From contig WRAI01000008.1 of assembly GCA_009780275.1 (NCBI GenBank), forward strand, positions 337 to 64,336: a stretch of 64,000 nt of DNA. Direction: 5' to 3'. This document shows, one piece after another, positions 1 to 64,000 of the stretch (the first letter of the stretch is position 1; each line of letters begins with the position of its first letter). The notes beneath the pieces are model-generated. The model was not told where the DNA came from. It saw only the letters and a list, made by a program, of their open reading frames with translations, and made no database searches. The DNA is from Oscillospiraceae bacterium. GTDB lineage: Bacteria; Bacillota; Clostridia; Oscillospirales; UBA929. A program made the translations under genes and the position numbers.

Positions 1-3000
1 TTTTGCCAATATACGCGTCAATGTCGCCGCCATCATTGATAAGCGTGACGCTTGGACGCACATTGTATTTTACCCGAAAAATCCCCGGTCCCTCCGCATT
101 TATGTCATGGTTTGTAAAAGCATGCTTTCGCTCAACGCCGTTTCCGCTGACATCCATCTCCCACCACGGCTCTATTGTTGTTGTGCCCGGTTCAACTTGC
201 GGATTTGCAACAGCGATCGGCGTATCGATTCGCAGCCCATTGCGCGCCATGTTTCCGGTAAAGGTAAAATCCTGTCCGATAGTGATCAGATTGAGATTGG
301 TATGGGGCACAAAAACACCACCTCCGTCACCTGCTGTGTTATCTGCTATGGACCCCACCGTCCCGCTGAATGAACTGTTCTGCATAACATAAATGCCGCC
401 GCCCTGGGCATTCCCCTCTGTTGTGCTGCCCACAGCTTCATTCCCCACAACCCGGCCACTCGTCGGATTCGTGGTTGTACCGCCGGCCTCCATCACAAAT
501 CTTGCACCATTCACGACCACAACGCCGCCGCCTCGTAATGCACGATTGCCGTAGTCGGGGTTTTCGTCTCCAATAATGCCGCCCGTCATTGTGAAGACGC
601 TGCTTGCGCCATTGACACGCACACCGCTCCCCTCTGTGATGGTGCCAGTTCCCGCGCCTGTCACAGGGTCGGTTCTGGCATGACGGTTATTGCGGATCCT
701 ACCGCCGGACATATTGAATATAGTTGCATTAGCCATATTAACGCCTCCGCCCATTGGGGCGCAGTTTTGTTCTATCGTACCACCACTCATGATGAATCTT
801 CCGTCATCAAGAGCCATGCCGCCACCATTCCAAGCTGTGTTCATGCAAATCTCGCCGCCGCTCATGGTAGCACTTGCGTCATCTCCAATATACACGCCAC
901 CACCGTTAGCTTCTATATCTGTGCTTGTATTGCCCTCGATGACACCGCCTGACATATCAAATCTGCTGCCCGCTCCTGATACCCACACACCGCCACCATC
1001 GCTCCGAGCCGTGTTGTCGCGTACAATTCCACCATCAGCTATGTTGAGAATGCTGGCTTGCGTTGACGCATCAGCAAACGCAGGACACTCTACGGCAATG
1101 CCGCCGCCATTGGTCTCGCTGTGATTTCCCGACACGATAACGCCGTCACTGACGTTAGCTGTTCCTCTGCTGATAAACATACCGCCACCATTGCGTGACA
1201 CGACATGGTTCACGATATGGCCACCACGCAGGTTAACGATGCCGCCGCGCACAAACACGCCGCCGCCGTTGCCTCGTTGGAACGACGCTTCGGTTGATGT
1301 TGCCCGGTTTTCGGCAATCATCCCGTCTTCTACAGTAAATGTACCGCCGTCAGCTGCATAGACCGCGCCGCCGTTCCCTGCCACCGTACTGCCTGTAGCA
1401 ATGTTTTCATTTTCGGTGTGGTTACTTTCGATTCTGCCGTTACGCATGGTGAAGTGGCTGTTTTCGCCTGAAACGAACACACCGCCGCCATTGGCCATGT
1501 TAGCGCTGCCGTTTTCCAAATTAAAATTGAAAGGACTGCCTGCGGCCGCAGCCTGATTTTCAATAATCAATCCATTAGTCATGTTGCCACGCCCGCCATT
1601 AGCAATATAGACGCCACCGCCGTTGCCGGCAAACACATCCACACCGGTAGCCGAAGAGTTCAGCACTCTGATGGCTGCATTGCCCTCAACCCTACCACCA
1701 TTCATATTAAAGGTACTGTTCGCGCCCGAAACAAACACACCCCCACCGTTTGACGTGTTTCTTGCGTTATTGGCAGTTACAGCACTGTGGCCTGTCACCG
1801 CCGCCGTAGCAATATTATCACGAATCACCCCGGTGCTCTGCATTGACTGGCTGCCCATGTTAAAGGTAGCGCCGTTGGCCACAAATACACCACCGCCATT
1901 GCCCGCGACCACATTTGACAAGTTGGAAACTCGCACCCGCTCAGCGCGGTTGCCGCTAATTTCGCCGCCATACATATTGAAGATAGCGTTTGTCCCTTGT
2001 GCAAATACACCTCCACCGTTAGATACGACAGTTGCCGTAAGGTTTCCTGTTGCCCCTGGGTCAGCCGCTACAGTTAACCCGGCATAATTTCCGGAAATTA
2101 CACCGTCATGCATCGTGAATGTGCCACCTGTTCGTATGCTTACAGCACCGCCGTTACTCCTTGTCGTTGTCCGATCAACAGAAGCGTCGATAACTGTCCC
2201 GATAGCACGATTATTTCGAATGACGCCGTTATACATGATAAATTGACCGTGTTCGCTTCCATCCGTTCCTATATTGATAGCACCGCCGGCATTTCTGGCT
2301 GTATTACCTTCCAAAACTCCGTCAAACATAACAAATCGAGCCATAGTAGCATCCTGTCCAAGATTTACAGCACCGCCGTTTCCTCTTACACCGGTTTGTG
2401 CAAAATTATTTCCACCTGCTCCTCTAGCAATATTATCTCGAAGAGTTCCTCCATACATAATCAGTGCTCCGGCACCGCGCACATGTACAGCACCACCGGC
2501 AGCTTGCGCATGATTGGAATGGATGAGAGAGCCCGGCATCAAAGTTAATCTGCCACCCCTTTGTACATCTGTCGCGCCGCTGTTATTCGTTGCGGCGTTT
2601 CTGATGACTGCACCCCGGCACATGATAAAGTGACCGCCAGTGTTGCCGGCAGCTCTTGGCTCTATTGCTACACCGCCACCTGAAAAGCCAGCTATTGCAG
2701 TTACATCCCAGTCGATAGGGGCAGGCGGCACCGCCGGAGCGCCTTGTCCGACAGCGGTGGCGCGATATTGCATAACAAAGTTTCGAATCACTAATCCGAA
2801 TTGATTAGGGTTTCCCGGCTCGCCGATGTCATCATGTGCGGCGTCATTGTTCGCGTTGTTTGCACTCCGTACCATAAACGGCCGCGTGTGGCCGGTCGCA
2901 TTGGTAGAAGTGTCGGTGAGCACGATTTGACCCGGTTCATAACTGCGATGCTGCAATAACGTTGCATCGTATTCGCTTTGTGTGATTTCTCCCGCCGCAA

Positions 3001-3676
3001 GACGTGCGTCAAGATCAAAGGTTTCACTGTGACGACCAACCAAAACAACTGTTGCCCCGCTGCGAACCTCTACTCTGCTGGCAGCGCCGACATTTCCTGT
3101 ATTGATATGGCTCGGGATGATGACATATGTAACTGTGTTTGCAGTCGCTGCCGCTGTAATTGCGTTCAGCACCCTTGTATAAATAGTGTTTGCCGGGGTA
3201 GGAGCAATCTCAACAATGCGATAGTTTGTTTCTCTGGCATACCAGATGCGCGGATCATCTATCTCTTCCTGTGTAAATAAGTCATGCACAGTCAGCGATG
3301 CTCGCAGAAGACCGGGTAGAGCCTCGTCCCGCGACTCTACAGAGAGGGCGTCTTCTATGGAACCATCGTGTCCTGCATCATTTTCATTACTTTCTTCGGT
3401 TTGCTTTCCATCTAGGTCATTTTTTTCAAGTTCCGTTTTACTTTCGACCTCTTCTTCACTAATTTCACTTTCTATGAACTCGCTTTCAACTTCGTCGCTC
3501 TCATATAACTCATAGTCGTCATGTATAGCATTATCGCTATCGTCGCTACTATTAATAATATTATCTCCATAGGTCGTACCTATAAAACTCACAAAAATGA
3601 GATTTATAGCCAAAAAAAGAGCCAGAACACTGAGCAAATAAAATCTTTTTTTTCTTTTTTCATTTGGGAAATACAT
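1..3676 (-). CDS. Very large secreted/cell-surface beta-helix repeat protein (Pmp/PbH1-like); N-terminus in window, C-terminus beyond position 1
   Basis: Manual translation of the minus strand from ATG at 3676 (RBS AAGGAG 6 nt upstream) stays open to position 1, so the ORF track does not list it. It has an N-terminal K-rich hydrophobic anchor (MYFPNEKRKKRFYLLSVLALFLAINLIFV), an acidic D/E/S tract, then dozens of ~25-30 aa repeats of the form NGGGV(F/Y)(V/I)..G..F.M.GG.I..N.A. Confidence 0.8.
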   Translation of the reverse strand, partial: MYFPNEKRKKRFYLLSVLALFLAINLIFVSFIGTTYGDNIINSSDDSDNAIHDDYELYESDEVESEFIESEISEEEVESKTELEKNDLDGKQTEESNENDAGHDGSIEDALSVESRDEALPGLLRASLTVHDLFTQEEIDDPRIWYARETNYRIVEIAPTPANTIYTRVLNAITAAATANTVTYVIIPSHINTGNVGAASRVEVRSGATVVLVGRHSETFDLDARLAAGEITQSEYDATLLQHRSYEPGQIVLTDTSTNATGHTRPFMVRSANNANNDAAHDDIGEPGNPNQFGLVIRNFVMQYRATAVGQGAPAVPPAPIDWDVTAIAGFSGGGVAIEPRAAGNTGGHFIMCRGAVIRNAATNNSGATDVQRGGRLTLMPGSLIHSNHAQAAGGAVHVRGAGALIMYGGTLRDNIARGAGGNNFAQTGVRGNGGAVNLGQDATMARFVMFDGVLEGNTARNAGGAINIGTDGSEHGQFIMYNGVIRNNRAIGTVIDASVDRTTTRSNGGAVSIRTGGTFTMHDGVISGNYAGLTVAADPGATGNLTATVVSNGGGVFAQGTNAIFNMYGGEISGNRAERVRVSNLSNVVAGNGGGVFVANGATFNMGSQSMQSTGVIRDNIATAAVTGHSAVTANNARNTSNGGGVFVSGANSTFNMNGGRVEGNAAIRVLNSSATGVDVFAGNGGGVYIANGGRGNMTNGLIIENQAAAAGSPFNFNLENGSANMANGGGVFVSGENSHFTMRNGRIESNHTENENIATGSTVAGNGGAVYAADGGTFTVEDGMIAENRATSTEASFQRGNGGGVFVRGGIVNLRGGHIVNHVVSRNGGGMFISRGTANVSDGVIVSGNHSETNGGGIAVECPAFADASTQASILNIADGGIVRDNTARSDGGGVWVSGAGSRFDMSGGVIEGNTSTDIEANGGGVYIGDDASATMSGGEICMNTAWNGGGMALDDGRFIMSGGTIEQNCAPMGGGVNMANATIFNMSGGRIRNNRHARTDPVTGAGTGTITEGSGVRVNGASSVFTMTGGIIGDENPDYGNRALRGGGVVVVNGARFVMEAGGTTTNPTSGRVVGNEAVGSTTEGNAQGGGIYVMQNSSFSGTVGSIADNTAGDGGGVFVPHTNLNLITIGQDFTFTGNMARNGLRIDTPIAVANPQVEPGTTTIEPWWEMDVSGNGVERKHAFTNHDINAEGPGIFRVKYNVRPSVTLINDGGDIDAYIGK

Positions 3677-3908
3677 TGAAACTTCTCCTTTCATTACATA
3701 ACGGATACATTTCAATTATACTTTTTTCATAGAGTAATACTACACCCAAAAGGATAAAAAATATCAAAAAAATCGCATCATCGACATTTCACTTGCAGCA
3801 TCTTCCGACAGCCAAACCTTGAAAAGCGGCACAGAATGCACACCATGCGACTTTTTTATTATAGTCTAGAGTCAAGTTTTCTACTGTCGACTCGTCTGCC
3901 AATTCTTC

Positions 3909-3937
3909 TTGACAACCCAATAAATCAATGCTATACT
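3909..3937 (+). promoter_or_regulatory. Sigma-A type promoter for tRNA-Pro (TTGACA-17 nt-TATACT)
   Basis: TTGACA at 3909-3914, 17-nt spacer, TATACT at 3932-3937, about 65 nt upstream of the tRNA. Confidence 0.55.
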
Positions 3938-4004
3938 GCTTTATCAGACAAGCATTACCGTTGAGGGGTAGAAGTCAGACGCCCTCATATTCTAAGCTAA
4001 AAAT

Positions 4005-4081
4005 CGAGGTGTGGCTCAGCTTGGTAGAGCGCTGCGTTCGGGACGCAGAGGCCGCAGGTTCAAATCCTGTCACCTCGACCA
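4005..4081 (+). tRNA. tRNA-Pro (anticodon CGG), CCA encoded
   Basis: A cloverleaf can be drawn by hand: acceptor CGAGGTG/CACCTCG, D arm GCTC/GAGC, anticodon stem CTGCG/CGCAG with loop TTCGGGA, T arm GCAGG-TTCAAAT-CCTGT, then ACCA. Confidence 0.93.
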
Positions 4082-4082
4082 T
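4066..4082 (+). repeat. attL core (17 bp, overlaps tRNA-Pro 3' end)
   Basis: Identical to 12506-12522. Confidence 0.9.
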
Positions 4083-4133
4083 GATTCCCTCAACACGTTG
4101 CGACACAACGATTACGGCGATTACAGAACGCTC

Positions 4134-4154
4134 CGTAACACATTCGTAACACAT
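4134..4154 (+). repeat. Tandem CGTAACACAT motifs (11-bp phase), candidate arm-type recombinase sites at the left end
   Basis: CGTAACACAT at 4134-4143 and 4145-4154. The same motif recurs at 12359-12368, with a degenerate copy at 12370-12379 at the right end. Confidence 0.45.
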
Positions 4155-4177
4155 AAAAATCGATTGCTTGTACAACG

Positions 4178-4206
4178 AACGACACCTCAAATCGGGTGTC
4201 GTTTTT
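4178..4206 (+). terminator. Rho-independent terminator just inside attL
   Basis: AACGACACC / GGTGTCGTT 9-bp stem, 8-nt loop, T-run. Confidence 0.6.
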
Positions 4207-4489
4207 GTTTGTGTACATATGTTCGCATTGTGTGATGTCGATTGATTTCCCAATTGTCATTCGTGCATAAAATCACCCATTATATTATACCATTTTCGAT
4301 TTTAATTGCGTTCGCCATTGCACCCAATTCACACATCATCTACAACCGTCAAAATCAACCGCTAACTGATGAAAACAATGTTTGCAATGTCAACTATGCG
4401 TTCGATTGAAATGCTGTAAAACTGCGAATTTCTGTGTTATGCCGTGAATGCAAAAAATGAACCCATTACGGATTCATTTCATTGCATTA

Positions 4490-4753
4490 TCAAATATGGT
4501 ATTCGGTGTTGTCATGGTCAACATTTGAAATTAAATCATCAATTTTGACACCCAACACAATCGAAATTTTATATAACGTGCGAACTGACATTGTGAATTT
4601 ATCATTGTTGCTTTCAAGTCGTCTGATATAATCATGTGACAAATCAACGAGTTCAGATAATTCTGCCGCAGTCATTTTTATTTGTTTACGATAACGTTTG
4701 ATGTTTTTGCGAATGGTCAAATATATGTCATCATCGAAATCAAATGTACGCAT
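4490..4753 (-). CDS. XRE-family helix-turn-helix regulator (element repressor candidate)
   Basis: 87 aa with an HTH_3-like segment (MTAAELSELVDLSHDYIRRLESN). It is divergent from the cargo gene. Confidence 0.75.
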   Translation of the reverse strand: MRTFDFDDDIYLTIRKNIKRYRKQIKMTAAELSELVDLSHDYIRRLESNNDKFTMSVRTLYKISIVLGVKIDDLISNVDHDNTEYHI

Positions 4754-4905
4754 TGATTATCACCCCACGTTAATTGTACATAAATCAACAAAGGGTGTAT
4801 GTGACTGTGCAGGTCACAAAAATTTGACACACGCCCAAAATCATGTTACCATGTCATTGTCGAAATCGACAAAATATGTAAAAATGACAAGGAGAAACAC
4901 GATTT

Positions 4906-6657
4906 ATGAAAAAGCGGATTTTATCACTGGCACTTGCAATGTTGATGATGTTTTCATTGACAGGTGCGATGTTGACAACGGGGGCGAATGGTGCGATTTC
5001 AAGCATTACATATATTCCAAATCAAATTGCAAATTTCACGATTGAAAATATTGAATTATTTGGCGGACAAATTGATGAAGTCGCACAAGGACAATCGCAT
5101 ACAATTCGTGGAATTGCACCATTTATTCACAATGAAGGACACGAATTTTACGCATGGGGAATTCGTATGATGAACATGGAAACATTTCAATTTGAATGGA
5201 TTGAATTTTTTTATGAGGGTCAAGTCATCACGTTAGGGCAAGACGAATTTGCTGAACGTCATATGATAACAATAATGCCTGTATGGGTACCCGAAAATCA
5301 AAATCCGCCCGAATTAGCAAATGTTTGCACGATTACAGGTCAACTTCCATGTAATTGCGATGTTTTCGTTTGTGACGTTTGTGGTAGAGGTGATTGTGCT
5401 TGCTGTGATGATTGCAATGAATTTCCTTGCGTTTGCGAACCTGTTTTTTGTCCAGATTGCTATTGGAATCCATGTATTTGTGATGTCGAACGCACAGTAT
5501 GGGATTATGACGCAAGAGCAAACGCAAATTCATGGGCGAGAGATTACATAGAAACGGCATGGGATTTTAATATGCTGTCAAGTCGTGTATTGCAAAATAA
5601 CACATGGCAAGCAGGAATTTCACGTTTACACATTGCAGACATTGCTGCACGGTTTATCGAGCATTATACAAATATGACAATCAATGAATTCATTGATTCG
5701 CTTGACGATGATGATTTATACGAAATTCCCGATTTATATGACATTGCAAATTTGTATGAGTTTGATAGTGATGCGTATGCGATGGTTCGATTGGGCATTT
5801 TTCGGGGTTCGCAGTCATATCGTTGGACGGGTTTGCAATTTAGGGCAAATGATTTAATCACACGACAAGAAGCGTCAACATTATTGGGGCGTTTAGTTTC
5901 GTTATTTTGTGGTGCAATTCCGTCGAACATTACAAACGAACAATTGCCGTTTGAGGAAAATTTGCCGTCGTGGGCAAGAAATTATATTCATTTTTTGTAC
6001 AATCAGCAACCGACTCGAATAATGGGAAATACATGCTCACAGGGCGGATATTTATTTCGACCGTTGATGACATTTCCGACACAACAAATGACGATTGCCG
6101 TTGTACGGACATTGAATACATTGTGTGATTTCGGAAATTGTGAATGTGTAATTGACGTTGAACCGCAGACAAAAACAATTTATGTAATTCGTGAAACTTT
6201 TGGCACAACAAATACACAGGCATTTGAAAATTATCAAGCAATGCGGAATGTATTTGACAATGGAAATTTTGCGACATATACGGCGGTTGAGGTTACATGG
6301 CATAGTAGATTTACAGATAACAGCGGAAATTTTGTATTAGAGAATGTTTGGGTTGGTCAAGAAGTTTGGGGTTGGTTAGCAGGAAGTCATGTTTCGGCAG
6401 TTTGGAATGGCAACGAGGGTGCGAGTTTTGATAGGGGTTCAAAAATGGTAGGAGGAATTAGCAATGGGTGGGCAAGAAATAAAGCATTTGGAACAGAGCA
6501 AGCGTTATGGGATTTTATCGAAGGCGATGAAAATTGGGCACATGAAAATCGTTCAACAGGTTGGGGATTTAGAAAATTTTATTTAGTCAACGGTATATGG
6601 ACAACAGGCGATTCAACATGGAGTGGTTTTGATGGGGATTTGATTGTGAGTGCATAA
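4906..6657 (+). CDS. Secreted surface protein: signal peptide, Cys-rich module, three SLH-like repeats, Trp-rich C-terminal domain
   Basis: 583 aa. Signal peptide MKKRILSLALAMLMMFSLTGA. About 50 aa carry ~16 Cys (CNCDVFVCDVCGRGDCACCDDCNEFPCVCEPVFCPDCYWNPCICD). Three SLH-like segments are present (SWARDYIETAW...ISRLHIADIAARF; AMVRLGIFRG...ITRQEASTLLGRL; SWARNYIHFLY...). Confidence 0.65.
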   Translation: MKKRILSLALAMLMMFSLTGAMLTTGANGAISSITYIPNQIANFTIENIELFGGQIDEVAQGQSHTIRGIAPFIHNEGHEFYAWGIRMMNMETFQFEWIEFFYEGQVITLGQDEFAERHMITIMPVWVPENQNPPELANVCTITGQLPCNCDVFVCDVCGRGDCACCDDCNEFPCVCEPVFCPDCYWNPCICDVERTVWDYDARANANSWARDYIETAWDFNMLSSRVLQNNTWQAGISRLHIADIAARFIEHYTNMTINEFIDSLDDDDLYEIPDLYDIANLYEFDSDAYAMVRLGIFRGSQSYRWTGLQFRANDLITRQEASTLLGRLVSLFCGAIPSNITNEQLPFEENLPSWARNYIHFLYNQQPTRIMGNTCSQGGYLFRPLMTFPTQQMTIAVVRTLNTLCDFGNCECVIDVEPQTKTIYVIRETFGTTNTQAFENYQAMRNVFDNGNFATYTAVEVTWHSRFTDNSGNFVLENVWVGQEVWGWLAGSHVSAVWNGNEGASFDRGSKMVGGISNGWARNKAFGTEQALWDFIEGDENWAHENRSTGWGFRKFYLVNGIWTTGDSTWSGFDGDLIVSA

Positions 6658-6770
6658 TCACAACACGCACAATCCACAGTAGAACCGTTTAGTTCATATG
6701 TGAACATGATAACGTGTTGACGATGTGGATAATCGGTTAAACCGCAGAATTAGCGGTCACAATGATAAAT

Positions 6771-6808
6771 AAAAACGCAATGTCGATTTTGTCAACATTG
6801 CGTTTTTT
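6771..6808. terminator. Bidirectional hairpin terminator between convergent element genes
   Basis: AACGCAATGT / ACATTGCGTT 10-bp stem flanked by an A-run and a T-run. Confidence 0.65.
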
Positions 6809-6836
6809 GTGTTCAAAGGAAAATAAAATTTAATAA

Positions 6837-7199
6837 TTATGCAGATTTTTTGATTTCATACGTTTTGTTACAATGATTCATAAATTGATACATTGCATGA
6901 GTAACAATGTTCGTACAATGCACGATTGCAAAAAATATGTCATCATGCAAATCACCAACGTGTTTATTATGTTTTTGTTGATAGATTTCATCAGCGTGTT
7001 TCAATGCGTTTGCAATAATCGAATATGACAATTGATTGTGTTTTTCATTGTATGCAATTAAATCACACGTGCAACGAATGTCATTGCATTTTTCGTCATC
7101 ACGGTTTTTTGATTCGTGATACAATTTCATCATTTCGTTGATGTCGTTTTGCATTTGAGTTTGTGCAGATTTCGAGAGATTTTTGTTTGTATTATTCAT
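6837..7199 (-). CDS. Hypothetical protein (His/Cys-rich, 120 aa)
   Basis: Clean ORF with an upstream RBS region. No recognisable motif. Confidence 0.5.
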   Translation of the reverse strand: MNNTNKNLSKSAQTQMQNDINEMMKLYHESKNRDDEKCNDIRCTCDLIAYNEKHNQLSYSIIANALKHADEIYQQKHNKHVGDLHDDIFFAIVHCTNIVTHAMYQFMNHCNKTYEIKKSA

Positions 7200-7432
7200 T
7201 TGATAATACTCCTTTTTAATGTAAATTTCGTTGATTTCTCAACGATTTATTATGTATATATTATAACATAAAATCAAGCAAAAGTATATGATTTTTGAAA
7301 AGAAAAATAAAGTCGCAAACGCAGACAGCACAAGGTGTTCAGAGGGTCGAGAGGATTATTTTTCAGAAAGTTTTGATATTGTTTTTTGGTTCGCAAAATG
7401 CGGGCAAATTTTATTACAAAGAGGTATTAAAT

Positions 7433-7672
7433 ATGCAGGTGCAATTACAAGGAATTAGAGCATTAGATTTCAAATCAGACAATGGCGAAAATGTCAAAGG
7501 CACACAGTTATTTGTTACATACAATGATGAGAGTGTAAACGGTTTAATGACGGATAAAATTTTCGTCAAACAAGAAGTTCAAATTCCGCAAGGAATCAAA
7601 CAAAACGACATTTTGAATTTGATGTTCAATAACAAGGGAAAAGTCATCGCAATCAGTCAAGCGAAACAATAA
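7433..7672 (+). CDS. Hypothetical small protein (79 aa)
   Basis: ATG at 7433 follows AAAGAGG. The longer track ORF starting at 7295 lacks an RBS. A terminator hairpin follows at 7675-7706. Confidence 0.5.
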   Translation: MQVQLQGIRALDFKSDNGENVKGTQLFVTYNDESVNGLMTDKIFVKQEVQIPQGIKQNDILNLMFNNKGKVIAISQAKQ

Positions 7673-7722
7673 CGAAAAAATGGGCGATTTATTTCGCCCA
7701 TTAAATTTATGAGGAGCATTTT

Positions 7723-8232
7723 ATGAGCAACAAACAAATTAAACAAGTCAAGTTCGGCGCTGTCATTGGTTACATGATTATCATGTTCGCAGTATTTCGC
7801 AGATTTAGCGGTTTTCATATATTCGATGATGTTCGTATCGGAACATTGCCAATTATCGCATTACACGTCATTCTAACGGCGCTCGCTATCGTTGTATTGT
7901 TCGTTATGATTTATGTGTTCGCAACAAATCATTTCGCACGAAAAGCAATACAGGATAAAATCACAAATACGGCGTGTTTGAAAGAGATAACAACGGCAAA
8001 ATTGATTTCGTATAAATTATCAAATACGGATTACGTCACGTTGGCATTTCGTGCGGAGGGTGTTTCCAAAGATGTATGGGAATCGAAACGCAATGCGATT
8101 CAATCGGCAATCAATTATACAATCATTGGAGATATAGAATATTCAAAAAATTGTTGGTCGGTCGTTTATTTCAACGCACGAAAAGGACGGACAAAATCAA
8201 ATCAAGCGAGGTTAGTTGAGAATGATGTTTAA
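7723..8232 (+). CDS. Membrane protein (2-3 TM), probable anchor partner of the FtsK-like ATPase
   Basis: 169 aa with hydrophobic helices (FGAVIGYMIIMFAVF; LPIIALHVILTALAIVVLFVMIYVF). Its 3' end overlaps the next gene. Confidence 0.6.
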   Translation: MSNKQIKQVKFGAVIGYMIIMFAVFRRFSGFHIFDDVRIGTLPIIALHVILTALAIVVLFVMIYVFATNHFARKAIQDKITNTACLKEITTAKLISYKLSNTDYVTLAFRAEGVSKDVWESKRNAIQSAINYTIIGDIEYSKNCWSVVYFNARKGRTKSNQARLVENDV

Positions 8233-8965
8233 TGTTGGATATGATTTGCAAGCATGGAATGATTACAGCGAGAAAAAATACATTACGGCAGATATTTCAT
8301 CAAGCACAAATTCACAAACAGTCATTTGTGGCATGAGCGGAAGTGGTAAGTCATATTTTTTGAATCAGTTATTTGCAAAATTAGTCAAGGCAGAACCCAA
8401 CGGCGAATTTTATTTTGCAGATTTCAAAGGCGATGATTCATTTGCCCATTTAAGGGATTGCAAAAATTATTATTCGTACAAGAACACAATCAAAGCGTTA
8501 GACATTGTGCATGAGAAGTTACAGCAACGAATGAGCGGTATAGATAAATCAAGAAATCAAATAACGTTAATTTTTGATGAGTATGTAGCGAATATTTTAT
8601 CGTTGTTGAATGAATACAAGAAACACGCCCAAGCAGTAATGAATAAAGTATCAGAATTATTGATGATGGGTCGTTCAATGTGTGTTCGATTGATTGTTTC
8701 ATGCCAGCGTCCCGATGCCGCCGTTTTCAATTTTGGTTCAAGATTGAATTATGAAATTTGCATTATTTTAGGTAAGTTTAACAAATCAATTTATGATATG
8801 TTAATGCCGGAACACATCGACGCCGTCAAAATGAAAATTGACAATCATAATTTCGGTTGTGGCGAGGGTTCGTGCGTAATTGGTTCAGATTTGCATTTTA
8901 TCAAAGTTGGCGAAGTTGAAAACATGGAAAATATAAAGAGAATTTGCAAGCAAGCGTTATCATAA
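8222..8965 (+). CDS. FtsK/SpoIIIE (TcpA-like) DNA translocase ATPase domain protein
   Basis: Walker A GMSGSGKS, Walker B LIFDEY, and an FtsK-type LIVSCQRPD motif. The start is ambiguous between 8216 and 8225. Confidence 0.75.
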   Translation: MMFNVGYDLQAWNDYSEKKYITADISSSTNSQTVICGMSGSGKSYFLNQLFAKLVKAEPNGEFYFADFKGDDSFAHLRDCKNYYSYKNTIKALDIVHEKLQQRMSGIDKSRNQITLIFDEYVANILSLLNEYKKHAQAVMNKVSELLMMGRSMCVRLIVSCQRPDAAVFNFGSRLNYEICIILGKFNKSIYDMLMPEHIDAVKMKIDNHNFGCGEGSCVIGSDLHFIKVGEVENMENIKRICKQALS

Positions 8966-8984
8966 TTTTAGAAAACGATATTAT

Positions 8985-9016
8985 AACACGTTCAGATTTT
9001 GAGCGTGTTTTTTTGT
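8985..9016 (+). terminator. Terminator after the FtsK-like gene
   Basis: AACACG...CGTGTT stem followed by T7. Confidence 0.5.
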
Positions 9017-9119
9017 TGCGGTAGAACACAGAATTTTGCGGTTTAACAGATTGGTTCATGTGTTGTCATGGTTGTGTATTGATTGCGAAAATTAGCAAGT
9101 GTGCCGCAGATTTTCAGAT

Positions 9120-9260
9120 GTCACAATGTCACAGAGGTAATAAGAAATTATAGCGTTTTGGGGTTCGTCATGTTGTATAAAATGAGGGTCAAAAGTGGTT
9201 GAAGTTTGTGCAATTTGACGGACGATTTCGGGCGGTTTTTCGAGTTGAAATAGTATAATA
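9120..9260 (+). repeat. Copy A of a bipartite repeated module (GTCACA..GTCACAGAGGTAATAAGAAATTATA ... GGGCGGTTTTTCGAGTTGAAATAGTATAATA)
   Basis: Near-identical blocks recur at 10641-10671 and 10713-10743, so the module brackets rep. Confidence 0.7.
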
Positions 9261-9500
9261 GGAGTATATAAATAATCAAATTAAAGGAGAAAAATTTTTA
9301 TGGGATTTACATAACGATAAAAGATTTTGCGTGAGGGTACGCAAATCGTGCGAAGCGATTGAATTGGATTACTACATTCAATACATAGGTGTTTTGTGAC
9401 ACATTTAGAAAGTCACAGATATAAAGTTCACAAGTTCACATTGAAAACAATATGCACAATTTTATGTGCAAATAAAATAACGTAAAGGATACTATAAAAA

Positions 9501-10631
9501 ATGAGTAACAATAATTTTCCCAATGATTGCATGAACGAAATGCAAAACGAACGTGTACGCAGATTTTTTATCACAATAAATCATTCAGACGTGCGAGAAT
9601 GGACACATGATAAAATTCGTGATGTATGCGAGAAGTTTCCGACAATTAGATATTTTTGTTTTGCAGATGAAATCGGTAACGAAAGTAAGCGTTTACATTC
9701 GCATATATACATAGAATTAGACAACGCAATGCGGTTTAGTACAATGATTAACAATTTCAATGGGGGTCATGTGCAAAAAATACATGAATTTGGTACGGGA
9801 TTTGATTGTCGTAATTACATACGTAAAGATGGTAGGCATTTTGATAAACATGACACAGTTGTTGAAAATACGTTTTATGAATGGGGGCAAGTTCCGCAAG
9901 ACAAATCACAAGGCAAACGCAACGATTGGAGCGATGCACGAACAATGTTAAATGATGGTTTTGATGTTGATAGTATTATTGATACGTTTCCTCATTTAAT
10001 GCGTTATCGTAATATATTAGAAAATGAAATGTTGCATATGAAATCAAGGGGCAGGCAAATGAAAGGTCGTGCGTATGTAACATATATTCAAGGTCGCACG
10101 AATTTGGGTAAAACAACATGGGTATTTGATGAATATGGCGATGATGAAGTATGCAACATTATTGATTACGAAAACAAAAATCAAATATTCGATAGTTATA
10201 TGGGCGAAAGGGTTTTGTTATTAGACGAGTTCGATTCAAGCATTACATATTCGATTTTGAATGGGTACATTGACAGGCGAAAAGTAAAATTGAGTGCGAG
10301 GTATCACAAAAGAACGGTGTGTTATGAAAAAATATACATCGTATCGAATTTGCCGTTAGAAAAACAATATGAAAAATTGAAAAAAGACAATCGTGCATTT
10401 TACGACACGTTCATTCGCAGAATTGATAAAGTTATGGTTTACACAGATTTTTGCAAATTCAACGAATACACGACAAGTGAATATTTTGAGTTGTTAGAAC
10501 ACGACAAATCAATCAATGGTTTTGCGACGAGTGAAAGTAAGAAACAAACGGGATTTTGTAGTATATGTGGCGAATTTGATTGTATGGGCGATAATTGCGA
10601 CGATTTATGGGGCGAGGATTTAGCGAGTTAG
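9501..10631 (+). CDS. rep: Rolling-circle replication initiator with HUH endonuclease + SF3 helicase architecture (CRESS-DNA-virus/pCRESS-like Rep)
   Basis: Motif I RFFITINH, motif II HSHIYIEL, motif III NYIRKDG (YxxK), Walker A GRTNLGKTT, Walker B VLLLDEFD, motif C YIVSN. There is a C-terminal Cys cluster CSICGEFDCMGDNC. Confidence 0.75.
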   Translation: MSNNNFPNDCMNEMQNERVRRFFITINHSDVREWTHDKIRDVCEKFPTIRYFCFADEIGNESKRLHSHIYIELDNAMRFSTMINNFNGGHVQKIHEFGTGFDCRNYIRKDGRHFDKHDTVVENTFYEWGQVPQDKSQGKRNDWSDARTMLNDGFDVDSIIDTFPHLMRYRNILENEMLHMKSRGRQMKGRAYVTYIQGRTNLGKTTWVFDEYGDDEVCNIIDYENKNQIFDSYMGERVLLLDEFDSSITYSILNGYIDRRKVKLSARYHKRTVCYEKIYIVSNLPLEKQYEKLKKDNRAFYDTFIRRIDKVMVYTDFCKFNEYTTSEYFELLEHDKSINGFATSESKKQTGFCSICGEFDCMGDNCDDLWGEDLAS

Positions 10632-10640
10632 GTTTGGTTA

Positions 10641-10743
10641 GTCACAGTCACAGAAGTAATAAGAAATTATACAAGAAACGGATTCGACTTCGGTCGGGTT
10701 CGTTTTTTATTTGGGCGGTTTTTCAAGTCAGAATAGTATAATA
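10641..10743 (+). repeat. Copy B of the bipartite repeated module; contains the rep terminator
   Basis: GTCACAGTCACAGAAGTAATAAGAAATTATA at 10641-10671 and GGGCGGTTTTTCAAGTCAGAATAGTATAATA at 10713-10743. A hairpin plus T-run lies at 10677-10708. Confidence 0.7.
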
Positions 10744-10780
10744 AATGTATAAAATAAACAAAAAAGGAAGTACATTTAAT

Positions 10781-11074
10781 ATGATGGAAAAACGCATGAA
10801 TATTCCGCAAACAACGAGTATTGAAAACGCATTACATATTTATTATCGTCATGCAGAATTAGGCAACAAAGAGATAACAATTTTATTCGGGCAGCGTTCC
10901 CCGAACACGTTGTCGAAATTGAAAAAGATTGCAAAGGACGAAATGCGAGAACGTGAAATGATGTCGTTTGGTTCAAACACGGTCAACACGGTTGTTGCGT
11001 TTGAAGTTTGGGGTATTGACGTTAAGGATTTAGAGCATCGCATGAAAAAGATTAAACAGTTGAAATTAGCGTAA
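10781..11074 (+). CDS. Small putative DNA-binding protein upstream of int (excisionase/regulator candidate)
   Basis: 97 aa from ATG 10781 (RBS AAGGAAG). The call rests on its position immediately 5' of the integrase and an HTH-like stretch (NKEITILFGQRSPNTLSKLKKIA). Function is inferred only. Confidence 0.4.
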   Translation: MMEKRMNIPQTTSIENALHIYYRHAELGNKEITILFGQRSPNTLSKLKKIAKDEMREREMMSFGSNTVNTVVAFEVWGIDVKDLEHRMKKIKQLKLA

Positions 11075-11112
11075 ATAAAAATATGATGATGTTGATTGCT
11101 TGTAAATGGGTG

Positions 11113-11140
11113 TTGACACTACTTTTCAATGTGTTATAAT
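11113..11140 (+). promoter_or_regulatory. Promoter for int (TTGACA-16 nt-TGTTATAAT, extended -10)
   Basis: TTGACA at 11113-11118 and TATAAT at 11135-11140, preceded by TGT. Confidence 0.55.
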
Positions 11141-11177
11141 TCGTTCACAAGCAATCGACAGGAAAGGATAAAAAAAT

Positions 11178-12353
11178 ATGTCGATTAAAAAGATTACAGG
11201 CAAATCAAAAGACGGTTTGCAAAAGTATCATGTTCGTGTAAATTTCATGTGCAACAGAACAGGCAAATATAAGCAGTTCACAAAAATTGCGTATGGGTTA
11301 GAAAATGCAAAAGAATTAGAAATTCAGTTGCAAAAACAAAAAAATGAACATGATATAGATTCAAAAATGACGATTCAGCAGTTATTTGATGAATACATGG
11401 CAAAGAAACGGTTTGAAATTCGTGAATCAACATGGGATACCCATAAGCGACAATATGAAAATCATGTTCAGTCGATTTTAGGCAATATACGAATTAGCAA
11501 GTTGACAACGCAGATTTTGCAGGATTGGAAAACACAAATTGAATCAAAAGGAATGGCGTTGAAAACAAAACAGCATATGTACGGTAATTTACGAGCGTTG
11601 TTAAATTATGCGGTCAAAATGCAGTACATCAATCAGAATTTATTGTTGATTGTCGGCAATTTCAAAGATGCAATGTACACGAAACAGGAAGTTGATTTTT
11701 ACACGTCGGACGAATTTTTGCAGTTTATTGAAGTTGCGAAAGCACAAGCAATAAAACACGAGCGAGAAAATCACGATTGGTCGGAGTATGAGTATTATGT
11801 ATTTTTCAATATTGCGTTTTATTGTGGTTTGCGAAAAAGTGAAATTCATGGGTTGCAATGGAGTGATATTTGTGGTAATATGTTAAGTGTTCGGCGTTCG
11901 ATTCAACAGAAAATCAAAAATGTTGATATTGTGCAACCCCCTAAAACAAAATCGTCATATCGTACAATGCAAATGCCACAAGCATTGATTGACATTTTGA
12001 ACGAACACAAGAAACGCAAACAGCAATTACACAATTTCAGCGATGACAATTTCATTTTAGGCGTTGAGCGTTCATTGCGTAATAGTTCAGTTGCAAATCG
12101 AAATAGTTTATATGCGGAATTGGCACAGTTAAAGCACATACGCATACATGATTTCAGACATTCTCATGCTTCTGTTTTATGCAATGCAAATGTGAATATT
12201 CAGCAAGTTTCAAAACGAATGGGTCATGCACGAGTTGAGGAAACACGGAACACATATTCGCACTTATATCCTCGTGATGTTGAAATTGCCGTTGATGTAT
12301 TTAACAAAATCGACAATGCGAACAAGCGTCCTCGATTGTACGAAATCGCATGA
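11178..12353 (+). CDS. int: Tyrosine site-specific integrase
   Basis: 391 aa with an N-terminal SAM-like domain. The C-terminal catalytic pattern includes GLRKSE, HDFRHSHAS and a terminal Y (NTYSHLY). It lies next to attR. Confidence 0.88.
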   Translation: MSIKKITGKSKDGLQKYHVRVNFMCNRTGKYKQFTKIAYGLENAKELEIQLQKQKNEHDIDSKMTIQQLFDEYMAKKRFEIRESTWDTHKRQYENHVQSILGNIRISKLTTQILQDWKTQIESKGMALKTKQHMYGNLRALLNYAVKMQYINQNLLLIVGNFKDAMYTKQEVDFYTSDEFLQFIEVAKAQAIKHERENHDWSEYEYYVFFNIAFYCGLRKSEIHGLQWSDICGNMLSVRRSIQQKIKNVDIVQPPKTKSSYRTMQMPQALIDILNEHKKRKQQLHNFSDDNFILGVERSLRNSSVANRNSLYAELAQLKHIRIHDFRHSHASVLCNANVNIQQVSKRMGHARVEETRNTYSHLYPRDVEIAVDVFNKIDNANKRPRLYEIA

Positions 12354-12505
12354 CGAAACGTAACACATTTTTAACACAATATTGTGAAATTGTTGCGAAT
12401 ATCAAAATATTGCGAAATAGGCAAAATGCGTGAACACATTGATATGAATAGGTTATAATAGGTTTGGGTGATTGGCGAATATATTAAAATTGTTTGCAAA
12501 TTCGA

Positions 12506-12522
12506 CCTGTCACCTCGACCAT
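12506..12522 (+). repeat. attR core (17 bp)
   Basis: Identical to the tRNA 3' end at 4066-4082. Confidence 0.9.
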
Positions 12523-12565
12523 TAGTCTTAATGAGTCTGTATCCCTAGTTACCTCTGTTGCCAAC

Positions 12566-12610
12566 AAAAGCGTTCTTATCAGCATATTAAACGCTGATAA
12601 GAACGCTTTT
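12566..12610. terminator. Bidirectional terminator (original tRNA-Pro terminator / MFS gene terminator)
   Basis: Perfect 18-bp inverted repeat AAAAGCGTTCTTATCAGC / GCTGATAAGAACGCTTTT with a 9-nt loop. Confidence 0.75.
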
Positions 12611-12669
12611 GTTTTACTATTATTGCAGACAAATTTTAACAGTAGATACCCAAAAACTTGATAACCTAA

Positions 12670-13851
12670 TTATGTTTTGTTGCCTGCCTTTAGTGCGCGC
12701 GCTAAAATTTCATTGCACACAAATACAAGAACAACAAAAGCCAAGCCCAAAGGGAAAAGCGCCTCATAAGAGATAAAATGCATGATTTGGCTGGTCATAA
12801 AGAATAACACTGCTATCCCGGCACCAAAAGCCGCAAGTTCATACCCTACAATTTTAGACACAGTGTGGGGTGCAAATCGATTGGATGTATCACTGACCAA
12901 GGTTGGAAGCATCGGGCCTAGTCCAAGCCCTGCCAAAGCCATGCCCCAAACGTTGCCGACGAAATATAATACTATAACTCCCACTACGGCTACACCCGCG
13001 CCAATACGCACAATCGGAACTTCCTTTAACCACTTTGCGACCCAGCCAAAAAACACTCGACTGACCGTCATTGATATGTAGTAAACGGCTGAAAATATTG
13101 CCACTGTATAAGTCGTTTCTTGCCCGCGCGCAATCAGTGCTGCGCCGGTAAAAAACACGAGGGTATAGTCTGTGCCGCCCAAGAAGAAGAATGTCAATAT
13201 CTCCACAACCTGATGCCACCGTTTTGTTAAATATCGTTTCTTTTCTGTGTTTTCTTCTAACTCGCCCTGAGCTGACTCATTATCATCAATCCAAATCTTT
13301 TTATACATGCTAAGCAAAAGCATAATTGCCACTGCCCCCAAAATACCGGTAATCACAAAATATCCCGCGCGCCAACTTAGCACTGCCATCATCTGACCCA
13401 TAATAATAGGACTTAACGTAGCGCCAACACCCCAAAAGCAGTGCATCCAGTTGTTGTGCCTAGCGGTAAAGTGTTTTGCCATATACGAGTTCATGCTGGA
13501 TGCCATTAATCCAGTGCCAAACCCATAAATCGTTATGGTTGCAAGCACTAATGTAAAATTCGGCGACAAGGCAAGGCCAATAAAGCCTAAACTCATGATG
13601 ATAAGACCATATAAATAAACCGTTTGCAACTTCATAAAACGATTCAGTTTAGATAAGATGATCCCGGCTAATGTGTAGGTAACAGAATATCCCACCAAGA
13701 TATATCCTGTGTGGGCTGTCGTCATTCCCCGGATTTCATCTGCAATGCCAAGCCATGACACAGTAAATGCACCATCGGGAAATCCAACAACAAAATAACT
13801 CACCAAGATAACGCCGAGTAACCATATATTGCTTTTTTTTGCTTCAATCAT
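12670..13851 (-). CDS. MFS transporter
   Basis: 393 aa with about 12 predicted hydrophobic helices. Co-oriented with and overlapping a TetR gene. Confidence 0.75.
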   Translation of the reverse strand: MIEAKKSNIWLLGVILVSYFVVGFPDGAFTVSWLGIADEIRGMTTAHTGYILVGYSVTYTLAGIILSKLNRFMKLQTVYLYGLIIMSLGFIGLALSPNFTLVLATITIYGFGTGLMASSMNSYMAKHFTARHNNWMHCFWGVGATLSPIIMGQMMAVLSWRAGYFVITGILGAVAIMLLLSMYKKIWIDDNESAQGELEENTEKKRYLTKRWHQVVEILTFFFLGGTDYTLVFFTGAALIARGQETTYTVAIFSAVYYISMTVSRVFFGWVAKWLKEVPIVRIGAGVAVVGVIVLYFVGNVWGMALAGLGLGPMLPTLVSDTSNRFAPHTVSKIVGYELAAFGAGIAVLFFMTSQIMHFISYEALFPLGLAFVVLVFVCNEILARALKAGNKT

Positions 13852-14510
13852 GACAATTCCTCACTTTTTATTGGATATAATCCTTCTGCAAACTTCTTAG
13901 ATTTTGCTATAAATGCATCACTCGCAACATCTACACCCAAGAGTCTCATCATATGCTGGACAAACCGTAAGCGTTTATGTAAGTCTTCTGCACTGCACTC
14001 AAGAGTAACAGGGTCACACCATATGCAAAATAAGAGATTGAATAGCTGAGCGCATTCTTCAGGAAATTCTGTTTTTACCGAACCATCTTGATTTCCTTCT
14101 TTTATGATGTCAGTGATAATTGGCGATATCTTTTTCTCCCATGCTCTCAAATCCTCAATAATAAGTCGGGGGCTTCGAGACGTAAGTGCCATTTTTGATA
14201 ACGGCGTTCTCTCAGCATCGTCGTAGAACCTGTTGAACAGACCCACGATTTTTTCTTTAGCTGTCAACATTTTCATGTCAGAGAGCCATTTGTGCATATC
14301 CTGTGCCGTGGAGTCGTTATGTTTGTCTAGTACTGCAGCTAAAATATCCTCTTTCGACTTAAAGTGGTGAAAAATTGTTCCCTTAGACAGCCCTGTCTCG
14401 TTTACAATTTCTTGCGTCGTTGTTTTTTCATAGCCTTTTTCCAAAAAAAGTTTTTCAGAAACAGATAGAATGGTATTGATCGTTTTTTGTGGGTCAATAA
14501 CTCGTGCCAT
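13848..14510 (-). CDS. TetR/AcrR-family transcriptional regulator
   Basis: N-terminal TetR HTH (EKTTTQEIVNETGLSKGTIFHHFKSKEDIL). A 4-nt overlap links it to the MFS gene. Confidence 0.85.
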   Translation of the reverse strand: MARVIDPQKTINTILSVSEKLFLEKGYEKTTTQEIVNETGLSKGTIFHHFKSKEDILAAVLDKHNDSTAQDMHKWLSDMKMLTAKEKIVGLFNRFYDDAERTPLSKMALTSRSPRLIIEDLRAWEKKISPIITDIIKEGNQDGSVKTEFPEECAQLFNLLFCIWCDPVTLECSAEDLHKRLRFVQHMMRLLGVDVASDAFIAKSKKFAEGLYPIKSEELS

Positions 14511-14549
14511 GTGTACAACCTCCTTCTTATATAGTATGATAACACAGCG

Positions 14550-14568
14550 TAGACCGTCGGTCGGTCTA
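14550..14568. promoter_or_regulatory. Palindromic candidate TetR operator TAGACCG-N5-CGGTCTA
   Basis: Perfect 7-bp inverted arms, 40 bp upstream of the TetR start. Confidence 0.45.
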
Positions 14569-14759
14569 TTTTCATGCTATCATTTTCCGCACTCTTTGTC
14601 AAGTATTTTACATACTAACTCGCTTTTGGTAAGCATACATTGACCGACATATCATATGTGCCTTTGTTATAAGCACTGTCAAAAACTTGCTCTTTGCTTT
14701 CTTTTGTGGTATAGTGAGGAGAAAGCCACATCTACAAATATCGAAAGGATTGTATCGAA

Positions 14760-15749
14760 ATGAAAAAAATGTGCAAATTTCTCGCGTTGCTTCTTGTTGT
14801 CACTTTTGCGGCTGCCAGCTTTTCTGCTTGTGAGAACGGAGGCGGTTCTGACGACGGTAATTTCAGCATCGGTATTATTCAATTGTTAGAGCATCCGGCA
14901 CTAGACGCTGCCAGCAACGGCTTTATGGAAGAACTGACGGCGGCGGCAGAGTCCGCGGGATATACCGTAACGTTTGACTTGCAAAACGCGCAAAATGACA
15001 CCGCCACACTAAATACCATCGCGAGCGGCTTTGAGCGGCGCGGGGTAGACTTGGTACTTGCCAATGCCACGCCCAGCGCACAAGCAATGGCCAATGTAAC
15101 CAACGAAATCCCTATCGTTGGTGTATCGATTACTACCTTTGTCGGTGCTGGCTTAGTTGACTCTAACGAAGCACCCGGCGGAAATATTACCGGCGCATCC
15201 GACATGAACCCCGTTCGTGCGCAAATTGAAATGATTTTGGAGTTTTTCCCCGACATCCAAACTATCGGCTTGCTGTATTCATCGGGCGAGGATAACTCTG
15301 TGTATCAAGCGCAATTGGCACGGGATGTTATCGAGGATTTAGGGCTTACCAGCGATTCGGCCACTATCGCCGATGTCAACGACTTGCGCCAAGTCGCTAC
15401 ATCCTTGGCTGGCCGTGTAGATGCCATCTACATACCAACTGACAACAACATCGCCGGCGCAATGGGTGTCATTGAACAAGTCAGCGACAGTTCCAGCACA
15501 CCGTTCTTCGCCGGCGAAGAAAACATGACCATGGGAGGCGGCGTTGCCACACTCAGCGTCAATTACGAGGAGCTGGGGCGGCAAGCCGGCCGTATGGCAG
15601 CGCAAATTCTACTCCAAGGCGCAACCCCGGCAACGATGCCGATTCAAACGGCAGAGCGATACAATTACACTGTCAACGGCTATATGGTCGAGCGTTTGGG
15701 CATTGATGTCCCCACGCGTTTCCAAGAATTTATCCGCATGCCGGAATAA
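14760..15749 (+). CDS. ABC transporter substrate-binding lipoprotein (ABC_sub_bind / BMP-type, the family annotated as putative Trp/Tyr uptake)
   Basis: Lipobox FSAC. The sequence is typical of the PF04392-like family (IGIIQLLEHPALD..., VDAIYIPTDNN). Confidence 0.75.
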   Translation: MKKMCKFLALLLVVTFAAASFSACENGGGSDDGNFSIGIIQLLEHPALDAASNGFMEELTAAAESAGYTVTFDLQNAQNDTATLNTIASGFERRGVDLVLANATPSAQAMANVTNEIPIVGVSITTFVGAGLVDSNEAPGGNITGASDMNPVRAQIEMILEFFPDIQTIGLLYSSGEDNSVYQAQLARDVIEDLGLTSDSATIADVNDLRQVATSLAGRVDAIYIPTDNNIAGAMGVIEQVSDSSSTPFFAGEENMTMGGGVATLSVNYEELGRQAGRMAAQILLQGATPATMPIQTAERYNYTVNGYMVERLGIDVPTRFQEFIRMPE

Positions 15750-15810
15750 TAGAAGTGTTGAAAGGCAGTTTCAACATACCCGAATAATCACTAATTAAAG
15801 GACATATCAT

Positions 15811-16731
15811 ATGTTTTCCATCTTGCAAGTAGCTGTTTCAGAGGGGTTGCTCTGGTCGCTGATGGCGGTCGGCGTTTTTTATACGTTCCGCATTTTAAAT
15901 ATGCCCGATCTGTCCGTCGAAGGCACGTTGATACTGGGCGCGGGATTGGCAGCGCGGCTGATTGCCAACGGCGGTAATCCGTTTGTGGCCACATTACTTG
16001 CCATATGTATTGGCGCGGCAGGCGGCTTTGTCACCGGCATTTTACACACCAAGCTCAAAATACCGTCAATTTTGGCTGGCATTTTGACGATGGTCGGCTC
16101 TTACTCAGTCGCCCTTCGTGTCATGTCACAGCCCAATATTCCGCTGAACCGCTGGCGTACATTCTCTGTCTTCGCGGCATTTGAAAACCTGCTTGGATCA
16201 CTGGGGATAGCCGTTTCTTATGACACCATTGTCATTATCTTCTCTGTTATCGTGGCCATCGCCATTGGTGTGCTCCTCTATTGTTTTGCCGGTACCGAAA
16301 TCGGCTCTGCCATGCGCGCCAGCGGCAACAACTTACAGATGGTCAAAGCGCAAGGCGTCAACACCAATGCCATGATTGTACTGTGTCTGATGATTTCCAA
16401 TGGGCTGGTCGGCTTATCGGGCGCGCTGATTGCGCAATACCAAGGCTTTGCAGTTGTCACCATGGGTGCGGGCACAATTGTCGCCGGTCTTGCCGCAGTG
16501 GTAATTGCCGAAGTGTTATTTAAGTTCCGCAGCTTTTGGGGGCGGTTGATTTCGATTGCTTTGGGTTCAATTATCTATCGCCTCGTTATCGCCCTTGTAT
16601 TGGAATTGGGTATGAATCCCAACGACCTGCGATTGCTTACCGCCATCACTGTTGCCGTCGCCTTGGTGTTGCCGCAAACGCGCGACTGGCTCAAAAGGCT
16701 GTTCGGCAAAGTGCGGGGAGGAGCTTCATAA
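15811..16731 (+). CDS. ABC transporter permease (partner of the BMP-type SBP)
   Basis: 306 aa polytopic membrane protein. Its stop overlaps the ATPase ATG by 1 nt. Confidence 0.8.
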   Translation: MFSILQVAVSEGLLWSLMAVGVFYTFRILNMPDLSVEGTLILGAGLAARLIANGGNPFVATLLAICIGAAGGFVTGILHTKLKIPSILAGILTMVGSYSVALRVMSQPNIPLNRWRTFSVFAAFENLLGSLGIAVSYDTIVIIFSVIVAIAIGVLLYCFAGTEIGSAMRASGNNLQMVKAQGVNTNAMIVLCLMISNGLVGLSGALIAQYQGFAVVTMGAGTIVAGLAAVVIAEVLFKFRSFWGRLISIALGSIIYRLVIALVLELGMNPNDLRLLTAITVAVALVLPQTRDWLKRLFGKVRGGAS

Positions 16732-17525
16732 TGCTACACATTGAAAACCTAAACAAAACCTTCAACCCCGGCACTGTTATTGCCAACCATGCCTTGCGCG
16801 GCGTCAGCCTGACCCTTGCAAGCGGCGATTATGTAACACTCATCGGCGGCAACGGCGCGGGCAAAAGCACGCTGTTAAGTAGTGTCGCCGGTACGTTCAT
16901 GTCTGACACCGGACGCGTTACCATTGACAATGTCGATGTGACAAATTTGCCGGAACATAAGCGAGCGCCATACCTCGGACGCGTCTTTCAAGACCCGATG
17001 ATGGGCACGGCCGCCGGCATGAACATTGAAGAAAACCTTGCCATCGCCTACCGACGCGGCAAGCGGCGCAGTTTGCGCTGGTATATCACGGCAAAAGAGC
17101 GTAAAATCTACCGTGAGCGTCTTGCCACATTGGAGCTGGGGTTAGAAAACCGCATGACTGACAAAGTGGGGTTGCTCTCCGGCGGGCAACGGCAAGCATT
17201 GACCCTCTTAATGGCAACACTCAAGCAACCCAAAGTATTGTTGCTCGACGAACACACTGCCGCACTCGATCCTAAGACAGCACCTAAAGTGCTGGATATC
17301 GGCGACCGAATTATCTCAGAGCATAAACTAACAACCATGATGGTGACGCACAATATGCGCGACGCCATCCGCCACGGCAACCGCCTCATTATGATGAACG
17401 GTGGGCACATTGTGCTAGATGCTTCGGGCGAGGAGAAGAAAAATTTGACAGTGGAAAATCTCATTACCAAGTTCAGCCACGCCAGCGGCGAGGCGTTCGC
17501 GGGAGATCAAGCGCTCTTAGGCTAA
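16731..17525 (+). CDS. ABC transporter ATP-binding protein
   Basis: Walker A GGNGAGKST, signature LSGGQRQ, Walker B LLLDEH. The start is set at ATG 16731 (MLHIENL...). The track ORF from 16536 overlaps the permease. Confidence 0.88.
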   Translation: MLHIENLNKTFNPGTVIANHALRGVSLTLASGDYVTLIGGNGAGKSTLLSSVAGTFMSDTGRVTIDNVDVTNLPEHKRAPYLGRVFQDPMMGTAAGMNIEENLAIAYRRGKRRSLRWYITAKERKIYRERLATLELGLENRMTDKVGLLSGGQRQALTLLMATLKQPKVLLLDEHTAALDPKTAPKVLDIGDRIISEHKLTTMMVTHNMRDAIRHGNRLIMMNGGHIVLDASGEEKKNLTVENLITKFSHASGEAFAGDQALLG

Positions 17526-17540
17526 CTCATGTGCAAACTA

Positions 17541-17585
17541 GACAAAACGGAATGATCCTTAACCAAGGGATGATTCCGTTTTGTC
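17541..17585 (+). terminator. Terminator after the ABC operon
   Basis: 18-bp stem GACAAAACGGAATGATCC / GGATGATTCCGTTTTGTC with one mismatch. Confidence 0.65.
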
Positions 17586-17655
17586 AACTGTCGCAATTGA
17601 CATCGCCTAATAACCTATTATATAATAAAATAACACAACATGCATGGAGGCATTC

Positions 17656-18579
17656 ATGAAGCAATATCTATACAAAGGCGACAAAAACGCCTACAAAGCC
17701 AATCTTCACTGCCACACCACTGTTTCCGACGGCAAATATACGCCCGAGCAAACCAAAGCTATGTATCAAGCCGAGGGATACAGCATTATCGCCTTTACCG
17801 AGCATGACGCGTTAGTTTCACAAGCCTGCTTGAACGATGATAACTTCCTGGCCATCAACGCCTGCGAAGTCAGCGTCACCCAAGACATCAACTATACGCG
17901 CTGCAAAACCTATCACCTCAATTTATATGCAACAGACCCAAATGTCACACAAACGCCTCCTCTCCCGCACATGGCCTACGACGACATCGACGCCATCAAC
18001 CAATATATCCAAAACCGTACAATTGAAGGTTTTCTAGTATGCTACAACCACCCTTATTGGTCGCTGCAAACTTATGATGATTACGAAAAACTACAAGGTT
18101 GCTGGGCGATGGAAATCTACAACCACAGCGGCGAAATCGAGGCATACAACGGCTATAACCCGCAGTCTTACGACGAAAAGCTGCGCACAAGCAACAATAT
18201 TTTCTGCGTTTCGACCGATGATAATCATAATATCCACCCCCTGTACAGCGCCAACTGCGACTCGTTCGGCGGTTGGGTGGTCGTTAACAGCGAAAGCTTG
18301 CAATACCAAGACGTCATAACGGCACTTAGCGATGGCGATTTTTATGCCAGCCAAGGCCCCGAAATCTACGAGGTGTATGTGCAAGATGATAAATTAATTG
18401 TCAAATGCTCCGCCGTTGTCCTCATTGCCGTCTACACCCAAGGGCGAGTATGTTATACTCGCAAAGGCGCAAAGTTAAATCACGCCGAGTTTGACCTTAC
18501 GGGCCACGAAGGATATGTGCGCGTAATGTGCCGCGACAGCCACCATAAGGACGCCAATACAAACGCGCTTTGGTTGTAA
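17656..18579 (+). CDS. PHP-domain metal-dependent phosphoesterase
   Basis: NLHCHTTVSDG PHP motif. GGAGG lies 5 nt upstream of ATG 17656. Confidence 0.7.
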   Translation: MKQYLYKGDKNAYKANLHCHTTVSDGKYTPEQTKAMYQAEGYSIIAFTEHDALVSQACLNDDNFLAINACEVSVTQDINYTRCKTYHLNLYATDPNVTQTPPLPHMAYDDIDAINQYIQNRTIEGFLVCYNHPYWSLQTYDDYEKLQGCWAMEIYNHSGEIEAYNGYNPQSYDEKLRTSNNIFCVSTDDNHNIHPLYSANCDSFGGWVVVNSESLQYQDVITALSDGDFYASQGPEIYEVYVQDDKLIVKCSAVVLIAVYTQGRVCYTRKGAKLNHAEFDLTGHEGYVRVMCRDSHHKDANTNALWL

Positions 18580-18632
18580 AGGAATCTAATCCCCCTGCGA
18601 CAATAAAAAATTTACCATTTTCCAAAAAACAC

Positions 18633-18661
18633 TTGACAAGGCTATCACATCATGCTATACT
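18633..18661 (+). promoter_or_regulatory. Promoter TTGACA-17 nt-TATACT upstream of the Trp leader
   Basis: TTGACA at 18633-18638 and TATACT at 18656-18661. Confidence 0.6.
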
Positions 18662-18700
18662 GTACTAAACAAAAATCACAGTGAGGAGTTTATCCAAACT

Positions 18701-18855
18701 ATGCGTACACACAGCAAAATTTCAATTATGAACGGCGCGGTTGCTTGGCAATGGCGTTTTTGGCGTATTCATAATTGAATTTTACTGCTAAAAATGTGAT
18801 TGTCATGACTTGAAGCAAGGCACAGCGCGGTGAAATTCGCTCGCTGTGTTTTTTT
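18701..18855 (+). promoter_or_regulatory. Candidate tryptophan attenuator: 25-codon leader ORF with 3 Trp codons plus intrinsic terminator
   Basis: Leader ORF 18701-18778 reads MRTHSKISIMNGAVAWQWRFWRIHN (GAGGAG 12 nt upstream). Hairpin CACAGCG/CGCTGTG lies at 18821-18848 and T7 at 18849-18855, 29 nt before the trpB2-like ATG. Confidence 0.6.
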
Positions 18856-18884
18856 GTATCTCAAAACAGGAAGGAAATAAGATC

Positions 18885-20255
18885 ATGTTAGACAAAAACA
18901 ACGTCGTAAAAATTATGTTAGAGGACGCTCATCTCCCGAAGTACTGGTACAACGTCGTGGCCGATATGCCGAACAAGCCCGAGCCATATTATAATCCGCA
19001 AACATTCAATCCTCTTAGCCCAGCAGATATGCAAGTCATTTTCCCCGATGAATTGATTGCACAAGAGGTTTCATCCGAACGATTCATCGAGATCCCTAAG
19101 CCTGTTCGCGAGCTTTACAAGTCTTTCCGCCCCAGCCCACTCTACCGGGCTCGGCAACTCGAAAAGCAACTTGACACCCCGGCGCGTATTTATTACAAAT
19201 ACGAGGGCGGCAACGCCACGGGCAGCCATAAGCTCAACACGGCATTGGCGCAAGTATTTTTCAACAAAGAGGCCGGCATTCGGCGCATCGCCACCGAAAC
19301 AGGTGCTGGGCAATGGGGCTGCGCCGTGGCAATGGCAACGCAGCACTTCGGCCTGGAATGCTGTGTTTACATGGTCAAAGTCAGCTATCAGCAAAAACCA
19401 TATCGAAAATCACTCATGCAAACTTTTGGCGCTAAAATCAACGCCAGCCCGTCGGCTCTGACAAACACGGGACGCGCCATTCTCGCGGCAAATCCAGACA
19501 GCACGGGCAGCCTCGGCATCGCCATCAGCGAAGCCGTTGAGGATGCGGCGACAAACACCGATACCAACTACGCGCTGGGCAGTGTGCTAAATCATGTCTG
19601 CCTACATCAGACAGTCATTGGCCAAGAGAGCAAACTACAGCTCGAAATGGTCGACGAATACCCCGATATCATTTTCGCCTGCTGCGGCGGCGGCAGCAAT
19701 TTTGCCGGCATGACTTTTCCCTTTGTACCCGATAAACTCAGCGGCAAAAACATTCGACTTGTCGCTGTTGAACCAACCGCCTGCCCAACATTGACCAAAG
19801 GTGTCTACGCCTTTGACTATGGCGACACCGCCAAAATGGCGCCCATCGCCAAAATGTATACGCTGGGCCACAACTTCATGCCGGAGGGCATTCATGCCGG
19901 CGGCCTGCGTTATCACGGCGATTCAGCATTAGTGTCCAAGCTATACCATGACGGCATTATTGAGGCAAAATCCTATCCACAAAGCAAGGTGTTTGATGCA
20001 GCGGTGCAATTTGCGAGAGCCGAGGGCATCGTGCCCGCCCCCGAGAGCGCGCACGCCATCCGTGCTGCCATCGACCACGCCAACGAATGTAAGCAAAGCG
20101 GCAAAGATGAAGTCATTCTTATCTCACTCAGTGGCAACGGCTACTTTGACATGACAGCGTATGACACCTATTTCAGCGGCAATATGCAAGATTTTGAGTA
20201 TAGCGGCACAGCTGTTGAAAATGCACTGGACGAATTGCCCTGCGTGAATGTCTAA
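18885..20255 (+). CDS. TrpB-like PLP-dependent enzyme (tryptophan synthase beta, TrpB2 type)
   Basis: 456 aa with the long N-terminal extension typical of TrpB2, the PLP-lysine motif GSHKLN, and GGGSNFAG. The start is at ATG 18885 after AGGAAGGA. Confidence 0.85.
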   Translation: MLDKNNVVKIMLEDAHLPKYWYNVVADMPNKPEPYYNPQTFNPLSPADMQVIFPDELIAQEVSSERFIEIPKPVRELYKSFRPSPLYRARQLEKQLDTPARIYYKYEGGNATGSHKLNTALAQVFFNKEAGIRRIATETGAGQWGCAVAMATQHFGLECCVYMVKVSYQQKPYRKSLMQTFGAKINASPSALTNTGRAILAANPDSTGSLGIAISEAVEDAATNTDTNYALGSVLNHVCLHQTVIGQESKLQLEMVDEYPDIIFACCGGGSNFAGMTFPFVPDKLSGKNIRLVAVEPTACPTLTKGVYAFDYGDTAKMAPIAKMYTLGHNFMPEGIHAGGLRYHGDSALVSKLYHDGIIEAKSYPQSKVFDAAVQFARAEGIVPAPESAHAIRAAIDHANECKQSGKDEVILISLSGNGYFDMTAYDTYFSGNMQDFEYSGTAVENALDELPCVNV

Positions 20256-20265
20256 ACACTCTTAC

Positions 20266-20294
20266 AAAAAAACGCTCATTCGAGCGTTTTTTTT
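20266..20294. terminator. Bidirectional terminator between trpB2-like and the DtxR-family gene
   Basis: AAAAAAACGCTC-ATTC-GAGCGTTTTTTTT. Confidence 0.7.
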
Positions 20295-20665
20295 GTTATC
20301 TCAATATGCCGCTGAATTGCCACAAAACTCTCCTCACTCAGCCCATGCTCCATCTTACAAGCATCTTCATCCGCCGTTTGCTCGTCTACACCCAGTGCTA
20401 TCAACCACTCGGTCAACAGCATATGCCGATCGTACACCCGCCGAGCAATCACATACCCGCTCTCGGTCAACGTAATCTGCCCGTCTTGCATAACAATATA
20501 GTCGCTTGCCCGCAAGTTTTTCATGGCAACACTAATACTCGGCTTAGAAAAACCCATTTCACGCGCAATATCAATCGATCGCACCGAGCCATTTCGTTTC
20601 TGCAAAACTAAAATCGCCTCCAAATAATTTTCAACCGATTCCGGCGGCTTTTTCACGACATGCAC
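20276..20665 (-). CDS. DtxR/MntR-family metal-dependent transcriptional regulator
   Basis: ENYLEAILVLQKRNGSVRSIDIAREMGFSKPSISVAMKNL winged-helix segment plus a dimerisation/metal-binding region. Confidence 0.82.
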   Translation of the reverse strand: MHVVKKPPESVENYLEAILVLQKRNGSVRSIDIAREMGFSKPSISVAMKNLRASDYIVMQDGQITLTESGYVIARRVYDRHMLLTEWLIALGVDEQTADEDACKMEHGLSEESFVAIQRHIEITKKTLE

Positions 20666-20713
20666 CTCCTCGCGATGATACCCTCATCATATCACACAAT
20701 TGGCTCATTGACA

Positions 20714-20748
20714 AGAAAAAAGACAGGGCTTATGCCCTGTCTTTTTTA
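20714..20748. terminator. Hairpin terminator downstream of surface-protein paralog 1
   Basis: AGACAGGGC-TTAT-GCCCTGTCT flanked by A6 and T6. Confidence 0.7.
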
Positions 20749-20755
20749 ATGTTTT

Positions 20756-21601
20756 TTACTTCTCATCCTTTTTAATCAGCTTTGGCACAACCAGCGCACC
20801 TGCGCCTGCCAAGCCTACCAAGCCAACGACAACAATCATTGCCACGCCGGGGTCAAAGGTCTTGGGGTTTCCTGTGCCCGGAGCAGGTGTGCCTGTGCCC
20901 GCACCAGCGGGAGGTGTTGGCGAAGCTGCCGGCGAAGGTGAAGCCGTAGTCGGCGGAGGCGTTCCGTTTCCATTTCCGCCATTTCCATTTTCACCCGCAT
21001 GGACGCGGAACTCGTTGATGGTAACTACTGTGTCAGCAATGACAGTGAAAGCAACAATTCTAAATGCGCCACCTTCGACAGCACGCATCTGAGTAACCAC
21101 AGCTGCATCTGGCATATTATCAAGGCCCATATCAAGAAGGTAATCTATGCTGTGGCTGTCATCGTGAGCACCGACACCCATGGGATCCAAATCGCCATGA
21201 GCACGGAAAAAGTGGAGGTTGCCCGACCAAGTATTTTCGCCTGTTTGAAGCTGAACAATCAAGCCCAACATAGCACGTGTTTCAGCACCAGAACCTTGCG
21301 CAACATCAATGTCAAAGCTAACATACGTGTTGCCTAATTCAGTGTGAGGGATTTCAATTGGAGTAGCGAGATTAACACGCGACCACGGCGCCCAGTTTCC
21401 AGTATAGACAAGCGGGTTGTTGCCGCCACCGGTGACAGTTACACCTGCAGGCAATGCTGTTTCATCAGCTGCTGTCCACGAAGCTGTCGGTAACGTAAGG
21501 ATATCAGCGGGCAGTGAAGCACTCGCCGAAGCCCCCAAAGTTGCGCCCACAAGCAGCGCGGCAATCAAAAACAATGCGATAAATTTAGTCTTTTTCATCA
21601 T
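20756..21601 (-). CDS. Surface protein paralog 1: signal peptide, variable domain, Pro/Thr linker, C-terminal NPKTFD + TM + KKDEK tail
   Basis: N-terminus MMKKTKFIALFLIAALLVGATLGASA. C-terminus GTGNPKTFDPGVAMIVVVGLVGLAGAGALVVPKLIKKDEK. The start may instead be the second ATG at 21598. Confidence 0.75.
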   Translation of the reverse strand: MMKKTKFIALFLIAALLVGATLGASASASLPADILTLPTASWTAADETALPAGVTVTGGGNNPLVYTGNWAPWSRVNLATPIEIPHTELGNTYVSFDIDVAQGSGAETRAMLGLIVQLQTGENTWSGNLHFFRAHGDLDPMGVGAHDDSHSIDYLLDMGLDNMPDAAVVTQMRAVEGGAFRIVAFTVIADTVVTINEFRVHAGENGNGGNGNGTPPPTTASPSPAASPTPPAGAGTGTPAPGTGNPKTFDPGVAMIVVVGLVGLAGAGALVVPKLIKKDEK

Positions 21602-21739
21602 GTCCTCCTAAATAATATGTTGTTGTCCATTTCACCACACAAAATAGCGGCTGTTTTTAGACATCATTACACACATGATACCATAGTATACCGCAAATTG
21701 CAACAGTTAATCGAGGAAATTTTCAGAAAATTTTTCACA

Positions 21740-21772
21740 AAAAAAAGACAGGGCGCAAGCCCTGCCTTTTTA
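21740..21772. terminator. Hairpin terminator downstream of paralog 2
   Basis: AGACAGGGC-GCAA-GCCCTGCCT flanked by A and T runs. Related to the hairpin at 20714-20748. Confidence 0.65.
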
Positions 21773-21788
21773 TCGCGATACTAAACGT

Positions 21789-22616
21789 TTACTTCTCTTC
21801 TTTTTTTACCAGTTTCGGCACAACCAGTGCGCCTGCACCTGCCAAACCTGCCAAGCCTGTTACAACAATCATTGCAGCACCACCGTCAAATGTCTTAGGG
21901 TTCCCTTGTCCGGGTGCGGGTGTACCCGTTCCGGCACCGACCGGAGGTGTCGTAGTCGGCGGAGGCGTTCCGTTATCGGCAGGAGGCGTGTCTGTCGGAG
22001 GTGTTGCATCCGCCGTTGCGGCAAAATAGAAATATTCAATGGTGAATTGTCTGCCCGCGTGCGCATTTGTGCCGTCCGGATTGACCCAGAAACGAACTTC
22101 TTCCAGCGTCAATGTGTTACCGGTTATCAAATCGTTGACATTGATGGCTTTTCTGCCGCCGCCAACAAGCGCATCCGAGCCGATGCCCATGCTGACTTCA
22201 TTGCCTGAATCATTTGAACGAAGCTCTGTCGGTTGGTTGAACGCAAAAATTAAATTAGGAACATCGCCGGTAATGTTGAAAATCAAATACGGCGTTTGTG
22301 TCAAATTGATTTCCAACTCATCAAAAAAGACGCGAAACAGCGTACCAACACCTTGCCCGTCGTTCAACGGACGTTCTTGCAGTGTCACACGAATGCCATT
22401 GCCTTGCGCTGTCGGAATCGCGTGCGGGTTGCCATCCGTGTTTCCCGTGGTGGATGTTTGGCTAGTAATGCCGTCTGTTACGCCCTCAATAAGCAGAGCT
22501 GTAAAGTCAGCTTCCGTCAGCAAATTTACATTTGCCGCGTTCGCCGAAGCACCCAGTGTAGCACCGACAAGCATAGCCGCAATCAGAAACAGCGCGATAA
22601 ATTTTGTATTTTTCAT
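21789..22616 (-). CDS. Surface protein paralog 2 with the same signal peptide and NPKTFD + TM + KKEEK C-terminus
   Basis: MKNTKFIALFLIAAMLVGATLGASA ... GQGNPKTFDGGAAMIVVTGLAGLAGAGALVVPKLVKKEEK. The start is set at ATG 22616 (RBS GGGGGGA). Confidence 0.75.
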   Translation of the reverse strand: MKNTKFIALFLIAAMLVGATLGASANAANVNLLTEADFTALLIEGVTDGITSQTSTTGNTDGNPHAIPTAQGNGIRVTLQERPLNDGQGVGTLFRVFFDELEINLTQTPYLIFNITGDVPNLIFAFNQPTELRSNDSGNEVSMGIGSDALVGGGRKAINVNDLITGNTLTLEEVRFWVNPDGTNAHAGRQFTIEYFYFAATADATPPTDTPPADNGTPPPTTTPPVGAGTGTPAPGQGNPKTFDGGAAMIVVTGLAGLAGAGALVVPKLVKKEEK

Positions 22617-22716
22617 AATATCCCCCCCTAGTTTAAAATAAATTATCATTGTACGTATAATATCACACTATATCTTAAATTGCAACACTTGACTAAAAAA
22701 CTTGTGAAAATTTTTG

Positions 22717-23508
22717 CTAATTCTCGTAGTTGACAGCACTGCCCCGCAATTGCAGCGACAAACGGTCGGCAATCATGGCGATAAACTCCGAGTTGGTCGG
22801 CTTGCCTTTGGTGTTGGATACGGTATAGCCGAAAAAGCCTTGCAAAGTATCCAAGTCTCCCCTGTCCCACGCCACCTCAATGGCATGGCGGATGGCGCGC
22901 TCGACCCGCGACGGTGTTGTACCATATGTTTCCGCAACCGCCGGATAGAGAATCTTTGTAATGTTATTGACCGCTTTTTTGTTCTTAATGCAATAGACAA
23001 TCGCTTCGCGCACATACTGATAGCCCTTGATATGCGCCGGTACGCCAATTTCGTGGATGATATCGGTGACACGTGCCTCAACATCGTTGTCCGAGCGCAC
23101 AAGTGCCATGCTATAACTGTTGCCGCGTCCGCGCCGCGCCGCTTGACGGATACGTTCCATCAGCAGCGTCATATTCACCGGCTTATGCAATATGTAATAG
23201 GCGTTGAGTGCTTTGAGTTCCATCACGATGTTGTCGGGCAGGAATGCCGACACCACAATGAATGCCACACCATTTTGCCCTTTTGTTTCACGCACGCGCC
23301 GTACAATTTCAGTGCCGTCACGACTGGGTAGCAACGTGTCCACGATGGCAACATCAACCGTTTCGATTTCAAGTGTTTTCAACATTTCTTCGCCGTCGCC
23401 GGTAGACGAAACAACCTCTATGTCTTTCTCTACACCCAGCGTTGTCGCCAAAAAAGCGCGGAACTCTGCATTACTGTCTCCAATACAAACCCTAATTCTG
23501 TTGTGCAT
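22717..23508 (-). CDS. spo0A: Sporulation master regulator Spo0A
   Basis: Receiver domain ([17 protein letters not shown]) plus a diagnostic Spo0A C-terminal domain ([35 protein letters not shown]...[18 protein letters not shown]). The start is at ATG 23508, 7 nt after AAGGGG. Confidence 0.93.
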
Positions 23509-23723
23509 TGTCATACCCCTTACTTTATTTTGTTTTTTTCTTGGCATGTTGAAAAACAATTTATCGACCGACAAGTTTATCATTTTTCGGCACTGCACGC
23601 TTCCAAAATATTAAACTCGGCAACTTACCCGCACTGCAGCGCGGACTGCAAGTCGAGAATGTGTTTTTCAACTTCTCTTTTCTGCGACAGGCCTTGTCAA
23701 CGAGAAAAGAATACCATGTTTTT

Positions 23724-23974
23724 TGTCGAGTCTTCAAGGGGATTTTTGACATGTTTTTGGAAAAACAGCGTTTTTTCATCGTGTTTATTCGACAAACAGG
23801 GCATGCACCCAAGAAAATGCGAGCCATTTCGCATTTTCTTGGATATTCGTTTTATTTTATGTCAATTGGTTGCAATTTTGGTTATGGCTTTGTGTGCACG
23901 AAAAAAGTGGCCTAGAGCCTGTCTGCTTTCTGTCTACCAATGATGATTATGAAAACATTCGACAAAGCTCGACA
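23724..23974. promoter_or_regulatory. spo0A upstream region with 0A-box-like heptamers
   Basis: Reading the spo0A strand, TGTCGAA occurs at 23788-23794 and 23958-23964. Near-matches lie at 23724-23730 (TGTCGAG, plus strand) and 23968-23974. Confidence 0.45.
23809..23842. other. Perfect 14-bp stem hairpin (CCAAGAAAATGCGA / TCGCATTTTCTTGG) in the recD2-spo0A spacer
   Basis: Seen directly, with a 6-nt loop. Its role (recD2 terminator or regulatory) is unresolved. Confidence 0.5.
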
Positions 23975-24021
23975 GGAGATTGAAAACATTTTAGCTGAAC
24001 TTTTACGTCATGTCAAGCATT

Positions 24022-26220
24022 TTAAGAAAGTTCTTCCAACCGAGTTCGTAGTGACGTAAACCGCTTGCCGCTCTGTTTCTTTTTCACCATCGCCTCCAAC
24101 ACCTCTACCCGCCCTACAACAATCATCAGCTCCCGCGCCCGCGTCATAGCGGTATAGAGTACCTTACGATTGAGCAACATCGGCGGCGCAGGCATGGCAA
24201 CAAACAGTACTGCCGGAAACTCGCTACCCTGCGCCTTGTGTACCGTCATAGCATATGCCAGCTCCAACTCATAAAGCAAATCAAAGGGGTATTCCACTTC
24301 TCTGTCGGCAAACACAACTGTTAACGAATCCGTGCCTGGGCTGACAGCCGTAACAAGACCAATATCGCCATTGAAAACGCCGCGCCCCGACACCTCATTA
24401 ATGCCATCAACCCACTCCAAATCATAGTTATTGCGCACCTGCATAACGCGATCGCCGAGACGGTATATTGTATCACCAAACCGCCGTTCCGCCTTTTGCG
24501 CATCGAATGGATTAAGTGTTTGCTGCAACATTTTATTAAGGTGAATTGTGCCGCATACGCCACGCCGCGTCGGCGAAATAACCTGAATTTGTTCGGGCGC
24601 GAATCCCATATTTTCAGGCAGCCGTGTCGCACACAGCTCGTTGAGTGTGTCAATCACAGCATCCTCGTGACCGCGTTTAAGCAAATACAAATCGCCGTCG
24701 TTTTGAATATTAGGCGTATCACCCCCGTTAATCTCGTGCGCTGCAACAATGATGCGGCTCTCGGCAGCTTGACGAAAAATCTCAGTCAGCTGCGTGACTG
24801 CAAAAATTTCACTATCTAGAATTTCGCGCAAAACATTGCCGGGGCCAACGCTGGGTAACTGGTCGGCGTCCCCAACCAAAATCAGCCGTGCGTCAGGTTT
24901 GATAGCCGTCAGCAACGCCTGCATGAGCTGAATATCAACCATCGACATTTCATCGACAACAATAACATCGGCACTGAGCGGATTATCCTCATCATAGCGG
25001 TAGTGAATCGCCTCGTCGGCACTGTCAAACCATATTTCCAGCAAGCGATGGATGGTGGTGGCCTCATGCCCTGTAAGCTCGCTCATTCGTTTGGCGGCGC
25101 GTCCCGTCGGCGCAGCAAGTACAACATCTAAATTCAACGCCTTGAAAACATCAACGGCAACGCGAATCGTGGTTGTTTTGCCCGTACCGGGCCCGCCGGT
25201 CAGCACAAACAATGCGTTTTCAACACAAGCACGTACTGCTTCACGCTGACAATCGGCCAATGCCAGTCCCGACTCACCTTCCATCTCTTCAACAAGCGTT
25301 TCCCACGCGCCGACAGGCGGTGGCGGCGATTCATGCAAAGTCATCAAGCGTTGCGCCACATCAATCTCAGCCGCGAACAGCTGTGGCAAATAAACACCGT
25401 GCGGCTCGGCAATAAATCGCCCGCCGTCTATCATATTATCCAGCGCGATTTCAACCGGCTCAATATCTAAATTCAATAATTGTGCCGTCGTTGATACCAG
25501 TGCATCACGCGGCAAATAGCAATGTCCTTGGTTGACATTAAAATACATTTGACACAATAAACCTGCATCAATGCGAATACTTGCTGCGCGGTCAATTTCC
25601 ATCGATAACGCCATGGCATCAGCTTGCGGAAACTGTCTGTCGTATTGCCCTTCCAATACCAAATATGGGTTAGTACGCAGCTTGTCTAACGCAATGTCGC
25701 CGTACACTTGATACAACCGCATGGCAATGTGCGGCATAAAGCCATTGGCGTCTAAGAACTCCATTAAGTGACGTACAGTATTTTGCTTGGCAAACTCTTG
25801 CCCCATTTCGGAGGCTTTTTTCTTAGATATGCCCTTCACTTCTGCCAACAATTCAGGCTCTTGATCAAGAATTTCCAGGCTCCGCGCACCGAACCGCCTG
25901 ACAATCGCCTCAGCTGTTGCCGCACCGATGCCTTTAAGAACACCACTTGATAAATATGCCAACATCGCTGACTCAGTCGCCGGCAAAGCACGTGTAACAA
26001 CGCTTGTTTTGAATTGCGCACCATGCTTGCGATGGTGCGCCCACGTTCCCGTAACTTCCAACTGCTCACCTAGTGCAGCATAAGGGATTGTACCAACGAC
26101 AGTCACATCGGCACCCTCAGTGGTGTGTAACTTGACAACAGCATAGCCGTTCTCCTCATTTTTGAAAAGAACGGCAACGATTTCACCTTGAAGTTGCTCA
26201 TGTTGTTCCATCAGCTGCAT
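24022..26220 (-). CDS. recD2: RecD2-type SF1B ATP-dependent DNA helicase
   Basis: 732 aa. The N-terminal region is followed by Walker A GGPGTGKTT, VVDEMSMVD, and C-terminal SF1 motifs (TVHKAQGSEF, YTAMTRAR). Confidence 0.88.
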   Translation of the reverse strand: MQLMEQHEQLQGEIVAVLFKNEENGYAVVKLHTTEGADVTVVGTIPYAALGEQLEVTGTWAHHRKHGAQFKTSVVTRALPATESAMLAYLSSGVLKGIGAATAEAIVRRFGARSLEILDQEPELLAEVKGISKKKASEMGQEFAKQNTVRHLMEFLDANGFMPHIAMRLYQVYGDIALDKLRTNPYLVLEGQYDRQFPQADAMALSMEIDRAASIRIDAGLLCQMYFNVNQGHCYLPRDALVSTTAQLLNLDIEPVEIALDNMIDGGRFIAEPHGVYLPQLFAAEIDVAQRLMTLHESPPPPVGAWETLVEEMEGESGLALADCQREAVRACVENALFVLTGGPGTGKTTTIRVAVDVFKALNLDVVLAAPTGRAAKRMSELTGHEATTIHRLLEIWFDSADEAIHYRYDEDNPLSADVIVVDEMSMVDIQLMQALLTAIKPDARLILVGDADQLPSVGPGNVLREILDSEIFAVTQLTEIFRQAAESRIIVAAHEINGGDTPNIQNDGDLYLLKRGHEDAVIDTLNELCATRLPENMGFAPEQIQVISPTRRGVCGTIHLNKMLQQTLNPFDAQKAERRFGDTIYRLGDRVMQVRNNYDLEWVDGINEVSGRGVFNGDIGLVTAVSPGTDSLTVVFADREVEYPFDLLYELELAYAMTVHKAQGSEFPAVLFVAMPAPPMLLNRKVLYTAMTRARELMIVVGRVEVLEAMVKKKQSGKRFTSLRTRLEELS

Positions 26221-26249
26221 AAAACTATCCTCATACGAACATTAAAATC

Positions 26250-26278
26250 ATTATAAAGGAACGACCGTCCTTTGTCAA
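26250..26278 (-). promoter_or_regulatory. Consensus sigma-A promoter for recD2 (TTGACA-17 nt-TATAAT on minus strand)
   Basis: The reverse complement of 26273-26278 is TTGACA and that of 26250-26255 is TATAAT, with a 17-nt spacer. Confidence 0.6.
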
Positions 26279-26299
26279 TCAAAAGCGGTCGTCTTACCT

Positions 26300-26605
26300 T
26301 TATTCAGTGGACATATTTTGCATGACCCATAGCTGGCTGTCGTATTGCAGCGCCAACTTCGACAACAAACTGTCATATTTATTTGTCGCGATAACAGGAT
26401 GCAATTCAACAATGCCCCATTGTTGAATCCATGCAATAGATGCCAATGTCTGCCGCAAGCTTTGCTCGTCAAGCATGTCGGCATTGACAACAGCATAAAT
26501 GAGCCGCGCATTGTGCCGCGCAACCATGCCTATGAGCAGCCAAACCAGCGCAACAAGGCCGTAAGCCGCCAGCAACGTAAACAATCCTTCGTAGACTAAA
26601 CGCAT
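26300..26605 (-). CDS. Hypothetical membrane-anchored protein (101 aa)
   Basis: N-terminal TM helix (LFTLLAAYGLVALVWLLIGMVA). No recognisable motif. Confidence 0.5.
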   Translation of the reverse strand: MRLVYEGLFTLLAAYGLVALVWLLIGMVARHNARLIYAVVNADMLDEQSLRQTLASIAWIQQWGIVELHPVIATNKYDSLLSKLALQYDSQLWVMQNMSTE

Positions 26606-26749
26606 ACAAATCGCCTCCTAAGGCATTGTATGCCAAACGAAGCGCTTATGCCCCGAGCAGATAGTATGGAATCACGCCTTTCAACGTGTATGGCTTATAC
26701 GATCAACCACAAAAGGTTTGAACGCGTTCGCTGCCTATTCAACGCAACT

Positions 26750-27259
26750 CTACCCCAACAACCACTGGAACGCCGCCGCGCCACTATAACTAATCACCGT
26801 TAAAATCGCGGCACAAACTATTACCCCGCCAAAAATAGGCGGCATAGCTTCTTTTAATGACATATTGAGCAATGCTGCGACCAGTGACCCCATCCACGAC
26901 CCTGTGCCCGGCAACGGCAATGCACCAAAGAAAAATAATCCCTGCCGCTTATATTTCAATACTTTTTCCGACTTCTTTAATGCCTTTTCCTCAGTTCGTT
27001 CTACCCAAGCACCAAATCGACCCCATTTCTTTAACCATGCAAAAATGCGTTTGATGAATACGATAATAAAGAACACGGGGAAGAAATCTCCCACAACAGC
27101 GACAGGAAAAACAATATACCAAGGCAACCCCAACACAAGTGCACCAAACGGAATGCTGGCACGCACTCCCACCATTGGCGTCAACGAAACAATAAATACG
27201 AGGAGCATTTGTCCCGCTGTTGAGCTCATTAGCCATGTCTCTTGTAACCAAGTAATCAT
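26750..27259 (-). CDS. Small multidrug-export-like (COG2426-type) membrane protein
   Basis: About 169 aa with 4-5 TM helices. The sequence pattern PFGALVLGLPWYIVFPVAVVGDFFPVFFII resembles that family. The start is at ATG 27259 (RBS AAGGAAG), and the tuf terminator occupies 27275-27304. Confidence 0.55.
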   Translation of the reverse strand: MITWLQETWLMSSTAGQMLLVFIVSLTPMVGVRASIPFGALVLGLPWYIVFPVAVVGDFFPVFFIIVFIKRIFAWLKKWGRFGAWVERTEEKALKKSEKVLKYKRQGLFFFGALPLPGTGSWMGSLVAALLNMSLKEAMPPIFGGVIVCAAILTVISYSGAAAFQWLLG

Positions 27260-27319
27260 AGAATACTTCCTTGCAAAACGCCCCCTAATCATAGGAGGCG
27301 TTTGTTGAATTTTAAGTTC

Positions 27320-28519
27320 TTAGCCCTCGATTTCGGAAACAACGCCCGAACCAACGGTACGACCACCTTCACGGATAGCAAAACGTAGACCTTTTTCGAT
27401 AGCAATCGGCGTAATCAGTTCAACACCGATGGTAACATTGTCACCCGGCATACACATCTCAACACCGGCAGGCAATTCGATAACGCCGGTAACATCGGTT
27501 GTACGGAAATAGAACTGCGGACGATAGTTACCGAAGAACGGGCTGTGTCGACCGCCTTCTTCTTTCGACAGGACGTATACTTCGCCTTTGAACTTGGTGT
27601 ACGGCTTAATTGAACCGGGCGCAGCAAGCACTTGACCGCGCTCGATGTCAGTTTTGGCAATACCGCGCAACAACAGTCCGGCATTGTCACCCGACTCAGT
27701 TTCATCCATCTCTTTACGGAACATTTCAACACCCGTAACAACGGTTTTTTGCGTGTCGCGGATGCCGACAATTTCAACTTCCGAACCTTTTGTCAAGCGG
27801 CCACGCTCAACACGGCCGGTCGCAACCGTGCCACGCCCGGTGATGGTGAAAACATCTTCTACGGGCATCAAGAACGGCAAATCAACCAAACGTTCCGGCG
27901 TCGGGATGAATTCATCAACAGCTGCCATCAAGTCCATAATGCACTTGTACTCGGGTGCGTTTTGGTCTGTCGAAGGCGATTCCAACGCAATTTTAGCCGA
28001 ACCGCGGATAATTGGCGTATCGTCACCAGGGAAATCATACTTGTTGAGCAGGTCACGAATTTCCATCTCAACCAGCTCCAACATTTCTTCATCGTCAACT
28101 TGATCAGCTTTGTTCAAGAAAACAACGATGTGCGGCACGCCAACCTGACGAGCAAGCACGATATGCTCACGCGTTTGAGGCATCGGACCGTCAGCCGCGC
28201 TGACAACCAAAATTGCGCCGTCCATTTGCGCCGCACCGGTGATCATGTTTTTAACGTAGTCGGCGTGGCCGGGGCAGTCAACGTGAGCATAGTGGCGGTT
28301 TGCCGTCTCATACTCAACATGAGCAGTACTGATGGTAATACCACGAGCTTTTTCTTCTGGTGTTTTGTCAATTGCATCATACGCGCGGAATTCGGCTTGA
28401 CCGCCAAACGACAGCACTTTTGTGATTGCCGCTGTGGTGGTGGTTTTACCATGGTCAACGTGACCGATGGTGCCGATGTTAACGTGTGGTTTATTACGTT
28501 CGAACTTTTGCTTAGCCAT
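27320..28519 (-). CDS. tuf: Elongation factor Tu
   Basis: [27 protein letters not shown]..., [12 protein letters not shown]. Confidence 0.98.
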
Positions 28520-28629
28520 GGGGTGAATCCTCCTTAGTTTTCATGTCCTTTTGTGATTTATAAATTATTGTATACGATGAGGGAATTTTTGTCAAGGGGG
28601 AAATTTGCCCCGCCTTGTATACGGCAGCT

Positions 28630-30705
28630 CTACTCTTTCCCTGCGATCAGTTTCTCCGTCACACTCTTAGGTAGCTCAGCATAATGACTGGGCTCCATAG
28701 TATACTGTCCGCGCCCTTGCGTGTTGGACCGCATCGACGTCGCGTAACCAAACATTTCGCTCAACGGCACATCGGCGTTGATAATCGTACCGCCGGAGCG
28801 TGCGTCCATCGACCGCACCATACCGCGCCGCGCCGTCAAATCGCCGACAATGGCACCGGTATAATCATCAGGAATGGTAACGCTGACTTTCATAATGGGT
28901 TCCAACAGCACCGGGTCGGCTTTTTTCGCGGCGTCTTTGAACGCCATCGAACCGGCGATTTTGAATGCCATCTCACTACTGTCAACTTCATGATACGAGC
29001 CATCATGCAGTGTGACTTTAACATCAACCACGTTGTAGCCCGCCAGGCCGCCCGACAGCATCGCACCCTGAATACCGGCATCAACAGCACCAATATACTC
29101 CTTGGGAATGGCACCGCCAACGATTTTGTTGACAAACTCGTAGCCTTTGCCCGATTCATTCGGCTCAATGTCAATTTTAACATGACCAAATTGGCCTTTA
29201 CCACCCGACTGGCGCGCATACTTCATATCCGAACTTGACGCACGGCGAATGGTTTCTTTGTACGCAACTTGCGGTTTACCAACATTGGCTTCGACCTTAA
29301 ATTCACGCAACAGTCTGTCAACAATGATTTCAAGGTGAAGTTCGCCCATACCGGCGATGATGGTTTGACCCGTTTCCTCGTCGGTATACGCACGGAAAGT
29401 CGGATCTTCTTCCGCCAATTTCGACAATGCAATGCCCATTTTTTCCTGACCTGCCTTGGTACGTGGCTCAATGGCTACGCGGATAACAGGCTCAGGGAAT
29501 GTCATTGATTCGAGGATAATCGGTTTCTTTTCATCGCACAGCGTGTCGCCTGTCGTGGTATTTTTAAGGCCAACGGCCGCTGCGATGTCACCGGCATAAA
29601 CCACGTCGATATCACTACGATCATTTGCGTGCATTTGCAAAATACGGCCGATACGCTCGCGATTGTCTTTCGATGAATTATACACCGCCGAACCCTGTGC
29701 CAACGTGCCCGAATAGACACGGAAGAAGCATAATTTACCGACATAGGGGTCGGTCATAATCTTAAACGCCAGCGCACTGAACGGCGCGTCGTCGCTGCTT
29801 GGACGGCTGTCTTCCTGTTCAGGGTCATCAGGATTCACACCTTTGATATCCTCAACATCAGTCGGTGCGGGCATATACTCAATAATAGCGTCAAGCAAAA
29901 GCTGCACACCTTTATTTTTATACGATGTGCCGCATAACACGGGGATCATTTTAACGGCGATGGTGGCTTTGCGAATGGCATCACGGATTTTCTGCTCGTC
30001 GATAACTTCACCTTCGAGATACTTCTCCATAATTTCATCGTCAAAGTCGGCCACGGCTTCCAACATTTTTCCGCGGTATTCCTCTGCTGTGTCTTGCAAA
30101 TCAGCAGGGATTTCCTCAATACGAATATCTTTGCCCAAATCGTCATAATAGACATGTGCTTTCATGCCGATAAGGTCGATAATGCCTTTGAAGTCGCCCT
30201 CGCTGCCAATAGGCAACTGAATGGGTATCGCATTACATTTCAGGCGGTCAATCATCATTTCAACCACGTTGTGGAAATCGGCTCCCGTAATATCCATTTT
30301 GTTGATATACGCCATACGCGGTACATTATAGTTATCCGCCTGACGCCACACCGTTTCCGATTGTGGTTCAACACCGCCTTTGGCACACAATACCGTCACC
30401 GAGCCATCCAATACGCGCAAGCTACGCTCAACTTCAACGGTGAAATCAACGTGACCCGGTGTATCAATGACATTGATGCGGTGATCTTTCCATTCGCAGG
30501 TGGTCGCCGCGCTGGTAATGGTAATGCCGCGCTCTTGCTCTTGTTCCATCCAGTCCATGGTGGCATTGCCCTCATGGGTTTCGCCAAGTTTGTAGTTCTT
30601 GCCAGTGTAGAACAAAATGCGTTCCGTTGTCGTGGTTTTTCCCGCGTCAATATGCGCCATAATGCCGATATTGCGGGTTTTTTCCAGGGATGTCTGTCTT
30701 GACAT
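28630..30705 (-). CDS. fusA: Elongation factor G
   Basis: [33 protein letters not shown], 691 aa. Confidence 0.98.
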
Positions 30706-30717
30706 TTCTTGTTCTCC

Positions 30718-31188
30718 TTACCAGCGGTAATGCGCGAATGCTTTATTTGCCTCCGCCATTTTGTGCATATCTTCGCGTTTCTTAACGGCACTACCGGTTT
30801 CGTTTAGTGCGTCGAGCAACTCAGCCGCCAATTTTTCGCGAATAGTACGTTCACTGCGCTTGCGGGCACAATCGGTCAACCAGCGCAGACCTAATGTTGT
30901 ACGGCGCTCGGGACGCACTTCCACCGGGACTTGATACGTCGAGCCGCCAACACGGCGCGCTTTGACCTCCAATGCCGGCATGATGTTCTCCAATGCCTCG
31001 GTAAACGCTTCCAACGGCTCTTTACCGCTCTTTTCGCGCACGATGTCAAAGGCACCATACACGGCTTTTTGCGCCACACCTTTTTTGCCATCAAGCATGA
31101 TGGAATTGATTAGCTTGGTCACCAACTTTGAGTTGTAGACCGGATCGGGCAACACATCCCTCTTGGGGATAAAACCTCTTCTGGGCAC
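30718..31188 (-). CDS. rpsG: 30S ribosomal protein S7 (GTG start)
   Basis: [28 protein letters not shown]... RBS GAAGGAGGG upstream of GTG. Confidence 0.97.
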
Positions 31189-31539
31189 GTTGCTTCCCTC
31201 CTTCTAAAATTTTAGAGCTCCTCGGTACTCGGAACGATAAAATCGCCCCGTTGTGCCTTGCCCGACATTTCGTAGAGGCAAACTGCGTTCACCCACGAAC
31301 GCAAACAGCGCGTCCCTACATAATATCTAAAACAAGGCATAAACCTTGCGTCTAATTTCGTTTATTTCGCGATTGTATCACGTCTCATATACGGCGACTA
31401 CTCATCGAAATTTCAGTCTTTCAACTTCCGACTCCGTTAGCTTGTTTCTGGCGTTTCGTTTGCGACGAAAGCCGACAGTTTCCAACTACATGAAAGTTTA
31501 CAGACACGCCAAATTTTGTCGACCGCCTATTCAGCGTTT

Positions 31540-31956
31540 CTACTTCGCTTTGGGCTTCTTAGCACCATACTTCGAGCGCGACTGCTTGCGATTTGCGACA
31601 CCGACTGTGTCGAGTGTGCCGCGAATGATATGGTAACGGCAACCCGGCAAATCTTTGACACGACCGCCGCGAATCATCACCACGCTATGTTCCTGCAGCG
31701 TGTGACCCACGCCTGGAATATAGGCTGTGACCTCAATACCATTGCTCAAACGCACACGCGCCACTTTACGCAGAGCCGAATTCGGCTTCTTAGGCGTTTG
31801 CGTACGCACAACAGTACAGACACCGCGCTTTTGCGGCGACGAATGGTCAGTCGCGCGATTTTTCAGTGTGTTAAGACCCACTTGCATGGCCGGTGCGGTC
31901 GACTTGTATGTCACCTTCTCGCGCCCCTTGCGCACCAATTGGTTAAATGTTGGCAT
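31540..31956 (-). CDS. rpsL: 30S ribosomal protein S12
   Basis: [14 protein letters not shown]...[16 protein letters not shown]. Confidence 0.98.
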
Positions 31957-32103
31957 AATCTTCCTCCTTCCTTCAATGCTTGTTCGCGTTTTATTGCACG
32001 CAGACAGTTACTATACACCAAAATCAACCTATTGTCAATAGCCCGCCTCTCACTTTACACAAAAAACTTCTATAAAATTTTTCAAAAAAATGCGTTTGAG
32101 CTG

Positions 32104-32132
32104 TTGACAAATTATATTCTTTGCGATACACT
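32104..32132 (+). promoter_or_regulatory. nrdD promoter TTGACA-17 nt-TACACT
   Basis: TTGACA at 32104-32109 and TACACT at 32127-32132. Confidence 0.55.
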
Positions 32133-32174
32133 ACATATACGATTGCGCTGCGACGCCACCACAACATATTGCGC
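32128..32174 (+). promoter_or_regulatory. Tandem NrdR boxes
   Basis: ACACTACATATACGAT (32128-32143) and CCACAACATATTGCGC (32159-32174). Centres are 31 bp apart and box 1 overlaps the -10. Confidence 0.6.
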
Positions 32175-32236
32175 TTTATGTTATCCGACGATTTGGCGCA
32201 AGGTTTACTGTTTCTATTTAAAAAGGAGTGTTACAC

Positions 32237-34594
32237 ATGACAGAGAGAGTTTTGGCCGTTGATGCCATTAAGAAAAGGGATGGGCGGGTTGTTGGATTCG
32301 ACTGCCAGAAAGTCGCGCGCGCAATGGAAAAAGCTTTTTTCGCCACTTGCGGCTCGGAACGTTCCGATGTCGCCCACAAATTGTCGTTGCAAGTTTACGA
32401 TGTCCTGCTCGCCAACCCCCACACAACACCTGATGTCGAAGGCATACAAGACATCGTTGAACAAGTTTTGATGGACAACGGGCATGTGCAGACCGCCAAG
32501 GCATACATATTATACCGCGCTCAACGCAGCCGTCAACGCGAAATGAACACCTCATTGATGAAAATTTATGAGGACATTTCATTCAGCGACGCGGCAACAA
32601 GTGACGTCAAGCGCGAAAACGCCAACATTGATGGTGATACCGCCATGGGTACTATGCTTAAATACGGTACTGAGGGCGCTAAGCAATTCTATGATATGTT
32701 CATGCTCAACCCCGAACATTCGGCGGCGCACAAAGAAGGTGACATTCACATCCACGACCTCGACTTCTACGGTTTGACGACGACATGCTGTCAAATCGAT
32801 ATCATCAAATTGTTCAGCAACGGCTTCTCAACCGGGCACGGTACGCTGCGCGAGCCGAACCATATCTCCTCTTACGCCGCGCTGGCTTGTATCGCTATCC
32901 AAGCAAACCAAAATGACCAGCACGGTGGACAGAGTGTTATGAATTTCGACTACGGCCTTGCTTTGGGTGTCGCCAAAACGTATGCCAATATGTATGCCGA
33001 CGCGATGAGCAATGCGCTTGAATTACTTGGCGGCATTGAAAATGCACGTGAGATCGCTAAGGCAACGCAGGCGCGAATACTTGAATCAGCCAACCTCAAA
33101 CCGGTGATTGCCAACGACAACGGCTATGCTGACCATGAAGCAGCCTTGTTGCTCTCACATGTTGACGACGAGAAACTTGTTGTCAAGATGCAAACTTTCG
33201 CCCGCAAGCAAGGTGAGAAAGAAACCGAACGCGCCACATACCAGGCCATGCAAGCACTGGTGCACAATCTCAATACCATGCACAGCCGCGCCGGTGCACA
33301 AACGCCGTTCTCCTCCATTAACTACGGCATGGACACCAGCCCCGAAGGCCGCATGGTTATCCGCAATGTGCTGTTGGCGACCGAAGCAGGCCTTGGGCGC
33401 GGCGAAACGCCGATTTTTCCCATCCATGTCTTCCGTGTCAAGGAAAGCATCAACTACAATCCCGGCGACCCGAGCTACGATTTGTTCCAATTGGCCTGTC
33501 GCGTCAGCGCCAAGCGGTTATTCCCCAACTTCGCTTTTGTCGACGCACCATTTAATCTAAAATTCTACAAGCCCGATGACCCAAATACCCACGTATCATA
33601 TATGGGCTGCCGCACACGCGTATTGTCAAACGCTTACGACCCCACCAAAGAAATCAGCGGCGGGCGCGGCAACCTATCTTTCTCGAGCCTCAATCTACCA
33701 CGTATGGCCATTAAAGCCAATCGCAATGTCACGCAATTTTTCGAGGAACTCGACCGCAAAATTGACATGCTTATCGAGCAGATGTATGAGCGGTACGAGG
33801 TGCAAGCCAAAAAACGCGTGTACAACTTCCCATTCCTGATGGGGCAAGGTGTATGGCTTGACTCCGAAAAGCTGGGCCCCAACGACACGATTGGCGAAGT
33901 GCTAAAACACGGTACGCTATCAATGGGCTTTATCGGATTAGCCGAAACACTGGTGGCATTGACCGGTTCACATCACGGCGAATCTGAAATCGCCCAAAAT
34001 TTAGGTTTGGAAATCATCGGCCATATCCGTGCGCGACTGGATGCCGAGAGCAAAAAGCGCGGCATGAACTTCACGTTGCTCGCCACGCCTGCAGAGGGCT
34101 TATGCGGCCGGTTTGTCAAACTCGACAAAAACCGTTATGGCGAAATTACCGGCGTGACTGACAAAGACTTTTACACCAATAGCTTCCACATTCCCGTTGA
34201 ATTTGACATCGGCATTTACGACAAAATTCAACTCGAAGCCCCCTACCACGCACTGACCAACGCAGGGCATATCACCTACGTTGAACTTGACGGCGACACG
34301 GCGCGCAACCCCGAGGCGTTTGAGAAAGTCATCCGCATTATGAAAGATGCGGGCGTGGGTTACGGTTCAATTAACCACCCTGTCGACCAAGATCCCGTTT
34401 GCGGCTTCTCCGGCATTATCGACGACGAGTGCCCGCAATGTGGTCGCACCGAAGCTGACGGGCAGGGCGAATTTGAACGCATCCGCCGCGTCACCGGCTA
34501 CCTTGCCGGCTCGATTGAGCGGTTCAACAATGCCAAACGCGCCGAAGAGCGCGCCCGAATCAAGCATGAAAAGGCCTGTTTAAGCGAAGTGTAG
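32237..34594 (+). CDS. nrdD: Anaerobic ribonucleoside-triphosphate reductase (class III)
   Basis: N-terminal ATP-cone, a large catalytic core, a C-terminal Cys cluster (CGFSG...CPQCG) and the glycyl-radical tail RRVTGYL. ATG 32237 lies 8 nt after AAGGAG. Confidence 0.93.
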   Translation: MTERVLAVDAIKKRDGRVVGFDCQKVARAMEKAFFATCGSERSDVAHKLSLQVYDVLLANPHTTPDVEGIQDIVEQVLMDNGHVQTAKAYILYRAQRSRQREMNTSLMKIYEDISFSDAATSDVKRENANIDGDTAMGTMLKYGTEGAKQFYDMFMLNPEHSAAHKEGDIHIHDLDFYGLTTTCCQIDIIKLFSNGFSTGHGTLREPNHISSYAALACIAIQANQNDQHGGQSVMNFDYGLALGVAKTYANMYADAMSNALELLGGIENAREIAKATQARILESANLKPVIANDNGYADHEAALLLSHVDDEKLVVKMQTFARKQGEKETERATYQAMQALVHNLNTMHSRAGAQTPFSSINYGMDTSPEGRMVIRNVLLATEAGLGRGETPIFPIHVFRVKESINYNPGDPSYDLFQLACRVSAKRLFPNFAFVDAPFNLKFYKPDDPNTHVSYMGCRTRVLSNAYDPTKEISGGRGNLSFSSLNLPRMAIKANRNVTQFFEELDRKIDMLIEQMYERYEVQAKKRVYNFPFLMGQGVWLDSEKLGPNDTIGEVLKHGTLSMGFIGLAETLVALTGSHHGESEIAQNLGLEIIGHIRARLDAESKKRGMNFTLLATPAEGLCGRFVKLDKNRYGEITGVTDKDFYTNSFHIPVEFDIGIYDKIQLEAPYHALTNAGHITYVELDGDTARNPEAFEKVIRIMKDAGVGYGSINHPVDQDPVCGFSGIIDDECPQCGRTEADGQGEFERIRRVTGYLAGSIERFNNAKRAEERARIKHEKACLSEV

Positions 34595-34595
34595 T

Positions 34596-35081
34596 ATGAC
34601 TTTACGAATTAATGCCCGCATCAACGAAACCATCGCCGACGGCCCCGGCTTCCGCTACGCCATTTACACGCAAGGCTGCCTACACAACTGCGAAGGCTGC
34701 CACAATCCCGAAGCCCTAACCCCCGACGGCGGCTATGACATTGACCTCGCAGTCATTTTAGCCGAAATCGACGGCAACCCGCTGCTGGACGGCATTACGC
34801 TGTCCGGCGGCGAGCCGTTCTTGCAAATCGAGCCGCTTGTTGACCTCTGCCGCATCGTACGGGCCAAAGGCTTGAACATTTGGGCGTTTTCCGGTTGGAC
34901 ATTTGAGGAGCTTTACGCCGATGAACACAAGCGGCAGCTTTTAGAGCTGTGCGATGTAGTTATCGACGGGCGGTTTATGCTTGCCGAGCGGACGCTGACG
35001 TTGCCATGGCGCGGCAGCGAAAATCAACGAGTGATTGATGTCCCTGCAAGCCTGCGCGATGGGGTTGCTGTGACGTTATAG
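34596..35081 (+). CDS. nrdG: Anaerobic RNR activating protein (radical SAM)
   Basis: GCLHNCEGCHN cluster motif, 161 aa, immediately after nrdD. Confidence 0.9.
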   Translation: MTLRINARINETIADGPGFRYAIYTQGCLHNCEGCHNPEALTPDGGYDIDLAVILAEIDGNPLLDGITLSGGEPFLQIEPLVDLCRIVRAKGLNIWAFSGWTFEELYADEHKRQLLELCDVVIDGRFMLAERTLTLPWRGSENQRVIDVPASLRDGVAVTL

Positions 35082-35147
35082 GCAATACAATGTCCAAGAC
35101 TATGCATGTAATTAGGTTCAACGAAAAAACGCCCTACGAGACGATTT

Positions 35148-35744
35148 TTACTCCCAATTGCCTTGTGTATACCGTGTGTCCAGCATATCGCTAATACCTG
35201 CTAATAACATTATAATCCCTTGCACACGGTGCGGCTGCACGATGTAACTGCCGCGATTGTTGCTGTCCTCAACGACCAGGTCGGCGGCAAGCAGCGGTTT
35301 TAAGTGATGGTATACTTGTCCGGTGGTGTTATAGCCGCATTGCTCAACAAGCTGTGCAACGGTACGCGGCGCACGGAGCAATGCCAATAACATATTCAAC
35401 CTGTCGTTGTTGCCAATGCACGCCAACACCTTTGTTGCGACATTACTTTCGATGAGTGCGAGTAAATTGTCGGTACTTGCTTGCTTGGTTATCCAGTTCG
35501 ATTGCCTGCCGCCCGACGCAAACACACCTAGATACGTAATTGCGCCGCTATTACCGTCGTTATCGACTTTTTCACAATGTTCCTCCATCAGAATGGACAG
35601 TCGCTCATCAGGGTGCATTTTTTCCATTGGTTCGACGTGTTTCCATTCTTTTGTTGGTTGTTTTGACGTTCTCATCAACAAGCCTTTGATTTCGTCAAGC
35701 TGTTCGCGGATGCTGTCGATTTCTTTGCCATAGTTGCGCTCCAT
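35148..35744 (-). CDS. ArsR-type winged-helix regulator with an N-terminal extension
   Basis: The C-terminal half has RLNMLLALLRAPRTVAQLVEQCGYNTTGQVYHHLKPLLAADLV. Confidence 0.65.
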   Translation of the reverse strand: MERNYGKEIDSIREQLDEIKGLLMRTSKQPTKEWKHVEPMEKMHPDERLSILMEEHCEKVDNDGNSGAITYLGVFASGGRQSNWITKQASTDNLLALIESNVATKVLACIGNNDRLNMLLALLRAPRTVAQLVEQCGYNTTGQVYHHLKPLLAADLVVEDSNNRGSYIVQPHRVQGIIMLLAGISDMLDTRYTQGNWE

Positions 35745-35889
35745 AGTGACCTCCTGATAATATTGATTTACGCATTAGCATAATATCATATTACCATACC
35801 TCCGCACATTCGTCAATGCGTTTATTCGTATTTTCGTAAATTGTTTTCGCGTGATTTGTTAACGCTCCTAATAAATACTATCCAAAACC

Positions 35890-35918
35890 AAAAGGGACGG
35901 CTCACGCCGTCCCTTTCT
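35890..35918 (-). terminator. Terminator after the fused ABC transporter gene
   Basis: GGGACGGC-TCAC-GCCGTCCC with a T-rich tail on the minus strand. Confidence 0.65.
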
Positions 35919-35929
35919 CTTTCTCTCAA

Positions 35930-38305
35930 TTATTCGGTTCTAAGTGCCACCACCGGGTCTTTCTTAGCCGCCATCTTCGACGGAATAAAGCCCGCCAATA
36001 ACGTCAAGCCAATACTGCCCAGCACCAAAACGGTTGCCGACACAACCGGCAGACTTGCAATGCTCGGCACTTCGACCATGCTGTACACAACGGCGTTGAT
36101 TGGAATGGTCAGTAAGAAGGCGATGCCAACCCCTAACAAACCCGCGCCCAGCCCAATCAGAGCCGCTTCAGCGTTAAACACGCGTGAAATATCTTTCTTA
36201 CGCGCACCGACGGCACGCAAAATGCCAATCTCCTTCGTGCGTTCCAACACCGACACATAGATGATTATAGCAATCATAATCGTCGAAACAAACAGCGAAA
36301 TGGCGGTAAAAGCAATCAACACCGCGCTGATAACGCCAAGTATGGCTGTGATCATGCCCGCAATCATCGCGCCCGGGTCATCGTAAAGAATCTGCTCCTC
36401 CTCGGCGCGACCCTCGTTCCACGCATCTAAATATTCTAAGATGACGTCTTTGCCCTCATAGTTACGCGGATAAATCAACATAAATATAGGGTCGGCATTA
36501 TACCCTAAAAATTGCAGTAACGGCGTGCGCAACTCTTCTGTCGCGTCGAGATAAAGAGGCGTGCCGGCTTGGACTTCACTGCCGGGGCCACCAATATCTA
36601 CATTGACAAGAACGTAATCGCTATCGGCTTGCGCTTCGGCAATACGCCCGGCATTGTCCAGCACAAGCTGCGTCAGTGACGGCAGATACAATAGCCCCGG
36701 ATGAATCATCTCCAATGGCATATTCACACCCTCACGCATCCGCAGTACGCCGACAACTTCCAATTGCAGCCCCTCGTCAAACAAGCGATCAAACTCACCG
36801 GCTTGCGGTGTCGCGAAAAAACCGCTATCCAATTCTTCATACCAGTCGTCGTTAAAGACAAGACTCAGTGGTGTTGCACCAATGAAGTCAGTCAGCTCCA
36901 AGCTGTCACTGTCGGTAAAGAATCCCAATCGTGTAAAGAAACGATGGTCAATGCGGTTGTATTCGTCAACAACCAGCAAAATCTCATGCGGTTCAGTCGG
37001 CATACGGCTGTCCTCGCCAATCAGTTCATAAAGCGACAGCACAAAGTCCGGATTGTCGGGCATTTCTTGCCAAAAAGCACTGATGCTCATTGACGTCATG
37101 CCCATGGGTATATGTGAGCGGTCAAAAATAATCGTTGTGTCTTCACCGCGCGCCAGCAAATTCATATTGACAAGCCGCAGCCAACTCTGAGCGTGAACGG
37201 CGTCGGGGTGTAACTCACTCAGTGCCGCCACATAATCAAAGTACTCTTGTGTCAAGACATTGGTGTGCGTGCGCATATTCTCCATACGATCCCAACGATA
37301 GACAATATTATCCTCCGTAAAGGCCTCCTGTCCGTTTTCAAAGCCTTGCATCATAGCTTCCATATCCATCGGGTTTTCCGAAATCACGAGGGGAAAATTG
37401 GCTAACGCCTCGGATTGCATAGTATCAATGTAATTGCCCATACCAGCCGACAACGCCAACACCAGTGCAATGCCAATGATGCCGATGCTGCCCGCAAACG
37501 CCGTAATCAATGTGCGTCCACGCTTAGTCATCAAATTCTTAAACGACAGCGCCGTTGCCATGACAAACGACATTGAGGTTTTCTTAAATTTCGCGGGTTG
37601 CGCCGCTGTCGCCACTTCATCATCAACAACAGGGTTGCTGTCCGATTGCACCTCACCGTCAAGTAAGCGGATAATACGCGTACTGTACTCATCAGCCAAT
37701 TCAGCATTGTGTGTCACCATAATAACCAAACGTGTTTTAGCAATTTCTTTCAAAATCTCCATAACTTGTGTGCTGGTCTGGCTGTCAAGTGCCCCCGTCG
37801 GCTCATCGGCCAAAATGATATCTGGATTATTGATCAACGCCCGCGCAATGGCAACGCGTTGCATCTGCCCACCCGACAGTTGGTTAGGCTTTTTACGAAA
37901 CTGGTCACCCAGGCCTACATCAATAAGTGCCTGTTTGGCGCGCTTGCGACGCGCCCGTGCCGAAACGCCCGACAACGTCAGCGCAATTTCAACATTTTGC
38001 AGCACCGTTTGGTGGCCGATGAGATTATAGCTTTGAAATACAAAGCCAACTGAACAGTTGCGATAGGCATCCCAATCAGCATTTTTGAATTGCTTAGTTG
38101 ATTTTCCACCGATGATTAAATCGCCGCTGTCATAGCGGTCCAGCCCGCCAACAAGATTGAGCAACGTCGTCTTGCCGCAGCCCGATGGACCGAGAATAGA
38201 TACAAATTCACTATCACGAAACGCCATTGACACGCCATTGAGAGCAGTCACCGTTTCAGCAGCTTTGTATGTTTTGCGGATATTTTCGAGTTTCAGTTTG
38301 AGCAT
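35930..38305 (-). CDS. Fused ABC transporter ATPase + FtsX/MacB-type permease
   Basis: N-terminus has [17 protein letters not shown] and [11 protein letters not shown]. There is a long extracytoplasmic region and C-terminal FtsX-like TM helices. Confidence 0.85.
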
Positions 38306-38419
38306 GTGTTATAAAATGTCCTTTCAAATGATAGGGGACGATTGCGATCGTCCCACAACTTATATTAGTATATCAAACAAATATTAGCACAATATGAACA
38401 GATAGCCATTGCATATATT

Positions 38420-39208
38420 TTAAAACGCCACAAATGACAGCTGCCCATCTGTGAAACGACTAAGGCGTGTAAAACCGACCTCGCGCAACAACGCCTGCCC
38501 CGCCTGCAAGTTGGCACCCACACGGTCGGCTGTATGCGCGTCGGAGCCGATGGTAATAATCTCACCGCCGCATTCACGATACAATTTTAGCAATGGCAAA
38601 TCGGGATGAGTACGGTTGCCTTGTTCAGGCCTATCCATGCCGGCTACGTTGAGCTCAATGCCCAAGCCCTTATCGATGACCACGTTGAACAACTCGACAA
38701 TCCGCGGATAATAGCGCGTAAAGTCAATGTTGAGTTCCTTAGGGATATACCGCAATGGATATGTCAAATGTCCCAATACCGAAAATTTGCCCCAAGCCAC
38801 CAGTTCAAACAACTCATCGACATACAAATTCAGCACCTCATACGCTGACTCAGCACAATTAAAGGTGAGAAAATAAAAATCAAGGGCAAGTTTCAAGTTG
38901 TGAAGTGAGCCGATGGTAAATTCCGGCTGATAGTCACGCATCAATGCATCAGCAGCACTGAGGTCATGGTGCGCCTGTCCCAACTCCATGCCTCGCACAA
39001 GCGACACATCTGGATATAAGGCGCGCACGCGCTCAAATTCTTTTTCTGTAACCAAACAGTCGCTTTCCGGCTTTTGTCCACACAAATCAATGTGGTCGGT
39101 AATGGCAAGCTCGGCAACGCCAGCATTTCGTGCGGCTTGTGCCATGGCGTCAAGACTGTCGCGCCCATCAAACGAAGCAGCTGTATGGGTATGGTAATCG
39201 TAAAGCAT
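38420..39208 (-). CDS. PHP-family histidinol-phosphatase-like protein
   Basis: MLYDYHTHTAASFDG..., ITDHID. The start is set at ATG 39208 after GGAGGA. The track ORF extends to 39313. Confidence 0.75.
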   Translation of the reverse strand: MLYDYHTHTAASFDGRDSLDAMAQAARNAGVAELAITDHIDLCGQKPESDCLVTEKEFERVRALYPDVSLVRGMELGQAHHDLSAADALMRDYQPEFTIGSLHNLKLALDFYFLTFNCAESAYEVLNLYVDELFELVAWGKFSVLGHLTYPLRYIPKELNIDFTRYYPRIVELFNVVIDKGLGIELNVAGMDRPEQGNRTHPDLPLLKLYRECGGEIITIGSDAHTADRVGANLQAGQALLREVGFTRLSRFTDGQLSFVAF

Positions 39209-39377
39209 ATATCCTCCATGCAGAGCGCAATATCTCCATTGCGCTGCAAATTGTGCTACACCCAGTATACGGCAAACACAGTCAGAATTCAAGTGCTTTT
39301 TAGCCATTGACATTTGATGAATGCTCGTGTATAGTAGGTATAGCGTTCTAAATTAAATTATGAAAAGAGGAAACCCC

Positions 39378-39803
39378 ATGAAAACAAAACGTATCGGTGC
39401 GGCTCTTATCGCTGTCGCACTTGTCGCGATGTTACTCTTAACCGCCTGCGGCGGCGGTGGCTCCAGCACAAGCCTCAGCGGCACATTCTCCGACGACTTG
39501 GGCGAGATTTCGGTTACATTCAGCGGACAGAACAACATCGAAATCACAGAGTACGGCTTTACTGTTTCAGGTACATACCGTTTGAATGACGGCGTCATTA
39601 CTGTTTCAGTCAGCCGTTCTGCAGTGCGCGCCGCGATGGAAGCCCAAATGGAAGAAATGGAACTTTCACTGGAAGAGTTTGCCGACGAAATTGAAGAAGA
39701 GCTTGACCTCATCATGGAAGAGTTTGCCGAAATGGAACTCATTTGGGATGAAGATGCCGACACCATCGACTTTGAAGGCTTCGTTACCCTTACAAGAGAC
39801 TAA
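39378..39803 (+). CDS. Small acidic lipoprotein
   Basis: Lipobox LLLTAC. ATG 39378 follows AGAGGA. The C-terminus is E-rich. Confidence 0.65.
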   Translation: MKTKRIGAALIAVALVAMLLLTACGGGGSSTSLSGTFSDDLGEISVTFSGQNNIEITEYGFTVSGTYRLNDGVITVSVSRSAVRAAMEAQMEEMELSLEEFADEIEEELDLIMEEFAEMELIWDEDADTIDFEGFVTLTRD

Positions 39804-39815
39804 TATAGTATACTC

Positions 39816-39845
39816 AAAGGGACGGCATTTTCCGTCCCTTTTTTA
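39816..39845. terminator. Bidirectional terminator between convergent genes
   Basis: AAAGGGACGG-CATTT-TCCGTCCCTTTTTT. Confidence 0.7.
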
Positions 39846-39856
39846 TTTGCATGAAC

Positions 39857-40789
39857 TCACGCCGCATCTTCTTGCAATAACAGTGCCCAATAATCGTCAA
39901 TCATTTGCTGGATTTCAGCATCCGGTGTCACGCCCTCTACTGAAAGTAACCTGCCGTCAAAATCCTGTAAAGTCCAAACTCCATATACTCTTGCAAACGT
40001 AAGATCCAGCTGCCCTAAATAATGATTCTGCTCACCGCCGGCCTGCACAATTGGAATTCTGCGCTCGCCATCACGGACAATCTCGGGCTCATGGAGCGCT
40101 AAATGGTTATCTCCGCCAATAATCGCACTGACTGAGCGCATGGTCCTGTCCAGCTCAATGCCCGCGTGCGAGAGCACAATATGGATATCAGCTCTGTCGT
40201 TCGTCTCCTCCACTATTTGCAAAACAGTCTGTGCCGGATCCAAAAAGGTATAACGGCTGGTAAACTCAAAGCCTCGATCCCAAGGCTTTGGGGATGTCAC
40301 ACCAATAATGGCTACATCCACGCCCTGCACATCAAGAATAATGTACGGCAAAAAGCCTTCCACAAACGCACCGTCCAACATCACATTGCCTAACAATACA
40401 GGAAACTCAGCATGCTGCAAAATAGTGTGCTGCGAAATATAGCGCAATTCATCATCAACCCGCGGAAATTCATTATTGCCAAACACAAGAGCATCGTACC
40501 CCATGGCGTTCATAACACTAATTTCCGCCACACCGTTCCATGCTTCAAAAGGCCCGCGCCTATAGATATCTCCACCATCCAACAGCAACACATTTTCCGT
40601 TTCAGCACGGATTTCATTAATCAAAGTCGCATATTGCGGCACATCAAACAATACACCGTGCCAATCGTTGGTATGCAGGATGGTAAGATGAAATGTCTCC
40701 TGCTCTCCACTGCACCCGGCTGAAAACACCGCAAGCATTATCATGCAGAGCATTAAAACGGTTATTTTCTTCAGCTTCATGGTTTGCAC
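39857..40789 (-). CDS. Metallophosphoesterase / 5'-nucleotidase-like lipoprotein
   Basis: Lipobox FSAGC. Calcineurin-like motifs HTNDWHG, GGDIYRRG, GNNEF. Confidence 0.78.
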   Translation of the reverse strand: MQTMKLKKITVLMLCMIMLAVFSAGCSGEQETFHLTILHTNDWHGVLFDVPQYATLINEIRAETENVLLLDGGDIYRRGPFEAWNGVAEISVMNAMGYDALVFGNNEFPRVDDELRYISQHTILQHAEFPVLLGNVMLDGAFVEGFLPYIILDVQGVDVAIIGVTSPKPWDRGFEFTSRYTFLDPAQTVLQIVEETNDRADIHIVLSHAGIELDRTMRSVSAIIGGDNHLALHEPEIVRDGERRIPIVQAGGEQNHYLGQLDLTFARVYGVWTLQDFDGRLLSVEGVTPDAEIQQMIDDYWALLLQEDAA

Positions 40790-40808
40790 ATCCTTTTTTA
40801 TTGTTCTC

Positions 40809-43220
40809 TTACCCCATCACAACCGTCACATCACACACGCAGCCGTTGTCGCAAGGCGTAATTTTATCAACTTCCTGCCCGTTGACCAAAATTTTGACAA
40901 CGCCTTTTTCTACACCGTTTGGGTTTTCAACGGTGATGTTATACGTTGCGCCGCGCCAACGGCGTGTTGCGGTAAAGCCTTTCCAGTCAGCGGGAACACA
41001 CGGGTCAATCGTCAAGCAATCATACCCCGGGCGAACGCCGACCATGTAATGCGTTGCCGCAAAATACGCCCAGCCGCCCGAACCTGTCATCCACGGGTGC
41101 CGCGCGCGGCCGTGCGCCGTGTGGTCTTTGCCCATGACGAACTGGCAGTACATATACGGCTCGGCTTGACGGATGTCAATCATTTCATTTTGGCGCGACG
41201 GTAATAACGCGTCGTAGAATTTCATTGCGCGTTCGCCGCGTCCCAGCATGGCTTCTGCGACCCACGCCCACGGGTTTGGGTGGCTGAAAATTGCGCCGTT
41301 TTCTTTTACGCCGGGATACACGCGCGTCATGTAGCCAATGTCGTCGTCTGGCACTGTAAACGACGGCGCGTTGAGCATTAAGCCCCACGGTGTATAGAGC
41401 CATTCGTCGACCGAGTCCATGCACGACAAGGCGTGTTCGCGCGGTGCAACGCCCGAAATAACCGCCCATGTGTTCGATTCCATATGCACTTTTCCCTCGG
41501 CGGACTGCTGTGTGCCGATTTTCAAGCCGTTTTTGGTAATGCCGCGGGCGTACCATTTGCCGTCCCACAATTCTTTTTCGCAGGCAACAACAACTTTGTT
41601 GCGCATGGCTGTATATTTCGCCAAGTCGTCGGTTTTCCCTGTAAACTGGCATAACTCAATAAAGTAATTCAACGCCCATGCGTGCAAGAAGCTAACCATA
41701 GCACTTTCGCCGCCGCCTAAGTTGAGGCAGTCGTTCCAGTCGGCGCGCAAGCCTTTGCAAATGCCGGTTTGTCCGACTTGCTCGGCAGAGAAATCCAAAA
41801 TTTTGGTCAAATGTTCGTACACCGAACCGCTAATATCATTGCCGCTGGCGTTTTCCGCGTAACCAACAACTTCGTCCAGCAACGAAATTTCGCCTGTTTC
41901 CTTGATATACTCGCAAATGGCAGCCACCAACCACAGCGCTGAATCAGCGGTTGTGTCACGCAAATCTTCGCGGATTAAGTTGCCCATATCGGGTTCCGGT
42001 TTGACAGTCGGCGATTTTGCAGGCACTTTGCGCTCGCCTTTGGGCTTAAACCACTCCGGCTCGAACAAATGCAATCCCCAGCCGCGTGTTGTTAAGGCTT
42101 GCAGCAGTTCCATAATACGCGAACGGCATTTTTCGGGGTTTGAATGCGGGATACACATCGCGTCCTGCGCCGTATCGCGGTAGCCGAGACCTGTACGCCC
42201 GCCAACCTCGATAAACGATGCAAATCGCGAGAACATCACGTTGATTTCGCTTTGATACAGCGTCCATGTGTTCAGCATGGTGTTCATGCCGTCGTGCGGC
42301 GTGTTGATTTGCAGTGCGCCCAGCTTATCTTCCCAGAATTTCGCCAAATCGGCACGGGCAGCATCAAGCGCTTGCGGGCAAGAATACTTTTCGCGAATGG
42401 GTGCGCCTTCTTCGCGTTTGCCGTTGCCAATCATGAACGAAAAGCGTTTGCTTTCGCCGGGGGCGATGGTGATTTTTTTGTGCAACCCCATGCAATGGTT
42501 GCCTGTTTTTTCAAACGAATTTGTGCACTCGCCTTTTTCGACGGCAATCGGGTTGCGCTCGTCGTGCCAAACGCCTAAGAAGTTGTCGCGCAAACAATCA
42601 AAACTGTCCGGCTCAAAGCAAGCCGCCGCCCATTGGTAGCCGTCGGGGTCGTAGAACAGGTCGAGTTCAATCATGCCGTCGGCATAGCTGCTGCCGCTGC
42701 AATAGTTGGACATTTGAAAGTTTTGGTTGTCAAAATCAATGTGATTGTAGCTGAATTCGGCATAACCGAACAGCGAGAATTCGCGCGGCTTGTCCGTCGT
42801 GTTTTCCACCGTTACATCCATAATATAAACATCGTCACCGCGCGGAATAAAGTTGGTTTGCGTGGCTTTAATGCCTTTGTACTCGCACTCGTAAGTCGAG
42901 TACGACAACCCGTGGCGGCACAAATATTTCGCTTGGTCAAGCGGCTTGCCAACCGGCTGCCATGAAACTGACCAGTAATCACCATCAGCGTTATCACGCA
43001 GATACACGTAATGCCCGGGTCTGTCCAGCGGTGTACCGTTGGGGCGGAAGCGCGTAATGCGATGGTACTGCGGCGATTCGTAGAACAAGTAGCCGCCTGA
43101 TGTATGGTTAAGCACCGCACACATTTTTTCTACACCAATGTAGTTTGTCCACGACACGGGCACGTCCATGCGGTCGATAACGTATTCGCGCCGCGCGTCA
43201 TCAAAATAGCCATATTTCAT
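40809..43220 (-). CDS. GH94 cellobiose/cellodextrin phosphorylase
   Basis: 803 aa. The N-terminus MKYGYFDDARREYVI...WTNYIG and overall length and pattern are typical of cellobiose phosphorylases. Confidence 0.8.
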   Translation of the reverse strand: MKYGYFDDARREYVIDRMDVPVSWTNYIGVEKMCAVLNHTSGGYLFYESPQYHRITRFRPNGTPLDRPGHYVYLRDNADGDYWSVSWQPVGKPLDQAKYLCRHGLSYSTYECEYKGIKATQTNFIPRGDDVYIMDVTVENTTDKPREFSLFGYAEFSYNHIDFDNQNFQMSNYCSGSSYADGMIELDLFYDPDGYQWAAACFEPDSFDCLRDNFLGVWHDERNPIAVEKGECTNSFEKTGNHCMGLHKKITIAPGESKRFSFMIGNGKREEGAPIREKYSCPQALDAARADLAKFWEDKLGALQINTPHDGMNTMLNTWTLYQSEINVMFSRFASFIEVGGRTGLGYRDTAQDAMCIPHSNPEKCRSRIMELLQALTTRGWGLHLFEPEWFKPKGERKVPAKSPTVKPEPDMGNLIREDLRDTTADSALWLVAAICEYIKETGEISLLDEVVGYAENASGNDISGSVYEHLTKILDFSAEQVGQTGICKGLRADWNDCLNLGGGESAMVSFLHAWALNYFIELCQFTGKTDDLAKYTAMRNKVVVACEKELWDGKWYARGITKNGLKIGTQQSAEGKVHMESNTWAVISGVAPREHALSCMDSVDEWLYTPWGLMLNAPSFTVPDDDIGYMTRVYPGVKENGAIFSHPNPWAWVAEAMLGRGERAMKFYDALLPSRQNEMIDIRQAEPYMYCQFVMGKDHTAHGRARHPWMTGSGGWAYFAATHYMVGVRPGYDCLTIDPCVPADWKGFTATRRWRGATYNITVENPNGVEKGVVKILVNGQEVDKITPCDNGCVCDVTVVMG

Positions 43221-43239
43221 TGAAAAGTCCTCCGTTTGT

Positions 43240-44346
43240 TTATTTTATCTCCTTAATTGCCTTTACCAGTCCATCAATATCCTCACGCATTGTACCACAC
43301 CCAAATGAAATTCGCAATGCCGACGTAACAATTTCCGGCGGCAATTTCATATCGACAAGCAACTGTTGCCGCTTGCCTTTATTGCAAGCCGTGCCTGATG
43401 AAATGTAAACGCCTTTGTCGGACAGCTTGCGAACCAACACTTCACCGGGCAACGGGGGCAACGCAAAGGCGATGATGTGCGGGGCTTCATGTGGAGGGAT
43501 AATTGTTAGGTTTGGGATGGTTCTTAATTGTTGCAGGGCATAGTTTTTCAAATCTGTGTAGGGGCGGCATTCTGCCGCCCACGGCTCACCCATTGCGTCA
43601 TTTATCATGCACGGGCGGCAGAATGCCGCCCCTACGAAATCCACCGCCACACCAAACGCCGCAATGCCCGATACATTCTCAGTCCCCCGCGGCTCCAAAT
43701 TCTGCATTCTACATTCTGCATTCTGCATTACAATCGCCCCTATCCCCTTCGGCGCGCCAATCTTATGCCCGCTTATGCTCAATGTATGCGGTAATTTCGG
43801 CAACGCAATCTTACCAAACGCCTGCACAGCATCACAATGCACCCATGCATCGGGGCTGCGCTCCTTGGCAAGCGTAAACAATAATTCCGTGTCCGGGACA
43901 GATCCATTTTCGCTGCATACTGCTGTGCAGTTGACCAGCACCGTATCAGCCGTCAATGCCGCCGCAAACTCTTCGGGGTCAATGCCGCCGCTACGTGTTG
44001 GCGGTACGATGGTCAGCGTAAAGCCTTTGGATTTATAGGCATTAAGTTGCGTCGTCACGCTCGGATGTTCGAGTGCAGTCGAAACAATATGCCCGCCGCG
44101 TTTCAACACTGACTGAAACACCAACGCATTGCTCGCTGTGCCGCCCGATGTATATATTATGCAATCAGGCGTACAGCCAACTGCACGGGCAATACGATCA
44201 CTCGCCGCATGAATATATTGCGCCGCACGGACGCCCATAGCGTGTAAACTGGACGGATTGCCATAATTAACCGTCATGGCTTCAAGCGCGATTTCGGCGG
44301 CTTGCGGCAGAACAGGAGTGGTTGCAGCGTGGTCGAGATAAATCAT
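43240..44346 (-). CDS. NifS/IscS-like class V aminotransferase (cysteine desulfurase-like), atypical: in-frame repeat insertions, GGGQExG motif missing
   Basis: IYLDHAATTP, PLP lysine SGHKIGAPKG, SSGTAC active-site Cys region. The internal segments MQNAECRMQN and GAAFCRPCMINDAMGEPWAAECRPY are encoded by repeats. Confidence 0.75.
   Translation of the reverse strand: MIYLDHAATTPVLPQAAEIALEAMTVNYGNPSSLHAMGVRAAQYIHAASDRIARAVGCTPDCIIYTSGGTASNALVFQSVLKRGGHIVSTALEHPSVTTQLNAYKSKGFTLTIVPPTRSGGIDPEEFAAALTADTVLVNCTAVCSENGSVPDTELLFTLAKERSPDAWVHCDAVQAFGKIALPKLPHTLSISGHKIGAPKGIGAIVMQNAECRMQNLEPRGTENVSGIAAFGVAVDFVGAAFCRPCMINDAMGEPWAAECRPYTDLKNYALQQLRTIPNLTIIPPHEAPHIIAFALPPLPGEVLVRKLSDKGVYISSGTACNKGKRQQLLVDMKLPPEIVTSALRISFGCGTMREDIDGLVKAIKEIK
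43558..43635. repeat. 78-bp palindromic element (23-bp perfect inverted arms, each itself a hairpin) inside the nifS-like CDS
   Basis: GTAGGGGCGGCATTCTGCCGCCC (43558-43580) and its exact reverse complement (43613-43635). The length is 26 codons. Confidence 0.85.
43699..43729. repeat. Heptamer tandem repeat ATTCTGC/ATTCTAC x4.4 inside the nifS-like CDS
   Basis: ATTCTGC ATTCTAC ATTCTGC ATTCTGC ATT. The unit matches the loop region of the neighbouring palindrome arms. Confidence 0.85.
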
Positions 44347-46118
44347 GTTTTTAGCTTGATGTGCAGCTCCGCCAATTGCTCCTCATCCACCACATCGGGG
44401 CTATTCATCATCGGCTCAGCCGCCTGCTGCGTCTTGGGGAAGGCGATTACATCACGTATATTATCCGTTCCGGATAACAACATGACAAGTCTATCCAACC
44501 CAAATCCAATGCCGCCATGGGGCGGAACTCCATAGGTAAACGCCTCAATCATATGCCCAAACCGCGCTTGAATCTCCTCTTCGGGCAAGCCCAATAATTG
44601 AAACATTCGCGTCTGCACATCGGCACGGTGAATTCGAATCGAACCGCTGCACAGCTCATAGCCATTGATGACTAAATCGTAAGCCTTTGCCCGCGTTGCG
44701 CCTAAATCGCTGTCCAGCAAAGCAACATCCTCATCCATTGGCGCGGTGAACGGGTGGTGCATGGCAACATGCCGCCCCGCCTCCTCGTTGTACTCAAACA
44801 GCGGGAATTCGGTAATCCATACCGGCGTGAATTCATCGGGCTTGCATAGATTCAACCGCTTGGCACACTCAACACGCAAGCAACCGAGCAGGTGCTTGAC
44901 TTGTGCGTCATCTTCGCTTGAAATGACAAGCAGTACGTCGCCGTCTTGAAAGTTTGTTTTTGTATAAATGGCTTGCAATTCGCTCTCATTCAATTGCTTG
45001 GCAAAGCTCGACGACATCTCGCCATTCGCCATTTTAAGCCACGCCAAACCGCCCGCACCAATGCCTTTGGCGTAAGCGGTGATATTATCCATGTCCTTGC
45101 GCGACCAATTTGCCGCTTGCCCGTCAACCTTGATGGCACGAACACTGCCACCATTTTTTACGGCGTTGGCAAAAACAACAAAGGCTGTGTCTTTCACACA
45201 CTCGGAGAGGTTGATGATTTCCATGCCATAGCGCAAATCGGGCTTGTCACTGCCATATCGTTCGACAGCTTCATGCCACGTCATGCGCGGGAAATCGGGT
45301 AGCGTCACGTCAATTGTATCGGAAAACACGGCTTTAATCATGCGCTCATTCATGTCCAACACGTCATCAATATCAACAAACGACATTTCGGCGTCAATCT
45401 GTGTAAAATCGGGTTGCCTATCGGCGCGCAAGTCCTCGTCACGGAAACAACGCGCGATTTGAAAATACCGCCCAATGCCGCCCACCATTAGCAATTGCTT
45501 ATACTGCTGCGGCGACTGGGGCAACGCGTAAAACTTGCCCGGGTGTAAGCGTGACGGCACGAGGTAATCGCGTGCGCCTTCGGGTGTTGATTTTGTCAAA
45601 ATCGGCGTTTCGACCTCGATAAAGCCCTCGTCGTCATAGAATTTGCGAATAGCCATCGTTGCCTTGTGCCGCAACTGCAAATTCTTCTGCAACGGCGCAC
45701 GGCGCAAGTCGAGGTAGCGGTATTTCAGCCTCAACAATTCACCTGCGTCGCTGTCATCGAGAATTTCAAACGGCGGGGTTTCTGATTTGGAAAATACCGT
45801 CAAACTTATCGCTTGCACTTCAATTTCACCGGTCGGCAAGTCTTTGTTGACATCCCGCTCGCCGCGTTGGTTGACAACGCCCGTTACGGCAACGCACCAT
45901 TCTCCACGCAACGCCGAGGCTTGGGCAAACAGTTCAGCGTTTTCTGTTTCGTTAAACGTGCATTGCACAATGCCTGTCTTGTCGCGCAGTTGCACAAAGA
46001 GCAGTCCACCCAGATTGCGCGCACGGGCGACCCAACCGCAGAGTGTGACGGTTTGTGTTGCGTGAGCGACACGCAATGCACCGCAAGGGTGCGTGGGGGT
46101 GTGGGGGAAGTTTGGCAT
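44343..46118 (-). CDS. aspS: Aspartyl-tRNA synthetase
   Basis: Class II aaRS motifs (FRDEDLRADRQPDFTQID, GGIGFGLDRL). The start is at ATG 46118 (AAAGGA 8 nt upstream). The track's N-terminal extension is encoded by a hairpin. An ATGA overlap links it to the nifS-like gene. Confidence 0.93.
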   Translation of the reverse strand: MPNFPHTPTHPCGALRVAHATQTVTLCGWVARARNLGGLLFVQLRDKTGIVQCTFNETENAELFAQASALRGEWCVAVTGVVNQRGERDVNKDLPTGEIEVQAISLTVFSKSETPPFEILDDSDAGELLRLKYRYLDLRRAPLQKNLQLRHKATMAIRKFYDDEGFIEVETPILTKSTPEGARDYLVPSRLHPGKFYALPQSPQQYKQLLMVGGIGRYFQIARCFRDEDLRADRQPDFTQIDAEMSFVDIDDVLDMNERMIKAVFSDTIDVTLPDFPRMTWHEAVERYGSDKPDLRYGMEIINLSECVKDTAFVVFANAVKNGGSVRAIKVDGQAANWSRKDMDNITAYAKGIGAGGLAWLKMANGEMSSSFAKQLNESELQAIYTKTNFQDGDVLLVISSEDDAQVKHLLGCLRVECAKRLNLCKPDEFTPVWITEFPLFEYNEEAGRHVAMHHPFTAPMDEDVALLDSDLGATRAKAYDLVINGYELCSGSIRIHRADVQTRMFQLLGLPEEEIQARFGHMIEAFTYGVPPHGGIGFGLDRLVMLLSGTDNIRDVIAFPKTQQAAEPMMNSPDVVDEEQLAELHIKLKT

Positions 46119-46136
46119 AGTGTGTATCCTTTCGTA

Positions 46137-46159
46137 GCGGGCGAACTGCGTTCGCCCGC
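46137..46159. other. Perfect GC-rich hairpin GCGGGCGAAC-TGC-GTTCGCCCGC just upstream of aspS
   Basis: 10-bp stem, 3-nt loop. The T-run is on the plus strand only. Confidence 0.7.
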
Positions 46160-46208
46160 GTTTTATCATCTGCGAATTGGCTGCATGGCAGAAAATGCTT
46201 ATTAGTTA

Positions 46209-47135
46209 CTAAACTTTATCAAGATACCACGTTGGTATAGTATTTTGCATATTGTTTAACCAACTAAGAACATTCGCCATATAACGAATACCAATTTCGG
46301 GTTTTCCATCTGTATACATAATACATAGTTCCATCAACGCGTGATAAGCGAGGTAATAAGCTAATACTTCAAAAAAACCATGAGGCGGGTCGCCGTCAAA
46401 ATAGCCTCTTACTAACCCTGTGTTAAAATAGGGAGTAACATCGCCGATCAAATTGACGTTGAGAAATTCCATCCACGGGTCGCCGGTATCTTCTTCATAG
46501 CCCCAACAATCAAAATCAATCACGCCAATTTCACCGTTTGGCATAGCAATCAAATTAAATTTATTACAGTCGCCGTGAATAAACGTTTGCGGCCTGTCGA
46601 CAAATAAATGCTTGTTTTCCTGCAAGTAACGGACTACCAAATCCCCGCTTTCAGATTTAATGGGATTTGTATTGTAGAAGTCAATCTTGCTTTGCACCTC
46701 GCGAAGAAACCAAGCATCCCACGGTTCGGCTTTCACGGATGCAGGGAGGGTGTGCATTTTTCTGAACATCTCACCTGCCTTTAATCCCAAAACATACTGC
46801 GACTTTTCGGATAAACTCGGCAAGATAGTTTCCAAATCCTCGCCGTCAACCCATTTCATAAGTTGATAGATATTTTTTCCATTGTTGCATAAACCAAAAT
46901 CCACAGGAACGGAAAGGTTTATATCAAGCGCAGCCGCACGTTTCAGCTTAGCATATTCGCTTTTTTTGAGTCCGAGTTTATCAATGTCTGAAATACGCAG
47001 AAGCAGTTTTTCTCCATTGGTTGTTTCAATACGGTATTTTTTATCGCCAGACCACCCTTTGTTAAGTAGCTCAATTTTTACAAAAGTATCAAATCCGGGA
47101 ATGTCACGAAAAATATCCTTTTTCATCACCATCAT
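46209..47135 (-). CDS. Aminoglycoside-phosphotransferase-family (APH/ChoK-like) kinase
   Basis: Brenner motif FIHGDCNKFN and DFD motif VIDFDCWG. AT-rich relative to its neighbours. The start is ambiguous between 47126 and 47135. Confidence 0.75.
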   Translation of the reverse strand: MMVMKKDIFRDIPGFDTFVKIELLNKGWSGDKKYRIETTNGEKLLLRISDIDKLGLKKSEYAKLKRAAALDINLSVPVDFGLCNNGKNIYQLMKWVDGEDLETILPSLSEKSQYVLGLKAGEMFRKMHTLPASVKAEPWDAWFLREVQSKIDFYNTNPIKSESGDLVVRYLQENKHLFVDRPQTFIHGDCNKFNLIAMPNGEIGVIDFDCWGYEEDTGDPWMEFLNVNLIGDVTPYFNTGLVRGYFDGDPPHGFFEVLAYYLAYHALMELCIMYTDGKPEIGIRYMANVLSWLNNMQNTIPTWYLDKV

Positions 47136-47194
47136 ACCACCTAATGCAATTTATTATAGGTTCTACTAATATAAATACCCCACTATGGCCACGC

Positions 47195-48445
47195 TTACAA
47201 AACCATTTTACAAATCGCCGCCGCGTCCAATGCACATTCAACAGCAGAACCATCAGCCATATCCTTAACTTGCACTTTATCCGCCGCAACCTCATCATCA
47301 CCAATGACAACAACATACCGCGCTTTGATCTTATCGGCTTGCTTCATTTGTGCCTTAACCTTGCGCCCCATGACATCGCGCACCGCTGCAACGCCTAATC
47401 CGCGCAACTCGTGTGTCAACACCGTGACAACGGCATCATCCTCACACGCATTGACAATGCAAACGTCCGGCACACTTTTTTCACCCGTTCCAATGCCCTG
47501 CGCCTGCGCTGTCAACAGCAAGCGTTCAATGCCGCTGCCGAAGCCCAGTGCCGGCGTGGGCGGCCCGCCCAGCGTTTCAATCAACCCATCGTAACGCCCG
47601 CCGCCGCATACGGTATTCTGCGCACCCAAACTGCCGGCGACCTTAAACTCAAAGACGGTTCGCGTGTAATAATCAAACCCGCGCACCATTGTCTTGTTAA
47701 GCGTATAAGCAATGCCTAACGCAGATAAATGCGCTTTTAGGCTCTCAAAATGCTCATGACACGGAATACACAGATGGTCAGCCGAATACGGCGCGTTTGC
47801 TGCAACAGCTTGGCAGTCGGGATTCTTGCAATCCAGAATACGCAATGGGTTGCGCTGAATTCTGTCTTCACACAAGCCGCAAAGATCGTGTTGCGCCAAG
47901 TATTCTTTCAATATCGAGTGATAAATCGGGCGGCAATCGGGACAGCCGATACTATTGATTTCCAATGTCACGCCGGCAATGCCTATGCGTTGCAAATAGG
48001 CGTCCGCCAATGCTATCAATTCAGCGTCAGCGTCAGCCCCGGCAGGCCCAAAGCACTCTACGCCGAACTGGTGATGTTGGCGCAAACGCCCTGCTTGCGG
48101 GCGTTCATAGCGAAAATTCGGCCCGATGTAATAGACTTTTTGCGGTAACCCCTGCGCCAATAAGCTATGCTCCAACATGGCGCGGCAAACACCCGCCGTA
48201 CCCTCGGGGCGCATGGTAATGCTTCGCCCGCCCTTGTCAATCAGCGTATACATCTCTTTTTGCACAACATCGGTCGTTTCGCCCGCCCCGCGCTCAAACA
48301 GCTCAGTATGCTCTATCATCGGTGTGCGGATTTCACTATAACCATATAGCCGCGCCGTATCACGCAGCAGGGCTTCCAGCCATTGCCACGATGTGCAGTC
48401 GAGAATATCGTGTGTGCCTTTGGGTGCTTTGGTGAGTAACTGCAT
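47195..48445 (-). CDS. hisS: Histidyl-tRNA synthetase
   Basis: KGTHDILD, MRPEGTAGVCRA, GGGRYDGL motifs. Confidence 0.95.
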   Translation of the reverse strand: MQLLTKAPKGTHDILDCTSWQWLEALLRDTARLYGYSEIRTPMIEHTELFERGAGETTDVVQKEMYTLIDKGGRSITMRPEGTAGVCRAMLEHSLLAQGLPQKVYYIGPNFRYERPQAGRLRQHHQFGVECFGPAGADADAELIALADAYLQRIGIAGVTLEINSIGCPDCRPIYHSILKEYLAQHDLCGLCEDRIQRNPLRILDCKNPDCQAVAANAPYSADHLCIPCHEHFESLKAHLSALGIAYTLNKTMVRGFDYYTRTVFEFKVAGSLGAQNTVCGGGRYDGLIETLGGPPTPALGFGSGIERLLLTAQAQGIGTGEKSVPDVCIVNACEDDAVVTVLTHELRGLGVAAVRDVMGRKVKAQMKQADKIKARYVVVIGDDEVAADKVQVKDMADGSAVECALDAAAICKMVL

Positions 48446-48463
48446 AATAAACCTCCATAATGA

Positions 48464-49474
48464 TTACGGCAGCACTCTCTCCACCGTATATCCATAATTT
48501 TTGAGCAAGTAGACAACACTGTCTTCACCTATCAAGTGTCCGAGACCCACGACAAAAAATACATTCTTGCCATCGGCCATATACTGCCGCGCCACTTGGG
48601 TCATGCCAATATCGCGCTGAATAAATAAGGCATCCCAAATTTCTTCGTACAGCTCCGCCGGCGCGTCCTCATATTCGGCATAAAACAACGTCAAGAAACC
48701 CTCTTCATCTCCTTGTTGCCACATCTCGTACATTTCAACCAGCATCATCGCGCCCTCTTCAACATACGCTGCGCTTTCCAGCATAACTATCTGCGCCGGC
48801 ATCGAAAGTCCCATCAGCATTTCCAGCTGCATTCCCATCGATTCGACCTCTAAAATATCCATGTCCCGCGCCATCGCTGCCTGAATAAAATGCATATCCA
48901 CGCCATATTCTGCCGACATTCCCGCCTGCTCAACGGCAACACTTGCCAGCGTCGAGTGCCACATAAATGGCTTTAATGTGTTCAGCATATCCAGCATGAC
49001 GTTTGGCACGCCAAAATCGGCCAAAATCGCGATCAATCTTTCGTGCAACGCCTCGCCAATGTCATCGGCAATTGTCCGCCCCTCTTGATACGTCTGCATG
49101 GCGTGGATGGCCAAAATGGCTCCCATGTCATTTTCAAATGCGTATAAATCAGCTTCCACCGCCAAGTAGTCGCTGCGATAAAATGCATCCATAATAAAGT
49201 CGGGCAACGGGTAAATCGATGCCTCACCGGCATGAATTGAGCCGAATAAATACATGGCCTGTCCTTCCGGCGATGTCACGCGCCACATTAGCGGGGTGAT
49301 ATCAGCCGACGTAACAGAAGTGATAGGCGTATCTTCGGGCGTGTCCGTCACGCCGGGCGATGGCTCCGGCGAAGGCGCAGACGCGATATTGTCTTGGTTT
49401 TGACAGCCACCCAACAGCGGCAAGATAAGCAAAGCAGCGGTCAACAAAGCCAACAAATTATGCTTCCATTTCAT
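48464..49474 (-). CDS. TraB/GumN-family lipoprotein
   Basis: Lipobox LLGGC. LWRVTSPEGQAMYLFGSIHAG and VVGLGHLIGEDS are typical of the GumN/TraB family. Confidence 0.75.
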   Translation of the reverse strand: MKWKHNLLALLTAALLILPLLGGCQNQDNIASAPSPEPSPGVTDTPEDTPITSVTSADITPLMWRVTSPEGQAMYLFGSIHAGEASIYPLPDFIMDAFYRSDYLAVEADLYAFENDMGAILAIHAMQTYQEGRTIADDIGEALHERLIAILADFGVPNVMLDMLNTLKPFMWHSTLASVAVEQAGMSAEYGVDMHFIQAAMARDMDILEVESMGMQLEMLMGLSMPAQIVMLESAAYVEEGAMMLVEMYEMWQQGDEEGFLTLFYAEYEDAPAELYEEIWDALFIQRDIGMTQVARQYMADGKNVFFVVGLGHLIGEDSVVYLLKNYGYTVERVLP

Positions 49475-49623
49475 AATCGAGTCATCCTTTATTTTTTATT
49501 GTTGCCAGTATAACACATTCCGATTGACTTCACAACCCGTTGATACTGTGGTATAATGACAGAGCTCTAGACGCTTATCACAGCACGGTGAGAGCGTCAC
49601 GCTCTGTAAGATTGGAGGCAATT

Positions 49624-50778
49624 ATGAACTTCAACAAAACCACCAACCGCAGCAATACCGAATCTCTAAAATACGACAGTGCGGCAAACTACGGCAAGCC
49701 TGACGGCTTACTGCCGCTTTGGGTCGCCGATATGGACTTCCCCGCCCCCGATTGCGTGACCTCTGCACTGCAAGAACGTGTAGCACATGGCATTTTCGGC
49801 TACGCCGTCCCCGACGACACCTATTACAACGCCGTAATAAACTGGTTTGCCGCACGCTTCAACTACCACGCCGATCCCAGATGGCTCACCATCACACTCG
49901 GCGTCGTCTATGCCATCAACATGGCCATTGACGCGTTTACTGCATCCGGCGACGGCATTTTAATCCAAGAACCCGTCTACTACCCATTCCGCCAAAGCAT
50001 CACGGCAAACAGACGGCGAGTTGTTGTTAACGAACTTGTTTTACAGGACGGCAAGTATGTTATCGACTTCGCCGACTTTGAGGAGAAAGCCCGTCAGAGC
50101 AAACTGTTTCTGCTATGCAGTCCGCACAACCCTGTCGGGCGCGTTTGGACTGTTGATGAACTACGAAAAATGGTTGACATTTGCGTGAAACACAACGTGC
50201 TGATTGTTGCCGACGAAATTTGGTGCGATTTCATCTATGGCAACCGCCAACACTATATGTTGCCTGCTCTTATGCCCGAGGCGCAAGACAATATTATCCT
50301 TTGCACGGCACCAAGCAAGACATTTAATCTTGCCGGCTTGCAAAACGCCAACATCTTCATCAGTAATCCAAACTTACGTAAAGTTTTCCGCAGAACGGTC
50401 AACAGAAACGGCATGGAGATGCCCAACAACGCCGGCTTCGTCGCCGCCCGCGCGGCGTATTCGCACGGCGGCGATTGGTTGACGGAATTGTTGCAGTATA
50501 TCGAAAGCAATTTCATCTATATTGATGGATTTCTTAAAACTAACTTGCCCACTGTCAAGCTCATCGCTCCGCAAGGCACATACTTAGCATGGCTCGACTG
50601 CCGCGCACTTGACGTAACGCCGGACGAACTCGAGCACAAACTACTCCATGAAGCCAAAATATGGCTCAGTCGCGGCGACTCATTTGGCGCACTTGGCGCA
50701 GGCTTTATGCGCCTAAATGCTGCCTGCCCGCACATCACCCTAGGTGAGTGCCTGCGTCGCATGGCTGCAGCCTTATAG
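49624..50778 (+). CDS. PatB/MalY-type class I/II aminotransferase (C-S lyase)
   Basis: SLKYD..., LPLWVADMDF, SPHNPVGRVW, and the SKTFNLAGL PLP-lysine motif. ATG 49624 follows GGAGG. Confidence 0.85.
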   Translation: MNFNKTTNRSNTESLKYDSAANYGKPDGLLPLWVADMDFPAPDCVTSALQERVAHGIFGYAVPDDTYYNAVINWFAARFNYHADPRWLTITLGVVYAINMAIDAFTASGDGILIQEPVYYPFRQSITANRRRVVVNELVLQDGKYVIDFADFEEKARQSKLFLLCSPHNPVGRVWTVDELRKMVDICVKHNVLIVADEIWCDFIYGNRQHYMLPALMPEAQDNIILCTAPSKTFNLAGLQNANIFISNPNLRKVFRRTVNRNGMEMPNNAGFVAARAAYSHGGDWLTELLQYIESNFIYIDGFLKTNLPTVKLIAPQGTYLAWLDCRALDVTPDELEHKLLHEAKIWLSRGDSFGALGAGFMRLNAACPHITLGECLRRMAAAL

Positions 50779-50854
50779 AGCATACTGCCCTCACGCGCCA
50801 CACATATATAAACACAGCATTTCAGCTCTATTGCAATCAAGCGCCCGTCCGCCC

Positions 50855-51523
50855 CTATACTGCGGTTTTGCCATTCGCCGGCATCCATAGTTCCCTAAAC
50901 CGCCGCATCGTCATCCCAACCCCGAGGAAAAACATACCCTTGCTCGTCCCGCTCAACGCGCCCGTCACCGTAAATGGAATCACGGCGGCCACTATTGCGG
51001 CAACGCCAAACGTCATGTACAAGTATGGTAAATATTGCGACATCCGCCCCAATACAGCGCGGTAAATAATCGACTCGCGCACTGCCGTAAAGAACTTGTA
51101 ATGCCCGAGGAAGAATAAAAACACAGTTGCCAAGGCAATCCCGCCCGGAATGTACCAGCCGCCAAAAAATGCCAACATCGCAGCGAACATATATAAAATA
51201 AACAAGATGGTCATTGTCCAACGCAACGACTGCAAACGTTGCAGCATAACCTGACTGCCCTGCCGCCTGCGGCAAGCCAAAACATACCGCCACACATTGA
51301 CACTCACCGCCATTTGCGGCAGCAAAAAGAACGTTACAATCACCAAATACAGCCCGCCAAAATCATCCACGCCCGGCAATTGGCTAAAAAATAACGTCGT
51401 TCCGCCGGTGGTGACAAAATGCAGATACTCAAAGACAAAGCTCATTGAAAATCCCAACGCCGCAACCAGCATCACCGGCGTCGAAGACTCTCGCGCAATA
51501 TTATCAATGAGCCTTTTGTCCAT
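50855..51523 (-). CDS. Hypothetical polytopic membrane protein
   Basis: 222 aa with about 6 hydrophobic helices. Confidence 0.55.
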   Translation of the reverse strand: MDKRLIDNIARESSTPVMLVAALGFSMSFVFEYLHFVTTGGTTLFFSQLPGVDDFGGLYLVIVTFFLLPQMAVSVNVWRYVLACRRRQGSQVMLQRLQSLRWTMTILFILYMFAAMLAFFGGWYIPGGIALATVFLFFLGHYKFFTAVRESIIYRAVLGRMSQYLPYLYMTFGVAAIVAAVIPFTVTGALSGTSKGMFFLGVGMTMRRFRELWMPANGKTAV

Positions 51524-51575
51524 CCTTACACCTCACCCATTACCTATCACTGAACTCTTGCGTGGGGCCATATCC

Positions 51576-52697
51576 TTACCCCCAAATCCCACTCCCGACA
51601 ATCACTGCCAATGCCTCATCAACGCCGCCCAATACATTCACATGCCCCATCTTGCGCTTGTCCACAGCCTTAGCCTTGCCGTATAGATGAATTTTCCCCG
51701 TCTTTAACAACGGCAAATATGCCGTTAAATCGTCTAATTTCTCTTTATTCAAATGATCGCCCAAAATGTTGACCATCACCACTGGCGTATGCAGTGCCGT
51801 ATCGCCCAGCGGCAACCCGCACACCGCGCGAACATGCTGCTCAAACTGACTCGTCAAACAAGCATCAATGGTATAATGCCCCGAATTGTGCGGGCGCGGT
51901 GCCAATTCGTTGATGAGAACCTCATCGCCAACAACAAACATCTCGACACCCATCACACCGATGACATCCATCTCTTCGGCAATCTTGCGCGCATAGGCCA
52001 ACGCCTTTGCCTCAACAGCCGCGTCAATCTGTGCCGGCACAATGCTCTGGTGCAAAATATTGTTGACATGAGTGTTCTCGGCAACCGGAAACACCGCCGT
52101 TTCACCCATCGTACTCCGCGCCACAATAACTGAAATCTCCTTGCTAAACGGCACAAACTTCTCCAAAATGCACTCTTTCTGGCCCACCAGCTCTTGCCCC
52201 GCCGCTAAGTCGTCCGCCGAGCGCAATACAACCTGTCCTTTTCCATCATACCCGCCCGTTGTCGTTTTCAGCACGGATGGATATGTTGCTTTCTCGGCCA
52301 ACGCTTCGGCACTGTCAATTAAGCAAAACTCGGCAACAGGAATACCCATCGCCGCAATCGCACTCTTCTCACGAAAGCGGTGCTGCGTGGTATACAACAC
52401 TTGGCTGCCCTGCGGCAAATAGGCGTTCTTTTCGAGCCAAGCCAACGCTTCATGGTCAATGTTTTCAAACTCATACGTAATCACATCGCTGATTTCAGCC
52501 AATTTCTTAATGGCGTCCATGTCGTTGTATGCCGCCGTAATTTCAATATCGGCAATCTGCCCGCACGGACAATTCGGTGTTGGCTCAAGCACGGCCACAA
52601 AGTAACCCATTGCCTTAGCACTCAGACACATCATGCGCGCCAACTGCCCGCCACCAATAATGCCGATGGTTTGATACGGATAAATCGTTTTGCTCAT
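51576..52697 (-). CDS. purK: N5-carboxyaminoimidazole ribonucleotide synthase
   Basis: IGIIGGGQLARM, ATP-grasp pattern. ATG 52697 lies 1 nt after the purE stop. Confidence 0.9.
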   Translation of the reverse strand: MSKTIYPYQTIGIIGGGQLARMMCLSAKAMGYFVAVLEPTPNCPCGQIADIEITAAYNDMDAIKKLAEISDVITYEFENIDHEALAWLEKNAYLPQGSQVLYTTQHRFREKSAIAAMGIPVAEFCLIDSAEALAEKATYPSVLKTTTGGYDGKGQVVLRSADDLAAGQELVGQKECILEKFVPFSKEISVIVARSTMGETAVFPVAENTHVNNILHQSIVPAQIDAAVEAKALAYARKIAEEMDVIGVMGVEMFVVGDEVLINELAPRPHNSGHYTIDACLTSQFEQHVRAVCGLPLGDTALHTPVVMVNILGDHLNKEKLDDLTAYLPLLKTGKIHLYGKAKAVDKRKMGHVNVLGGVDEALAVIVGSGIWG

Positions 52698-52698
52698 G

Positions 52699-53178
52699 TT
52701 ACACCTCGTCACTCAATACTTTTTGCGTAATCTTCGCCTGTCGCGCCTCTATTTTAGCATACAACGCGCTGTCAAAGGCCGCGAGAATCCGTGCTGCCAT
52801 CAGCCCCGCATTGGTCGCACCGGCAACACCGATGGCCATCGTCGCCACAGGTGTACCCGCTGGCATCTGCACAATCGACAGCAGCGAATCCATGCCATTC
52901 AATGCCTTCGACTGTACCGGCACGCCAATGACGGGCAAACTCGTGCAAGCCGCCACCATGCCCGGCAAATGCGCCGCACCGCCCGCACCCGCGATAATGG
53001 CTTTCAGACCACGATCTGCGGCCGTCTTAGCATACTCGACCATATATTCTGGCGTCCGGTGCGCCGAAACGACTTTTTTCTCATATAAAACCCCAAGTTC
53101 ATCCAGAACTTTCGCCGCGCAATTCATCGTGTCCAAATCCGACGTACTGCCCATAATAATGCCAATTTGTGTTTGCAT
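52699..53178 (-). CDS. purE: N5-CAIR mutase
   Basis: [27 protein letters not shown]. Confidence 0.95.
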
Positions 53179-53313
53179 GGTAGCTGTCCTCCGTAGGCGT
53201 TTTGTTCTTATTTATTTTATCATATTTGTGTGGAGTGTTCAAGGTACTGTTGGAGGTTTTATTGTTTTATCTTGTGGCGGGCAATAACGTAGAATGCTTA
53301 TTAGGCACACAAC

Positions 53314-54387
53314 CTAAATATCACGTAACTCATATTCAAATGGCTTATCACATGAAAATATCTCATGATAAAAGCCTTTGTAGGAAATATCATCTTCTAA
53401 ACATTTTATAAGGTAAGACAATTCCTCATCACATTCCACCACGCCGCCGCTATTCCACATATCTTCAAATGCGGCTATAATTTCTTCCATAAGGCTAACT
53501 TGCAAAAATAACGGCAGATTTTCCAACACCTCATCATCAATCGCAGTTTCAGAACGATAGCCGGCGATAACCGTTTCAAAGTAGCTGTTCATAGCCTGTT
53601 TGCGCTTATTGGCATCCGGCTCATTTTGCGCCCAACCTATGCCGTGTTGCCAAAGGCTTGCCAAATCGAACATATACCAGCCGAAACACGAATTATCAAA
53701 GTCAAAGACTGTTATTTGTCCTGTTTCAAAATCAATATTGTAGTTTCCATCATTGAAATCGCAATGTATCATGCCGAACACTTCACGGCTTTGGTCTGTT
53801 TCTTTCAGGGTTTGCAGCAGAGAAAACATTTTTTCCTTACAATGAGATAGCGAATTGGGGATTAACGTGTCAATGTATTCGGCAGTAAATCTGTCTAGAA
53901 AGCTGCATCTGCGGTGAATAGGAGTGTACACTTTCGACAGTTGGTGCAGCTTCCCTAAAACTTTGCCACAATCGTAGTAATACTCGGCAATCGGAACGCC
54001 TTCACGATATTGATAGTGATTTTCTACAAGCAATTTCCCTTTTGCTTGTTCAAACAAGCAGACGAAAAATGTGTGCTTATCGTGCGTTATTTCCTCGACC
54101 ATATTACCCATTCGAGAGCAAATAACATTGGCAACACTACCGCCATTTTCGTGTAAATATCGGATAAATTCAGTTTCACCAAGATAATCGTCCATGTTTC
54201 TATCACTTCGAAAAGCAATACGGAGTATTCTCGATTCTGAATCGTTTTTGTCACAATAGTAGACAACATTTGGAGCGATATAATCCCTTTCAATGTGGGT
54301 GAATGTATAACCTTCCAACTCATATAACTCCCACACCATCGGAAGTAAAAAGGACTCACCAATTTTTACAACTTCGTTATATGTCAA
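53314..54387 (-). CDS. Phosphotransferase-family (APH/ChoK-like) kinase
   Basis: IHCDFNDGNYNI (HxDxxxxN) and VFDFDNS (DFD). AT-rich. Confidence 0.7.
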   Translation of the reverse strand: MTYNEVVKIGESFLLPMVWELYELEGYTFTHIERDYIAPNVVYYCDKNDSESRILRIAFRSDRNMDDYLGETEFIRYLHENGGSVANVICSRMGNMVEEITHDKHTFFVCLFEQAKGKLLVENHYQYREGVPIAEYYYDCGKVLGKLHQLSKVYTPIHRRCSFLDRFTAEYIDTLIPNSLSHCKEKMFSLLQTLKETDQSREVFGMIHCDFNDGNYNIDFETGQITVFDFDNSCFGWYMFDLASLWQHGIGWAQNEPDANKRKQAMNSYFETVIAGYRSETAIDDEVLENLPLFLQVSLMEEIIAAFEDMWNSGGVVECDEELSYLIKCLEDDISYKGFYHEIFSCDKPFEYELRDI

Positions 54388-54453
54388 TATGTATCTCCTT
54401 TACACCGTAAAATATAAATTTCCTACTTAATCTATGATTTCAAAATATCCGCT

Positions 54454-55968
54454 TCACCGTCCAAATATTTTCCGCACCGTACCCTTGCCCAACATCACCA
54501 ACTTTTTCCAAATATGCCGCACACGCACCGACCGCATGCCAATTTTATACATTCGTTCAACTTTTGTGCGTTGTTCCGGCACATCGGGCTGTCCCAATGC
54601 CATTACTTTTTTCTTATAGCGCGGCACTTGTGTCAGTGACACCAGCTTGTAGATATAATTCATCGTCTCATCGCAATTCTCATTTTTCCAGTACATTTCA
54701 TACTGCTCGTGCATCGGCGCGTTGAGGAATCGCTCCATCTCCTCGGGTGACACAAGCCCTTTGTCAATGGCCTTTTGCACAATCGCCGTACCCGGCAGAA
54801 AGTTTAGCCCATGCAACCGCAACTCGAATTTTCCTTTGAGTTCCAAGCAAAGAAATAAAGTCTCACGCAAGGTATCATGCGTTTCAAAGTGATGCCGCAC
54901 CATCAAGTCAAAAATCACCTCTGGCACTTTGGCGTCCACCAACGACTGACTTGCCGCGATAATATCCTCATTCGTTTCGGGCCGGTTAAAGATCTGCCGC
55001 CGGATGTATGGTGAACCGCTTTGCAGCCCCATCGTCACTTTATACAATCCGACATTGACAAACTTGGCAAAATTTTTAGCGTCAGCATGCCGCGGGTGCC
55101 CCCACACCTCAAAGGGCAGGTTGATCCGCGCTTTATATTTAGCGCAAAACTCATCCACCCACGCCTCGTCCTCAGGGAAAATTTCGTCGTAAAAGCGGAT
55201 ATATTTCAGGTTTTTCATCTTGGCCTTAGCATGTGCCAACTCATCAATCACACTGTCAATTGAGCGAAGCCGCACCGTCTTTCCCTTACCGGCATGAATG
55301 CGCTTCCACGCTGACGAGCTGCAATACGAGCAAGCGTGCGGGCAGCCCCGCGAACAGGAAATTTCATAGCTCATCGACCCCAGCAGCGGGTCTTCGTGTT
55401 TTTTGACAATATCATTATCAATGATATATTTATTGGGCAGCCCAAGTTCCAGCCAGCCAAATTTATCCAAATCGCGCAGCAAGTCGCGCAGCTCATTCTG
55501 CACCACTGCGCCGCCCTCATCGCGATAAGCAAGATTACGAATGTTCGCAAAGTCATTCACGCCCGACTTTAACATATCAGCCAGTTCAATAAATGTCTCC
55601 TCACCTTCGCTCCGTACCACCAAATCGGCATGCTTTAAACACTCCTCAGCAAACATCGTCGGATAAATGCCGCCCCAAACGATCGGCACATCAATTGCCT
55701 GCTTCAAGGCATCATTGACTTCAATAATCGTCTCCATATAAAATGACGCCATCACGCTCAGCCCAACAGCCAAAGGGTCTTTCGACTTAACCAGCTCAAC
55801 CAGCAACTCAATTTCCCGCGCCGTCGCACCTTTGGGGTTGATAAAGCTGATGTTTTTAAAAAACACCGTCGTCACATCGTAACCGGCCTGCGTCAATGCC
55901 TTTTCGATATGCTTAATCCCCAACGCCTTGGGCATATAGAAGTTGATGAGCACAATTCTATTGTTCAT
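54454..55968 (-). CDS. B12-binding-domain radical SAM protein (class B)
   Basis: N-terminal cobalamin-binding-like domain. CSRGCPHACSYC is the CxxxCxxC motif. 504 aa. Confidence 0.82.
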   Translation of the reverse strand: MNNRIVLINFYMPKALGIKHIEKALTQAGYDVTTVFFKNISFINPKGATAREIELLVELVKSKDPLAVGLSVMASFYMETIIEVNDALKQAIDVPIVWGGIYPTMFAEECLKHADLVVRSEGEETFIELADMLKSGVNDFANIRNLAYRDEGGAVVQNELRDLLRDLDKFGWLELGLPNKYIIDNDIVKKHEDPLLGSMSYEISCSRGCPHACSYCSSSAWKRIHAGKGKTVRLRSIDSVIDELAHAKAKMKNLKYIRFYDEIFPEDEAWVDEFCAKYKARINLPFEVWGHPRHADAKNFAKFVNVGLYKVTMGLQSGSPYIRRQIFNRPETNEDIIAASQSLVDAKVPEVIFDLMVRHHFETHDTLRETLFLCLELKGKFELRLHGLNFLPGTAIVQKAIDKGLVSPEEMERFLNAPMHEQYEMYWKNENCDETMNYIYKLVSLTQVPRYKKKVMALGQPDVPEQRTKVERMYKIGMRSVRVRHIWKKLVMLGKGTVRKIFGR

Positions 55969-56093
55969 ATCCGCCTCCGCAAGTGCATTGCTATTCTATT
56001 GTACCATACAAGTGAGGCATATTCAATCCCCCACAACCAAAACCATTATACCATGCCCAATCGATACATTATTACAAATTTCTCGCATATAAC

Positions 56094-56123
56094 AAAAAAT
56101 CCGCCCTCATGGACGGATTTCTC
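56094..56123 (-). terminator. rpsU terminator
   Basis: Minus-strand AUCCGUCC-AUGA-GGGCGGAU followed by U6. Confidence 0.7.
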
Positions 56124-56163
56124 AACTGCTTTCCATGCCATACATGACACCTACTCAACAGTT

Positions 56164-56346
56164 CTACTTAAATTTCTTTTTCTTCGCCCTGGCTGCCTCA
56201 GCTTTCTTGCGGCGGCGAACACTCGGGCTTTCATAGTGTTCACGACGGCGCAATTCGGAGAGAACACCCGACTTCGCGCAGTTACGTTTGAAACGCTTAA
56301 GCGCACTATCCAGCGATTCGTTGTCTTTGACTTTGACTTCTGACAT
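56164..56346 (-). CDS. rpsU: 30S ribosomal protein S21
   Basis: [42 protein letters not shown]... The start is at ATG 56346 after GGAGGG. Confidence 0.93.
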
Positions 56347-56536
56347 TGACTTTTCCCTCCTCTCACATAAACGATATGATACCGTCATAGTATACATCAT
56401 TCCGAACCGTTTGTCAAGAGGGATTGTCCAACTTACAAAATTTTATGATTGTTATCTTTTGTCGTGCCTTGTGTGCAGCAGCTGCGCGAAAATTTCTGCG
56501 CACTCCCATTTTATCGGCCGTCTACGGCAGCTCTTT

Positions 56537-56950
56537 TTACCACGTTATCAAATCTCGCAACTGCTCTAGTCGCACCTCACCGATGCCGCTGACATGCGTC
56601 AAATCCTCTGCCGACGTAAACGCACCGTACCGCTCGCGGAAATCAACAATCCGCTGTGCCAATGCCGGCCCAATCCCCGGCAGCACTTGCAGTTCTTCCA
56701 TCGTCGCTGTGTTGACATTAACCCTGCCATCATCTTGCGGTGGCACCTCTGCCGTGGCGGAATCCCCCACCGGCGGGCCGGCAACTTGCCCACCCAAAAT
56801 CGGACTGCCGCTGTCACCGCGAATGGTATATGTCCCTTCGCTCTGCCTCGCCCCTATGTAATAGCCCAAGCTTGCGGCCAGCATGCCCACCACAATCACG
56901 GCAATCGCGGCCGTCGACAACGAAATACGCCGTTGCGGCTTATCTGACAT
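56537..56950 (-). CDS. comEA: ComEA-like helix-hairpin-helix DNA-binding membrane protein
   Basis: N-terminal TM helix. C-terminus VNVNTATMEELQVLPGIGPALAQRIVDFRERYGAFTSAEDLTHVSGIG. Confidence 0.85.
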   Translation of the reverse strand: MSDKPQRRISLSTAAIAVIVVGMLAASLGYYIGARQSEGTYTIRGDSGSPILGGQVAGPPVGDSATAEVPPQDDGRVNVNTATMEELQVLPGIGPALAQRIVDFRERYGAFTSAEDLTHVSGIGEVRLEQLRDLITW

Positions 56951-56955
56951 ACACG

Positions 56956-57180
56956 CTACCTCCTACGCCTATAAGGTTGCTTCTCATCTGTCATACCAAG
57001 CAAGTAATCAACGCTCGTATCAAACGCCAACGCCAACTTCTTACAAAGCGGCACCGTCAATGCCCTCTTACCCAGCTCCAATTTTGAGTACGTGCTTTGG
57101 TCAATGCCTGTCCGCATTTGCACTTGCAGCTGGGTATAGCCTTTAGCTATACGTAGCTCTTTTAATCTATTCAATCGCAA
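56956..57180 (-). CDS. XRE-family HTH regulator
   Basis: LKELRIAKGYTQLQVQMRTGIDQSTYSKLELGKR. Confidence 0.8.
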   Translation of the reverse strand: MRLNRLKELRIAKGYTQLQVQMRTGIDQSTYSKLELGKRALTVPLCKKLALAFDTSVDYLLGMTDEKQPYRRRR

Positions 57181-57297
57181 TCACCTAGGGCTATTATGTC
57201 ATAATCTGGCGACTGCACTAGGTCAATTTGCCCTATTTTGTACAAAAACACCTTCTCAACTCTCGAAGATATTCTTCATTGCAATCGTAAGAGTCTA

Positions 57298-58503
57298 TTA
57301 CCCCTCTTGACAGGTCTGCACCATCCCCCATGGTTTTCTGTCAAGCCATTGACCATTTGGCTCAAAATCATCGCAGCATCGTGTGCACCAAATCTCAGCG
57401 TTGCTGCCAAAGTTATGCGCAGCAGAGTTCCGATGATCCATCACGCAGCGCATACCATATCGGTCAAGACAAGGCGTTGACCTGTCCCAAGGTTTCCGCC
57501 CCATAAATGGCCCTTGCGTACAAGCCACGTCAAACAAGTGTGTCAACTCGTGCCGTACAAGGTTGATAAACGGCACATACGTCAACGAATTCTCCGAACT
57601 TCTGTTCATCACCGCTACTTGCCCACGTCTTTGAAGTGCCGCACCGCCCGGCTCTGTATGTCGTCCGTCAATGGTCATACACAAAATGCCGCCCTGCCAT
57701 ATCATTTGTATCGCATTCGGGTCATCGTTTCCAAAGTTTTGATTTATAAAAGCAAGGCTTCTATAATAGTCTAAATGACCCGGCCGCGTACATAAACTCA
57801 TTCTGGACGGTATCGCACCCGCGTATTCGTGATTACTCTCATGCGTAGGCAAGTTCACCGGAATAAACTCAATATTAAATTGCATATTCCACATATTCCG
57901 AAACGGAGCAGCCATGTTGTCGAAGGCCGCCCCGAGGTGTGCCACGTTCGCTTGTTCGTTCGGTCGAAATGTCCTGTCTACAAAAACCTGAACAGTAACA
58001 GGCGGGTTGCTTCGCTCTTTCTTCACACCGGTGAACACAACCGCTTCCGGTACAGGCGTCGGTGTCATCGTCGGCGCATATGGCTCTGGCGTCAATGTAG
58101 GCGTTGGCGTCGGCGGCTGCATCGGTGTTGGCATAGGCGACGGAGGAGACGGTATTGGTGACGGCGTAATCGGGGGCGGTGTCAATGTCGGAAGCACTGC
58201 AGTTGGAGGAGTCGGCGACGGTTTGAACAGGCCTTTGACAGATGAAGTCTGTGTTAAGATTGGTTTTGGAGCCGCCAACACCTGCATTGATGAATTTGAC
58301 ACAGTCGTCAAAGTAAGCGTTTTTAGCATTGGCCGCGCAAGCAACTCAATCGGCACTCCATTAACTGTACTAGCCATCCACAGATACGCACCGCTCAAAC
58401 ATGCAACTAAAAAAAATGCCAAAATCGCTGCTGTCATAATCCTTCTCTTCATCTCATTCACCAATCCCTTCTGCACACAACCAAACAATGATTTTTCGTT
58501 CAT
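57298..58503 (-). CDS. Membrane-anchored/secreted protein with a Pro/Thr-rich linker and an HExxH metallopeptidase-like, Cys-rich C-terminal domain
   Basis: TM helix IMTAAILAFFLVACLSGAYLWMA. About 60-aa P/T tract. HELTH motif (VRHELTHLFD). Multiple Cys near the C-terminus. The start is uncertain. Confidence 0.6.
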   Translation of the reverse strand: MNEKSLFGCVQKGLVNEMKRRIMTAAILAFFLVACLSGAYLWMASTVNGVPIELLARPMLKTLTLTTVSNSSMQVLAAPKPILTQTSSVKGLFKPSPTPPTAVLPTLTPPPITPSPIPSPPSPMPTPMQPPTPTPTLTPEPYAPTMTPTPVPEAVVFTGVKKERSNPPVTVQVFVDRTFRPNEQANVAHLGAAFDNMAAPFRNMWNMQFNIEFIPVNLPTHESNHEYAGAIPSRMSLCTRPGHLDYYRSLAFINQNFGNDDPNAIQMIWQGGILCMTIDGRHTEPGGAALQRRGQVAVMNRSSENSLTYVPFINLVRHELTHLFDVACTQGPFMGRKPWDRSTPCLDRYGMRCVMDHRNSAAHNFGSNAEIWCTRCCDDFEPNGQWLDRKPWGMVQTCQEG

Positions 58504-58605
58504 TTTTTGTTCACACTATCTTAGCATTCGTTGCTTTGTGCAGAAAAAGTGGGGGCTTGTCGTTTTTTAATACGTTTACAACAATATTAGCGTAAAAATT
58601 GGCAA

Positions 58606-58640
58606 AAAAACCTGCAACCATTGAGGTTGCAGGTTTTTTC
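58606..58640. terminator. Bidirectional terminator downstream of the hemolysin-III gene
   Basis: AAAAAAACCTGCAACC-ATTGA-GGTTGCAGGTTTTTT. Confidence 0.75.
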
Positions 58641-58651
58641 GTTAAAATAAT

Positions 58652-59314
58652 TTAACCAGCCATGACAAACACGGCAATCGCCACCGAGTGCAAAATAGAT
58701 GCCGCAATGACAAACAGATGAAATACTGAGTGCATATATTTCTTCTTCCGCCCTGCTGCGTAAAAAATCACGCCGACGGTATACAGCACGCCGCCGAGCA
58801 AAATCAAAGTAAAAAACGGCGTACCCAATACAGAAATCAGCCGCCCGATTCGAAACATAGCCGTCCAGCCCATCACCAAGTAACAAACCAGCGAAAATGC
58901 CATAAACCGCTTCATATTGACGGCATTCAGCACAATGCCCAGCACAGCCAGCCCCCAAATGACGCCAAAAATCAACCACGCGTCAAGAGGATAAACCTCG
59001 CGGAATCGATTAAGCGTCACCGGCGTATACGTGCCGGCAATTAAAACAAAGATCGTGCAATGGTCGAAAACACGGAACACCCGCTTAGGCAATCCAACCT
59101 TCAATCCATGATAGACACTCGACATAGTAAACAATAGCACGACTGAAAATCCGTAAATCATGCCTGACACAATGCCCCACACATTTTGGTTATACGCCGC
59201 GACCACAACACACGCCAACAACGCCACAACGCCTAATCCGCCGCCGACAACATGGGTAATCATGTTAAACTGCTCTTCACCGCGCGTATATTTTGGAGGC
59301 ACAGACATAGGCAC
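58652..59314 (-). CDS. Hemolysin III / PAQR-family membrane protein
   Basis: 7 TM helices. Motifs SSVYHG, DHCTIFVLIAGTYTP, HSVFHLFV. Confidence 0.85.
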   Translation of the reverse strand: MPMSVPPKYTRGEEQFNMITHVVGGGLGVVALLACVVVAAYNQNVWGIVSGMIYGFSVVLLFTMSSVYHGLKVGLPKRVFRVFDHCTIFVLIAGTYTPVTLNRFREVYPLDAWLIFGVIWGLAVLGIVLNAVNMKRFMAFSLVCYLVMGWTAMFRIGRLISVLGTPFFTLILLGGVLYTVGVIFYAAGRKKKYMHSVFHLFVIAASILHSVAIAVFVMAG

Positions 59315-59812
59315 TCTCCTTTTTTGAACTCATTATAGTACGCGGCACGGCATGTTGTCAAGGCGCTGCGCGCGTTGACATATATCGTAGTTTCTGCTAT
59401 AACGCGTTAAAAGCACGGAGGTTGACAGAGAAATAAAAAGACAAGGTAATACACTCTTAATTACCAGCAATGGTTTTGATTTGCAATGCAAGTTAGAAGC
59501 ACATTATAAAGACTTCTTTGCTTGGCTACGCAGAGACGAGAAGCGAGCCAAGGATAACCTTTGGGCTATTCATTTTTTGAGCACCTTGCCTAACGGCGAA
59601 GGCTGGATTGACGTTGAGGATAGCCTAAAAAACTCCGTATATGCAACGCCATCTTCTTCTGCGAGAGGCGCAATGCTGCTCACGAGTACAAAAGGAGCCA
59701 TCGTAGGCCCCTCAAGTATATAAAGGAATCTGAATATATCTTGTCTAACGTCCCCAACCCAGATCATATCGATTATTATTGGTTTCTCGATGAACTTAGG
59801 TTATTCTTTCAG

Positions 59813-60919
59813 CTAACCAATGGTCACAGTTGTTCGATCTGCATCAATATACATTTCAATTCCCAACGACATATAAAACCATTTTAGTGTTAATGAATCA
59901 ATCAACAAATCGTCACTTGTTTCATCAATCCACATATGACCTCCCGGCGTTGGTACTAGATAATTCCATTGGGTATCCATTTCAATTAGTGAAATGCCTG
60001 CTTTATCTAATAGAAATTCCCTGCCATTGTGCAATATAGTGACCATTCCATTCCTGTGGCGGATCACATCAAATCCTAATGCATCTGAAATAGCAAGAAT
60101 TGGAAGTAAAGCAGTTTCATTATAGAACATTATCTGATTTCTTCTTGTAAAATCAACATTATTGATGATAAGACGACCGGAACGACCACCAAATCTTTCT
60201 GTGAAATTGTGTTGTGTATGAAAAATATATTCAATTTCATAAAATTGGAAATCAACTAGTTCGCCTGCCCAAATGAGGTCAAGTTCTTCCGGTGTTGGTT
60301 CAATGTGATTAAGCTCAATTGTGATAAAATAGTGTTCTCTCTCCGCTTTTACCCATATGGCAGGCGGGAATCCGCCTGAGTGGAGCAAAGTTACAGTTTC
60401 AATGCGATTTGCAACGTTATTGCCTGTTAACAACTTTTGAATTGTCGCAGGATCTCCAATAAATTGTAACAGCGATTCGTCTACGACCAACGATGCCCCA
60501 AGCCTAACATGATTATAGTCAAAAATGTTGGTCGCTGTCGCATCCACTGCTTCAGTGCTAGCAACTTCTGGTAATGTGCCGCCATAAAACACTCTTTTAT
60601 TGGCATACGATGATACTAAAGTGTTCTTTGAAGGATCGTGCATAAAGCGATAAAACGTGTCAAATGGAATGGACTCATATGCAACGATAAAATACGGCGC
60701 TGTAGTTTTTGTGTCATGTTCGTTGTAGCTATTCAACATTTCATTGTTATCATCAGTGGCGTACTGATCAGAGTCAACTCCATTTGACTCTGGCACAACC
60801 TCAAACTGGATGTTGTAATTCCCTACGCTAGCAGAACACCCGCTCGCGAGAACAAGTGGCAGGAAACAAAGTGCAAAAATAATAAGACACTTTACATAAA
60901 GGCCTGCTTTATTTTTCAT
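59813..60919 (-). CDS. Lipoprotein with a C-terminal copper-amine-oxidase-N-terminal-like (stalk) domain
   Basis: Lipobox LASGC. The C-terminus LLPILAISDALGFDVIRHRNGMVTILHNGREFLL resembles the Cu_amine_oxidN1 fold family. AT-rich. Confidence 0.6.
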   Translation of the reverse strand: MKNKAGLYVKCLIIFALCFLPLVLASGCSASVGNYNIQFEVVPESNGVDSDQYATDDNNEMLNSYNEHDTKTTAPYFIVAYESIPFDTFYRFMHDPSKNTLVSSYANKRVFYGGTLPEVASTEAVDATATNIFDYNHVRLGASLVVDESLLQFIGDPATIQKLLTGNNVANRIETVTLLHSGGFPPAIWVKAEREHYFITIELNHIEPTPEELDLIWAGELVDFQFYEIEYIFHTQHNFTERFGGRSGRLIINNVDFTRRNQIMFYNETALLPILAISDALGFDVIRHRNGMVTILHNGREFLLDKAGISLIEMDTQWNYLVPTPGGHMWIDETSDDLLIDSLTLKWFYMSLGIEMYIDADRTTVTIG

Positions 60920-60956
60920 GTGTATAGTCCTCCCTTTGTTATATTCATTAGCTATT

Positions 60957-61512
60957 TTAAAAATTAACCCGGTATAAAAAATGTATGGTATATGAATTTG
61001 AACCCCATCTTTGTGTCAAGATAGATGAATCAGCACGATGATCCATAAAAAGACCCGTTGAGTGCGAGTGTAACATAAATAGACCATTCGGCATAATAAA
61101 TGTGGCCTCCGCTGTTGGTGCATAAACGCCAATGCTTATTACTGATAATAGCAAGAATAATGCCAAACCTTTCGACACTAACCTACGCATTTTTATCATA
61201 TGACCTTCCAAACGGCCTCTTTTCAACGAATTGTGCTATGACGACATCGCTCGACATGTAAAGAGCATCCTCAAATGATACATAAAAATATGTAAAATGC
61301 ACCTCGAATTCGCCTCTAGGCCCATCAATAAATTCTATTTCATGTGGCATGGTTGGGACAATATTAAAATCCATTATCTCCGTTGTCTGAGTGGCTTCGT
61401 GAGTTTGGACATCATCAGTGCAGGGATTTTCTTGTGAGACAGGTTCTGTATTGCCACAAGCACTTTACAATAAAATTGCACACAAAATTACTGCTATGAA
61501 TAATTTTTTCAT
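60957..61512 (-). pseudogene. Decayed paralog of the 62556-63566 lipoprotein gene (nonsense codon in the lipobox, frameshift, truncation)
   Basis: ATG 61512 gives MKKLFIAVILCAILL-TAA(61465-61467)-SACGN... The same frame continues to 61183 (VVIAQFVEKRPFGR vs paralog VVIVQYVGHRPFGR). A second frame at 61226-60957 carries HSHSTGLFMDHRA vs paralog SQHSTGLDFSARS. Confidence 0.6.
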
Positions 61513-61753
61513 ATTAACCATCCCTTCTAACAAGCATGGACATGACTATTAAGCAAGGAAGAAGCATTTTAGTTACCTGCGCTCAAGATACTCATCAAGC
61601 AAGCTCCCGCCGCCATACTTCCTCTCTATAACGCCGCGATTCATTAAATCAATCATCTCTGTTCTTTCTAGTATTATCTCTGCCACAACTGATGTATCCA
61701 TCAATTCTGTAGAATCGCCAAACCATTGCTCAAACTCCTCTGAACCAATTGGA

Positions 61754-62500
61754 TTAACCGGCGCTTGCATCAGCGTTTATAAAATAATGCCTTCCGAAAC
61801 TTCCATTTCTAAAAACCCTCACTTCACCATGTGGAAATCTTTCTCTGAAATACTCGTATCCACTGTGAAATCCATCATTCTCATTAAGGTCCATCCCTCC
61901 TGTCCATTCAAAATTTCCATCACCTAAATCTCTAATGTCATGAATCATTACCGGCACATCATCAAGATAGAGCATAATATGCCACTCGTTAGTATCTTCA
62001 AGTAAATCAAAAATTCGTGCGGCATTCAGTTCAAACACAACCACTAGATGCGCATTAGAGCCGGCGATTATCGGCCTCCCTCGGCTAAGGTCATCAAACA
62101 CTTGGCTTACTGTCCGCCCGCCGGTATGTGAAAATGCGTTTGATCCACCTGTAAATCGACGGATAGCAACTGCTGTGGCATCAACCCCCAACATTTCATT
62201 TGGAGGAGGATTTCTGCCTGTTGCCACCCTTGCAAATTCGGTCTGCGTGAGTGAGTTGTTGTTTGAGTGCCTGTTTCTCAATACTGATACCGAAACAGCA
62301 GCCCAACACCAGTTTGTTCGCTCCTGTCGGATATTGGGAACCCATACGTTCGTTGGCGGCAATACACTCCACCGCGCCCAATACGTTCTATTACTATCCG
62401 GCACGCTGTGGGTGGCCAAGACCTGCGTGCCGCCGGTCTGCGCTGTCCACCAACCTGCAAAGGTAAAACCTGCTCTTGTCGGCACAGGCAACGTCCCCAT
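61754..62500 (-). CDS. N-terminally truncated protein: one Listeria-Bacteroides (Flg_new) repeat + papain-fold (C39-like) cysteine peptidase-like domain
   Basis: GTLPVPTRAGFTFAGWWTAQTGGTQV...TYWARW repeat, then QERTNWCWAAVSVSVL. No signal peptide. The frame is open upstream to 62566 and encodes the start of the repeat (YGNKEGGSVSPTS) with no start codon. Confidence 0.55.
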   Translation of the reverse strand: MGTLPVPTRAGFTFAGWWTAQTGGTQVLATHSVPDSNRTYWARWSVLPPTNVWVPNIRQERTNWCWAAVSVSVLRNRHSNNNSLTQTEFARVATGRNPPPNEMLGVDATAVAIRRFTGGSNAFSHTGGRTVSQVFDDLSRGRPIIAGSNAHLVVVFELNAARIFDLLEDTNEWHIMLYLDDVPVMIHDIRDLGDGNFEWTGGMDLNENDGFHSGYEYFRERFPHGEVRVFRNGSFGRHYFINADASAG

Positions 62501-62555
62501 GGCTGTGCCCGCCTGCCTGCTCCACGATGTCGGGCTAACAGAGCCGCCCTCTTTA

Positions 62556-63566
62556 TTACCGTATGCCTAAGATTTCTTCTATTTCATGCTGCTCGTTTAT
62601 GCCAAACAAGCTATTGCGGGAGGAAAGGTCAAACCAATAACTCCCTTCGCGTATTGCCTCAATCGCAACAATATGCTGCTCTCCCGGAAAGACTGTATCT
62701 GCGAAAAATATGACAACAATTTCATCTCCGGGAAGAAAGCCACTTTTTAGAGATTGAATGATAGTGGCATGATAAATGTCAGTAGACATCCAATCTGATG
62801 GTGGCACTTCATCATTCAATCTAAGTGGCTCTTTAATCTCTACAAGCGCAACGTGAGGTGACCCACTGATAATATCCTCCATGGCCTCGGAGCGAATAAA
62901 CTCTCTTGCAGGCGCGTTATCCCTTGTCAAGTCCTCAACATACGATACGACTTCCTGCCGTGCAACACTTCTTGCACTAAAGTCCAAGCCTGTCGAGTGC
63001 TGGGATAACTCTTTGCCGTGCATCGTGCTGCGTGAGGGATCGTTGAGGTCAATAACCGTTCTGCGAATCAACGTAAATCCATTTTCACGTGTATTTGCAT
63101 AAACCGAACTTATTTTTCTGAGCGGCAGCAGATAATCTGTTCCGTGGCTAAACGTTAAATTGTCCGATCTATCACTAACCTCTATTTCATTCCCCCATAT
63201 ATCAATATCGGGGCGCTCCACATACACAAAAATTCTGTCTTCGGCATTGCCCAGTATTCTCTCCTGTACAATAAATTCAAACTCTGTTAATGTTCGCCCA
63301 AACGGCCGGTGGCCTACATACTGCACAATAACCACATCGGTAGGTGGAAATTCTGTCAATAGCTCTTCAAATGTGAAGTATTCATATACAAACGAATGTC
63401 CCGAAGAAGACTCAGTCGATGGAGACGTCTCCGGTGCAGGCGAAACCTCAACATCAGGTACAGGAGAGTGCTCAAGTGTACAAGATATCGGCGAAGACGA
63501 AGAAACATTGCAAGCACTTAATATCAGCGTCAGTGAAAATGCAAGCGCAATTATCGTTTTTTTCAT
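62556..63566 (-). CDS. Lipoprotein (family shared with the pseudogene at 60957-61512)
   Basis: Lipobox LILSAC, Ser/Pro-rich linker, 336 aa. Confidence 0.65.
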   Translation of the reverse strand: MKKTIIALAFSLTLILSACNVSSSSPISCTLEHSPVPDVEVSPAPETSPSTESSSGHSFVYEYFTFEELLTEFPPTDVVIVQYVGHRPFGRTLTEFEFIVQERILGNAEDRIFVYVERPDIDIWGNEIEVSDRSDNLTFSHGTDYLLPLRKISSVYANTRENGFTLIRRTVIDLNDPSRSTMHGKELSQHSTGLDFSARSVARQEVVSYVEDLTRDNAPAREFIRSEAMEDIISGSPHVALVEIKEPLRLNDEVPPSDWMSTDIYHATIIQSLKSGFLPGDEIVVIFFADTVFPGEQHIVAIEAIREGSYWFDLSSRNSLFGINEQHEIEEILGIR

Positions 63567-63658
63567 GATAATCCCTCTTTCTAAAAATCAATTTACTTTT
63601 TGCAAATTTCGCATATACTTATCTGAAAAAATCGTAAACTTGGCGCAAGTGCCGTCTT

Positions 63659-64000
63659 TCATTTGCATTTAACGTAAATGTTGTGTGAAGTCCGTGCACA
63701 CCGTCCCTCATAACCTCCGGCCCGGCATGTGTGTGACCCTCCCACCCTGGTAGGAAATCCGCGATTACCATTCCAGGTAATCGTTATATTGGGCGCAGCA
63801 GGCGCAACGACAGTCAGCTGCACTGTCTGCCAGCCAACACTCCAATTCCCCGTGCGGACGCTAATATCAACTGTCCCCGTTTGCTGTGCCGTAACACGCC
63901 CATTTTGGTCAACCGTTGCCACATTCGTGTTCCACGAGTGCCATACTAACCCACCGGGCAGTGTTGCGTTAGAGGGAATCGGCGAGGTTGATAGCGTGCG
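63659..64000 (-). CDS. 3' end of a surface protein with a Big_2 (bacterial Ig-like) domain and a degraded Flg_new repeat; N-terminus beyond window end
   Basis: The frame is open from 64000: ...LVWHSWNTNVATVDQNGRVTAQQTGTVDISVRT (Big_2 pattern), then ITWNGNRG. A +2 frame reads LPGWEGHTHAGPEV...TFTLNA, which suggests a deletion or frameshift. Confidence 0.55.
   Translation of the reverse strand, partial: RTLSTSPIPSNATLPGGLVWHSWNTNVATVDQNGRVTAQQTGTVDISVRTGNWSVGWQTVQLTVVAPAAPNITITWNGNRGFPTRVGGSHTCRAGGYEGRCARTSHNIYVKCK

Follow-up and report, generated by a model that had tools for sequence, protein, structure and literature searches.

The tandem genes and their flanking elements

The genes A and B lie side by side on the minus strand of the window, which is the whole 64,000-nucleotide stretch of DNA that was analyzed, and they are tandem paralogues in a MAG of an uncultured Oscillospiraceae bacterium. 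With the stop codons included, the coding sequence of A extends over 20756..21598 (280 aa, MCL2546303.1), and that of B over 21789..22616 (275 aa, MCL2546304.1). When read from its first ATG, an alternative start at 21601, gene A would cover 20756-21601, but the start at 21598 is better spaced after AGGAGG and gives the 280-aa NCBI product. The pair is flanked by spo0A on one side and by a gene of a DtxR/MntR-family repressor on the other. No Pfam domain was found in A or B, the NEAT domain included, and the full-length proteins were not matched by NCBIfam and Pfam anchor models.

Both proteins start with a signal peptide of 27 aa, encoded on the minus strand at 21518..21598 in A and at 22536..22616 in B. 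As read from the sequence, the signal peptide of A consists of a Lys-rich n-region, a hydrophobic core and an ASA-type cleavage site. The near identity of the two signal peptides, which a preliminary description of this DNA had pointed out, is directly visible in their consensus, MK(K/N)TKFIALFLIAA(L/M)LVGATLGASA, and the 5′ DNA repeat covering this region is 86 nt long and 80% identical between the two genes.

The signal peptides are followed by ectodomains of 176 aa in A (20990..21517, minus strand) and 175 aa in B (22011..22535, minus strand). These central domains had been described as ~200 aa long, which the measured length of ~175 aa corrects, and as unrelated in sequence. The latter agrees with the profile–profile comparison by hhalign, in which their homology received a probability of 0.1% and was rejected, and with the 47% DNA identity between the middles of the two genes, which is the random level. 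Structure prediction, which had been suggested as a check, returned all-beta structures for both domains. Weak fold matches hinted at carbohydrate binding, and the modeled ectodomains are probably jelly-roll or carbohydrate-binding-module (CBM)-like binding modules. Both are orphan families. The A-type module is also found in P0002 and P0004, and four times in P0005 (MCL2546831.1) of the same MAG, a giant surface protein which combines four A-like modules with an SLH (S-layer homology) domain (31.7 bits) and is devoid of a C-terminal TM segment. The only known homologue of the B ectodomain is L003:1234-2091; a word-based search for homologues of the center of B returned B alone, and no match was obtained when B was compared by BLASTP with P0005 and with the 1343-aa repeat protein located at the start of the window. 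As orphan families, of which one is reused by a giant SLH-anchored protein encoded in this genome, the two ectodomains are candidate new binding modules.

Each ectodomain is connected to the C-terminal end by a low-complexity stalk, which in A (20873..20989, minus strand) is Gly/Asn-rich and then rich in Pro/Thr/Ser/Ala, and in B (21906..22010, minus strand) is Pro/Thr-rich. A 24-nt patch, located at 20945-20968 in A and at 21951-21974 in B, is identical between the two stalks. The stalks of A and B proteins are 35-40 aa long and directly precede the conserved motif. Pro/Thr linkers, which had been noted as a shared feature, are indeed present in A and B, but they are not a trait of the family, as the Pro/Thr composition is confined to this genome, while the stalks of the orthologues are Asn/Gly/Asp-rich or Gly/Ser/Pro-rich.

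The 38-residue C-terminal module consists of the sequence GNPKTFD, about 22 hydrophobic residues and a tail, PKL(I/V)KK(D/E)EK. The GNPKTFD motif corresponds to residues 243-249 of A (20852..20872, minus strand) and residues 238-244 of B (21885..21905, minus strand), while the hydrophobic segment together with the tail is encoded on the minus strand at 20759..20851 in A, where the tail is PKLIKKDEK, and at 21792..21884 in B, where it is PKLVKKEEK. The C-termini of the two proteins, G(T/Q)GNPKTFD(P/G)G(V/A)AMIVV(V/T)GL(V/A)GLAGAGALVVPKL(I/V)KK(D/E)EK, had been called near-identical, and this is reflected in a 163-nt 3′ DNA repeat with 77% identity. The tripartite architecture ascribed to them is also present in full: a motif, a hydrophobic stretch of ~20 residues and a short, Lys-rich basic tail at the extreme C-terminus, which is the layout of a sortase signal.

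Judging from their sequences, A and B each appear to have their own promoter-like site and terminator hairpin. The promoter-like sites, TTGCAA-17 nt-TATCAT for A (21675..21703, minus strand) and TTGCAA-17 nt-TATTAT for B (22657..22685, minus strand), are related, as had been proposed, and both have a TG extended −10. The terminator hairpins were also correctly recognized as related: the hairpin after A (20716..20747; GACAGGGC-TTAT-GCCCTGTC) and that after B (21741..21771) form a 31-nt DNA repeat with 87% identity. The hairpin after A has A and T runs on either side, which makes this terminator bidirectional. Rfam gave only terminator-like matches, all below the threshold.

Conservation and distribution of the C-terminal motif

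The comparison of five proteins from three organisms, including two other uncultured ones, showed that the family-wide module has the form G-N-P-K-T-(F/Y)-D, ~22 hydrophobic residues, P-K-L-(I/V)-(K/E)-K. The GNPKT(F/Y)D sequence is invariant in all five, and the distance from the motif to the C-terminus is always 37-38 residues. The surrounding sequence is far more variable, because the identity between genomes is only 8-50% in the 12 residues preceding the motif and 32-55% in the TM segment with the tail. The cytoplasmic PKL(I/V)(K/E)K is also invariant, as are several positions within the TM segment (G, AG). The motif is under selection, which follows from its invariance in five proteins and three organisms while its flanks diverge, and from the dN/dS of ~0.03-0.15 between A and B. 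The residue after the Thr at which a sortase would cleave (P1′) is Phe or Tyr in each of the five proteins, and never Gly, Asn, Ser or Ala. The observation that A and B have Phe in place of an expected Gly or Asn was correct, and it widens to Phe/Tyr across the family. The tail has the composition K-x-x-K-K followed by D/E-E-K or S-R, and it is Lys-based with acidic residues.

The comparison of A and B with each other showed that their similarity (BLASTP E = 3e-24) is concentrated at both ends. At these shared ends synonymous sites are saturated (pS 0.59-0.73), while dN is only 0.05-0.10, with dN 0.05 against pS 0.67 in the signal-peptide region. For the TM segment with the tail, dN is 0.13 against pS 0.51. 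Such saturated pS together with low dN indicates purifying selection on the shared ends, and shows that it is their peptide sequence which is maintained. The saturation of synonymous sites also rules out recent gene conversion as the source of the near-identical ends. An older exchange of ends is, however, likely, because the ends are more alike within a genome than between orthologues, because P0004, an A-type protein, has an anchor that most resembles the one of the L003 B-type protein (77% identity), and because an identical 24-nt patch is shared. The order of the A and B genes differs between the window and L003.

To follow the recurrence of the motif, DNA pattern scans were run on two collections, neither of which contains the window's own contig, and the matches were checked for a TM segment and a stop codon in the same frame. 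In none of 185,579 species-representative genomes did the strict motif occur with a TM segment and a stop codon behind it, and in the metagenome contig collection this arrangement was found only at the orthologous locus, so that the two collections gave no carriers beyond the orthologues of A and B. Two carriers, A and B, lie in the ~126 kb of the MAG that were accessible, which makes two a lower bound for the whole genome, and they have their signal peptide and stalk in common as well. The search of 5.8 billion proteins with a profile of the C-terminal module returned nothing at E <= 10, not even A and B themselves, which is not evidence of absence, because a 47-column profile cannot reach significance at that size. 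A tblastn search of plasmids with the tail gave no match, and a literature search returned nothing relevant on NPKTF, or on NPXTG in connection with Ruminococcus. A and B are a two-gene family specific to a lineage of uncultured Oscillospiraceae.

The same ~126 kb of the MAG, which extends for 20 kb or more to either side of the locus, contains no Pfam match to a sortase and no TLxTC-type ORF. There is also no other candidate processing gene in the ~126 kb, and none of the exosortase/archaeosortase, CPBP/myxosortase or rhomboid type near the locus. The idea of a dedicated sorting system, raised in the preliminary description, is weakened by these data, because the motif does not recur in the ~126 kb and the collections and no co-occurring enzyme was found in the ~126 kb, which are the observations that the description had itself named as speaking against it. 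It is not refuted, as the part of this genome that was covered amounts to ~126 kb.

Anchoring of A and B at the cell surface

A and B are almost certainly secreted, C-terminally anchored surface proteins. As to how they are anchored, we tentatively favour, at a little less than even confidence, the explanation that their C-terminal module is a variant sortase signal of the NPXTG type. Each protein is exported by its Sec signal peptide. According to this proposal, the hydrophobic segment with the Lys-rich tail would stop translocation, so that the motif stays exposed on the outer side of the membrane. There a sortase, whose gene would lie elsewhere in the genome, would recognize NPKT(F/Y)D, cleave after the Thr and join the protein to peptidoglycan, so that the stalk could span the wall and display the ectodomain. 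Such a sortase would resemble those of class B, the usual class in Clostridia, and would be of the NPXTG type known from Ruminococcus relatives. The proposal is favoured by the invariance of the motif at a fixed distance from the C-terminus while its flanks diverge, and by the purifying selection on the shared ends. It is also consistent with the presence of the Sec signal peptide required of a sortase precursor, which is found in A and B and kept in the orthologues, and of a low-complexity, wall-spanning stalk directly before the motif. Further points in its favour are the in-register match to the NF033846 model and the identity to the Bacillus anthracis NPKTG-D signal at five positions, as well as the chemical feasibility of an aromatic P1′ and the precedent of class B housekeeping in Clostridia, all discussed below. 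Finally, the homologue P0005 carries a different anchor.

Several of the data fit instead an uncleaved type I membrane protein, which its hydrophobic segment and Lys-rich tail would hold in place. GNPKT(F/Y)D would then not be a cleavage site but a conserved juxtamembrane element that serves the structure or binds a partner. This is a realistic alternative, to which we give about one chance in three. The aromatic P1′ in all five proteins, which to our knowledge has no counterpart among natural sortase substrates, curated sorting-signal models that stay below their cutoffs, the restriction of the motif to one two-gene family at an orthologous locus, and the absence of a sortase or another processing-enzyme gene from ~126 kb of the MAG all argue in this direction and against a sortase signal. 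The conservation of the tail in sequence, beyond its charge, would be unexpected if the tail were discarded after cleavage, and the invariant PKL(I/V)(K/E)K and TM G/AG positions, together with the dN of 0.13 against pS of 0.51, fit a segment which is kept in the mature protein. On the other hand, the block with the strongest conservation is situated outside the membrane, where it is in register with both NPXTG and NPKTG-D, and its distance from the C-terminus is fixed, which speaks against an anchor of this kind. Nor do we know of a conserved motif that precedes the helix at a constant position in uncleaved tail anchors such as that of Listeria ActA.

Two further explanations involve other enzymes. 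It is unlikely, in our view, that GNPKT(F/Y)D-TM-PKLxKK is an undescribed sorting signal, confined to this uncultured Oscillospiraceae lineage and served by a dedicated enzyme with a pocket for the aromatic P1′; such an enzyme could be a sortase of new specificity or an unrelated membrane protease, and the PKL tail would be part of what it recognizes. Still less probable is that a non-sortase enzyme of the exosortase/archaeosortase, CPBP/myxosortase or rhomboid type cleaves near the motif and leaves the protein attached or released. The tripartite design, with several of the features listed for such domains by Haft (see below), and the invariant non-Gly P1′ with the conserved tail, which suggest that the specificity differs from the one seen in known sortases, would agree with it, but no such gene is found near the locus, in the basic cluster Lys, accompanied by acidic residues, predominates and not Arg, the reachable data do not show many carriers per genome or many unrelated ones, and the motif resembles sortase signals and not the PEP, PGF, GlyGly or Cys-containing motifs.

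The suggestion of the preliminary description that the locus is a modular cassette system, in which many passengers are swapped within a constant scaffold of promoter, signal peptide, stalk, anchor and terminator, is highly improbable, because, even though two dissimilar centers lie between near-identical ends, the gene order differs from that of L003 and the P0004 anchor hints at past end exchange, there are just two passenger types, both conserved as orthologues, the saturated synonymous sites argue against recent shuffling, no further carriers were seen in the ~126 kb, the 185,579 genomes and the metagenome collection, and two centers of equal size, both predicted to be all-beta, are compatible with an old duplication and divergence.

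If a sortase does cleave NPKT(F/Y)D, no other natural signal would precede it in having an aromatic P1′, and the enzyme could extend sortase-mediated ligation by an orthogonal specificity. Censuses of surface proteins in gut Clostridia which rely on motifs would then also be seen to overlook variants that are specific to a lineage. In practice the reach is small, as the family comprises five known proteins from three uncultured organisms.

Comparison with known sorting signals and tail anchors

NPKTF and NPKTY fit none of the motifs for which a cognate sortase class is known, LPXTG, LPXTA, LAXTG, NPQTN, NPKTG and (S/P)PXTG. The comparison with curated models of C-terminal sorting domains, which had been recommended, gave no match at threshold. 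The nearest model, and the only one matching in register, was NCBIfam NF033846 (Rumino_NPXTG, NPXTG-anchored protein), which scored 9.7 bits for A and 7.3 bits for B against a cutoff of 23.5, and did not match the other three of the five tails. Like the modules of A and B, it opens with N-P-x-T, and the match covers profile positions 1-25, from the Asn through the hydrophobic segment, while it differs in having Gly at motif position 5, where all five family members have Phe or Tyr. Its name points to a neighbouring lineage, Ruminococcus, which belongs to the same order as the host. The sub-threshold matches of two orthologues to NF058670 (LPxTATN signal) were discounted, because their register does not agree with that of the motif, and the signal in them comes from ‘ATS’ and the helix.

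Class B sorting signals, such as those of IsdC from B. anthracis and IsdC from S. aureus (NPQTN), have the same tripartite layout as A and B. The signal of B. anthracis SrtB, (D)NPKTG(DE) in IsdC, is identical to the motif of A and B at P4, P3, P2, P1 and P2′, but has Asp and not Gly at P5, and class B signals have Gly or Asn at P1′, in contrast to the Phe or Tyr of A and B. Dedicated class B sortases usually adjoin their substrates. In this respect the locus differs from the Isd systems, as there is no srtB adjacent to A and B, and their passengers are orphan beta-sandwich proteins without NEAT; the iron/manganese-type repressor gene beside them is only a loose parallel to the iron-regulated Isd loci. 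The Asp at P2′ is needed for full activity of B. anthracis SrtB (PMC11987632). An aromatic P1′ is chemically possible, since LPATF and LPATY are cleaved in vitro by class A sortases, at 24-45% conversion (PMC10763551). Furthermore, a class B sortase can serve as the housekeeping enzyme in Clostridia, for example in C. difficile (PMC8225981). The SrtB of Clostridioides difficile is an example of general anchoring by a class B sortase, which acts on non-LPXTG motifs and non-heme proteins, while its (S/P)PXTG substrates have Ser or Pro at position 1 and Gly at position 5, and show no sequence similarity to A and B.

Among uncleaved surface proteins of Gram-positive bacteria with a hydrophobic tail, Listeria ActA is anchored without any further enzyme. 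ActA-like proteins share with A and B the signal peptide, the single C-terminal TM helix and the short basic tail.

The tripartite domains of the Haft type (among them PEP-CTERM, PGF-CTERM, GlyGly-CTERM and MYXO-CTERM) also combine a motif with a TM helix and a basic cluster at the extreme C-terminus, and are found in proteins with signal peptides, but they occur in many unrelated carriers per genome, have Arg-rich tails, and are served by cognate intramembrane enzymes that were found by co-occurrence. When A and B are set against the criteria for such domains (10.1101/2023.06.07.544157, section 5), they show the location near the C-terminus, three or more signature residues that are invariant, the TM helix and the signal peptides (criteria 1, 3, 4 and 6), while many copies per genome and many unrelated carriers (criteria 2 and 7) were not seen in the accessible ~126 kb and the collections. 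Criterion 5 asks for a mostly-Arg basic cluster at the end; the tail of A and B is Lys-based and includes acidic residues. Criterion 8, a homologue that lacks the signal or has another anchor, has its counterpart in the SLH-anchored P0005.

Two neighbouring genes with common ends

Genes A and B, which lie next to each other on the minus strand, encode two surface proteins that are exported by the Sec route, anchored at the C-terminus and restricted to one lineage. Gene A covers positions 20756-21601 from its first ATG, while translation from the second ATG (21598), whose distance to the AGGAGG ribosome-binding site is better, yields the 280-aa NCBI product (MCL2546303.1, FWE06_03795); gene B (21789-22616) encodes 275 aa (MCL2546304.1, FWE06_03800). 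NCBI annotates both products as 'hypothetical protein'; they come from a metagenome-assembled genome (MAG) that bears the label Oscillospiraceae bacterium, and both genes sit on a contig of 99,582 bp in one assembly. The BLASTP comparison of A with B (E = 3e-24) showed likeness almost wholly confined to the two ends. At the DNA level the identity was 80% in the 5′ 86 nt and 77% in the 3′ 163 nt, while in the middles it was 47%, which is the random level. Each gene is preceded by a promoter-like site with the sequence TTGCAA-17 nt-TAT(C/T)AT and a TG before it, and a comparison by eye puts the identity of the two promoter regions at ~70% between the -35 box and roughly +10. Each also has a GC-rich hairpin flanked by A and T runs, and these terminators are 87% identical across 31 nt. 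These data confirmed the preliminary description of paired genes with common ends, promoters and terminators but unrelated centres. The Pro/Thr linkers reported there are also present in A and B, but their composition is peculiar to this genome and is not a family trait.

An A/T-rich element, TGTGAAAA(A)TTTT, is located at 21717-21740 and 22695-22715, some 15-35 nt upstream of each -35 box. Its two copies point in opposite directions, as inverted repeats I3 and I4 with 84-93% complementarity, and may serve as an UP-like element or as the binding site of a regulator.

Relatives, gene order and central domains

The family of A is very small. A search of A against 5.8 billion protein clusters matched nothing beyond A itself, B and P0002 (42% identity). 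When a profile of the A centre was run with HMMER over the full set of 1.84 billion cluster representatives, two real matches were added: P0004 (267 aa), which comes from a third organism, and P0005 (MCL2546831.1), whose 2058 residues include four A-like modules. The other new match, the repeat protein P0006, was spurious. The B centre has one known homologue, the second gene of metagenome contig L003, and no Pfam or NCBIfam model was matched by full-length A or B.

P0005 evidently comes from the same MAG as A and B, to judge by its accession series and the common sample. Its gene (contig L056, k141_750599, 10001-16177) combines an S-layer homology domain (SLH, 31.7 bits) and Big_2 with the four modules related to the A ectodomain, and the C-terminal helix is absent. 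That an SLH-anchored giant protein reuses the A module speaks for a role of the module at the cell surface. Next to the P0005 gene on L056 lie genes for a CotH protein, for glycosyltransferases and for a polysaccharide pyruvyl transferase domain. Enzymes of the latter type are linked to SLH binding of wall polymers.

Synteny is kept across the window and contigs L003 and L055, which carry orthologues from other uncultured organisms. The pair always lies between spo0A and a gene for a DtxR/MntR-family metal-dependent repressor: the order is spo0A, B, A and repressor gene in the window, spo0A, A type and B type in L003, where A and B are swapped, and A type and repressor gene in L055. The flanking genes are located at 20276-20665 and 22717-23598 of the window, both on the minus strand, at 1-240 of L003 and at 987-1292 of L055. 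No operator sequence for control of A and B by Spo0A or the repressor was obvious by eye.

Profile-profile comparison found no similarity between the two centres. The AlphaFold models of A (pLDDT 59, pTM 0.58) and B (pLDDT 52, pTM 0.55) were of low confidence, and both were all-beta. The Foldseek search against PDB returned weak matches only (E at least 1e-3, TM-score 0.3-0.45), all of them jelly-roll or beta-sandwich folds, including CBM61, CBM6, CBM86, CBM4, GH12 and Eph-receptor ligand-binding domains, with 2xon and 2w91 common to both lists. Read cautiously, each centre is a binding module with a beta-sandwich fold; its size is about 175 aa, below the ~200 aa proposed initially. A very ancient duplication may link the two centres. 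Carbohydrate binding by them is only a guess.

Elsewhere in the window, an ORF of at least 1343 aa, cut by the contig end (1-3676, minus strand; 2-4030 of contig L007), is GC-rich (54%) and without a Pfam match. Its Gly/Asn-rich repeats, found throughout, are suggestive of a beta-helix, and it probably encodes another large surface protein, unrelated to A or B. The region 4005-12353 looks like a mobile element inserted at a tRNA: behind a tRNA-Pro(CGG) gene (4005-4081) comes a low-GC island (about 35% versus about 49% elsewhere) with a gene for an HTH regulator, an ORF with weak FtsK/SpoIIIE likeness, several ORFs without Pfam matches and, at its end, a tyrosine integrase gene (11178-12353, plus strand). 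The minus-strand ORF run at 57298-63566, with few or no Pfam matches, may together with the region beyond it be a second surface-protein cluster; its ORF 61754-62500 has a Listeria-Bacteroides repeat and weak likeness to papain-like peptidases (C39/C70), and an fn3/Big_2 protein and a protein with a Cu_amine_oxidN1 domain are encoded just past the window end.

Conservation of the C-terminal module

The tails of five family proteins from three organisms were compared (...APGTGNPKTFDPGVAMIVVVGLVGLAGAGALVVPKLIKKDEK; ...APGQGNPKTFDGGAAMIVVTGLAGLAGAGALVVPKLVKKEEK; ...GPQEGNPKTFDSGIWIYLWILGGAALITAGLIVAPKLIKKSR; ...GPAEGNPKTYDATSPYIWFLGGALLLTAGLIFAPKLVEKVK; ...APTQGNPKTFDATSPYALFLGGALLLTAGVIFAPKLIKKTEK). 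G-N-P-K-T-(F/Y)-D and a Pro three residues upstream of it were invariant in all five, the distance from the motif start to the C-terminus was always 37-38 residues, and P-K-L-(I/V)-(K/E)-K after the helix was likewise kept. Between genomes, the helix and tail were 32-55% identical, and the 12 residues before the motif just 8-50%. In the common ends of A and B the synonymous sites were saturated (pS 0.59-0.73) with dN of 0.05-0.10, and the peptide near-identity is therefore due to long-standing purifying selection, which maintains these ends. The saturation also ruled out recent copy-paste as their source. Some exchange of ends evidently did happen in the past, because the ends within this genome resemble each other more than those of orthologues do, the anchor of the A-type P0004 is 77% identical to that of the B-type L003 protein, and a 24-nt stretch, CGTAGTCGGCGGAGGCGTTCCGTT, is 100% identical in the stalks of A (20945-20968) and B (21951-21974). 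This stretch, which may be a small gene-conversion patch, encodes NGTPPPTT on the minus strand, and the neighbouring stalk sequence does not align.

Possible processing of the tail and known sorting signals

We tentatively favour a mechanism in which the NPKT(F/Y)D tail, whose P1′ residue (the one after Thr) is aromatic, would act as a variant sortase signal of the NPXTG/class-B type and be processed by a sortase encoded elsewhere in the genome. A DNA pattern coding for P-x-x-G-N-P-K-T-(F/Y)-D was scanned in two collections, neither of which includes the window's own contig. Across 185,579 species-representative genomes there were 21 matches, against a chance expectation estimated at ~35, and none of the 21 had an in-frame hydrophobic segment and stop codon after the motif. 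Among the 26 matching stretches of the metagenome contigs, the full module was present only on L003, in both its genes. In ~126 kb of MAG sequence, comprising the 99.6-kb contig from 25.6 kb on and 26 kb around P0005, neither a sortase Pfam match nor a TLxTC-type ORF was present, and no additional ORF had a C-terminus of xPxTx, helix and basic tail. Hence, neither the recurrence of the motif elsewhere nor a co-occurring sortase, both raised in the preliminary description, was borne out in the data covered.

In the main rival reading the tail would be a membrane anchor that stays uncleaved, with a conserved motif beside the membrane, which is plausible, if somewhat doubtful; the conservation of the cytoplasmic PKLxKK and the fact that no other carrier of the motif was found are in its favour. 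Processing of the conserved motif by an enzyme other than a sortase is improbable, and a true multi-member cassette system is very improbable.

As to the favoured sortase signal, a scan of the five tails (50 residues each) against NCBIfam at E <= 10 gave sub-threshold matches only, and the module therefore belongs to no curated family. The two window proteins matched NF033846 ('Rumino_NPXTG, NPXTG-anchored protein') with 9.7 and 7.3 bits (cutoff 23.5), in an alignment that begins exactly at the Asn of NPKT, and this NPXTG-type signal of a related lineage is the closest to the module. The match of two orthologues to NF058670 (LPxTATN signal; 15.5 and 14.1 bits, cutoff 32) was rejected, since the motif and that alignment are not in register. 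The module agrees with points 1, 3, 4, 6 and 8 of Haft's eight-point list for C-terminal sorting domains (10.1101/2023.06.07.544157), and loosely only with point 5, its basic cluster being Lys-based; points 2 and 7, many otherwise unrelated carriers, were not borne out in the accessible data.

A class B sortase can serve as the general anchoring enzyme in Clostridia, with non-LPXTG motifs, as in C. difficile (PMC8225981). NPKT(F/Y)D has the same P4 to P1 and P2′ residues as DNPKTGDE, a substrate of Bacillus anthracis SrtB, which needs the P2′ Asp for full activity (PMC11987632). LPATF and LPATY peptides are cleaved in vitro by class A sortases of S. pneumoniae, L. monocytogenes and S. pyogenes (PMC10763551), so an aromatic P1′ is chemically possible. 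The one clear difference from the SrtB substrate is at P1′, which is Phe or Tyr in this family in place of Gly or Asn.

Follow-up and report, generated by a model that had tools for sequence, protein, structure and literature searches.

A head-to-head pair of GTAG-tagged REPs in the reading frame of a NifS-like gene

The NifS-like gene and its palindromic element

The window, that is, the whole 64-kb stretch of DNA analysed here, contains a 368-aa ORF whose start codon overlaps the stop codon of aspS (ATGA) and whose product matches the Pfam family Aminotran_5 (E 2e-49). The first-pass annotation had placed a palindromic insertion in a NifS-like gene at this site; the identity of the gene was retained, but its strand had to be corrected to minus. 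The features of the locus are listed in Table 1.

Table 1. Coordinates of the NifS-like gene, the palindromic element and neighbouring repeats in the window
Feature	Position	Strand	Description
Host gene	43240..44346	-	NifS/IscS-like class-V aminotransferase, 368 aa; Aminotran_5 match
Whole element	43558..43635	.	78-bp head-to-head REP homodimer with GTAG on the outside; codons 238-263 of the host ORF
REP arm 1	43558..43580	+	GTAG tag and hairpin GGGCGGCA-TTC-TGCCGCCC; AAECRPY, end of the insert on the sense strand
Spacer between REP arms	43581..43612	.	32 nt, unique; codes for roughly CMINDAMGEPW
REP arm 2	43613..43635	-	exact inverted copy of arm 1, GTAG outward; VGAAFCRP on the sense strand
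Heptamer array	43699..43729	+	ATTCTGC x4.4, one variant copy; in the host ORF, antisense to the gene
Single GTAG-tagged REP, other subtype	46134..46159	+	GTA-GCGGGCGAAC-TGC-GTTCGCCCGC; in the spacer between an APH-like gene and aspS

A repeat search and direct reading of the sequence both recovered the palindrome exactly as first described, with two 23-nt arms that are 100% complementary and lie 32 nt apart. Each arm starts with an unpaired GTAG, followed by an 8-bp GC stem (GGGCGGCA/TGCCGCCC) closed by the 3-nt loop TTC, and both tags face outward. The 78 nt amount to 26 codons without a stop (aa 238-263, VGAAFCRPCMINDAMGEPWAAECRPY), which upholds the proposed in-frame placement. The predicted folding energy of the element region is -63 kcal/mol (z = -6.3 relative to shuffles), and the minimum-free-energy structure pairs arm with arm. 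Compared as direct repeats, the arms are 79% alike, purely because each of them is itself palindromic.

Neither the arm nor its 19-nt core, at up to three mismatches, has a further match in the window, and the arm was found in 0 of 100 shuffled sequences. The spacer shared only chance 10-13-mers with 150 related loci (blastn-short), and exact 23-mer matching against JGI metagenomes retrieved neither the spacer elsewhere nor the window's own locus. No Rfam family reached its threshold, the best hits being lookalikes of miRNA hairpins (34.6 vs 80.7 bits). An adjacent target-site duplication, as expected of a MITE, is absent from the flanks (...AAATCTGT / element / GAAATCCA...), which have only a displaced AAATC pentamer in common.

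Two other origins were rejected. An intrinsic terminator, one half of the initial description as a REP- or terminator-type repeat, is contradicted by the lack of a T-run (the tails are ACACAGATTT and GAAATCCACC) and by the absence of a terminator-like site on either strand of 43558-43635. Two independent REP insertions on either side of a native NifS spacer would require a gene that reads through without the arms, but their removal (46 nt) shifts the frame into a TGA after four codons.

At the protein level, the 13 central residues of the insert (aa 242-254) have no counterpart in any of 70 homologues. The net extra length is approximately 17-19 aa relative to the two nearest homologues and 11-13 aa relative to typical ones, less than the 20-25 aa over the NifS/IscS norm suggested at first. 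A protein lacking the 78 bp would be 7-9 aa shorter than its nearest homologues; therefore, either the insertion was not clean or the boundaries of the event differ from those of the palindrome. Among 5.8 billion proteins, the closest homologue shares only 55% identity, so that the pre-insertion (empty-site) allele was not recovered. The AlphaFold2 model of the host protein (mean pLDDT 91.6) aligns with 1ecx (NifS-like) and 1p3w (IscS) at TM 0.84-0.86. Residues 244-251 and 253-259 fall under a pLDDT of 50, and DSSP assigns no secondary structure to aa 243-260, between helices 225-242 and 261-274. The insert is thus predicted to be a floppy 26-residue loop that joins two helices in a NifS fold modelled with confidence elsewhere.

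The heptamer array of the same gene codes for aa 207-216 (MQNAECRMQN), which stand where homologues have the GGGQE loop; this stretch is shorter by 9 aa. The REP dimer and the array lie within 172 bp of each other.

A REP family of gut Clostridia and its RAYT genes

REPs are short palindromic units of 20-40 bp, and those with a GTAG tag combine the unpaired tetranucleotide with a GC-rich stem of 6-13 bp and a loop of 2-3 nt (Di Nocera, De Gregorio & Rocco 2013, BMC Genomics 14:522; PMC3733652). They occur as singletons, as head-to-head or tail-to-tail dimers with spacers mostly of 20-100 bp, as clusters and as RAYT-linked REPtrons (PMC3733652). A minority of GTAG and CGTC REPs lie in frame within ORFs, more than 50% of these being dimers or grouped repeats that code for 20-30 aa (PMC3733652). 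The element in the NifS-like gene matches this description in its tag, stem, loop, dimer layout and in-frame size, and is another example of the coding REP dimers already catalogued in 2013. Firmicutes and Clostridia receive no mention in that survey (PMC3733652), whereas the family described here is centred on gut Clostridia. GTAG REP/RAYT systems, earlier described mainly in Proteobacteria, are thereby extended to this group.

The arm also occurs elsewhere: GTAGGGGCGGCANNNTGCCGCCC was found at no fewer than 120 loci, with at least 166 copies, in GTDB species representatives. These counts come from other genomes; that of the window is not among the loci listed, so that multiple copies and a resident RAYT are hypothetical for this organism. 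Oscillospiraceae and other gut Clostridia form the centre of the family, and the same arm is present in MAGs of other phyla as well as in a cultured isolate, Pseudoflavonifractor sp. MSJ-30. The number of contigs with the arm was 11 in the MAG Peptococcaceae Gx485_bin131, six in Enterobacteriaceae Hs463_bin3 and five in Synergistales PG1894_167. Termite-gut MAGs of several phyla share an identical 20-nt core, which is hard to square with a strictly vertical inheritance of REPIN-RAYT systems.

Singletons, dimers and tandem clusters were all observed among the listed loci, including at least 45 head-to-head pairs, whose commonest spacers measure 20-33 nt. A further 29 perfect homodimers with the TTC loop in head-to-head orientation, 66-86 bp long, all stem from termite-gut metagenomes. 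Across the 30 head-to-head homodimers with identical arms, every spacer (20-40 nt) is different, whereas the spacers of such dimers tended to be conserved in the 2013 survey (PMC3733652).

Most copies are extragenic, with a median longest stop-to-stop ORF across a copy of 124 aa among the matches listed, and the copy in the window is an exception. The few copies deep inside family-matched ORFs fall in RAYT genes, in an amidase (L001) and in an ABC ATPase (L131). The amidase and the latter, a double ABC ATPase, hold in-frame dimers; the genes are unrelated, as are the positions of the dimers. A single REP leaves five of its six reading frames open. For the 29 natural dimers, 47% of the orientation-by-frame combinations are free of stops, and 11% are both stop-free and a multiple of three in length.

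The same arm type was found beside, and inside, genes for RAYTs (REP-associated tyrosine transposases) in the related contigs L136, L103, L105, L061, L087 and L153. L136 is a REPtron, in which a 171-aa ORF containing HUH and Tyr motifs is preceded, at a distance of 170 nt, by a dimer of the identical arm type, and more REPs are present at the 3' end of that ORF. Relatives carry the JGI name 'REP element-mobilizing transposase RayT', the best PDB match of the L136 protein is the Escherichia coli TnpArep (4er8), and the L105 relative matches the NCBIfam model REP_Tyr_transpos (E 1.8e-18). No RAYT gene was detected in the window by a six-frame scan for the HUH motif or by tblastn with three RAYTs.

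A generic scan of the window for GTAG followed by a hairpin returned, besides the dimer, only the REP between the APH-like gene and aspS. The first-pass annotation had listed this hairpin at 46137-46159 as related in style; it is indeed a GTAG REP, of another subtype, but it begins at 46134 with a GTAG head of its own. Its core equals that of the REP embedded in RAYTs of the VGANCVRP/GRTQFAPT type.

Origin and fate of the element

Considering its anatomy, the family to which it belongs, the RAYT association in related contigs and the absence of the peptide from homologues, the 78-bp element is very probably a head-to-head homodimer of GTAG-tagged REPs, REPIN-like and non-autonomous, that landed in the NifS-like gene. 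The same evidence supports the earlier suggestion of a palindromic repeat tolerated in a coding region, in the manner of the Rickettsia palindromic elements (RPE). Mechanistically, a RAYT, as an HUH/Y1 single-strand DNA transposase, would recognise the hairpin together with the GTAG tag, and the REPs of the family would presumably be generated or moved by it in trans. In this genome, the dimer may have been mobilised by a RAYT and may have entered as one unit, at the point where the final PLP-domain helix meets the one that runs toward the small domain. It would have persisted because its length is a multiple of three, because the frame in use has no stop and because its 26 residues would form a loop that the fold can accommodate, in a protein that is presumably still made and functional. 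Against this explanation stands the sparse content of the window, with one dimer, one REP of another subtype and no RAYT. Moreover, the unique spacer, together with the differing spacers of all 30 homodimers, does not fit a REPIN that is copied as one unit along with a conserved spacer.

REPINs likewise consist of two inverted REPs that form one long hairpin (Bertels & Rainey 2011, PMC3116915; Bertels et al. 2017, PMC5581495), and the inverted arms of the element can form such a hairpin. Their mobilisation is attributed to a domesticated Y1 transposase present in single copy, the REP type and the RAYT co-varying (PMC3116915, PMC5581495). Classical REPINs have a conserved spacer and near-identical copies in each genome, occur mostly in Gammaproteobacteria with RAYTs of groups 2 and 3, and are inherited vertically (PMC3116915, PMC5581495). 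Here, in contrast, the copies have no conserved spacer, their spacers being unrelated, copies are sparse in the window and the same REP is found across phyla in one habitat.

The RPEs of Rickettsia are also in-frame palindromic repeats in coding genes that yield a tolerated surface peptide, RPE-1 being longer than the 78-bp element. RPE-4 and RPE-6 are CGTC-tagged REPs without a dedicated transposase (PMC3733652), whereas the arms described here carry GTAG and their cognate RAYT is known from related contigs. The ends of IS200/IS605 elements, processed by the Y1 HUH transposase TnpA, also combine subterminal hairpins with a short guide or cleavage motif on single-stranded DNA, and the fold and the HUH and Tyr motifs of RAYTs are related to those of TnpA (PMC8266576). 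Unlike those elements, the dimer has no transposase gene, and its hairpins lie on opposite strands rather than at the left and right ends of one strand.

The same REP dimer could instead have been retained under relaxed selection, in a decaying paralogue or pseudogene whose frame stayed open by luck, which we consider rather unlikely. Two different repeats of intergenic type lie within 172 bp, and one of them, the heptamer array, replaces a loop (GGGQE) that at least 90% of the homologues keep, in a region where the pLDDT falls to 62 (aa 211-220). Several positions that at least 90% of homologues share are altered as well (E71A, N74A, N144C and N145S), and all NCBIfam cysteine-desulfurase models score far under their cut-offs (at best 199 vs 531 bits, for NifS). 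However, the 368-aa ORF is intact, and the overlap with the aspS stop suggests translational coupling. The protein retains 27 of 27 invariant residues, including the PLP lysine K195 in its S-x-H-K motif (S192, H194), the catalytic C321, H94, D172 and R345, and the remainder of the model is confident. Two stop-free in-frame indels would be unlikely in a dead gene, and the NNE-to-CxxN divergence also occurs in the nearest homologues, P0002 and P0003, so that the oddity is partly clade-wide. The host gene, having lost the GGGQE loop to the array, may nonetheless be decaying.

It is improbable, though compatible with some features of the locus, that the hairpin pair has been co-opted in cis, for ribosome pausing between domains, for mRNA half-life or as a DNA site of the gyrase/IHF type. 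Gyrase and IHF are among the host proteins reported to bind Escherichia coli REPs. As RNA, the hairpin is very stable, the element falls exactly at a domain boundary and the perfect identity of the arms suggests either a recent event or maintenance; roles at the RNA and DNA levels have been ascribed to extragenic REPs (PMC3733652). Yet the insert is conserved in no homologue, Rfam scores stay below threshold, no terminator-like tail is present, and the other intragenic copies sit in unrelated genes at unrelated positions.

An assembly artefact is very improbable: the window comes from a MEGAHIT-style metagenome contig (k141_861198, ENA ERZ27257297) and repeats can mislead assemblers, but the identical host protein is recorded in NCBI, JGI and ENA sources, two long contigs carry the gene, the reading frame is preserved and comparable dimers, dozens of them, are present in other, independent assemblies as well as in the genome of an isolate. 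An ancestral loop of the NifS lineage that is palindromic by chance, or a CRISPR-array fragment, can practically be dismissed: 23-nt repeats around a 32-nt spacer only superficially resemble CRISPR, as there are just two copies, inverted (loop TTC vs GAA) and with GTAGs outward, the central residues occur in none of the 70 homologues and the arm recurs widely, with no relation to NifS.

REP pairs inside RAYT genes

In the RAYT genes of this clade, two inverted copies of the gene's own REP type lie in frame. Nearly all RAYT homologues of the clade carry V-G-A-x-x-x-R-P approximately 45 aa before the HUH motif and G-R-x-x-x-A-P-T just after it, and the two peptides are what the REP type surrounding that RAYT gene encodes on its two strands. 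Examples of the pairs are VGAA[S/F]CRP with GRQ[D/N]AAPT, VGANCVRP with GRTQFAPT, VGADIIRP with GRIISAPT, and VGATCGRP with GRPQVAPT. In the survey of GTAG REPs, overlaps with RAYT genes were confined to their 5' or 3' ends (PMC3733652), whereas here the REPs lie in frame within the gene. In the key REP/RAYT papers, an incomplete coverage of the literature, we found no description of such internal pairs.

We tentatively propose, as a possibility short of an even chance, that the transposase gene of this RAYT clade includes the REP hairpin as one of its own parts, that this coupling is functional and that the REPs are under coding constraint. If so, the pair could serve as a master copy, as an autoregulatory site or as a device that couples changes in the DNA target to changes in two protein loops. 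Coding constraint on REPs would also account for their translatability in five of six frames and for in-frame copies in host genes such as the NifS-like one. For annotation, the family is a hazard, as peptides of the types VGAAxCRP, GRQxAAPT, GGRxPPL and AAxCRPY are expected to appear as odd inserts in many proteins of these genomes. Two observations deserve separate study, namely the cognate REP pair in frame within RAYT genes and the stereotyped heptamer arrays of 4.5 copies, one of which supplanted a conserved, active-site-proximal loop of the host gene.

The 78-bp element as a probable REP dimer

The element is an exact palindrome, as the first-pass annotation had described it: the 23-nt arm GTAGGGGCGGCATTCTGCCGCCC (43558-43580) is followed, after 32 nt, by its perfect reverse complement (43613-43635). 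Each arm consists of an unpaired GTAG and a hairpin, its 8-bp stem (GGGCGGCA/TGCCGCCC) closed by a 3-nt loop. GTAG-tagged repetitive extragenic palindromes (REPs) are defined by just this anatomy, GTAG followed by a short GC hairpin (PMC3733652), and the element matches it as a head-to-head dimer. The RNA fold of the region has an energy of -63 kcal/mol (z = -6.3). No further arm match was found in the 64-kb window with up to three mismatches allowed, nor any in 100 dinucleotide-preserving shuffles. The element is also stop-free and in frame, as claimed, its 78 nt forming codons 238-263 (VGAAFCRPCMINDAMGEPWAAECRPY) of a NifS-like ORF. We consider it highly probable that this is a head-to-head dimer of a GTAG-REP, which the gene carries in frame and which forms a disordered loop in the protein.

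The earlier reading, a REP/terminator-type palindrome tolerated within a gene, is supported overall; its REP half is borne out by the GTAG and the GC hairpin, while a scan for terminators ruled out the other half. The analogy with Rickettsia palindromic elements holds for behaviour and fails for family. Unlike REPINs, inverted doublets in which a conserved spacer marks the pair as the replicating unit, the window element shows no such spacer. A CRISPR fragment, a MITE with target-site duplication and a known RNA family were excluded by repeat analysis, sequence inspection and an RNA-family search, respectively.

Of the six frames of a single REP, only that reading the TAG of GTAG contains a stop; the five open frames encode VGAAxCR, RGGxLPP, GRQxAAP, GGRxPPL and AAxCRPY. 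For 29 natural homodimers, 47% of the orientation-by-frame combinations are stop-free, and 11% are both stop-free and a multiple of three long. In-frame REPs are already known: GTAG and CGTC REPs are described inside genes of several species, with dimers or grouped repeats that encode 20-30 aa making up more than half of these cases (PMC3733652). That picture agrees with the rarity of copies within long ORFs here, where most other REP copies lie outside such ORFs or upstream of the real start. Two further in-frame dimers of this REP family were found (see table); the amidase carrying one of them (L001) is GatA-like on sequence reading, and the dimer seems to have taken the place of native residues.

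Coordinates of the features discussed
Feature	Sequence	Position	Remarks
Host ORF	window	43240..44346	minus strand, 368 aa
Heptamer array	window	43699-43729	antisense within the NifS-like ORF; in place of the GGGQE loop
Single REP, second subtype	window	46134-46159	GTA-GCGGGCGAAC-TGC-GTTCGCCCGC; 10-bp stem; between APH-like gene and aspS
In-frame REP dimer	L131	4953-5020	VGAAFCRP...GRQNAAPT; linker between two ABC domains of a 571-aa ATPase
In-frame REP dimer	L001	~986-1046	within amidase
RAYT gene with internal REP pair	L105	381-869	
RAYT gene with internal REP pair	L136	286-801	
RAYT gene with internal REP pair	L103	3521-4009	
RAYT gene with internal REP pair	L083	6602-7129	
RAYT gene with internal REP pair	L151	10001-10519	
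RAYT genes with internal REP pair, further	L061; L087		also proteins P0121-P0240
Tandem REP array	L046	3493-3655	
Tandem REP array	L103	~4057-4361	directly adjoins RAYT gene
Tandem REP array	L061	1380-1481	
Heptamer array	L078	3657-3687	
Heptamer arrays	L016	740-763, 1237-1268	
Heptamer array	L008	5388-5419	
Heptamer arrays	L005, L045, L093, L120, others		

The insert and the state of the host gene

The host ORF, whose start overlaps the aspS stop (ATGA), matches Pfam Aminotran_5 (E 2e-49) as well as NifS/IscS models. Its contig is on record as ENA ERZ27257297 k141_861198 and the exact protein under 'MAG: Oscillospiraceae bacterium'; the relatives that follow share only 55% and 47% identity. 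The comparison with homologues that had been proposed was clear: in an alignment of 71 sequences, aa 242-254 face gaps in all 70 homologues, and the insert is, by this alignment, lineage-specific. The site spans 31 residues, versus 12-14 in the two closest homologues, so the net gain is about 17-19 aa rather than 26. The event was therefore no clean insertion, since a protein from which just the palindrome is deleted would be too short. Nor is the spacer native NifS sequence flanked by two independent REP insertions, because removal of the arms alone shifts the frame and creates a stop.

The insert was placed on the fold with an AlphaFold2 model built on the same alignment (mean pLDDT 91.6, pTM 0.89), which superposes on the NifS-like 1ecx and E. 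coli IscS 1p3w with a TM of ~0.85. The 26 aa were modelled as a loop: pLDDT falls below 50 at residues 244-251 and 253-259, and DSSP assigns no secondary structure to residues 243-260, between helices 225-242 and 261-274. The REP peptide is accordingly predicted to form a floppy loop where the PLP domain meets the helix that leads into the small domain. Alignment to solved cysteine desulfurases puts the extra residues at the same spot.

Two intergenic-type repeats, the REP dimer and a heptamer array, lie within 172 bp of one gene, which suggests relaxed constraint. The array (31 nt, 4.4 copies of ATTCTGC, one of them variant) encodes MQNAECRMQN at the site of the GGGQE loop, which at least 90% of homologues conserve but which is missing here, where the protein is 9 aa shorter. 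Four more highly conserved positions are altered and NCBIfam scores fall far under the cut-offs, all of which would fit a decaying gene; however, the protein retains all 27 invariant residues, among them the PLP lysine and the catalytic cysteine, and we regard decay as unlikely. It bears on the consequence of the insertion, not on the identity of the element.

Distribution of the REP family

The arm had been open to a check of its uniqueness, and its family core proved widespread: a GTDB scan with one genome per species retrieved GTAGGGGCGGCANNNTGCCGCCC in at least 120 loci of other genomes (at least 166 copies), the window's own genome not being among the loci listed. The majority of the matches listed belong to MAGs of Oscillospiraceae, Acutalibacteraceae, Faecousia, Ruminococcus and other Clostridia, recovered from the guts of termites, ruminants, rabbits, chickens and humans; one match is in a cultured isolate (Pseudoflavonifractor sp. 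MSJ-30). The matches listed also include MAGs labelled Peptococcaceae (at least 11 contigs, one bin), Enterobacteriaceae (at least 6 contigs), Synergistales (at least 5), Zoogloeaceae, Desulfuromonadales and others. Barring contamination of the bins, these sequences suggest that the system of REPs and REP-associated tyrosine transposases (RAYTs) spread horizontally. Loop variants among the matches listed are ATC (at least 63), ACC (at least 42), TTC (at least 27), TCC (at least 17) and TTT (at least 9).

A relaxed hairpin definition applied to the 0.8 Mb of listed loci yielded 330 GTAG hairpins of several stem types, occurring as singletons and as 45 head-to-head, 31 tail-to-tail and 48 tandem pairs. 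For the head-to-head pairs, spacer lengths peak at 2 nt and at 20-33 nt, and the window unit falls in the commonest size class. A second scan, of JGI metagenomes for perfect head-to-head homodimers with a TTC loop, returned the 29 homodimers (66-86 bp), all with different spacers. Their datasets (Ga0123352-57, Ga0131853, Ga0099364, Ga0082212, Ga0209628) mostly bear ids of termite-gut MAG records in the loci list.

An identical 20-nt REP core was observed in Peptococcaceae Gx485_bin131 (L028-L112), Enterobacteriaceae bacterium Hs463_bin3 (L023, L034, L035, L060, L072, L096) and Synergistales (L020, L038, L065, L080, L115). MAGs of different phyla, mostly from termite guts, contain the core and closely related RAYTs, with flanks that are sometimes very AT-rich. 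Tandem arrays of at least five REPs in one orientation, with a 35-40-bp period, were also seen.

The 2013 REP survey does not mention Firmicutes (PMC3733652); later work noted group 1 RAYTs in Clostridia and did not describe their REPs. What is added to the known phenomenon is a new host range, the apparent cross-phylum spread in one habitat and a REP pair inside RAYT genes.

RAYT genes and other repeats

No RAYT gene was found in the 64-kb window. One contig (L136) holds a complete REPtron, a RAYT gene with its REPs, for the REP type seen in the window: an identical head-to-head dimer at 42-115 precedes a 171-aa ORF with HUH (MPNHVH) and Tyr (YIENNP) motifs, one REP overlaps the ORF stop and another, inverted copy is found downstream of it. 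The protein has 222 detectable homologues, many JGI-named 'REP element-mobilizing transposase RayT', and its best PDB match is E. coli TnpArep 4er8, over both motifs (E 0.012). One relative (L105) has hits to NCBIfam REP_Tyr_transpos (E 1.8e-18, under the equivalog cut-off) and, weakly, to Pfam Y1_Tnp.

In this clade, RAYT genes include two in-frame, mutually inverted copies of their own REP type, which flank the HUH-coding segment. The copies encode the peptides V-G-A-x-x-x-R-P and G-R-x-x-x-A-P-T; each is the reverse-complement translation of the other, and both co-vary with REP type (VGAASCRP/GRQNAAPT, VGANCVRP/GRTQFAPT, VGADIIRP/GRIISAPT, VGATCGRP/GRPQVAPT). The pair was verified on DNA in L105, L061, L087, L136 and L151, and in the last it is the only REP within 20 kb. 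We found no description of it in the part of the REP/RAYT literature covered. Partial tandem duplications, such as GRPQVNGRPQVAPT, also occur in RAYT genes. Another RAYT of the window's REP type (L153, 10001-10594; ENA ERZ27257292 k141_1101646, an analysis accession near the window's) lies within a type I restriction-modification cluster, between an R-subunit-like and the S-subunit gene; the same contig has a symmetric GTAG-hairpin-CTAC unit downstream of gyrB (6903-6929).

The intergenic hairpin previously placed at 46137-46159 is indeed related, being a GTAG REP of another subtype, and begins with its GTAG at 46134. Its core is the REP type embedded in VGANCVRP/GRTQFAPT-type RAYTs and differs in type from the 78-bp element, so the window has two REP subtypes. 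It scores as terminator-like on the + strand because GTTTTATCAT comes next; no + strand gene ends there. Elsewhere in the window, 4001-12000 has low G+C (0.35-0.39 vs ~0.50) and a positive GC skew, opposite to the rest, and may be a horizontally acquired island.

Heptamer arrays (31-32 nt, 4.4-4.6 copies, usually one variant) number 65 in 865 kb of sequence, for example AATTGAC AATTGAC AATgGAC AATTGAC AATT, with a unit that differs between arrays. The nearest parallel in the literature is the TAACTGA-type intergenic heptamer repeats of Beggiatoaceae, Cyanobacteria and Bacteroidetes, some sets of which are split by a variant unit and which include a few reverse-oriented copies within ORFs (PMC4679880). 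The arrays seen here are mostly intergenic, often directly 5' of an RBS and ATG or no more than 150 nt from a REP.
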